A DNA stretch of 64,000 nt, taken from assembly GCF_964194155.1 (NCBI RefSeq), contig NC_135904.1, positions 14,260,001 to 14,324,000 of the forward strand, in the 5' to 3' direction. The translations under genes and the position numbers were made by a program. Shown in pieces: positions 1-64,000 of this stretch (within the stretch, counting starts at the first letter, position 1; every line of letters begins with the position of its first letter). A model generated the notes under the pieces. The model was not told the origin of the DNA and did not search any database. It saw nothing but the letters and a program-made list of their open reading frames with translations. This DNA is from Cetorhinus maximus (taxonomy: Eukaryota).

Positions 1-1989
1 CTGAGTTTTCCAGCACTGTTTTTATTTCCGATTTCCAATATAAAATTCTATCTGTTATGAACCTTCTTTATCTTAAAAAACACAGGAAGACTCTTAGAAC
101 CAATGATCCACAAGGATGATTTGAACGTATTCCCAGCCACTTTGACACAATGAATGTGTCAAAGATATTACTCAATGACAATATTCATTGTAACTACTCT
201 TGCTTCTCAACTGCAACCCAATTTGCAGTCACTTTCCACTAACTCTTGCAAGACAGAGGACCTGTCATTTGCTCTTCATGAACTAGATATTCAAGTTTTG
301 CAGAAACAAAATGTAATCAAACTAAATGGAAGAACTAATTGTTACTTTAACCAGAGGATACAGCTGGTATATTTTATACTCATTAAAAATAAACTTAATA
401 AACTTCATAATGTGACAAATGGATAGGGAAAGAGCAGTTAAGGAATAGCTCTATGGGCCAAATGACCTTTTCTTACATAAAAGTTACAGCATAGGAGCAG
501 GCCATTTGGCTGGCATTTATCTCCATGTGAGCAACAGCTGCAATCCTGTGTGCCTATCTGCCCCCCTATCCCTTTACTCCCCTTTCATTCAAGTATCTAT
601 CCAACCCATTCTTAAATGTTGACCCAGTTTCTGCTTAACTCACTAACTCACTCTCGATCATGCATTCCAACCCAAGTAAAATGGTTTCTCCTGCTTACTA
701 GTTTGATACTTATATCTAATAATCCTTGTCACTGTTCTCTAAACCATCTTCAATGCATTATTTTGAGGATATGTAACTGGACGTAATAATTTGAAGACCA
801 TACAATGATATACATGGTCAAAATTTAGTTATGACCATAAGAGTTAAATATAGGGACCAAAACACATGACTTGCAGACAAATATCCTGGTGATACAGGCC
901 AGTCTGATACAGGCTAGTCTGATATGCCTTGTCAATAATGCTTTCACACTGACTGGATTCTTCTAGCAAATGTTCAATAATGTCACTCTTCCTCTTTTCC
1001 CACATTCACTAATGGAGGCCTCTTACTATCTATGTCCCATATTTCATACTCCAAAGTGCATTACATTAACCTTAGATTAAAATTAATCTCCCATTCTTTA
1101 GCTCATCATTTGAATGGGTCCAAATCCCATTTAGTGCCATCAATCTTCCTTAGATTCATCATCTACCACATTACTTCATGTCATCAGCAAATTCTGTATT
1201 AAAAGCATCAGCCACCTCCACACCATTGTAGAAATGACATGCACAATGCCAATTTGTAAAGTTTTCTTACCTGTGCATCACCCAATATATTATTTATCAA
1301 CTTTTAGGAATCACTTTGCAGCTGGAATTGCAATTCTATCTGACACTGTAAGGGTACTCATCACCTCCTTCATTTTACCAGTAATATAGCCTGTCTCACC
1401 TCAGGGGCTGTCTGAATGCTGCCCCCTCTTGCAATTCAATTTCATTAGCGCCTGTCAAACTATCTAATCCCACTCGCATTCCAACTACCAGAAATGCTCT
1501 CCCTTCAGGACCGTTACTTTGCATTTCCATGTCCAGACTGCTCCCATTCCTCTCACAATTTCCAAATCCTGACAATTGCACGGGGAAAAGGCAGGAGAAT
1601 GGGACTGAGTGAGTTCCTCTTGCAGAGTGGCACACACATGACAGGCTGAATGGCCTCCTTCTGTACTGTAACCATTCCATGATTCTATCTATGATTCAAT
1701 TATTGATTGTTCCGATTTCTTTACCATATTCATTATGTGACAGTTCTGGTACCTTTCCAATCCCAATACCTGACACTTCTCATCTCATTCCTAATCCCAT
1801 CCCAATAGTTCATATTTTACTATCAGTTCTGGACTATAAATATTCCCTGATAGATCCCAGCTCTTTCTAAATCTACCACTTCACTGCTCCAATGTCATAC
1901 CCAATTCATCCCTTGCAGCTCACTCACACCTATTCTAACAGCTCCTACTCCCAATCTGAGACCCCATTCCCAGTCCCTGAGACCCCATT

Positions 1990-2770
1990 CCCAGTCCGTG
2001 TCCATATGCAGCAAGACCTGGACAACATTCAGGCTTGGGCTGATGTGGCAAGTACCATTCACACCACACAATGACCATCTCCAACAAGACAGAATCTAAC
2101 CATCCCCAAATCCCCAACATCCTGGGGGTTACCGTTGACCAGAAACTGAACTGGACAAGTCATACAAATGTGGCTGTGACTACAAGAGCAGGTCAGAGAC
2201 TAGGAATTCTGCAGCAATTAACTTGCCTCCTGACTCCCCGAAGCCTGTCCACCATCTACAAGGTACAAGTTAGGAGTGTGATGGAATACTCTCCACTTGC
2301 CTGGATGAGTGCAGCTCCCACAACACTCAAGAAGCTCAACACCATCCAGGACAAAGCAGCCCGCTTGATTGGCACCCCATCCACCACCATCAACACTCAC
2401 TCCGGCCACCACCGACGCAAAGTGGCAGCAGTGTGTGTACCATCTACAAGATGCACTGCAGGAACTCAACAAAGCTCCTTCCAAACCCATGACCACTACC
2501 ATCTAGAAGGACAAGGGCAGCAGATGACGGGAACACCGCCCCTCCAAGCCACACACCATCCTGACTTGGAAATGTGTCGCTGTTCCTTCACTGTCACTGG
2601 GTCAAAATCCTGGAACTCCCTCCCTGACAGCAGGACCTACACCACAGGGGTTGCAGCGGGTCAAGAAGGCAGCCCACCACCACCACCACCTTCTCAAGGG
2701 GCAACGAGGGATGGGCGATAAGTGCTGGTCTTGACGGTGAAGCCCACCTCCTGTGAAAGAATGAAAACAA
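1990..2770 (+). mobile_element. 3' fragment of a CR1/L2-group LINE (family B, apparently the tRNA-headed family), in HACD3 intron 1
   Basis: Translates to RT C-terminal motifs (QQDLDNIQAWAD, ILGVTVDQKLNW, VRSVMEYSPLAW, SKSWNSLP). Its 3' end (caagggcaac.agggatgggc.ataa.tgctgg) is shared with copies at 33375, 36740 and 51440. Confidence 0.85.
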
Positions 2771-2832
2771 ATCGAGTTCCCATTCATTATCCCGCAGTCC
2801 CAATGCCGGAGGCCCCAGCTTCCCGTACCCAC

Positions 2833-2937
2833 CTGCACCCCGCTCAGGTCCACCCTCAGGTACAGTTCCTGGTGTCTCTGCGCCCAGTAAACATGGGGGG
2901 TCAGTGTCTGGCCCGGTGTCCGGTGCTGATTCTCCAT
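2833..2937 (-). CDS. HACD3: HACD3 (PTPLAD1, 3-hydroxyacyl-CoA dehydratase 3), first coding exon; remaining exons lie left of the window
   Basis: MENQHRTPGQTLTPHVYWAQRHQELYLRVDLSGVQ matches the HACD3 N-terminus as I recall it (MENQVLTPHVYWAQRHRELYLRVELSDVQ). It ends at a phase-0 donor CAG|GTGGGT (GT at 2832-2831) and lies in a CpG island. Confidence 0.92.
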
Positions 2938-3215
2938 CTCCCCCCGCCCCCGGGGCTCTCCCGCTGCTGCTGCTGCTGCCGTGTCCGGGGCCTCAGGCTG
3001 GGTTTAAGCCGAGTTCGCTCTGCCGGTCAATGGGGCTCCAGCTCGGGCTCGGCGGCTTTTTGCTAGAACAATCTGCACGGCCGCCGTGCTCGTCACCCAG
3101 GGGGGGCCGGCCCTCGAGCGGCGCGCGCCGCCGCCGCGCCGGGGACGTCAGCCCTGGGCGCGCATGCGCGCCAGCCCGCCTGCCTGCGCAAGGCAACTAG
3201 CGACCAATCCGTTAA
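2938..3215 (-). promoter_or_regulatory. HACD3 5'UTR and CpG-island promoter
   Basis: CpG-rich. Contains a perfect 16-bp palindrome GGCGCGCATGCGCGCC (3157-3172, NRF1 consensus), a CRE-like GACGTCA (3144-3150) and CCAAT (3204-3208). Confidence 0.75.
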
Positions 3216-3223
3216 AAAAAACA

Positions 3224-3380
3224 GCCGGTTACCAACTCTCCAGGACTCCCCCACTGGAGTCTCCCGGAATTAAACATTAATTACCCGGACATCGCTGCCA
3301 GAAATCCCCAGTGTGAAACATTATTGGGCAATTAAACAAAACCATGTGTTTTTTTTTTCCATTGTCTTTTGAACAGTTTA
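3224..3380 (+). mobile_element. Left part of a non-autonomous DNA transposon, related to the copy at 8945-9426
   Basis: Aligns by eye to 8945-9065 (ggttaccaac...ctggagtct...ggaatt...attaat...aaatcc...attggg...aacaaaa..atgtg). Confidence 0.5.
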
Positions 3381-3384
3381 GGGA

Positions 3385-5600
3385 ATAAACAGGCATTTCT
3401 ATTTCTGCAAATGTCAGTCCAAAATTGGGATGTTGCCTCCCTGGTGCCAGGGTCAAGGATGTCACAGGGCGGCTGCAGAGCACCCTGAACGGGGAGGGGT
3501 GAGCGCCCAGCAGTCATGGTCACATTTGTACCAACGACACAGGTAGAAAGAGGGATGTAGCCCTGCGGTCCGAGTTTAGGGAGCTCGGCGGGAAATTAGC
3601 CAGCAGGATCTCAAAAGTAACACTCTCTGGTTTACTCCCGGCACCAGGCGCAAGCGAACATCGAAACAGGAGGATAAAGCAGATGGACACATGGCGGGAA
3701 TGATGGGGCAGGAAGGGAGGGGCATTAGGTTCCTGGGACATTGGGACCAGCTCTTGGGGAGATGAGAGCTGCACAGGCCAGACAGGTTTCACCCTAATAG
3801 AGCCAGGACTGAGTGGGGCGATTTGCTAGTGTTATTGGGGCGGTGGGGGGGGGGGGGGGGGGGGGGTTAAACTAAATTGGCAGGTGTGTGGGAACCAGGA
3901 GGAAATATCAGAGAGGAATACCAAGGCGTACAGAATACTAGGAGAGACAGGTAGCGCTAGAGTAGGAAATAGCAAGTTATTAGATGGGTTCAGAGTAAAG
4001 GAGAAAGTAATAAAGTCTAAATCAGGTTTAATAAGCATGTATGTGAATGCAGGCAGTGTGGTTAATAAGATTGGTGAGTTACAGGTGCAGATTGACGTGT
4101 ACTATGTTGTGGTTTTCAGACCTGGCTCAAAGAACAGCAGGACTGGGTGTTCAGGAAAGTTAAGAAAGGAAAAAAAGCGGAAGAGTGGCAGGATTGATGA
4201 AGGAGAGCATTGCAGTACTGAGGAGAGAAAATCCCAGATGGGACAAGGACAGAATCCATTTGGCTAGAGCTAAGGAACAAAAAAGGTGCAATCGCATTGC
4301 TCGGTGTAGTCTCTGGGCCACCAACTAGTGCATATGATGTAAAGGCACAAATTTGCAAAGAAATTACAGTGAAGTGCAAATATCAACAGGAGAACATTTA
4401 GCGCTCAATGATCATTGTATCATAAAGTTTAAGTTGGCTATGTAAAAGGACAAAGGACACTCTAGAATTAGAATAATTAACTGGGAAAAGCCAACTTCAA
4501 TGGGGTAGAAATGGATCTGGGCTGAATAAATTGGAATCAAAGGTTGGCTGAACAATGGGCTAACTTCAGAGAAGAGATAATTTGGGCGCAGTCGGGGTAT
4601 ATTCCCTCGAAAGGGAAAGATAGGGCAGACCATAGCTCCCTGGATGACAGAAGAGATGGCGATTAAGATGAAGAAGACAATGTGTGCTTATGACAGGTGT
4701 CAGGTGAATAATACAAATGAGAACCAGGCTGAACATAGAAGGTTCAGAGGGGAAGTGATAAAGCAAATAAGAGAAGCAAAGAGGGAGTATGAAAAGAAAC
4801 TGGCAGCTAACAAAAAAAGGAATCCCAAAGTCTTCTATAGGAATATAAATAGGAAGAGGGTGGTAAAAGAAGGAGTAGGGCTGATTAGGGACCAAAAAGA
4901 AGATGAATGCATGGAAGTAGGGGGAATAGCAGGGGTATTAAATTAACAATTTGCATGTTTTTACCAAGGAAGAAGATGCTTCCCAGGCCATGTTGAAAGA
5001 GGAGGTAATTAATACACTAGAAGAGTTTAAAATTGGTAAGGAGGAGGTATTAGATAAGCTGTCTATATTTAAAGTTGATAAGGCACCAGGACCAGATGAA
5101 ATGTATTCAAGGATGTTGAGGGATGTGAGAGTGGAAATTGCATAGGCACTGTCCATAATTTTCCAATAATTTTTAGACTCAGGGGTGGTACCAGGGGACT
5201 AGAGAATTCCAAATGTTACACTCTTGTTCAAAAAATGGTGTAAGGATAAGCCCAGCAACCACAAGACTGTCAATTTAACTTCATTGGTGGGGAAAATTCT
5301 GGAAACAATAATTCAGGACAAAATTAATAATCACATGGACAAATGCAGGTACCAAATCTGTGCTGGCTTTCCTTAATTAAAGGGAAAATTGTGTTTAATT
5401 AACTTGTTTGAGTTTTTTCATGAGGTAAAATAGAGGGTTGATGAGGGCAATGCTGTTGACGTGGTGTACATGGACTTGCAAAAGGCATTTGATACAGTGC
5501 CGCACAACAGACTTGTGAACAAAGTTATGGCTTATAGAATATAGGGGATCCACACGGATACAAAATGGGCTGAGGGGCAGGAAACAGAGAGCAGTAATTA
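3385..5600 (+). mobile_element. Decayed CR1 LINE: ORF1 esterase remnant plus endonuclease and N-terminal RT
   Basis: Fragments CCLPGARVKDV, VMVT/HICTND, LISMYVNAGSVVNKIGEL, NPKVFYRNIN, KAPGPDEMYSRML and VDVVYMDLQKAFDTVPH, broken by many stops and frameshifts. Confidence 0.88.
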
Positions 5601-5604
5601 ATGG

Positions 5605-6028
5605 ATGGAGGGGAGGTGAAGGGAGAGGGGGAGGGGAGGTGAAGGGAGAGGGGGAGGGGGGTGAAGGGAGAGGGGGAGGGGGGTGAAGGGAGAGGGGGAG
5701 GGGGTGAAGGGAGAGGGGGATGAAGGGAGAGGGGGAGGGGGATGAAGGGAGAGGGGGAGGGGGATGAAGGGAGAGGGGGAGGGATGAAGGGAGAGGGGAG
5801 GGGGGTGAAGGGATAGGGGGAGGGGGGTGAAGGGATAGGGGGAGGGGGGTGAAGGGATAGGGGGAGGGGGGTGAAGGGATAGGGGGAGGGGGGGGTGAAG
5901 GGATAGGGGAGGTGGGGTGAAGGGATAGGGGGAGGGGGGTGAAGGGATAGGGGGAGGGGGGTGAAGGGATAGGGGGCTGAAGGGGAGAGGGGGCGAGGAG
6001 AGAGGGGGAGGGGGCGAGGGGGAGGGGG
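5605..6028. repeat. G-rich minisatellite, ~20-24 bp unit (AGGGGGGTGAAGGGATAGGGGG), running into an assembly gap
   Basis: Directly visible tandem units with multiple G3-G7 tracts. Confidence 0.9.
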
Positions 6029-6451
6029 NNNNNNNNNNNNNNNNNNNNNNNNNNNNNNNNNNNNNNNNNNNNNNNNNNNNNNNNNNNNNNNNNNNNNNNN
6101 NNNNNNNNNNNNNNNNNNNNNNNNNNNNNNNNNNNNNNNNNNNNNNNNNNNNNNNNNNNNNNNNNNNNNNNNNNNNNNNNNNNNNNNNNNNNNNNNGGGG
6201 AANNNNNNNNNNNNNNNNNNNNNNNNNNNNNNNNNNNNNNNNNNNNNNNNNNNNNNNNNNNNNNNNNNNNNNNNNNNNNNNNNNNNNNNNNNNNNNNNNN
6301 NNNNNNNNNNNNNNNNNNNNNNNNNNNNNNNNNNNNNNNNNNNNNNNNNNNNNNNNNNNNNNNNNNNNNNNNNNNNNNNNNNNNNNNNNNNNNNNNNNNN
6401 NNNNNNNNNNNNNNNNNNNNNNNNNNNNNNNNNNNNNNNNNNNNNNNNNNN
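6029..6451. other. Assembly gap (N runs 6029-6196 and 6203-6451) covering the BTBD1 proximal promoter
   Basis: N characters in the sequence. Confidence 0.99.
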
Positions 6452-6528
6452 GGGGGATCGGGACTCCGCCCCCGCGCTCCCGCGCTCCCGCCCCCCCCCA
6501 CCCGCGCGCGCCCCCGCGCGATGCTAAG

Positions 6529-22106
<15,578 letters not shown>

Positions 22107-22192
22107 CCTGGCTTGGAGCACCGAAGTTCATCTCGACTGACAGGGAAACAGCTGTTTAACGCCGCGCTTGGTGCTTTCTGTTTCACTGCTTT

Positions 22193-22567
22193 TTTTATTC
22201 CCTTTAGAGATGATGCCTGCCATGGGCGAAGAGCAGTGGGATTAAAGCCAGCGATAATTGATGATTTGAGCCTCCTGAGATTTTCTTCATATGGAGAGAA
22301 GAGAACACATGCCCTTCAGGTTTAGCAGAGAATGTTTAGTGAGAAGGGCCGCAATGGACTGGTAAGCAGCACCAGTTCCAAACTATACAGAATAACTAAT
22401 ATAACCATTACAAGTAACTCGTAAGGTCACCAGCAGGACATAACTTACTTAGGAGAACCTTTGAATGGGTGCCACTTCTTGCAGGAGTTGTGTTTTGTGT
22501 TGGGTTACAAAACTTCTTTTTCGTTGCAGAGTGGGCACTGTTGAGTTCATTACAATATTTAGTACAG
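22193..22567 (+). repeat. Proximal copy of a ~370-bp direct duplication in the BTBD1 3'UTR
   Basis: Near-identical to 23428-23796. Confidence 0.95.
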
Positions 22568-23244
22568 TGATTAAAACATTCGTTGATCCCATCATCTTTG
22601 CAGCACTTGCCATTGGGAGCTGATCACATATAATTTTTAAACCACCTGTTGAGATGGCGTTGGGAATGGCCAAGATGCTTCATGCTATGTGTTCACTCAC
22701 CAAGGACAGCACTTCACTCAACACCAAGCTCCAGATGGGGGATCATTGCCTGGAGAATCTCAATCTGTCTTCCACCACTGCCAGCCTGCTGCTAAAGCCC
22801 CTCCTGGGGTGTGTCAGTGTGCACTGACTTGCCCCATTTTATTGCCCCCTGCTATGGAAGTGCCTTAACCACGTTTATTAACTCACAGCAGGGAACTCGC
22901 TGTGTGTCTGGAGTTTTTGACAAGCCAAGTCCTGTTGCTGGTTGGGACTGGACTGTCAATGCAGGAAATAGCTCCCCACCCAGGTACAAGCAGGTGGCTT
23001 AAAGCTTACTTTTAATAGTTAATGGAGAGCTGGGAAATGGAAGGGTCACCTGAGAGACCCTCACATTTTAATTGGTGCCAGTCTTCAAAGACATTTCTGT
23101 GTGTGGGACTAATCTGCTCAATCAATTTCTTTCTGTCCAATACAACAACATTCTGCCAAAATGTTTATCCCAGACACACTACTCAATTTATTCAAACATC
23201 ATTCTTGGGAAATAATAACTCATTAGTAGGATTTTGAACATTGC

Positions 23245-23960
23245 TGAGTTTTTGAAATGTTAGAAGGAGTTAATAAGTTAGATGGAGAAACTATTCTCTT
23301 TGTGGGGGGAGTTCAGAACAAAGGGGCATAACCTTAGAACTGGAGCTGGGTCTTTGATGGATAAAGTTAGGAAGCATTCTTACACAAAGGGTAATGGAAA
23401 TCTGGAATTCTTTTCCCCCAAAAGCTGTTTTATTCCCTTTAGAGATGATGCCTGCTATAGGTGAAGAGCAGTGGGATTAAAGCCAGCGATAATTGATGAT
23501 TTGAGCCTCCTGAGATTTTCTTCATATGGAGAGAAGAGAACACATGCCTGTCAGGTTTAGCAGAGAATGTTTAGTGAGAAGGGCCGCAATGGACTGGTAA
23601 GCAGCAGCAGTTCCAAACTATACAGAATAACTAATATAACCATTACAAGTAACTAGTAAAGTCACCAGCAGGACATAACTTATATAGGAGAACTTTTGAA
23701 TGGGTGCCACTTCTTGCAGGACTTGTGTTGGGTTACAGAACTTGTGTTTTTCATTGTAGAGTGGGCACTGTTGGGTTCATGCAATATTTAGTGCAGGAGT
23801 CATTTGGAACTCTCAAGACTGAGATTGATTGATTTTCTTTTTATTGGGTAAGGGGATTGAGGGTTCTGGGACAAAGGGTGGTAAATGTTGAGAGAGTGAT
23901 CAGCTATGATCTAATTGAATAGTGGATCAGCGTTGAGGGACTGGATAGTCTTCTGTTTCT
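23245..23960 (+). mobile_element. CR1 3'-end relic split by the duplicated UTR segment
   Basis: MEKLFSLWGEFRTKGHNLR...ctggaattcttttcccccaaaagctgt, then the insert, then gcaggagtcatttggaactctcaagactgagattga...gatcagctatgatctaattgaat. Confidence 0.8.
23428..23796 (+). repeat. Distal copy of the ~370-bp BTBD1 3'UTR duplication
   Basis: Near-identical to 22193-22567. Confidence 0.95.
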
Positions 23961-24925
23961 GCAATTCCGATTCTGAACACAGAAATTAAGGGACTATCTT
24001 TTAACCAACTGCACCATCCAAATTCATTATTGGCTAGGCTTGTGCAATGTCTTCTTTTGTATTTTTAACCAAGATCCCAGTTATCTCCAAATGTTCTCTT
24101 GCTGCAGCTGCATGGAGTATGGAGCTTCCATCATAGTCCACAGTGGTTATATCCACATCCACCGAGCACATAGGCTCAGTACTGAGTGTAAAAAGCTCAT
24201 GGACTAACTGCAATGAGCAGTGACTTCCATTTCCTGCAATTCCTTAACATGAACACTGACCTGTCTGGAATTTATTGTTCACTCTTGGCTACCAAATCTT
24301 AGTTGGACAATTGATTTAGTTGTTGACTTGTCTGCCTAAGTTTCATTGGAAGAAATCCCAAATGATGGAAACAGTTCTCCTTGCGATGTTTCTGGAATGC
24401 AGTCAAATGTGGATCTTGCACCTTGTTAATGACAGATCAGTTGTTTTCATGAGTATCAAAGCAGGGATGGAGAGGAGGTAAATAAAGATGAGCAATTTTA
24501 TCAGTGATGCACCCTGGCTTCTTGTGTCACAGTCATGAGGTTAAAAACCGACTTTAATCACAGCAAGTCTCCTAGGTTGTTTTAAAGCAGTTGCCTGGAG
24601 CAGACCCAATTGGTGGATGGAGTCAAGCCATTCAATTCAATTACAAGTATCCTGCAAGTGTTGTTTGAATATACCTGATTGCCAGCTCTGAGTACCTTTT
24701 TAAATTTTCTTTGTCGTGGTGAAATTGTGAAAGTATATCTCAGCCTGACTTGTTAAACCCACACAACAGCCAACTGCACGTGGTTAGGGAAATTGCAATA
24801 GTTGTAGTTCACATTGAGCAAGCACAATGGTTTGTTGTTCTTTATAACGGGGGTATATTTAAGCTTGTAATTATTGTAAATTTATAACTTGTCATTGTTC
24901 CTCCTTGTTTATCCATTTATTGTTT

Positions 24926-24931
24926 AATAAA
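24926..24931 (+). terminator. Candidate BTBD1 polyadenylation signal
   Basis: AATAAA preceded by TGTA and U-rich elements and followed by GU/U-rich sequence. Alternative AATAAA hexamers at 24481 and ~25469. Confidence 0.55.
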
Positions 24932-26219
24932 TCTGTTTGGCAAGTTGTAGTCCAAACTCCAATTTAGGGAAGTGTTTATTCTATTGCCTTTTGAAGTCCA
25001 CGGTGATTGTGTGATAACCAGACCCCGGACTGGCTACAGATGACCCCGATATTGGGCAGGCTATTGGTGAGGACTTATCTGTGGGGTGAACCAAACTTAC
25101 ACATTTGTGATCCCGCTTCTGCAGAACATGCGATCCTGATTATTCAGGATAAGGCAGAGCCAGTAAATTCAAAGGACCAATCATTCCATCATCTCCATGT
25201 TACTCTTGTTTCCTACCAGCCCATTATAAACCACACTGTGTGCGACTCAGGACTCACACCCCCAACTCTTCCTCTTTGCTTAGTAATCTCCAAATTCTGT
25301 TTATGTATTTTATGAATAATCCTCATGCTGGTCACATGAGCCTATTTACATGTTTCCATTGATAATGCTGCATCATCTGCATAACCTGTTCCCTGCCCTC
25401 AGTGCTATAACCCTGCCCATAGCCTTCTCGTGTGTTCCCTGTCTATTTACTATGCTTTTTCATCAGTGAATAAAGAGAGTTCCTCTATCCTTCAGCCAGA
25501 AGATGGCACCTCCAACCTGTCTAGCACTCCCTCGGTCTAGATTATGTTCTCAAATCCCTGAGACTTGAACGACAAATTTCTGTCTTCGGCATGAGTGCTA
25601 CCTACTGAGCTACTGCTGACACCTTAGAGACTGATTTAGAAATAATAACCAGAGACTTACGCCTGTTTTTTATTAACTCGTAGGTCTAGAATATCAACAC
25701 TCTAAATTAGTCATGTTACCATGAAATAAATAATTTTAAGAATCTTAAACTTGAACAAGCAAATACTAAATGCTTAATTATCATAAGATCACAATAGGAA
25801 GAGGCCATTTGGCCCCTTGAGACTGCTCTGATTGTGGCCTTAGCTCCATTTTCCTGCCTGCACACCATGCTCTGCCTCTGAAATTTTGATGAGTCTCAAA
25901 TCTGACTGACAGGAATGGAAATGGAGTCAAAGTAATTCTTTGTGCACAGAAAGAGGAAACCTTTCAAATCACCACTCAACATCCATTTTTAATATAAAAA
26001 CAGAAAATGCTGGAAATACTCAGCATGACACGCAATCAGAACTGGAAGAATTTGGAGATGTAATAGTTTTAAAAGCATTAACAAAAGCAGGAAAAAATGT
26101 GTGATCAGAAGGGGAATAAAGACCTTTAGCATAGTTGATGAACTGACCGGCTAGAATGAGTGAGAACATCAAAGACACTAAATGGATGAGGTTTAATGTT
26201 GCTCCCCAGCTGGCGGTGA

Positions 26220-26344
26220 GAGGTGCGCATGCGCGGCTGGGCTGTGCACTCTGGGAATTTGGGCCTGGTCCAGTTGCCTGGCGACCGGGCCGCCTAATCA
26301 CCCGGCCCTTAGAGTTCGGGCGCTCCCTGAGCGGCTTGGTCTTC
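26220..26344 (+). promoter_or_regulatory. C15orf40 CpG-island promoter
   Basis: NRF1 site TGCGCATGCGCG (26224-26235); RFX X-box-like GTTGCCTGGCGAC (26273-26285); CpG-rich to ~26570. Confidence 0.7.
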
Positions 26345-26536
26345 ATGCGAAGGATTCGGTTTTGGTGCATTCCACTCACGCTAACGGCTCCCGGTGCCGG
26401 CGCAGGCCCGGGCTTCCAGCAGCTCTCTCCTGCTGGCTGGCCGCTGCTGACTGCTCCCTGCCTGGGCCTAGGGGTGAGGGCAGCCCGCGGCATCAGGGGG
26501 AGAACCATGCCGAAAAACTCAGCAGAAAGCCGAATG
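26345..26536 (+). CDS. C15orf40: C15orf40 coding exon 1 (start codon uncertain: 26345 or 26507)
   Basis: MRRIRFW...[14 protein letters not shown]|gtaacg; MPKN parallels the human MPKK as I recall it; phase 0 matches exon 2. Confidence 0.72.
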
Positions 26537-29500
26537 GTAACGTGGCCGGGCGGGACGGCGGGGGCAATGAGAGGGGAGACTGGGCTTGAGGGTTCAGTTT
26601 CCACATTTAGATGGACAGATGTTCGTAAAACCGTCAGTCTTTAGTCTATTAACAACCTGATGTATTCAGGTCAACCATTGTCTTCATTTATAATGGAAAT
26701 CTCTTATGTAAACACGTCACTGCCGTTACACCCTTTCATCAGTAACGAAGCTGTAGTGTGACTATTTACATTTAGCGTTTCTATTATAACTGTGGACACA
26801 GGAGGTTATCATAGGTAAATAATTAACACGTAGACTGTTTTCCTTGCAGGGGAGGCTAAGAGGAGACTTGATTGAAGCTTTCAAAATCATGAGGGGGTCA
26901 GGACAGAGTAGATAGGGAGAAAACTGTTGGGACTTGTAAATGGATGGAGAGCCACAGGGCACAGTTTTAAAGTGTTTTGCAAAAGAAGCAAATGCGAGGT
27001 GAGAAAAAACTTTTTCACACAGCGAGTAGTTAGGGTTTGGAATGCACTGCCTGGAAGTGTGGGGGAGGCAGGTTCAATTGAGGCATTCAAGAGGGCATTG
27101 GATGATTATTTAAATAGAACCAATGTGCAGGGTTATGGGGAAAAGGCAGAAGTTTGGCACTAAGTTAAAATGCTCAGAGATGGTGCAGACATGATGGGCC
27201 AAATAGCCTCCTACACCGTAACAATTCTGTGAAATAGCATTAGGGACAGAATGTTTTGAGATCAGAGCCTAAATTAGAGTCTTGTATCAAGTCCCCACCC
27301 TTTACCCTTGTGTTCACTGACCTACATTGGCACCAAGTCCAGCAATGTCTCAAATTTAAAATTCTCACCCTTGTATTTAAATCCCTTCATTACGTCCTCC
27401 CTTTCTATCTCCGTAACCTCCAACCTTCCAAGATTGCTGCATTCCTCCAATCCCAGTCTCTTGAGCATCTCCAGTTTCGTTCGCTGCACCATTGGTGGCT
27501 GTGCCTTCAGCTGCCTGGGCCCTAAACTCTGGAACTCCCTCCTCAAACCTCTCCGCCTTTCTACTTTCGCTTTTAAGACACTCCTTAAAACCTACCTCTT
27601 TGACCAAACTTTGGAATCCTGACCTAATATCAGCTTATGTGGCTCATTGTCAATTTTGTTCAATAATTGCCCCTGTGAAGTGTCTTGGGATGTTTTACTG
27701 TGTTAAGGAGCTATGTAAGCAAGTTGCTGTTTTACGTCCAATTATCCTTGGCACTCTAACTCTGCTTCACCTTAATTTGGTTTTGATTTTCAGTTGTTTG
27801 CTGCAGGAGATTGATTTGTGATAGTAAAACAGAATTTGACTTATTCCATAAGGCAATGAGCTTAATTATGAATAAAATTCTAGAATGTGATTCCTGAAAC
27901 CGCCAGTAAAGAAAGTCAATTTACCTTTAGTTACTTTCTAGTGGTGCTGTTTATGAGCATCCACATGTTGTATGTTGGTAATTGTAAAATAATACTGTAC
28001 CTTTAAGTTTGTGTTGAGAAGTGATGATGCTCACAATCTGGGAGTCTTACTTCAGAAAGCATGTAGTGGTGCTAGTCAGATCACCTGTAATACATGTAGC
28101 TTTCACCTGGAGCAACTGGAGTTACTTGTGCAGCATCTAAACCAGAAATCAGCAATGGACTGGGGTCAGGGAATCTCTAACATAGAGAGAAGGAGAGAGA
28201 GAGAGAGAGAGAATTGAAAGGAAAACACATCTACACCAACTAGAACAAAAACAAAAATACCTGGAAAAACTCAGCAGGTCTGGCAGCATCTGCGGAGAGG
28301 GGCACAGTTAACGTTTCGAGTCTGAATGACCCTTCAACAGAACCTTCTATTGAAGGGTCATTCGGACTCGAAACATTAACTGTGCTCCTCTCCGCAGATG
28401 CTGCCAGACCTGCTGAGTTTTTCCAGGTATTTTTGTTTTTGTTTTGGATTTCCAGCATCCGCAGTTTTTTGCTTTTACTACCAACTAGATGTTGAGGGCA
28501 CAATAGTTGAAATAATTTGTACATCACAATTTTGGAGATGTTTTTTTCTAGTGCCATGCACTTGGTACAAGGCTTGGCATGAGGTGGCAAGCCTACTGCT
28601 AATTTACTGTAGGATTGTTTGTCCACTTACAGCTGTCACTATTATAAAATGTAATATATCTAATTTCAACTTGAACCTGTCTGTATACCTGTAATTTGAA
28701 GCGCAGGGTCTTAACCCACTTGTCCCAAATTGAAAGGACTGTGTCATAACTGATTCCACCACCAGATGGAATCACACTTTGTGACAGCTGTCTCAATTTT
28801 TCTTAGCATAAGATGAAAGTGAAGAACGTTGCAAAACTAGCACTGGCACCTCAGGGACCTGTGAAATTTGATAAGGATGGTTCTGTTTTGGTTGCTATTC
28901 ACGCCAAACCTGGAGCCAAACAAAATGCTGTAACAGGTAAGCAACATGGCATAAATCACTCGCTTCCAATATTCACAATACACATCTGCATCCCAGCTGC
29001 AGAAAAGAACCTGTAACACTGGCCTTTACTGTCACGGGCAGGATGTATCAGAGGAATTTCCCATAAGCACTGCACCACTTTATAATGTCAAGCAGCTAGT
29101 TGTTGAAAACTGATTTTGCAGCACATACTAATCACTTACAGTGCAAAGCTAACCCATTCATTTTGGATCATATGAAAAGAATCTGCTGGAGTAGCAGCTA
29201 AACTGCTTTTTATATTTTATATAGTGTAACACAAAATTTGGCTCATTTGATCTTTGAAGCTTGTTGGAGTCATGTTGTTGCGGTTTGTGACCTTGTCAGA
29301 ACCTAACAATTATATTAAAGCCTTGCAGTATTTCTCTGATTCTTGTCTGCTGAAAAACCCTGGGTGAGTACCAGTGATGGTGATTCTTATCCTTGTGTCC
29401 TGTAGATGTGTCGGGAGAGGCAGTTGGCGTGGCCATCGCAGCCCCCCCATCTGATGGGGAGGCGAATGCAGAACTGGTTCGCTATCTGGCCAAGGTGCTC

Positions 29501-30836
29501 GAATTAAAGAGAAGTGAAGTTGTCCTGGACAAGGTATGTTATCAGCTCAGAGACGGTTTGTATCCAGGCTCTGCTGAGGGGGCTCACTAACTGTGTGAAG
29601 GTGTCCTGCAATGACTTAGTCAGCTTCTGGCCTCCTCCACTTGTGGTGAAGCAGAAGCACCAGCTCCCTTTGCCATCTCTTTCTCGGAGTGTGAGATTGT
29701 GGGGTTCCCTATATGATGAATGATGTACAGAATGTCATGTTGTTACATTGTGTGGCCCATTGTGCTATCTCACACACAGTAAATGTAATCAGATTTATTA
29801 CACAGTCTTACTTTCAAAATAAATTCTGTTTGAATTTCTCCACCATATACACAATTATTTTCTCATCTTGTTGTCTGCCCATTTCACAAAGTCACCCTGA
29901 ACAGGAAGCTGGGCAGGTGGCCAAGTTCCAGTACGTCACTAAAACAGTCAGGAAAAACAGAAACTCAAAAACTCGCAGTGGATTCTTCAACATCTAAAGG
30001 GAGAGAAGACCAGGTGACGTCAGCCAGACTAGTGAAATGTTGTTCCTTTTCGCATCAAAATTGCTCCTCACTTGGTCTCCACATTCCTGTAACACCACAA
30101 GCCAACTTTGGGCACTTAGAATTATAGAATGATAATGACACAGAAGGAGGCCATTTATCCCATCATGCCCATGCCAGCTCTTTGAAGGAGGTGTCCAATT
30201 AGTCCTAGTGTCCTGCCCTTCAACGTGGCCCTGCAAATTTCTCCCTTCAAGTATTTATCCAATTCCCTTTTTAAGTTCCGATTGAATCTGCTTCTGTTCT
30301 TTCAGGTAGCGCATTCCAGATCCTCCACTTGTGAAAGGAACAGTGGGTGGGAGCTGATATCCTTATCCTTGTACTGTGGCACATTACAGCTTTAGCATGC
30401 AACCCCTCACATAGTGATCTTACACCCCATATGACAGGTGACTGCCCAGAATGTTCACCTGTTTCTCCAGACACTGGTAAACACGTTCTACATTTCCAGC
30501 ATTCACACATTTTCACAGTCTCCACTCAGTTGCAAGGAGATGGGTGAGAATGACTAAATGTGACCATATGTTTGATTGATTTAATTTTTCTTTAGCTTTC
30601 GAGGTTGACGCATTGCGATTCTTGTTGTATTTTCAGTGTACTATTAGGTTAAGTTGCTGGTAGTTCAATGTTCAGTGTTGACTGTGATTCCTGCCTTTCC
30701 TCCTGCACAATGCTATACCCAAACTCCTGTTCTTTTGAAGGGTTACAGATCGCGTGAGAAGGTGGTGAAGATTCTGGCCCCATTAACCCCGGAAGAGGTA
30801 CAAGAAAGACTCAAAATCACAGCTGCCACAAACTAG
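26345..30836 (+). CDS. C15orf40: C15orf40 homolog (UPF0235/DUF167 protein); 4 coding exons; 181 aa from ATG 26345 or 127 aa from ATG 26507
   Basis: Exons 26345-26536, 28807-28936, 29406-29533 and 30741-30836 join in frame. Motifs [38 protein letters not shown] and [12 protein letters not shown] are typical of UPF0235. Confidence 0.9.
26845..27230 (+). mobile_element. CR1 LINE 3' end
   Basis: [46 protein letters not shown], plus CR1 tail. Confidence 0.9.
27255..27730 (+). mobile_element. L2-clade LINE 3' end
   Basis: [21 protein letters not shown]...[16 protein letters not shown]...[10 protein letters not shown]; tail tgtgaagtgtcttgggatgtt. Confidence 0.85.
28245..28479. mobile_element. Palindromic Penelope-derived element (inverted terminal repeats) with a 10-bp target-site duplication
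   Basis: Arms 28245-28342 and 28345-28442 are reverse complements with few mismatches. ACCAACTAGA flanks it at 28235-28244 and 28480-28489. Confidence 0.88.
28807..28936 (+). CDS. C15orf40: C15orf40 coding exon 2
   Basis: tcttag|CAT AAG ATG: [44 protein letters not shown]|gtaagc. Confidence 0.92.
29406..29533 (+). CDS. C15orf40: C15orf40 coding exon 3
   Basis: tgtag|AT GTG: [43 protein letters not shown]|gtatgt. Confidence 0.94.
30741..30836 (+). CDS. C15orf40: C15orf40 last coding exon
   Basis: ttttgaag|GGT TAC: [31 protein letters not shown]. Confidence 0.92.
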   Translation, partial: GYRSREKVVKILAPLTPEEVQERLKITAATN

Positions 30837-32078
30837 TGCAAAAAGCTTGGGGCAGGAGGAGCAACCTTGCCAATGCCCTTGAAAACAGAATATTACATTA
30901 AAACTTCAGTGTTTAATAGAAGTATACATGAGATTACTGTGAACAATGTGTCTCATCAGTCATTGCATTCAAAGAATCTTGGATAGCTCTCGCACGATCC
31001 ATCAAATTCAGCCATCAAACTATCCAGGTTCAACTGATTTTTGTCAGTTTATATTTGGAACTACATGGATTGGGAACTGCTCCTGACTCTATATTAATTC
31101 CTGCATTGCTAAGGGTTATCCTGTGTGAAAATTCATCCACACGGACCTCAATTCTGTCTGCATTGCATAATTTTTTTAAATGTGGTACGGTCAAAATTTT
31201 CATTGGGATATTCTGTCATGGGTTGAATTCTTAGCCTGTGACCCTGTGTGCCTGATTTGCTGGTTCAGCTGCATGTTAATGATCCCATGGCAGTATAAGA
31301 AGAGTAGAGAGTTCTCTCCTTGCCAATATTCTATTCTCAACTAATTCTCCCAACAAAAGATTAACAGCCTGATGATCACATTGACATTAATGGGAGATTG
31401 TTGCTGCAGAATGACAATGAGTGTGTCTTCGTAGCAAGCTACTGCACTTCAGTCATCTGTTGTAGCCTTTAAATGTGATAATGCATTGTATAAGTTCAAG
31501 TATTTTGCACCATGAGCATTGATGTGTTGGGGAATTGAGAGTGGGCCCAGCTGATTAGACAACAAAACTATAGGATTCATTGAGAACGTGCTCAGCCCCA
31601 GGCAGCCATGCGAGGGGAACCAGTCACAAGATTTGGCTCAATTAGAAATGGGTTGAAATTGCAGGATTATCTTGGAACTGTTGAAATTCGCTTAATCATG
31701 TCATGACCTGGTGAATATGAATACAGTAAAGTCCCACCACTCGCGAGTCCCTCTTTTGTAAATTCTCTCATCCGCACAAAAGTCTTTGTACACAGATTGC
31801 CCGTTGCAGGCCCAAATGTTCGCTTATCTGCGGTTTTAAAAATAAAAAAAAATAGAAGCCAAGTTTAGAAAATGCCAGCAAAAAGAAAAAAACCCTAAAT
31901 GTAGTTTAAAAAAAAGGAAGGTGACCATGACAGATTTCCTGTAGCAGAAATTGTGCACTGCCAGTGTGCTGCCTGCTGTTGTTTGTATGTGGGTGTTCCT
32001 TGTTGCTGCGATTTAATTCCTGATCAGTCCACCCCCACTCTCAAGTACTGTTAAGTGTGACAAATTTTACATTGTTAC

Positions 32079-32200
32079 CTGAAGAAGAGTAATATGGACT
32101 TGAAACATTAGCTCTGTTTCTCTCTCCACAAATGCTGTCAGACCTGCTAAGTTTTTCCATCATTTTCTGTTTTTATTTCAGATTTCCAGCATCTGCTTTT
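32079..32200 (+). mobile_element. Solo Penelope terminal-repeat fragment
   Basis: ctgaagaagagt...acttgaaacattagctctgtttctctctccacaaatgctgtcagacctgct...gatttccagcatctgc. Confidence 0.8.
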
Positions 32201-33374
32201 ATTTACATTGTTCTTGTTTTATTTTATTAAACAATTTCCCCAATAAATCTCTCTTTAAATTTATTAAGAGCATGATTTTTATTGCCTCTGATCCCTTATA
32301 CATGCCTGAACAACCACTGAGGTTTGAGAGTTGCTCAGTCATTATTGGTGCACAGTTCAACTTCATCAGTGCAGTTTAAAAATATCTGGCTGTTGTTTTT
32401 GTAATTTCATGTTCTTCCCCGTGAGAATATTGAGAGACGTTGGAAGGATTTGGAGGTTGGTTAACTGTATGACCTGAACATTCCCTCCATGGCCATGACC
32501 ATCTTTACACCACTGATGGGGCTTTGTGGGTTGTCCATCAGAATAATCAATATCAGCAACGAAAGGTATACCCTTGCCTCAGTTGTTGAGAGCTGTGATG
32601 TTGTGGTCTGATTTGCTGCACCAGATACAGAGGAAACCAGAGAGGGGTTGAAGAGCAGTGGATGTACGAAGCAACATAGAGACTCGTAATGTCTCAGAAC
32701 AGCTGCAGGCAAAGGTCACCCTTGGGTTAGTAACAGAGACAACAAATGAACCAGTTAATCTCACTGTAATGTGTGACAAAATGGAAATAAATATTTGACT
32801 TTTGCCTGAACTGTATTCTGTCATGTAAGGAGTGTGTTCTGTGTTTAGTCAGCAAGAACCTTGTTATCCTGCAGAGTGAGCCTTTCTTGAGCACCTCAAG
32901 CTCCCTTTACCTTTACAAGCCAGTCAATCATACTAGGCTTTGCAGAGATTTATTTAATGGGAAGCTAAATAAGCACATGAGGGAGAAAAAAATAGAAGGA
33001 CAAGCTGATAGGGTGAGATGATGAGGAGGCTTGTGTGGAGCATTAACACCAGCATGTAATAGTTGTGCTGAATGGCCTGTGTAATCCAATTACTCAGTTG
33101 TGCCAGAGTTTACAGGAAATAATGTGACTGAGTAGGAACAGGCAGTTCACCCCTGGCATCCTGGACCAACATTCATCCCTCAGCCAACACCACCAAACAT
33201 ACAGATTAACTGATTTCATTGCAGTGTGAAAATTGGCTGCAGTGTCTGCAATTCAAAAATACTTCATTGACTGCAAAGCATGATGCAACATCCTGAGGTT
33301 GTGAAAGGTACTAACTAAATCCACATTCTTTGCAACTGGTGACCTTAACCTGATGATGGAATTGTAGACATTTT

Positions 33375-34770
33375 TATTCATTCATGGGATGTGGGCTTTG
33401 TTGGCTGGGCCAGCATTTATTGCCCATCCCTAGTTTCCCTTGAGAAGGTGGTGGTGAGCTGCCTTCTTGAACCGCTGCACTCCATGTGGTGTAGGTACAC
33501 CCACAGTGCTGTTAGGGAGGGAGTTCCAGGATTTTGACCCAGCGACAGTGAAGGAACGGCAATATATTTCCAAGTCAGGGTGGTGAGTGACCTGGAGGGG
33601 AACTTCCAGGCGGTGGTGTCCCATCTATCTGCTGCCTTTGTCCTATGTGGCAGTGGTCGTGGGTTTGGAAGGTGCTGTCGAAGGAGCCTTGGTGAATTCC
33701 TGCAGTGAATCTTGTAGATAGTACACACTGATGCTACTGTGTGTTGGTGGTGGAGGGAGTGAATAATTGTTGGTGTGCCAATCAAGCAGGCTGCTTTGTC
33801 CTGAATGGTATCAAGTTCCTTGAATATTGTTTGAGCTGCAATCATCCAGGCAAGTGGAGAGTATTCAATCACACTCCTGACCTGTGCCTTGTAGATGGTG
33901 GACAGGTTTTGGGGAGTCAGGAGGTGAGTTACTCATCACACGATTCCTAGCCTCTGACCTGCTCTTGTTGCCACAGTATATATATGGCTAGTCCAGTTCA
34001 GTTTCTGGTCAATGGTAACCCACAGGATGTTGATAGTGGAAGATTCAGTGATGGTAATGCCATTAAACATAAAGGGGCGATGGTTAGTTTCTATTTTGTT
34101 GGAGATGGTCATTGCTTGACACTTGTGTGGCACGAATGTTACTTGCCACTTGTCAGCCCAAGCCTGGATATTGTCCAGGTCTTGCTGCATTTGGACGTGG
34201 ACTGCTTCAGTATCTGAGGAGTCGCAAATGGTGCTGAACAATGTGCAATCTATCAGCGGACATCCCCACTTCTGACCTTATGATGGACAGAAGGCCATTG
34301 ATGAAGCAGCTGAAGATGGCTGGGCTGAGGACACTGCCCTGAGGAACTCCTGCAGTGATGTCTTGGAGCTGAGATGACTGACCTCCAACAACCACAACCA
34401 TCTTTTGTGCTAGGCATGACTCCAACCAGCGGAGAGTTTCCCCCCCCCCCGATTCCCATTGACTCAAGTTTTGCTAGGGATCCTTGATGCCACATTCGGT
34501 CAAATGCTGCCTTGATGTCAAGGGCAGTCACTCTCACCTCACTTCAGGAGTTCAGCTCTTTTGTCCACGTTTGAACCAAGGCTGTAATGAGGTCAGGAGC
34601 TGAGTGGCCCTGGCAGAACCCAAACTGGATGTCAGTGAGCAGGCAATTGCTAAGCAAGTGCCGCTCGATAGCAATGTTGATGACCCCCTTCCATTACTTT
34701 ACTGATGATCGAGACTAGACTGATGGGGCGGTAATTGGCTGGGTTGGATTTACCATGCCTTTTGTGTGCT
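33375..34770 (-). mobile_element. LINE family B, RT and 3' end
   Basis: RVTALDIKAAFDRMWHQG, AGVPQGSVLSP, QQDLDNIQAWADKWQVTF, with the family 3' end at ~33375-33445. Confidence 0.9.
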
Positions 34771-34849
34771 CTCATTTCTCTGGACCTGCAATGCTGCAGG
34801 TTCCCAAGAGAGCTGTTTCTCTCAACTCTCTCTGACTCTTATACTTCCA

Positions 34850-36970
34850 TGAGATAGGATTTTCAAAAGGCCTTTGATAAGATGTCCCATAATAGTCTAG
34901 TGAATAAGGCTAGAGAATAGAGTCAGGGGTCAAGTGGCAGAATTGATTGCTAGCTGGCTTCAAGACAAAGCAGAGAGTGGGAGTAAAGGGTCGTTATTCA
35001 GAAGGTGGGAAGTTGTGTTCCACAAGGGACCGCTGCTGGTTCAAAATATACAGAACAATTTGTACTTTGGAATCAAGAACACAATTTCTAAATTCGCAGA
35101 TGACACCAAGTTGGAGGGGATGGTCAATACTGAAGAGGACCGTAACAAGTTACATAAGGACATTAGTAAACTTGCAGAATGGGCAAATAATTGGCAAATG
35201 AAGTTCTATGTGGTTAAATGTGAGGTAGTACATTATGATAGAATCGTGGGGTAGTCACATTACTAGAAGCTATGAGTCCAGGTTTGGTAGAAGAACAAAG
35301 GAATCTCTAGCACAATCACTAAAAGTTATGTCACAGGTTAGCGAAGCCATAAAAAAACAAACCAAGCACTGGGCTTTATTTCCAGAGGGATAGAATTGAA
35401 AAGTAGCAAAGTTATGCTAAACCTGTACTGAATCTCGGTTAGACCAAACTGATGTATGCAGTTCTGGTCGCCATATTATAAAAAGAATTGGGGAGGATGC
35501 AGAGAAGATTTACAATGGTGATACCAGAAATATGGGGATATACATATTGGGAAAGGATGAACAGGCTAGATACCTTTTGTCTTGAAAAAAAGAAAGCTGA
35601 GGGGTGACCTAATAGAGGCCTTTAATATTATGAGAAGTTTTGATAGAATGTTTCCTCTTGTGGGTGATCAATGTAAGATAGTCACCAAGAAATCCAACAG
35701 GAAATTCAGAAGAAACCTTACCCAATAGTGGTGAGAATTTGGAACTTGCTACCTTATGGAGTGCTTGAAGTGAATAATTTAGATACCTAGCACAAAGGAA
35801 GATGGTTGTGGTTGTTGGAAGTTAGTCATCTCAGCTCCAGGACATCAATGCAGGAGTTCCCCAGGGCAGGGTCCTTTAGCTGCTTCAACAATGATCTTCC
35901 TTCCATCATAAGGTCAGAAATGGGGATGTTCGCTGATGATTGCACAATGTTCAGCACCATTCGCGACTCCTCAGATACTGAAGCTGTCCATGTCCAAATG
36001 CAGCAAGACTTGGACAATATCCAGGCTTGGGCTGACAAGTGGCAAGTAACATTCGTGCCACACATGTGCCAGGTAATGACCATCTCCAACAAGAGAGAAT
36101 GGAACCATCGCCCCTTGATGTTTAATGGGAATACCATCACTGATTCCCCCACTATCAACATTCTGAGGGTTACCGTTGACCAGAAACTGAACTGGATCAG
36201 CCATATAAATACTGTGGCTACAAGAGCAGGTCAGAGACTAGGAATCCTGCAATAAGCAACTCACCTCCTGACTCCCCAAAGCCTGTCCACCATCTACAAG
36301 GCACAAGTCAGCAGTGTGATGGAATACTCCCCAGTTGACTGGATGAGTGCAGTTCCCGCAACACTGAAGAAGCTTGACACCGTCCATGACAAGGCAGCCC
36401 ACATCCACAAACATTCACTCCCTCCACCACTGACGCACAGTAGCAGCAGTGTGTATCATCTACAAGATGCACTGCAGCAATTGACCAAGGCTCCTTCGAC
36501 GGCACCTTACAAACCTACAACAACTACCATCTAGAAGGACAAGGGCGGCAGATAGTTGGGAACACCACCACCTGGAAGTTCCCCTCCAAGTCACTCACCA
36601 TCCTGGCTTGGAAATATATCACCGTTCCTTCACCGTCGCTGGGTCAAAATCCTGGAACTCCCTCCCTAACAGCACTGTGGGTGTACCTGCACCACATGGG
36701 CTGCAGCGGTTCAAGAAGACAGCTCACCACCACCTTCTCAAGGGCAACTAGGGATGGGCAATAAATGCTGGCCCAGCCAGTGAAGCCCACATCCCATGAA
36801 TGATAAAACAAAATTTAAAGAGTAGCTAGACAAGTATGCGAGAGAGAAGGGAATAGAGAGTTACGATGGTAGATTTAGTTGAGGAAAAATGGGAGGAGGT
36901 TTGAGTGGAGCATAAATGCTGACATGGACTGGTTGGGATGAATGGCCTGTTTCTGTGTTGTACATCCTGT
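34850..36970 (+). mobile_element. Old CR1 (34850-35785, resuming ~36813-36970) interrupted by a family B LINE
   Basis: ISKFADDTKLEG..WANNWQMKF.V.KCEVVH; the CR1 tail continues colinearly after the insert. Confidence 0.85.
35786..36812 (+). mobile_element. LINE family B, 5'-truncated, nested in CR1
   Basis: MGMFADDCTMF..QQDLDNIQAWADKWQVTF; 3' end caagggcaactagggatgggcaataaatgctggccc...cccacatcccatgaatgataaaa. Confidence 0.9.
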
Positions 36971-37504
36971 GTATGGAATCTTATGTATGTGTTCAAAGGC
37001 ACGCAGGACTCCACGGGAAAATAACTTCGTCAACAAGCCTTTAACTAGGATTCACAGTCAAGGAGTTAATAATTTCTTCATTCCTTTATGATTTTTTAAA
37101 TCTTGTGAATTCCCAAGTTTTAAATAAACCTTTAAAGATCAGGTTTAGTCAGGAGAGAGTGGTTATTAAAATCTGAACTCCACTCACCAGCAGGTGTCTC
37201 CAATGTATGAGATTGGCTGAGTTTAGTGTGCGGTATAATCTCCCTCATAAACCGACTTAATAAGTGACATTGTAGTGAACAGTGTGACTGTGAGTTCAGG
37301 ACAAATTCCATTGGTGCTTTCTGATTTTCTGTTCAGTGCTCTGTGCTCAGAAACACACTGTTTGATCCCGTGGTCTCAGTCCAGGCAATTAATCCACAGC
37401 ACAGCAATTGGGATCACACCAGTGTCAAGTTTGGAAAATTGTTTGCTGCCACAATTCTATTTCCTGAAACCCATGGTGATGTTTCAAAACCTCACATTCA
37501 TTAA

Positions 37505-40500
37505 ACTGACCAGACCTGACCTGGAGTCACTGGCCTAGAGTCTCACTGACCAACACTGGCCCCGAGTCTCACTGACCAACACTGGCCTAGAGTCTCACTG
37601 ACCAACACTGGCCCCGAGTCTCACTGACCAACACTGGCCCCGAGTCTCACTAACCAACACTGGCCCCGAGTCTCACTGACCAACACTGGCCTAGAGTCTC
37701 ACTGACCAACACTGGCCCCGAGTCTCACTGACCAACACTGGCCCCGAGTCTCACTGACCAACACTGGCCTAGAGTCTCACTGACCAACACTGGCCCCGAG
37801 TCTCACTGACCAACACTGGCCCCGAGTCTCACTGACCAACACTGGCCCCGAGTCTCACTGACCAACACTGGCCCGGAGTCTCTCTGACTGACACTGGCCT
37901 AGAGTCTCACTGACCAACACTGGCCCCGAGTCTCACTGACCAACACTGGCCCCAAGTCTCACTGACCAACACTGGCCCCGAGTCTCACTGACCAACACTG
38001 GCCCCGAGTCTCACTAACCAACACTGGCCCGGAGTCTCTCTGACTGACACTGGCCTAGAGTCTCACTGACCAACACTGGCCTAGAGTCTCACTGACCAAC
38101 ACTGGCCCCAAGTCTCACTGACCAACACTGGCCCCGAGTCTCACTGACCAACACTGGCCCCGAGTCTCACTAACCAACACTGGCCCGGAGTCTCTCTGAC
38201 TGACACTGGCCTAGAGTCTCACTGACCAACACTGGCCCCGAGTCTCACTGACCAACACTGGCCCCGAGTCTCACTAACCAACACTGGCCCGGAGTCTCTC
38301 TGACTGACACTGGCCTAGAGTCTCACTGACCAACACTGGCCCCGAGTCTCACTGACCAACACTGGCCCCGAGTCTCACTGACCAACACTGGCCCGGAGTC
38401 TCACTAACCAACACTGGCCCGGAGTCTCTCTGACTGACACTGGCCCTGAGCCTCTCACTGACTGACACTGGCCCGGAGTCTCTCACTGACTGACACTGGC
38501 CTAGAGTCTCATTGACCGACGCTGGCCCGGAGTCTCTCACTGACCGACACTGGCCCGGAGTCTCTCTGACTGACACTGGCCCGGAGTCTCTCACTGACCG
38601 ACACTGGCCCTGAATCTCTCACTGACCGACACTGGCCTAGAGTCTCACTGACCAACACTGGCCCGGAGTCTCTCACTGACTGACACTGGCCCGGAGTCTC
38701 TCTGACTGACACTGGCCCGGAGTCTCTCACTGACTGACACTGGCCCGGAGTCTCTCTGACTGACACTGGCCCGGAGTCTCTCTGACTGACACTGGCCCGG
38801 AGTCTCTCACTGACCGACACTGGCCCTGAATCTCTCACTGACCGACACTGGCCTAGAGTCTCACTGACCAACACTGGCCCGGAGTCTCTCACTGACTGAC
38901 ACTGGTCTGGAGTCTCTCTGACTGACACTGGCCCGGAGTCTCTCACTGACTGACACTGGCCCGGAGTCTCTCTGACTGACACTGGTCTGGAGTCTCTCTG
39001 ACTGACACTGGCCCGGAGTCTCTCACTGACCGACACTGGCCCGGTGTCTCTCTGACTGACACTGGCCCTGGAGTCTCTCACTGACCGACACTGGCCCTGA
39101 ATCTCTCACTGACCGACACTGGCCTAGAGTCTCACTGACCAACACTGGCCTGGAGTCTCTCACTGACTGACACTGGCCCGGAGTCTCTCTGACTGACACT
39201 GGCCCGGAGTCTCTCTGACTGACACTGGCCCGGAGTCTCTCACTGACTGACACTGGCCCGGAGTCTCTCTGACTGACACTGGCCCGGAGTCTCTCACTGA
39301 CTGACACTGGCCCGGAGTCTCTCACTGACTGACACTGGCCCGGAGTCTCTCTGACTGACACTGGCCCGGAGTCTCTCACTGACTGACACTGGCCCGGAGT
39401 CTCTCTGACTGACACTGGCCCGGAGTCTCTCTGACTGACACTGGCCCGGAGTCTCTCACTGACCGACACTGGCCCTGAATCTCTCACTGACCGACACTGG
39501 CCTAGAGTCTCACTGACCAACACTGGCCCGGAGTCTCTCACTGACTGACACTGGTCTGGAGTCTCTCTGACTGACACTGGCCCGGAGTCTCTCACTGACT
39601 GACACTGGCCCGGAGTCTCTCTGACTGACACTGGTCTGGAGTCTCTCTGACTGACACTGGCCCGGAGTCTCTCACTGACCGACACTGGCCCGGTGTCTCT
39701 CTGACTGACACTGGCCCTGGAGTCTCTCACTGACCGACACTGGCCCTGAATCTCTCACTGACCGACACTGGCCTAGAGTCTCACTGACCAACACTGGCCT
39801 GGAGTCTCTCACTGACTGACACTGGCCCGGAGTCTCTCTGACTGACACTGGCCCGGAGTCTCTCTGACTGACACTGGCCCGGAGTCTCTCACTGACTGAC
39901 ACTGGCCCGGAGTCTCTCTGACTGACACTGGCCCGGAGTCTCTCACTGACTGACACTGGCCCGGAGTCTCTCTGACTGACACTGGCCCGGAGTCTCTCAC
40001 TGACTGACACTGGCCCGGAGTCTCTCTGACTGACACTGGCCCGGAGTCTCTCACTGACTGACACTGGCCCGGAGTCTCTCTGACCGACACTGGCCCTGAA
40101 TCTCTCACTGACCGACACTGGCCTAGAGTCTCACTGACCAACACTGGCCTGGAGTCTCTCACTGACTGACACTGGCCCGGAGTCTCTCTGACTGACACTG
40201 GCCCGGAGTCTCTCACTGACTGACACTGGCCTGGGGTTTCCCTGACTGACATTGGCCTGGGACCTCATACTGACCAATACTGGCCAAGAGCCTCTTACTG
40301 ACCAACACTGGCCTGTGGTCTGACACTGACTGACATTGGCCCACAGTCTCACTGACCAACACTGGTCCGGAGTCGCTCACTGACCAACGCTGGTCTGGAG
40401 TCTCTCCCTGACCAACGCTGGTCCGGAGTCTCTCACTGACCGACAGCGGCTGGGGTCTCACACTGACCAACACTGGCCTGGAGTCCCCCACTGAATGACA

Positions 40501-40515
40501 CTGACCTGTGACCCA
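37505..40515. repeat. 3-kb minisatellite array of 26/28-bp monomers (ACTGGCCCGGAGTCTCTCACTGACTGAC and variants)
   Basis: Directly visible tandem repeat of roughly 110 monomers with degenerate edges. Confidence 0.97.
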
Positions 40516-41717
40516 GGAGTTGAATTCAGTACTTGCCCATCCATAAAGGTCTATCTTCATAGTGCCAATCACAGCTCATTTGATCAAATCGGTTATAAAT
40601 GTATTAGTGTAAAACTTGCATTATCAGTCATAACCTTATGGTAATTTTGTATTATATAGTATTAAAGATTAAAATGGAATATTCCAATAATTTCAAAGCA
40701 ATTTTAGCAGATTGAATGTTCAGACAAGTGATGGTCTTTCCTGTTTTGCCATGTTGCTGAGTGGGCTGGAATGGGATGAGGTGCCGAGATTCCATAAGGA
40801 AAGCAATCAGCAGCTTCGCACATCAGCCCCGAATGCTGCTTGGGAAAGTGGCTTGCTCTTACTGCGCCCTCGATACTCCAGGCAAAACCAATAGACATTG
40901 TCAGGTTAATCATTAGTCTATCTTTTGGTGTAAACACATAGTTGCACAATTTGTTTGAAGACTGACCTAGAAAAGGCAATAGCAAACTTGCTGAAGGACA
41001 CAGAGGCCTTGGGTTGATGGGAAAAGAGGCGTTTGCATGATTAATGGTCCCTGGAATCTGGCCTTACATGAAAGATTACATTCTCAGAGAGCCATGAGCC
41101 AGAGTTACGTTGGTGTTTAAGAGGGCGTAGTCACAAACTCGCCCTCTGGTCTCTTCTGTTGCCTAGGCGATCACAAATTATCAATACTTGAGATGTTGCC
41201 AACTTGGAACATTTAACTTTAGAGAAATGTGAAGGTCAGGTGTAAATTGCACTCTTGATACAAGCCTCAGATCAGCCATGATCTAACTGAATAGCAGAAT
41301 ATGCTCAAGGGCCCGAATGGCCTCCTCCTGCCCAGAGTTTCCCTTCTAACCTCACTCGCTTCATAAATAGCGTTGGAGGTCTCCAGGAAGCGGTTCAATG
41401 GGTGAGAAAGTTGATGTGTTTGGATTTGATAAAGGGATTTTATAGGGTAGATACAGAGCAACTCATTTCCACTGGTGGGGAATCTAGAACAAGGGAAACA
41501 ATATTAAAGCTGGACTATTCGTGAGTGAAATTGGGAAGCACTTCATCACAGAGGGGAGTGGAAATCTGGAATTCTCTCACTCAAAGGGCTGTAAATCAAT
41601 TGAAATTTTCAAGAATGAGTTCAATAGCTTTATATTCAGTAAAAGCATCAAGACCTTGTGGATCAACAGTGAGTAAATGGAGTAGCGGGTACAGATCAGC
41701 TATGATCTAACTGAAAG

Positions 41718-44700
41718 TGACGCTTCAAGTGTCCCGGACAACTACCTCTGCAGGAAGTGTACCCAATTGCAGCTCCTCACAGACCACGTGGATCGGTTGG
41801 AGCAGCAGTTGGAGGCACTTAGGAGCATTCAGGTTGCGGAAAGCGTCATTGACGGGAGTTTTGGAGACATGGTCACACCCAAGGTACAGACAGATAGATG
41901 GGTGACCGCTAGAAGGGGCAGGCAGTCAGTGCAGAAATCCCCTGTGACTGTCCCCCTCTCTAACAGGTATACCGTTTTGGATACTGTTGGGGGGGATGGC
42001 CTATCAGGGGAAAATAACAGCAGTAGCCAGAGCAATGGCACCATGGCTGTCTCTGTTGTTCAGCAGGGAGGGGTCAAAGCACAGAAGAGCAATTGTCATA
42101 GGGGACTCTATAGTCAGGGGCTCAGATAGGTGCTTCTGTGGTTGTGAAAGAGACACCAGGATGGTATGTTGCCTCCCTGGTGCCATGGTCCAGGATGTCT
42201 CTGATCAGGTATGGGACATTCTGAAGGGGGAGGGAGAACAGCCAGAGGTCGTGGTACACATTGGTACTAACGATATAGGCAGGAAGAGTGACGAGGTCCT
42301 GCAGCGGGAGTTCAGGGAGTTAGGCAGAAAGTTATAAAACAGGACCTCTAGGGTTGTAATCTCAGGATTACTCCTTGTGCCACGTGCCAGTGAGGCTAGA
42401 AATAGGAAGATAGTGCAGCTGAACACGTGGCTGAACAGATGGTGTAGGAGGGAGGGTTTCTGATATCTGGATCATTGGGATCTCTTCCGGGGCAGGTGGG
42501 ACCTGTACAAGAAGGACGGGTTGCATCTAAACTGGAGGGGCACCAATATCCTGGCTGCGAGGTTTGCTAGTGTCACTCGGGAGGGTTTAAACTGGTATGG
42601 CAGGGGGGTGGGAACCAGAGCAATAGGTCAGCAGGTGAAATAAATGACTGGGAACCAGTGAATATGGCCAGTAGGACTAAGAGGAAGAGCTGGCAGGGAG
42701 AAATTACTGAACACAGTGGGACTGGGGGTCTGAAATGCATTTGTTTCAATGCGAGAAGTATAACAGGCAAGGCAGATGAGCTTAGAGCTTGGATTAGTAC
42801 TTGGGACTATGATGTTATTGCTATTACAGAGACTTGGTTGAAGGATGGACAGGATTGGCAGATAAATTTTCCATAATTTAGATGTTTCAGGCAGGATAGA
42901 GAGGGATGTAGAAGAGGTGGGGGAGTTGCACTGCTGGTTAAGGGGAATATCACAGCTGTACGACAAGAGGACACCTTGGTGGGCTCATGCAGTGAGGCAT
43001 TATGGGTAGAGTTCCGGAATAGGAAGGGTGCAGTCACAATGTTGGGGGTTTACTATAGGCCTCCCAATTGCCGGCGAGAGATTGAGGAGCAGTTATGTAG
43101 GCAGATTTTGGAAAGATGTAAAAGCAATAGGGTTGATGTGGTGGGTGATTTTAACTTTCCCTATATTGACTGGGAATCACTTAGTGCTAGGGGTTTGGAT
43201 GGTGCAGAATTTGTAAGGTGCATCCAGGAAGACTTCCTGAGACAATATGTAGATAGTCCAACTAGGGAAGGGGCAATACTGGACCTGGTATTAGGGAATG
43301 AACCCGACCAGTTGGCCGAGGTTTCAGTAGGGGAGCATTTCGGGAAAAGTGACCATAATTCAGTAAGTTTCAAGGTACTGGTGGATAAGGATAACAGGAG
43401 TCCTCGGGTTAAGGTGCTTAATTGGGGTAAGGCTAATTATAACAATATTAGGCAGGAACTGAGGAATCTAGACTGGAGACGGATGTTTGAGGGCAAATCA
43501 ACAACTGACACGTGGGGGGCTTTCAAACGTCAGTTGATAAGAATTCAGGACTGGCATGTTCCTGCTAGGATGAAGGATAAGTATGGCAAGCTTCAGGAAC
43601 CTTGGATAACGAAGGATATTGTGAAATTAGTCAAAAAGAAAAGGGAAGCATTCGTAAGGGCTAGAAGGCTGGGAACAGATGAAGCCCGTGGAGAATATAA
43701 AGAAAGTAGGAAGAAACTTAAGCAAGGAGTCAGGAGGGCTAAAAGGGGTCATGAAAAGTCACTGGCAACCAGGATTAAGGAAAATCCCAAGGCCTTTTAT
43801 ACATATGTAAAAAGCAAGAGGGTAGCCAGGGAAAGGGTGGGCCCACTCAGGGACAGAGGTGGGAATCTGTGTGTGGAGCCAGAAGAAATGGGAGAGATAC
43901 TAAATGAATACTTCTCATCAGTATTCACCAAAGAGAAGGACTTAGTGGTCGATTTGTCTAGGGAAGAGTGTATAGATAGCCTGGATCATGTTGAGATCAA
44001 AAAAGAGGTGTTAGGCGTCTTGAAGAATATTAAGATGGATAAGTCCCCAGGGCCAGATGGGATCTACCCCAGAGTACTAAGGGAGGCAAGGGAGGAGATT
44101 GCTGGGGCCTTGACAGAAATCTTTGTATCCTCACTGGCTACGGGTGAGGTCCCAGAGGACTGGAGAATGGCCAATGTTGTTCCATTGTTTAAGAAAGGTA
44201 GCAGGGATAATCCAGGAAATTACAGGCCGGTGAGCCTTACGTCGATGGTAGGGAAATTATTGGAGATGATTCTTCGTGACAAGATTTACTACCATTTGGA
44301 AGCAAATGGGCGTATTAGTGAGAGGCAGCATGGTTTTGTGAAGGAGAGGTCATGTCTCACTAACTTGATCGAGTTTTTCGAGGAAGTGACAAAGATGATC
44401 GATGATGGAAGGGCAGTGGATGTTTTCTACATGGTTTTCAGTAAGGCCTTTGACAAGGACCCTCATGGCAGACTGGTACAGAAGGTAAAGTCGCACAGGA
44501 TCAGAGGTGAGCTGGCAAGATGGTTACAGAATTGGCTTGGTCATAGAAGACAGAGGTAGCAGTGGAAGGGTGCTTTTCTGAATGGAGAGCTGTGACTAGT
44601 GGAGTTCCGCAGGGATCAGTGCTGGGACCTTTGCTGTTTGTAGTATACATAAATGATTTGGAGGAAAATGTAACTGGGCTAATTAGTAAGTTTGCAGACG

Positions 44701-45614
44701 ACACTAAGGTTGGAGGAGTTGCAGATAGTGAAGAGGATTGTCAAAGGATACAACGGGATATAGATCGGTTGGAGACTTGGGCAGAGAAATGGCAGATAGA
44801 GTTTAATCCGGACAAATGCGAGGTAATGCATTTTGGAAGGTCTAATACAGGCAGGAATTATACAGTAAATGGCAGAACCCTTAAGTGCATCGACGGGCAG
44901 AGGAATCTGGGTGTACAGGTCCACAGGTCACTAAAAGTGACAACGCAGGTGGATAAGGTAGTCAGGAAGGCATATGGCATGCTTGCCTTCATTGGCACGG
45001 GTATTGAGTATAAAAGCTGGGAAGTCATGCTGCAGCTGTATAGAACCTTGGTTAGGCCACACTTGGAATATTGCGTGCAATTCTGGTCGTCACATTACCA
45101 GTAGGATATGGAGGCGTTGGAGAGGGTGCAGAGGAGGTTTACCAGGATGCTGCCTGGTCTGGAGGTTATTAGCTATGAGGAGAGGTTGGAGAAACTCGGA
45201 TTGTTCTCACTAGAGCGACGGAGATTGAGGGGCGACTTGATAGAAGTTTACAAAATTATGAGTGGCATGGACAGAGTAGATAGTCAGAAGCTTTTTCCCA
45301 GGGTGGAAGAGTCAATTACTAGGGGACATAGATTTAAGGTGAGAGGAGAAAACTACAGAGGAGATGTGCAGGGCAATCTTTTTACACAGAGGGTAGTGAG
45401 TGTCTGGAATTCACTGCCAGAGGAGGTGGTGGAAGCAGGTACGATAGTGGTGTTTAAGAGGCAGCTTGACAAATACATGAAGAGGATGGGAATAGAGGGA
45501 TACGGACCTCATAAGTGCAAAATGTTTTAGTTGTCGGGCAATATGATGGGCGCAGGCTTGGAGGGCCGAAGGGCCTGTTCCTGTGCTGTACTTCTCTTTG
45601 TTCTTTGTTCTTTG
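41718..45614 (+). mobile_element. Near full-length young but inactive CR1 LINE (ORF1 zinc-finger/leucine-zipper plus SGNH esterase; ORF2 APE-RT)
   Basis: ORF1: YLCRKCTQLQLL, AIVIGDSIVRG, VVVHIGTNDIG, DGLHLN. ORF2 ~42660-45530 has a stop at 42874-42876, a frameshift near 44556 and a stop at 45102-45104; FADD is intact. (TTCTTTG)n tail; TGAAAG direct repeat at both ends. Confidence 0.95.
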
Positions 45615-46105
45615 AAAGGCAGAACAGGCTGGAGGTACTGACTAGCCTCCTCCTGTTCCTATGTAATTTGTAGCTGATTATACATCAGATGTAAAGTTTC
45701 CAATCATTATATAGTCAGTTAAGGGAAAGAAAGCACTCAACAGATCTAATGCTGAGAAATGGCTGCTAATATCAAGCAATATTGATCCTTCCTTCCCACT
45801 ATCAACCTACAATTGGATTTCTTGCTTCTCAGGGAGCTTTACAGCTTCTGAACACAAAATCATGACAAATATCTGCTGTTTCCACTCTGTGAGCTTTAAC
45901 TGGTTGAGAACTGTTTCCTGTCGTGTTAGTTAAGCCTTTTGTGTGAAGACTCAGCCAAGTGCCAAAGATGAGAGGTGCAGCAAAATGGGGGTACTGGGGT
46001 TTTAATGGCTTATTTTGCCCTTCTTAGAGCCACTCTTCGATTTTCACAAACCCCTCACTTAACCATATGTTTCCTGTTCTAGTTCCATGGGATCTTTTAC
46101 ATCCT

Positions 46106-46255
46106 CTTGGTCACATTGCTGTTTGTGGGAGTTTGCTGTGCACAAAATTGGCTACCGTGTTTCCTACATTACAGCAGTGACAGTACTTCATTGGCTGTAA
46201 AGTACTTTGAGATGTCCAGTAGGCCTGAAAGGCGCTACATAAATGCAAGTCTTTC
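46106..46255 (+). mobile_element. DeuSINE 3' fragment
   Basis: cacattgctgtttgtgggagtttgctgtgcacaaaattggct...gaaaggcgctacataaatgcaagt. Confidence 0.8.
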
Positions 46256-46380
46256 CCTTTTTTGTGCTGAATCACAGCCAATTCTACTCCAGGCCCTTTC
46301 TCCTGATTCCTCTCTCTCTTGGATTCTCATTCAGGTTGAAATTGGCACTTTTCACCCTCAGTAACATTTCACACAGCAAG

Positions 46381-46660
46381 TGGTCAGGATCTGGAATGCA
46401 CTGCCTGAGAGTGTGGTAGAGGCAGGGTCACTCGAATGGTTAGGATCTGAAATGCACTGCCTGAGAGTGTGGTAGAGGCAGGGTCACTCGAATGGTTAGG
46501 ATCTGGAATGCACTGCCCGAGAGTGTGGTGGAGACAGGGTCAATCGAATGGTTAGGATCTGGAATGCACTGCCTGAGAGTGTGGTAGAGGCAGGGTCACT
46601 CGAATGGTTAGGATCTGGAATGCACTGCCTGAGAGTGTGGGGGAGACAGGGTCAATTGTG
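46381..46660 (+). repeat. Five tandem 56-bp copies of a CR1 3' segment, inside a CR1 tail (46365-46810)
   Basis: Unit TGGTTAGGATCTGGAATGCACTGCCTGAGAGTGTGGTAGAGGCAGGGTCACTCGAA starts at 46381, 46437, 46493, 46549 and 46605. Confidence 0.95.
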
Positions 46661-47077
46661 GCTTTCAAAACAGGGAAGAGAAAAAATTTACAGGGCTGCA
46701 GGGTAAAGGTGGGGCAGTGGCTCTAGCTGATTGCCCTTGCAAAGGCATGGACACAATGGGCCGAGTGGCCTTCTTCTGTGCTGTAACCATTCAATGATTC
46801 TATCCTATGATTCCCCCGGAACTGAATTAGAAATCAAACTTTTTCTCCATCATTAAGACTACAAACTTTCATCTCTGCAGCATCCCCTGTCTTTGTTCCT
46901 TCTCCCCATCTCTGCTGCTGAATCCATTAACCACATTGCCTCAAGCCTCAACTTTTTGAATGATTGCCTTGTTAACCTGCCAAGTTCTTCCCTAAACAAA
47001 CTCAAAGTTCTTCAAGGTCCCACCATCTCTATCTGGCACTAGGTCTCCCTCGGCCAATAACCTCTTTCCTCCAGAAT

Positions 47078-47390
47078 GAAAGCAAAATACTGCGGACGCT
47101 GGAAATCTGAAATCAAAACAGAGAATGCTGGAAAAATTTAGCAGGTCTGGCAACATCTGTGGAGAAAGAAAGAGAGTTAACGTTTCGAGTCCTCTCTCCT
47201 CTGGTTATTCCTTATATTTTCCTCAAACCTTTTTGCATCACAGTCTCCTAAAAATCTACTATTTCAGGTCATTCACCTTTCATCAGATCTTCCGATGAAA
47301 GATCATTGACCTGAAATGTTAACTCTGTTTCTCTCTCCACAGATGCTGCTTGACCTTCTGAGTGTTTCTAGGTTTTATTTGTTCTTATTT
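47078..47390. mobile_element. Inverted pair of Penelope terminal-repeat fragments
   Basis: 47078-47192 (aaagcaaaatactgcgga.gctggaaatc...gttaacgtttcgagtc) and the opposite-orientation piece at 47290-47390. Confidence 0.78.
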
Positions 47391-47536
47391 AAGGAATTAA
47401 GGAGCTTTGTTTCCTGACATTGTGCTTTCCATTTCCCGTGCTGAGGATATTCCAGGGATATTGCAGTGAAAAATCTCTTGATTAATGCTCTGGTCCATGG
47501 ATTTGTCCCACTCAATCCCTTTGAACTTGTACCTGG

Positions 47537-47817
47537 TGTTATGTTCTACTGCAGGGTCGCTTTGCTTGTGAACCAGTTGCACGTTTATCTGGCAGGTAAG
47601 TCGATTACAATATACTGCGGACGCAGAGACCAATATGAAATGAAGCACGTACTATTTATTTACACAAACAACAGAGCACTAACATGATGTGTGTTTCTCC
47701 AACCAGACCCTACTCTAGGCTAACGTTAACATGGTAGTCCACGCTGCACAGCTATTGGGTCTTACAGTCAATCTGCTCACAGTTTCTTAAAGGGGCAATA
47801 CACCTCAGATCACCACA
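47537..47817 (-). mobile_element. Solo LTR, 281 bp
   Basis: TG...CA termini; perfect 5-bp TSD CCTGG (47532-47536 and 47818-47822); minus-strand TATA-like CCCCTTTAAG (47795-47786) upstream of AATAAA (47660-47655). Confidence 0.8.
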
Positions 47818-48767
47818 CCTGGAAAGATGGAATTGTCAATAAAGCAGGTGAAGGAAGATTGGACAGTGAATCACCTGAATATAGCCAGAGAGAACAATAC
47901 AGTTACACAACACACTGGAGGATCAAAGGATCATTGGGTGACCGAGTGACACGAAGCACATTTAATACTCTGCCGAGCTCCCATCCTCGGCCTTGTTGTT
48001 GAATGGAAGCCTTTCAATAATCTCCAAATGGCTGATTCAGCCTCTTGATTACAGGAAATGTGTGGGGAAACTAGGCTGAAATCACGTGACAGGAAAAAGA
48101 GAAATACCTTGGGGGGGGGGGAAAAAAATGAAGAAAATGATTTGGGTTTGAAATAATTAAACCAAAGTCTCCAATAATTCATTGTGGAGTTGGGAGCTGT
48201 TTTGTAACATTCTTATGACAGGTGTGATACTGGAGTCACTCCACAAGGCTGGGGTTCCCACCTACACTCAACATGTGGTAAATATGTGTTCTCACTGCTG
48301 TAATAGATTCCAGAGCAGTTTGCAGTCATCTGTTATCCAGCTTGATTTAAATGGCAGCAACTCTCGTTTTGTTAGAAAGTTGTGGGTTGAAGCCCCACTT
48401 CAGCTGGCATCTCAGTGCGGTTACAGGGAGACCGAGACAGCTATACTGTTAGAAGTGATGTCTTTCAGGGGAAACTTTAAATCAGATCCTGGCTGTATCG
48501 TCAGGTGATTATACAAAGCTAATACCGTCTCATTGCTTTTCTATTCCATGCCTCTCATGTTCGGTCTGTTTATTTGTGACATTATCTACTTATGTTGCCA
48601 CTGTTAAATTTGCTAATGACCGATCCAACTCCCTTACTCCATTTAAACTCTTGCCACTGAAGATAAATTCCTTCTAAAATTACATTATTTGACATCTTTC
48701 TGTATTGAACTGCATCTACCCCTCAGTCTATCTCCAACCTGCACCCCCATTATGCCCTCACCCTGTG

Positions 48768-48948
48768 CCCTCCCCCCTGCCCCCCAACCCCACCCCCCAC
48801 TCCCCCCCCAAACCCCCAACCCCCCAACCCCACCCCCCCAAACCCCAACCCCACCCCCCCCAAACCCCCAACCCCCCCCAAACCCCCAAACCCACCCCCC
48901 ACTCCCCCCCAAACCCCCAAACCCACCCCCCACTCCCCCCCAAACCCT
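48768..48948. repeat. C-rich low-complexity repeat (CCCCAA/CCCCAC variants)
   Basis: Directly visible. Confidence 0.9.
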
Positions 48949-49609
48949 GCACAATCTGGGCTGCTGGGTTGCACTATTTTTCACAAAGCAGGATATAGAG
49001 GGACAACCAGAGCTCCTCAAAAATCTAATCGCATTTGGATGAAAGATTTGAAAGGTTTTCTGTTATTGAGTGGAGTGTCTGAGTGAGTGACTAAGTGACT
49101 TTGGCAATTGGTTATTTTTATCTGCAGCTTATAGAAACAATGATTCAAGTGTAACATTTCTTGACAAGCTAGTGATGTGGGTGGATTCAACAGCGCAATC
49201 TGGAGTCCCACAGTTTTTTTGTTGTAAGTGAGAAGTTATCTGTACATTTTAGAAAACAGGAGCACAGGAGATCTAAGGAGAGGTTAGTAATCAAAAGACA
49301 AAATTAGACCTTTCACACATTTAAGGGTTGAGAGTTCTTTTGCTTTTTATTTGAGGGTGTTGGATTAGACTCTATTTGATCTTTCAGCTCCTTTCTCTGT
49401 CATAAGTACCTTGCAGGCTCATCATAGCATAAATTATATGTTATAACTCAGCAACGTCTCAGCAGTCACCGAGGATGTGGTGTCACACACACAGTGTGGC
49501 TCCAAGTGGAATAATCTGAACCCCGCATCACAGGTTCATGAGTCATTAAACTGAGGCTTAATTCCATTAAATGTTTGATTTCTTCCAGAAGAAGATTGCA
49601 CTATTACAC

Positions 49610-51512
49610 TGTTGTCATCAGTGCTATCAAGCGGGACTTGCTTAGCAACAACCTGCTCACTGATGCCCAGTTTGGGTTCCGCCAGGGCCACTCGGCTCCT
49701 GACCTCATTACAGCCTTGGTTCAAACATGGACAAAAGAGCTGAGCTCCCGGGGTGAGGTGAGAGTGACTGCCCTTAACATCAAGGCAGCATTTGATCAAG
49801 TAACCCCAGCAAAACTGGAAAGCATGGGAATCGGGGAAAACTCTCCGCTGTTTGGAGTCATACCTAGCACAAAGGAAGCTAGTTGTGGTTGTTGGAAGCC
49901 AAACATCTCAGCCCCAGGAAATCACTGCAGGAGTTCCTCAGGGTAGTGACCTAGGCCCAACCATCAATGACCTTTCTTCCATCATGAGGTCAGAAGTGGG
50001 GATGATCACTGATGATTGTACAATGTTCAGCAGCAGTGGCAATTTCTCAGGTACTGAAGCAGTCCGTGTCCAAATGCAGCAAGATTTGGACAACAATTGG
50101 GCTTGGGCTGATAAGTGACAAGTGACATTTGCGCCACACAAGTGCCTGGCAATGACCATCTCCAACAAGAGAAAATCTAACCATCTCCCCTTGACATTAA
50201 ACCATAATCTCATTACTGAATCCCTGACTATCAACATTCTGGGGGTTACCTTGACCAGAAACTGAACTGGACTAGCCATATAAATACTGTAGCCAAAAAA
50301 GTAGGTCAGAGAGGGGGAATTCTGCGGTGAATAGCACCTCGACTCCCCAAAGCCTGTCCACCATCTACAAGGCACAAGTCAGGATTGTGATGGAATACTC
50401 CCCACTTGCCAACAACACTCAAAATGTTGAACACCATCCGGGAAGAAGCAGCCCACTTGATTAGCACCCCATCCAGCACCTTAACCATTCATGCCCTCCA
50501 CTACTGACACACAGTGGCAACAGTGTGTACCATCTACAAGGTGCACTGCAGCAACTAACCATAAGAACTAGGAGCAGGAGTAGGCAATTCAGCCTGCCCT
50601 GCCATTCATGACTGATCTCATTTCGGCCTCAACTCCAATTTCCCGTCCTCTCCCCATAACCTTTCAACTCGTTACTAATTAAAGATCTGACTATCTCCTC
50701 CTTAAATTTATTCAGTGTCCCAGCATCCATTGCACTCTGAGGTAGTGAATTCCACAGATTCACGACCCTTTGAGAAAAGTAGTTCCTCCTCATCTCTGAT
50801 TTAAAAACCTCCACCCCTTAGCCTAAAACTATGGCCTCTCATTCTAGAATGCCCCACAAGGGGAAACATCCGCTCCACGTCTACTTTGTCTATCCCCTTT
50901 AGCATCTTATGTACCCCAATTAGATCTCCTCTCATCCTTCTAAACTCTAGCGAGTATAGGCCTAAACTGCTCAATCTCTTCTCATAAGACAAGCCTCGCA
51001 TCTCTGGAATCAATCTAGTGAACCTCCTCTGAACCACCTCCAATGCAACTACATCCTTCCTCAAGTAAAGGGACAAAAACTGTGCACAGTACTCCAGGTG
51101 CGGTCTCACCAATGCCTTGAACAGTTGCAACAACACTTCCCTATTTTTATACTCTATTCCTTTAGCAATAAATGCCAACATTCCATTTGCCAAGCTTCAT
51201 TCAACAGATCCTTCCAAACCCGTGACCTCTACCACCTTGAAGGTCAAGGGCAGCAGATACATGGGGAACACCACCTGCAAGTTCCCCTCCAAGCCACTCA
51301 CCATCCTGACTTGGAAATATATCTCCGTTCCTTCACTGTCGCTGAGTCAAAATCCTGGAACTCCCTTCCTAACAGTACTGTGGGTGTACCTACACCACAG
51401 GGACTGCCGGAGTTCATTAAGGTAGCTCACCACCACCTTCTCAAGAGCAACTGAGGATGGGCAACAAATGTTGGTCTACCAGCGACACACATTCCATGAA
51501 GGAAAAAAAAAA
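49610..51512 (+). mobile_element. LINE family B RT and 3' end, interrupted by an inverted CR1
   Basis: LLTDAQFGFRQGHSAPDL..RVTALNIKAAFD, AGVPQGS; resumes at ~51190 and ends in the family tail plus poly(A) at ~51503-51512. Confidence 0.88.
50560..51190 (-). mobile_element. CR1 3' fragment nested in LINE family B
   Basis: ANGMLAFIAKGIEYK..LVRPHLEYCAQF..RRMRGDLI..RRNYFSQRVVNLWNSLP. Confidence 0.9.
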
Positions 51513-54500
51513 ATTGCAGAGTGCAATAATCGAAAGAAGCGGCAGCTATTTCTACAATCTGGGACCTATTGCACATTATTACAGTACCATTTGTTGCTGA
51601 GCTCTTTAAAGCCTTGACAGCGGAGTGAGAACACTACACATTAAAAATACTTGCATGGCTCCCTGATGCACTGTCTCATTAAAATAGATTTGGATAAAGT
51701 TCATGCTAGGCTGAGCTAATGCTCAATTGGTAAATGCAATACTCAGTGTGAGATTCAGCTATACAGAACAGCAAAAGCCCAGGTGGAATCTTTGGTCTCT
51801 GCTGCGCTAGCTGATTTGAGTTGGGGCAGTGCTTTTGGAGTTACATAACTCTAATAATGGAGGGGAAAATCAGCCAGGTTTCCATTTAGCATCTGATTTC
51901 TTGCTAGGCAGTAAAGATGTGGTTCAGTTCTATTGGTCTATGGTGGAATAGCTTGGCAGCAGTTACATGAAAAATAAACTCGAGCACATTTCTGCACATT
52001 AAACCAGGCCTCCGATTCCTAAATTTTAGTCATATTTTAGCTTTGTCCTTGGAAACAATTTAAATCAGGACTTCAGACGTTTTTTTTGCTGCATTTTTAT
52101 TGTAATTTCTGTATGTTTTAGCGCAATTTATTTTCACAAAAATATCCCATTGTAACACAAGAAGCAATGAATTGAGATTTGAAAAACAAACTGAGGCTTT
52201 ATTCATCCTTTCAAATTCCAACAGTTATGGAACACCCACTTGGGCTGCTTTACTTCCAGAAATAACTTTCAGTTTCCATCTCATTTATTAATCGCAAAAT
52301 GTCGATTAGTTTTAGATTGAGTCTCAGCAAAAATGTTAAAAAAGACTTGCACTTACAGGGCACCTTTCATGACCAGCGACATCTCAAAACCCTTTAAAGC
52401 CAATGAAGTACTTTTGAAATGTAGTCACTGTCGTAATGTAGTTCTGAGTGTAATCTAGTGACAAAATGCAAAACAGGATGAAAAGCTTTTTTATGCAGCG
52501 AGTAGTTAGGATCTGGAACGTGCTGCCTGAGAGTGTGGTGGAGGCAGGGTCAATCGAGGCAATCGAGAGGGAATTATATTATCTGAAAAGAATGTGCAGG
52601 GAGAATGGCAAGAGGTGAATTGCTCCTTCAGAGAGCCAGCAAAGACACAATGGGCTGAATGGCCTCCTTCTGCACTGTAAACATTCTGTGATTCTCTGAT
52701 TTTTTTTTTAAACTGGCTTGTTTTCTCCAACTACAAGCACCCTGGTGTCTGGGTGAGATGGGAGGTGGTAAAATCAATTTCAGAAATGTTGTAAAGCACA
52801 GGGAGGTGTTTTGTGGATGAGCAGTAAGTGTGTCAGAATTTGTTGCAACAAACTCCTCCTAACTCTTGTTTTTAAGATAATTTACTCCCTACCCGAGGGC
52901 CCAAATCCCTATTCAAGAAACGAGAGAGCAGTAATGACACCAGGAAATTCGCCCCAGGTTTAACTACGAGGGGGGGATTGGATGTTGGTGATAATGGGAC
53001 TGATAGCCAGATTCCCTGTCCTTTATTCAGTGAAGTGGAAGAAGCCGAGTCTGAAAGTACTCGGAGGGATCCTGAGTAAGGGACTCTCTATGTTGTCATA
53101 TAAATCTTACAGATTAAATCAACCGTCAACAATAACAGTTTTATTCTCTGAAAAACACCAATATACATAAATACAATATGTATAAAAATATATTTTCTTT
53201 CCGCACAAGTGTCCAGGTCAGTTGAATACTAAAGCCCTGCCAAAGCATTCTGCACGCTACACGTTCACTTGTGTAGTTTATGCCTTCATTGTGGTTAATT
53301 CACTACTCAATTGTACAGTAATTAGCATCTAAAGTTTGGAAATAGATTCCTGCCAATTTAAAAAGGGTTTGTGCCTTCGCAAGTGTTAAACAGGCAGCTC
53401 ATACATTGAAAGGACATTGAATGACAAAATTACTGATTGTTTAACTACTGTTTAATATACTTGTGATATTTAAGAGCTGTTTCAATCATTTGCCAAGGTT
53501 AAATAAAGCCACAAAGAAATATTTTCCACAGACCGATGTTATTTAAAATTTAGTAGCGTTTAGTTCTTGCATTTCTTGTTTCTCCAATATCCTTTCCTCT
53601 TCTCCCTACTGGGATTCTGTTCCACCCCAACCAACATTGAGAACAGTCCGTGAGTGTCCTCAGATTTCAACCTCACCCTGTCCTCGGTCCCACATCTCCA
53701 CACACGAAGCCAGAAACAATCGCTCAGTAACCATTGGGAAACACCAACTGTAACTGACCCACCTTTCCCCCCTCCTGGGCTCAGTCATAGCTCCGTGAAT
53801 GGAAGCAGTTAACACAGACCAAGGATCAAACTGAGGCCTTTCTCCTGCAGGCCTTCCTGTCCCAGCCTGGGAATTAAGTTTCCACTGGGGAATAATGCAA
53901 ATATCTTAATCAATATATCTTATCTGAGTGTTTTATTAATCAACGCCACAGCCCTTGATATACAGCATTCCATAGTGCAAAACTGAGAAAACCCAATGGC
54001 AGGTTACTTTATAGCTAAAGTTTTAGATTGCCACACTCAGGATTACCAACGCAGGCTTGTTAAAATAATACTTATTAAAATAAAACTCTTATTTTATTAG
54101 TTAGTTTGTGGCTGCAGTTCTTTACAGTGTTCTGGTCGCAGTCTGATTATAAGTAGGTTCCAGATAGAGACACCATGAGGAACATCAGCCAGTGAGGCAT
54201 TTATTTTACCATCACTTGAAGCCATTGACAGAGACCTGAGATTAGGGCCTTGACTGGGGCCTGGGAATAGGCCATTGAGTGAACTGAAAAGCTAACAAAA
54301 GCAGTTTTGAAGAGGATCCTTGCCATTCTCCCTCTTTTTTCCCTTCCTCCTCCAATACTTTGCCTCCTCGTGCTGACCTGTGATATCACGGCTGATCCCA
54401 AGGCCTTTGTGCGAACAATAGTTGAACTTGGTTGTGGTGCTTCCTTTGGTTGAAATCACTCCGCCTAAGTTCACATACAAAGGATGGCCAATTGGGTAAT

Positions 54501-54663
54501 GGCAGAGTGACTCTGACAAAGGGGTTTACAAAATCCAGAGAAAACAAAGGGGGAGGGAAAAGAAAGGGTGTTTTAATAGCAGGGTTTTCGATGCTGAATA
54601 ATCCCAAAATGGATGTAAATTGCGTTTATGAAATCACCATAATGAGAGTGAACAGCTGGGCTG

Positions 54664-54665
<2 letters not shown>

Positions 54666-54697
<32 letters not shown>
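54666..54697. repeat. (TA)n microsatellite
   Basis: Directly visible. Confidence 0.95.
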
Positions 54698-54701
<4 letters not shown>

Positions 54702-54991
54702 CTGACTGGTGCTAATGAACTATTTTATACGTCAATCCCACCTCTTCCTCTGCACTTCTCTCAGTTGATTACTCATGGGCTGAGTCAGTGGAAGTGACTT
54801 TATGCAGTTCACTGTTAACCTATTCCTGCTCCCAGCAGTATCAGAGACCTGGCCACAGCCAAAGACTACACCAGGCACCAAGTTGCAGCTCGAGTTAGTC
54901 CTGTTGTCTTCATCTTTCACACTATCAAAAAATACTATTGCAAAGGAGAAGCAGAGAGGGAGATCATTTTTCCATCATGCGTATGCAGGTG

Positions 54992-56240
54992 AAAGCAAAA
55001 TACTGCGGATGCTGGAAATCCAAAACAAAAATAAAAATACCTGTGAAAAACTCAGCAGGTCTGACAGCATCTGCGGAGAGGAACACAGTTAACGTTTCGC
55101 GTCCGAATGACTCTTCATCAGAACAAAGGAAAAATAGAAAAGAGGTAAAATATAAGCTGGTTTAGGGGGGGGGGGGGGGGGGGAGACAGGTAGAGCTGGA
55201 TAGAGGGCCAGTGATAGGTGGAGATTGCTAAAAGATGTCACAGACAAAAGGACAAAGAGGTGTTGACGGTGGTGATATTAGCTAAGAAATATGCTAATGG
55301 AGACATTAAGGGTAGAAAGCAGGACGAGCAAGGGACAGATAGCCCTAGTGGGGGTGGGGTGGAGGGAATCGAAATAGGCTAAAAGGTAGAGATAAAACAA
55401 TGGATGGAAATACATTTAAAAATAATGGAAATATGTGGGAAAAGAAAAATATATATAAATTATTGGAAAAAGGAGGGGATCGGAAAGGGGGTGGGGATGG
55501 AGGACAGAGTTCACGATCTAAAGTTGTTGAACTCAACATTCAGTCTGGAAGGCTGTAAAGTGCCTAGTCGGAAGATGAGGTGCTGTTCCTCCAGTTTGTG
55601 TTGAGCTTCACTGGAACATTGCAGCAGGCCAAGGACGGACATGTGGGCATGAGAGCAGGGTGGTGTGTTGAAATGGCAAGCGACAGGGAGGTCTGGGTCA
55701 TACTTGCGGACAGACCGAAGGTGTTCCTCAAAGCGGTCACCCAGTCTGCGTTTGGTCTCTCCAATGTAGAGGAAACCACATTGGGAGCAGCGAATGCAGT
55801 AGACTAAATTGAGGGAAGTGCAAGTGAAATGCTGCTTCACTTGAAAGGAGTGTTTGGGCCCTTGGACGGTGAGGAGGAGGGGGAAGTAAAGGGGCAGGTA
55901 TTGCACCTTCTGCAGTTGCATGGGAAGGTGCTGTGGGAGGGGGTTGAGGTGTAGGGGGTGATGGAGGAGTGGACCAGGGTGTCCCGGAGTGAACGATCCC
56001 TGTGAAATGCCGCCAGGGGTGGTGGCATCCTGCTGGAGTTGGCGGAAATGGCGGAGGATGATCCTTTGAATGCGGAGGCTGGTGGGGTGATAAGTGAGGA
56101 CAAGGGGGACCCTATCATGGATCTGGGAGGGAGAGGAAGGTGTGAGGGCGGATGCGCGGGAGATGGACCGGACACGGTTGAGGGCCCTGTCAACCACCGT
56201 GGGTGGAAAACCTCGGTTAAGGAAGAAGGAAGACATATGC
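54992..56240 (-). mobile_element. Penelope-like element 3' part (RT thumb/linker, GIY-YIG, terminal repeat), joined to a CR1 tail at 56241-56550
   Basis: MSSFFLNRGFPPTVVDRAL..RVPLVLTYHP..FTCTSLNLVYCIRCSQCGFLYIGETKRRLGDRFEEHL..KLEEQHLIFRLGTLQP. Confidence 0.92.
55086..55126 (-). ncRNA. Minimal type I hammerhead ribozyme motif in a Penelope terminal repeat (slightly decayed)
   Basis: Minus strand reads GTT-CTGATGA-A-GAGTC-ATTCG-GACGC-GAA-ACGT-T-AAC: CUGANGA and GAAA core, stem II, palindromic ACGU helix III, short stem I. Confidence 0.6.
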
Positions 56241-57689
56241 GGGTCTTTGAAAGAGCCATCCAATTAATCTCTCTCCTGCTCTTCCCCAATAGCCCTGCAA
56301 ATTTCCCCTTCAAGTATTTATCCAATTTCTATTTGAAAGTTACAGTTGAATGTGTTTCCTGATTGCAACAATTTGCTGCACAAAAAAACCTTCTCTTTAA
56401 TTCCCCCCCTGATTCTGTTACCGATGATCTGAGATCGGTGTCCTCTGTTACCAAGTAAATGTTTCCCTATTTACGCAATCAAAACCTTCTGGTTTTGAAT
56501 ACCTTTGTCAAGTCTCCCCTTAATATTGTCTGTTTTATGGAGAATTTTGTGCTGATTGAAATAATCGTTTTGGGTTTGGAGTTAACACTGCCATCAGTGA
56601 CAGGTGATGACTATCTGTAATCGACAAAGTCCAGTCCTCTCCCCTCAATGGTCAGTGGCACCAGTAACTTCAAGCACCCCCTCCCACCCCACATCCAGAG
56701 GAGTCACCATTGACCAGACGCTGAACTGGACCAATCGCATTAACACCATGGTTATTAGAACAGGTCAGAGGCTGGGAATTCTGCAGCAACTGGCTCACCT
56801 CCTGACTCCCCAAATTCCGCCTCACCCCCTAAAAGGCTCAGGTCAGGAGTGCGCTGGACATTCAATCTCCTCTGGACAGCTAGTTACAACAACACTGAAA
56901 AAGTTCAACAACATCCAGGGCTCAGCACTCCCTCTTGAGCCAGTTTTACATTTCCCACATTAGCCTCTGAGACCATCAGCTTTTTAACACCTTAGGATCA
57001 GTTTGTCTTGTGGACCTGAGCTGACTAGGAATTGGCCTGAGCCTGCCCAGCCCTCTCCACAAAGGCAGGACTTACATTACATTGCCTGTTTCAAGCATTG
57101 TGTGGCTTTACTTCAGATAAGCAGCATCTGCAGAATTCTTTTTCCTGTATTTTTTCTTACATTTCACATCTTTAACGCTGATTGTAATTGCTTCATCCAA
57201 TCCCACCTCCTTCTCAATAGACCTGCACTCCAATCTCTCTAATAGCTCTTGACTGAATTCATCCTATCCTATTTTTATCTCATCCTTACTTGACTTAGAT
57301 TCCTTCTCAACCATTATCCTAGCTGTCTTCGCAGAGATACCTGGTTCGGTGACTAATCCCCTCTGACAAGATGTTTATAGTCTGACCTCTCACCCAGTCT
57401 GGAGTTTTGTACAATAAAGATCCTGTCCTGCTCGTTTTCAACCCTGCTGTTTTGCTGTAAAGGATTTGTGATGCTGTAATTTGTTGATTCCTTCCTCTAT
57501 CTCAGATGGATTATCTGTATTGAGATGTTAATTCCAGCTCTCAGCCTGCAGTTGAATGCAAAGCACCACCTTTGACAAAGTGCATGGTCTGTTTCATGTT
57601 CGTTATCTCCGAAAGGAACAAAGGACTTGTATATTTACTGTAGTCAATTTAGTTCAGCTGCCAGCAATCTCACCTTTAAATCAGTTCAA

Positions 57690-58000
57690 GCCCTTTACAA
57701 CTTTCAGCACACGATGAGGTCAGGACTGAGGGAGTACTGCAGTGTCAGAAGCACTGCCTCTTGGATATGTTAAATTCCCTCTCCCTGTTCATGTGGATGG
57801 CTTTTCCTGGAAGATGAGGATTCTTGACCAATGCTGTCAAAACAGATTTCATTGCCATTTGTGGGATCTTGCTGTGCAACATTGGCAACTGTGTTTCCTA
57901 CATTACAGCAGTCACTACGCTTCCAAAATACTTTGTTAGCTGTAAAATGCTTCGGGGCGTTCTGGAGGTTGTGAAAGGCACTACATAAATGCAAATCTTT
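57690..58000 (+). mobile_element. DeuSINE (SacSINE1-like)
   Basis: actgagggagtactgcagtgtcaga..tttgtgggatcttgctgtgca..gtttcctacattacagcagt..gtgaaaggcactacataaatgcaa. Confidence 0.78.
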
Positions 58001-58019
58001 CTTTCACTCAACAAGCAAA

Positions 58020-58590
58020 TTATAAGAATTAGGAGCAACAGCAGGCCATAGCACCTCAAGCCTATTATGCCATTTTGAAAGATCATGGTGATCCTTGAAC
58101 TCAAGTCCACTTTCCCACCCAATACCCCTTGTGAGTCCAAAAATCTATTGATTTAAGCCTTGAATATACTCGACAACTTGGACCAAAGTGGCTGTTCCTG
58201 TATCTTGAGATTATGTCCCTTTGTTTTTGACTCTCCAGCAAGGCTGAACAGCATCAGCTCAGAACCTATTTTGTTCCAGTGAGGTCACCTCTCATTCTTC
58301 TAAAGAAGGAAGGCCATTCTACCCAATCTCTTCTCTCATGCAATCAATCTACTGCATGCCCTCTAGGCAAGAGGCCAAAACTGTGCACTGTGCTATCGGT
58401 GTAGTCCCACCAAAGCCCTGTACAATTGTTGCAAGACTTACTTATTCATGTACTCCAACCCCTTGTAATAAAGGCCAACATGCCATTTGTTACCTAATTG
58501 CTTGCTATAGCTGGATGTTGAATTTCTATGTTTCTTGTACAAGGACAGCCAGATTGCTCTGCACACCAACATTTAATAGTTTCAGGATCT
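58020..58590 (-). mobile_element. Decayed CR1 3' fragment
   Basis: Reverse-complement CR1 tail (aagaattaggagca.cagcaggccat) and an RT C-terminal remnant. Confidence 0.75.
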
Positions 58591-59739
58591 TAAAACATAG
58601 ATTGGTGGTACTTCAACAATAGTTACTGCTTTATCTCAACTCTTTCCAGCTGGTACTGTACTGACCTCGTGTTTTCCTGAAATCAGTTTTGATATCAACA
58701 TCCAACTGATTCTAAACTTTTACAGCTTTGTATATTAAATAGAATCAGCTTTTAGATGCAGACTCAGGACCTGTTTATTTGTATTTTGTTCATTTTTGGA
58801 GGATGCAGAAGTATAAAAATACAGAAACAATCAACAGGGAATATTCAGTGTAAACTAGTCTTCCAGTGTCTCTTGTCAGGTCTAGGAGGGTCAGTACATC
58901 AGTTGGTGTGGACTGAGGCACTCAACCAGCGCAGGCTGAGTCTCAGCCCCGGATGGTGCTTGGAGCCACCAGGCTCAATCATGGATGTAACTGGGATCAG
59001 AGCCCACAGTGGGGGGAAAGCAGCCAAGCTTTCTACACCTCACGGCCCTGGCTGGAGATGCAGATGGCTGGTTTCAGCCGAGTTTGTGTCTGGCTGTGAT
59101 TTCACCTGGTCAAATTATCTGAACAGCATTCTTAAAAAGTATCAGTGTCACAGCATAATGGGATAGTCTGGTAACCCTGGCAACATCAAAGGAACAGTGA
59201 GGTGAATTAACAAAAGTCCACAGTTACTAACAGAATTCCAGTGATGGTAAGTGACTGCTGCCCTTTGAACTCATCACAGTCTACTGAAGATTCCAAACTG
59301 ACATTTCAATGGATTACAGCTATATTGCCAGATGACAAAGGCAAAGAAAATGAAAAGCACACTCCTACCTTAAAAATAACTTTTAAAAAAACCTTAAAAA
59401 ACTTTCAGCCCCTGTTACTGAGAGAGATTCACAATAACAGCCTTCATTCACAAACTGCTTTGAGAAAAATGCAAAGACTCAGTAAGACCAACTAGAAATC
59501 CTCCTGGATTCAAACATCAGCTTCAAAGCAACAAGCCAGGCCAACAGAGGAAGAGATCCTGAACTATAAAAATGACAAGTCTCGGATGTGATTACCCATT
59601 AGGCAACGAGTGTGTTGCTGAACATGTACATAAGCCATCTGCTAACAGTCACATGGGAGGCAGTTCCCTTGTTATCCTGAGCGCGTTTCATTGACATCTT
59701 TCAACTTTCTCAACAGATCAATTTCAGTGAATCATTACT

Positions 59740-60398
59740 CAGTAACTGACCCACTCCGTCAATCACAGCCCCTACAGTGTCCCCACTGACCCACTCCTAT
59801 CAGTCACAGCCCCTACATTGTACCCACTGACCCACTCCGTCAATCACAGCCCCTACAGTGTACTCACTGACCCATTCTGTCAGTCACAGCCCCTACAGTG
59901 TACTCACTGACCCATTCCGTCAGTCACAGACCCTACAGTGTACTCACTGACCCACGCCATCAGTCACAACCCCTAGTGTACCCACTGACCCACTCCGTCA
60001 ATCATAGCCCCTACAGTGTACTCACTGACCCACTCCGTCAATCACAGCTCCTACAGTGTACTCACTGACCCACTCCAACAGTCACAACCCCTACAGTGTA
60101 CCCACTAACCCACTCCATCAGTCACAGTCCCTACAGTGTACTCACTGACCCATTCTGTCAGTCACAACCCCTACAGTGTACCCACTGACGCACTCCGTCA
60201 ATCACAGCCCCTACAGTGTACTCACTGACCCACTCCATCAGTCACAGTCCCTACAGTGTACTCACTGACCCATTCTGTCAGTCACAACCCATACAGTGTA
60301 CCCACTGACCCATTCCTTCAGTCACAGCCCCTACAGTCTACTCACTGACCCATTCCGTCAGTCACAGCCCCTACAGTCTACTCACTGACCCATTCCCT
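59740..60398. repeat. 40-bp minisatellite, ~16 copies (CTCACTGACCCACTCCGTCAGTCACAGCCCCTACAGTGTA)
   Basis: Period 40 is visible (TAC[C/T]CACTGA at 59821, 59861, 59901, 59941). Confidence 0.96.
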
Positions 60399-61697
60399 AC
60401 ACTAACAGCTAACAAACACATTTTGCTAAAATCAACTGTACTCCAAACAACTGAACATCATAACTGTCTATAAAACACAGAATCTGTCTTTAAATAAATT
60501 AGACACTCATCATCTAAAAGTAAAGAAATTGTAATTGCAGGGAGGGAGCTAGAAGCTATGGTTTGAAGTGGAAACAGATGTCACATTATATCAGGGTGAT
60601 GATGGATTAAAGACATGGCTTCACACACTATCATCCCTTCACTCCACGGAACCTTCAAATAATGTGCAGTGCATCCTGGTACAGATTGTTCTCATTGATA
60701 TCTTTTGTAATTCATAACAAAATATCCAGAAATTTCCAGAGTTCCAAAAGGTTCAAACATTAGTGTCAAACACCAGAGCAAACTGAGATCGATAAACTTT
60801 CAACATAGTAACAGAGGCCAAAGTTGAATTGAAGAGGGGTTCAGAGCATCAGAGATTTTTAAATAACCAGGAATCTTCCTCTCAGTTATCTCCTTTTTTT
60901 GTACTTCCATAAATATAAGGATCAGGAACAATTAATTCTTGCTCAGATTTAATTCTCTATGCCTGATTCTCCTCACACTTTGTCATATAACCAGCTCACA
61001 AGCTGTCTGAAGTACACAGGGAATGGACAGTCTGTGGAGTAACTAGACTCAGCGAGAAAGAAACTGAATGAATGCAGACTGACACAGGAAGGATGCAGCA
61101 TCCCTGTTAAATTGCAGAATCCTCCCTGAGGAGATCGCTACAGATTTTATTCAGAATCAGGTTCAGCTGAGCCAGTACCTCTGCACTGGCAGGTGAAACA
61201 GACCAAGAGGAAATGGACGTTCAAGTTAATTCTTAGAGACATTTGATTCTCTTTGCCTCAATTTGTCCTGAGAACATTCTCCAGACAAGCAGCCTGCTGG
61301 CCCAGTCTCCACCAGTGCTTCCCTCAGACTGGACATGAGCAGAAACCTCTCACTATAATCTGGGGGAGCAAGAGGGGGACTTGGCCTGTGATTAGGGTCT
61401 CCCTGACAATGCAACACTTTTCCATGACAACATATTCCCCCAAATGTACAATGATTAGTTCATCAAGAGCCACTATCCACAAGTTCCCAGACAGTTCTAG
61501 GTGACAGCAACCCACTGCCTGCCAAATGCTCAAACTATAACCCCCCTCCCCACCAACAAACTACCAAACTAACTAATGGCAAGAAAACTGATGACAAGGA
61601 GCCCTCTTTAAAATTAGAATCCATTTCCTTGTCTGACGTTAGTTACTGTGGTGCTTTACGCAGCTGAATGATTGAGTGATTGGATTGTGGCTCAGTA

Positions 61698-61875
61698 TCA
61701 GTAGCGATGGTGGTTGGATTGCCAGTGCGAATTGGAGCCTTGGCTGTAAGATTCATATGGCCCCTGGTGATGAACTGGAGAATGATTGTAGCCACGGCCT
61801 CTCCCGTGCCACTGGCGGTTATAGGACCAATTGCGACCGTCATCTCGTCCTTTGTACGGTCGATAGTCTTGCGAC
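61698..61875 (-). CDS. RAMAC: RAMAC (FAM103A1/RAM, RNMT-activating cap methyltransferase subunit), last coding exon
   Basis: Minus strand tttgttttag|G TCG CAA GAC: SQDYRPYKGRDDGRNWSYNRQWHGRGRGYNHSPVHHQGPYESYSQGSNSHWQSNHHRY*. This resembles the human RAM C-terminal half as recalled (LQDNRQFRGRD..W...NQWHGR), and the exon is convergent with C15orf40 as in human. Confidence 0.85.
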
Positions 61876-62487
61876 CTAAAACAAAAAGGTAAAAAAAAAA
61901 AATTCTCAAACTGATGCTGAATTTGGCTTTACTCACTTTGGAACGATTTATTTGATGTTGTGACTGTAAAGGAAGAGATTTCGACATGCTGCAGTTGTTG
62001 TAGTCAGTTTTCCAAACATTACACGTTACAATCATTTCTCCCAAGGTGATTGCTCACAGTTAACATTTCATGAACTATCTCCTTACTCATGACCAGATTC
62101 AGCAACACCTCTCTTTTAGGTACACAAACTGATTGAGGATGGAGTGTCCCGCCACGTCAGGAATTCCGTTTCATTCACTCCCTCCTTGTCTCGAACATTT
62201 GTGGCTGATAAAAATTTCCAAGAAGAATAATTATGGTTACTTACTCAACTCTCTGATCCACTTAGAGGTTCCCTCTTCCATTTACCTCCAATGATTTAGG
62301 GGGTAGCAGTACATCCCCACTAATGAAATAACCTCGTTAGGGGAGAAGGTTAGGGTTACGTTCCAAAAAGGAAATTGGAGGAGCACTTGAGGGAAATAAA
62401 CTTGCAGGACTAAGTGACTAGAACAGGGGGAAACGGGACCAACTGGATTGATCTACAAAGGGCTGGCACGGGCTTAACAAGCCCAGA

Positions 62488-64000
62488 TGGGGGAGTGGTG
62501 ATGTCACTAGACCAGGAATCCAGAGGCCCAGGTGAATGCTCTGGGGTCACGGGTTCAATTCCCACCATGGCAGCTGGTGGAATTTAATTCAATTAATAAA
62601 ATCTGGAATTGAAAGCTAGTCTAATGGTGACCATGAAACCATTGTCGATTGACATAAATGTCCCTTACCTGGTCTAGCCTACATGCGACTCCAGACCCAC
62701 TGCAATGTGGTTGACTCTTAACTGCCCCTCTGAAATGGCCAAGTAAGCCACTCAGTTGTATCAAACCACTAAAAAGCCTACAAAAGGGAATGAAACTGGA
62801 TGGACCTGGCATCGACCTAGGCACGGGAAAGAACAACAGTAAACTCAGCCCTGTCGACCCTGCAAAGTCCTCCTTACTAACATCTGGGGGCTAGTGCCGA
62901 AATTGGGAGAGCTGTCTCACAGACTAGTCAAGAAACAGCCTGACATAGTCATCCTCACAGATAATGACCCAGACACCACCATCACCATCCCTGGATATGT
63001 TCTATCCCACTGGCAGGACAGATCCAGCAGAGGTGGCGGCACAGTGGTATACAGTTACCCTGGGAGTCCTCAACATTTATACCAGAACCCATGAAGTCTC
63101 ATGGCATCAGGTCAAAAATGGGCAAGGAAATCTCCTGCTGATTAGCACGTACTGCCCTCCCTCAGCTGATGAATCAGTGCTCCCCCATGTTGAACACCAC
63201 TTGGAGGAAGCACTGAGGGTGACAAGGACGCAGAATGTACTCTGGGTGGGGGAGTTTAATGTCCATCACCAAGAGTGGCGCGGTAGCACCACTACTGACT
63301 GAGTTGGCCGAGTCCTAAAGGACATAGCTCCTAGACTGGGTCTGCGGCAGGTGGTGAGGGAACCAAGAGGGAAAGTCATACTTGACCTCATCCTCACCAA
63401 CCCGCCTGCCGCAGATGCATCTGCCCATGATGGTATCGGTAGGAGTGACCTCCGCACAGTCATTGTGGAGATGAAGTTCTCCTTGAAGACACCCTCCATC
63501 ATGTTGTGTGTCACTATCACCGTGCTAAATGGGATAGATTTCGAACGGATCCAACAACTCGAGACTGAGCATCCATGAGGCGCTGTGGGCCATCAGCAGC
63601 AGCAGGGTTATACTCAACCACATTCTGTAACCGGCAAATCCCCCACCCTACCATTACTATCAAGCCAGGGGATCAATCCTGGTTCAATGAAGAGTGCAGG
63701 AGGGCATGCCAGCAGCAGCACCAGGCATACCTAAAAATGAGGTGTCAACCTGGTGAAGCTACAACAGAGGACTATTTGCACGCCAAACAGCATAAGCAGC
63801 AAGTGATGGACAGAGCTAAGCAATTCCACAACCAATGGATCAGATTTAAGCCCTGTAGTCATGCCAAATTCAGTCGTGAATGGTGGTGGACAATTAAACA
63901 ACTCACTGGAAGAGGCGGCTCCACAAATATCCCCGTCCTCAATGATGGAGGAGCCCAGCACATCAGTGCAAAAGATAAGGCTGAAGCATTTGCTAAGGTC
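62488..64000 (+). mobile_element. 5' end of a LINE: tRNA-like head, SINE-like body, then a decayed APE endonuclease ORF running off the window
   Basis: A-box-like TGGGGGAGTGG (62488-62498); B-box GGTTCAATTCC (62552-62562). ORF from ~62861: CKVLLTNIWGLVPKLGEL..PDIVILT..IPGY..DRSSRGGG..TYCPPS..WVGEFNVHHQEW..ILDLILTN..SD. Confidence 0.85.

Follow-up and report, generated by a model that had tools for sequence, protein, structure and literature searches.

The 3' end of the window (the whole stretch of 64,000 nucleotides analyzed here, Cetorhinus maximus contig NC_135904.1, positions 14,260,001 to 14,324,000) was found to carry a dead LINE copy of the elasmobranch Zenon family, whose full-length form is 3.3 kb with a single ORF. 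The family and its no-ORF1 state are known, the latter being an ordinary Zenon trait outside the novelty, and the family-wide tRNA head and loss of T-runs are a variant on a known kind of LINE. On balance, the sequence evidence leans towards an autonomous coding LINE that moved to RNA polymerase III (Pol III), with a 3.3-kb uncapped and terminator-purged RNA that has no in-frame AUG, was kept across sharks and rays and spawned tRNA-SINEs. The divide between LINEs and SINEs is drawn along Pol II versus Pol III and coding versus non-coding. If our reading is true, the family would be a natural protein-coding Pol III unit and a LINE family of tens of thousands of copies with a SINE-type promoter, SINE birth from a LINE in one step would be a new route, and translation of a long uncapped RNA without an in-frame AUG would be testable in the same element.

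The decayed copy at this locus comprises the 5' half of a Zenon LINE (62486..64000, + strand, as for all features of this copy given below), corresponding to nt 9-1601 of the family majority sequence. When read past the window, it matched family nt 9-3220 at 87% and ended before the tail, at about contig position 14325553; the 3' tail is absent. The copy has frameshifts and stops, and about 45 bases of its body are missing. An earlier note on this DNA had described an A-box-like motif, a B box, a T arm, a long extra stem, a body, a 34-codon ORF and an endonuclease, and all were located at the positions claimed for them. The tRNA-derived head (62486..62572), which includes a 20-base extra arm, most closely resembles tRNA-Thr(AGT), as judged by anticodon position and T arm. 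It contains an A box that is decayed in this copy (62488..62498; family form TGGCGTAGTGG at nt 11-21), an anticodon-arm equivalent (62507..62523), an extra stem-loop that separates the anticodon arm and T arm (62527..62545; the segment nt 31-120 folds with z -4.05) and the T arm containing the B box (62551..62563). The head is followed by a body or 5' UTR common to both SINE families described below (62573..62757), with the SINE breakpoints mapping to about 62734 (family nt 292) and 62757 (nt 315). An upstream ORF of 34 codons with an ATG start (62790..62894; ATG conserved, stop not) overlaps out of frame with the start of the APE endonuclease part of the single ORF (62867..63485). The latter is frameshift-broken in this copy, matches Pfam PF14529 within 62949-63299 (E 3e-7) and has its start motif, LTNIW, at 62873-62887 in a frame that differs from that of the 34-codon ORF. 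The ORF linker (residues 260-435 of the family protein) occupies 63482..64000, and the RT lies beyond the window end. Neither ARAGORN (0 genes) nor Rfam (no tRNA match) called this copy as a tRNA, because it is too decayed. On the opposite strand at 61660-61875 (-), a 216-base open Thr-rich stretch with a pyrimidine tract plus AG on one side and GT on the other looks like a host exon; if so, the LINE would sit antisense in an intron.

Genome search with positions 62480-63100 recovered copies that share the head-body-ORF order, and 17 of the copies found were used to derive the family majority sequence. This sequence is 3,283 bases and is composed of the head, a UTR of about 300 bases, one 975-codon stop-to-stop frame with APE and RT, a 54-base 3' UTR and an A-rich tail, with no second long frame. 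The claim that no ORF1 intervenes between head and endonuclease was borne out, as full-length copies have neither an ORF1 nor an alternative 5' UTR. The body-to-ORF junction was detected in 3,210 exact genomic matches (0 for a reversed control pattern) and, hence, is common to thousands of copies and not unique to this locus. A 20-base pattern at the ORF end had 45,425 genomic matches. Comparison of the two counts, a rough ratio as the patterns differ in length, indicates that most copies are 5'-truncated, as is usual for LINEs. Six more 5'-truncated Zenon pieces, at 73-93% to the family majority, were found in the window at 33376-34767 (-), 35783-36803, 49615-50561, 1992-2762, 51190-51504 and 56691-56938.

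To define the boundaries of the element, we used a sample of 60 copies (places 31-90 among the 100 junction matches listed). The 5' start was within nt 1-20 in 46 of these copies (at nt 1 in 23) and within nt 45 in 51, and the upstream flanks were mutually unrelated, with a sharp 5' boundary at the head. Thus, the head is the element's own 5' end. The earlier note had also suggested testing whether target site duplications (TSDs) enclose the element from head through tail. No TSDs were found: none of the 28 two-ended copies had at least 8 matching bases and 2 had 7, for which chance is 5.7%. The unity of the element from head to tail therefore rests on boundaries and copy number. TSDs are commonly short or missing in the CR1 group. 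Among 37 copies, the 3' end was an A run in 25, a T run with A's in 10 and other sequence in 2, and an AATAAA-like sequence was located ahead of the A tail in many copies. The run of four or more T's before the A's in 10 of the 37 tails (L165, L166, L175, L195 and others) is either a decayed A tail or a terminator at the element end; with a T4 run in only these 10, no fixed terminal terminator was found.

The family was identified as Zenon by comparison to Stuart et al. 2026 (PMC13343379), passages of which report shark and ray Zenon elements with a poly-A tail and none with ORF1. Family motifs matched 7 elasmobranch Zenon rows in a table of that paper and no other rows. Comparison by eye of the first 400 bases in its supplement table revealed the same head, A box and B box at the opening of the Zenon-1 consensuses of white shark, whale shark, catshark, dogfish and stingray, and the same head, body and junction in CarCar, RhiTyp, ScyCan and HypSab Zenon-1 and SquAca Zenon-1 to -3. 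The five published elasmobranch Zenon-1 lengths (3,244-3,314) bracket the 3,283 bases of our family majority. By contrast, hagfish and coelacanth Zenon were found, over the same first 400 bases and also by eye, to have an unrelated T-run-rich 5' start without the head. The main text of PMC13343379 had 0 matches for tRNA, polymerase III, promoter or start codon, and its passages on Zenon do not describe the head, the T-run loss, the missing ATG or the derived SINEs. No tRNA-headed, terminator-free Zenon was described in the literature searched, the scope of which stopped short of subscription journals, Repbase, Dfam, the Zenodo files of PMC13343379 and preprint supplements.

Relatives of the family protein were collected by HMMER search (3,001 hits); a word-indexed homolog search with the N-terminal piece gave no match, and no relatives were found in the viral contigs searched. 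The RT tree covered unnamed relatives and one CR1. The element was also detected in a run labelled coral metagenome. As this run contains the shark CR1 control (see below) too, at up to 95-99%, its copies seem to come from shark nucleic acid in the library rather than from coral, and it provides no evidence for horizontal transfer or expression. RNA-labelled contigs span the whole element; as assembled contigs, they give no strand, start or polymerase.

The tRNA-derived nature of the head was apparent from the family majority, in which ARAGORN detected a tRNA-Thr(agt) with a cloverleaf fold (score 108). Single copies passed less often (4 of 60 at default, 17 of 60 at a 90% threshold), and in a well-kept copy tRNA was the best Rfam match at 19.5 bits (E 0.27), under the gathering score. 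The A box (nt 11-21) and B box (about nt 74-85) of the family have tRNA-like spacing. When aligned to a genomic tRNA-Thr(AGT) gene, the head was identical at 49 of 72 aligned bases, plus the 20-base insert. Alignment scores were 50.5 for Thr(AGT), 53 for Thr(TGT) and 49 for Cys, compared to 27 +/- 4.5 for shuffles, several tRNAs thus scoring alike as candidate donors. Examination of the published consensuses by eye revealed that in dogfish the extra arm resembles a duplicated anticodon arm, that its stem has paired changes between dogfish and white shark, and that stingray is without the arm (PMC13343379, supplement table). A short-armed head was also detected in the genome (388 exact matches), with the 30 that were read (L306-L335) being mostly LINE or SINE copies; in these short-armed copies the extra arm is lost between its flanking direct repeats. 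Upstream regions of distant relatives gave 0 of 71 matches to a strict B-box pattern and 7 of 71 relaxed ARAGORN calls, many of the contigs being short, and this is weak evidence that the head is absent from these relatives.

In mammals, Pol III terminators include TTTT, TCTTT, TATTT and degenerate T5 (passages of PMC8466645 and PMC3141230). The sense strand of the 3,283-base family majority was found to have no T4 run, compared to 14 of A4, 9 of G4 and 11 of C4. When the ORF was analyzed by codon shuffling, which keeps protein and codon usage fixed, the T4 count alone was not significant (0 versus 2.1-2.2 expected, p 0.08), and the T-loss signal therefore rests on T3 runs and on five-base windows with at least four T's. 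The ORF has 4 T3 runs versus 13.1 after shuffling, with 0 of 1,000 shuffles this low, and 1 such T-rich window versus 11.6 expected (p 0.001), while windows of A, C and G are at 0.94-1.18 of expectation. The avoidance is located at codon borders: none of the 29 codons ahead of a TT codon has T as its last base (background 0.21), and T is likewise never the last base in the 28 xT codons that stand before a T (background 0.18). Phenylalanine accounts for 1.8% of the family protein versus 2.3-4.3% in ten compared proteins. The majority of the older-head subfamily (14 copies) has one T4 run.

Two controls were included. The first was a young CR1 LINE of the same genome, which is present in the window at about 42050-45620 (+) (L201), has an esterase-like ORF1 and a 986-codon ORF2 and occurs in copies that are 95-96% alike; this control (19 copies) displayed 11 T4 runs and a ratio of 0.92, with no loss. 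The second was a set of 44 related ORFs with an open frame of at least 800 codons, obtained from 80 metagenome loci. All 44 had at least three T4 runs, with ratios of 0.81-1.48 for T3 and at least 0.74 for T-rich windows (median 1.0). These related ORFs are distant (24-41% protein identity, some near-duplicates) and are single contigs, whereas the family statistics were computed on the majority of copies 7-11% diverged. The earlier note had suggested checking the consensus for depletion of sense-strand T4+ terminators; a loss of sense-strand T-runs is present, and is specific compared to both CR1 and the 44 related ORFs. We infer that this pattern may reflect selection for Pol III read-through.

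Based on a head with A and B boxes and a sense strand almost free of T-runs, the family is likely transcribed end to end by Pol III from these boxes. In the mechanism that we propose, an ancestral Zenon in the shark-and-ray stem would have acquired the head through template switching, with a tRNA or an older SINE as the donor. TFIIIC would bind the A and B boxes of the head, T4 and 4-of-5-T terminators would have been selected out such that Pol III could read through the ORF, and Pol III would stop at the first T-run inside or past the tail. The full-length LINE RNA would be uncapped.

We regard it as rather unlikely that Pol II instead transcribes the LINE, from the body or by host read-through, with the head as a passenger or 5'-end processing signal. 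The characterized LINE promoters are those of Pol II according to passages of PMC2881922; one review in this literature calls LINE promoters 'polymerase II (or pol III)' with no detail (PMC2881922 / PMC3894237, in part). Under this alternative the T-runs would have been lost otherwise, for example by avoidance of splice or cleavage signals or of A-tail pairing; by contrast, the loss is absent from the CR1 control and the 44 related ORFs, and the depleted words are those that stop Pol III. Pol II would supply a cap and ordinary scanning, yet a ribosome that scans from a cap would encounter a number of upstream ATGs, none of which is in frame. While the AATAAA-like sequence before the A tail in many copies is as expected of Pol II, the element starts in SINE fashion, 6 bases ahead of the tRNA-like part and 10 ahead of the A box. 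The head retains a cloverleaf fold, beyond what A and B boxes require; however, no Rfam ribozyme match of the HDV-like type was detected in the window copy or in the well-kept head of L166.

Translation is the least certain part of our explanation. In the majority protein, the first in-frame Met is residue 291, beyond the entire endonuclease, and the endonuclease motifs that we take to be catalytic are intact. Given this position of the first in-frame ATG and the intact active site, translation would start without a normal in-frame AUG. By contrast, an in-frame Met was found upstream of the endonuclease in all five of the closest relatives with DNA. The upstream ATG of the family is located behind an A-rich stretch and was kept in 64 of 72 copies as well as in the Zenon-1 consensuses of five species (PMC13343379, supplement table). 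It was out of frame in 66 of 73 copies and in frame in 7. From this ATG to the endonuclease start, no net indel was detected in 45 of 73 copies and the out-of-frame register was kept in 56 of 73, which led us to reject an alignment artefact that conceals an in-frame ATG. The stop of the upstream ORF is not conserved (TAG in 36 copies, TTG in 25) and differs by subfamily, which weakens termination-reinitiation at a fixed stop. An in-frame TTG start at family nt 314-316 was also rejected, as TAA follows immediately in a 20-copy subfamily. Behind the upstream ATG, we detected no canonical slippery heptamer and no stable fold (z -0.1 to -0.9), and no 2A-type NPGP motif was seen by eye upstream of the endonuclease. 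Our preferred guess, a tentative one, is that initiation may occur at the conserved out-of-frame AUG behind the A-rich leader and be followed by a shift into the ORF frame; non-AUG initiation in the ORF frame is a similarly tentative candidate. Unconventional initiation of ORF2 is described for L1 and SART1, with non-AUG and IRES-type starts raised as possible (passages of PMC2881922 and PMC3894237).

The two SINE families were examined for their relation to the LINE. Among 30 loci with the body end, 21 continued into the LINE's last 68-70 bases, 6 into the LINE and 1 into unrelated sequence, and 2 were other internal deletions. Both SINE families consist of the LINE 5' part joined to the LINE tail at different breakpoints, with no private sequence; the junction at nt 315 had 2,917 exact copies and that at nt 292 had 3,943, and sporadic extra breakpoints were detected in L059, L078 and L313. 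As judged by four diagnostic head sites, the nt-292 SINE has the younger LINE head type (6 of 6), and 12 more loci revealed no old-type base at the first diagnostic site in the 9 that were readable. The heads of the nt-315 SINE (n = 13) were old in 6, mixed in 5 and young in 2. Both derivatives have the tRNA head with A and B boxes of SINE2 elements and are short and non-coding; the element at the locus itself has the head and is 3.3 kb and coding. As there are two breakpoints and the SINEs have no private sequence, while their heads match the LINE subfamilies, repeated internal deletion is the simplest reading, and the two SINE families are best read as products of such deletions of the LINE. 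Internal deletion of the LINE RNA would keep promoter and tail, and could thereby generate ready-made SINEs.

Of the two routes of origin raised by the earlier note, the SINE as an internal-deletion derivative is the one that better fits the present SINEs, while capture of a SINE by the LINE fits less. We consider it quite improbable that the SINE came first, with the LINE capturing its 5' part up to the tail or inserting specifically into the SINE such that the head marks a target or donor and not a LINE-borne promoter. The nt-315 SINE does have a mostly older head that is further from the family majority (76-87% in most heads), and an older SINE remains plausible as the first head donor. However, the SINEs hold nothing of their own between body and tail, their two abundant breakpoints are accompanied by sporadic ones, their heads track LINE subfamilies, no second SINE half follows the LINE tail, and lepidopteran Zenon is known to yield internal-deletion elements (PMC6740152, in part). 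A chance SINE insertion next to a 5'-truncated LINE at this locus alone, to which the lack of a tail or TSD linking head and ORF in the locus copy might point, is refuted to near certainty by the 3,210 exact junction copies, the identical junction in the consensuses of five species and the boundaries of the sampled copies.

The closest known systems share only some of these traits. According to passages of PMC1925062 and PMC6740152, lepidopteran Zenon/BmCR1B likewise has a single APE and RT ORF, a length of about 3.3-3.5 kb, a 5' UTR of about 300 bases, a very short 3' UTR and poly-A. Lepidopteran Zenon likewise gives derivatives in which a 5' part is joined to a 3' part by deletion, such as Persaeus, which is stated in the relevant passages to be without tRNA homology and without a Pol III promoter (PMC6740152). 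By contrast, as the shark LINE carries a tRNA head, its derivatives are SINEs with this head. In RTE-1_DAn and relatives, a tRNA-like sequence shared with many SINE2 elements was noted within a LINE (Kojima 2018, PMC5786205); these differ in being of the RTE clade and from insects, with the place and role of the tRNA-like sequence not given and no terminator analysis. In the same paper, ORF-less bipartite elements are traced to RTE, Ingi, Vingi and R2 only, and its order of events, in which deletion comes first and the tRNA head is added after, is the reverse of that which we propose for shark Zenon. Bov-tA, CoeSINE4 and SINE2_Gav (PMC5786205) have the same build of tRNA head, LINE 5' part and LINE 3' part; however, their partner LINEs are without the tRNA head, whereas the coding element of shark Zenon has it. 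The B2, Dip and Ves SINEs provide a precedent for AATAAA and an A tail on Pol III transcripts; unlike shark Zenon, in which no fixed terminal terminator was found, these are short and non-coding with a terminator at the end (passages of PMC8466645).

Other repeats were also observed in the window. Tandem arrays with units of 26/28, 40, 22, 56 and 8-14 bases are located at 37372-39500, 59737-60454, 5548-6049, 46381-46660 and 48758-48947. At 28244-28443, a short repeat forms a perfectly abutting inverted pair with arms of 99 bases that are 96% complementary, and this repeat recurs at 10812-10877, 47079-47192 and 55023-55123.
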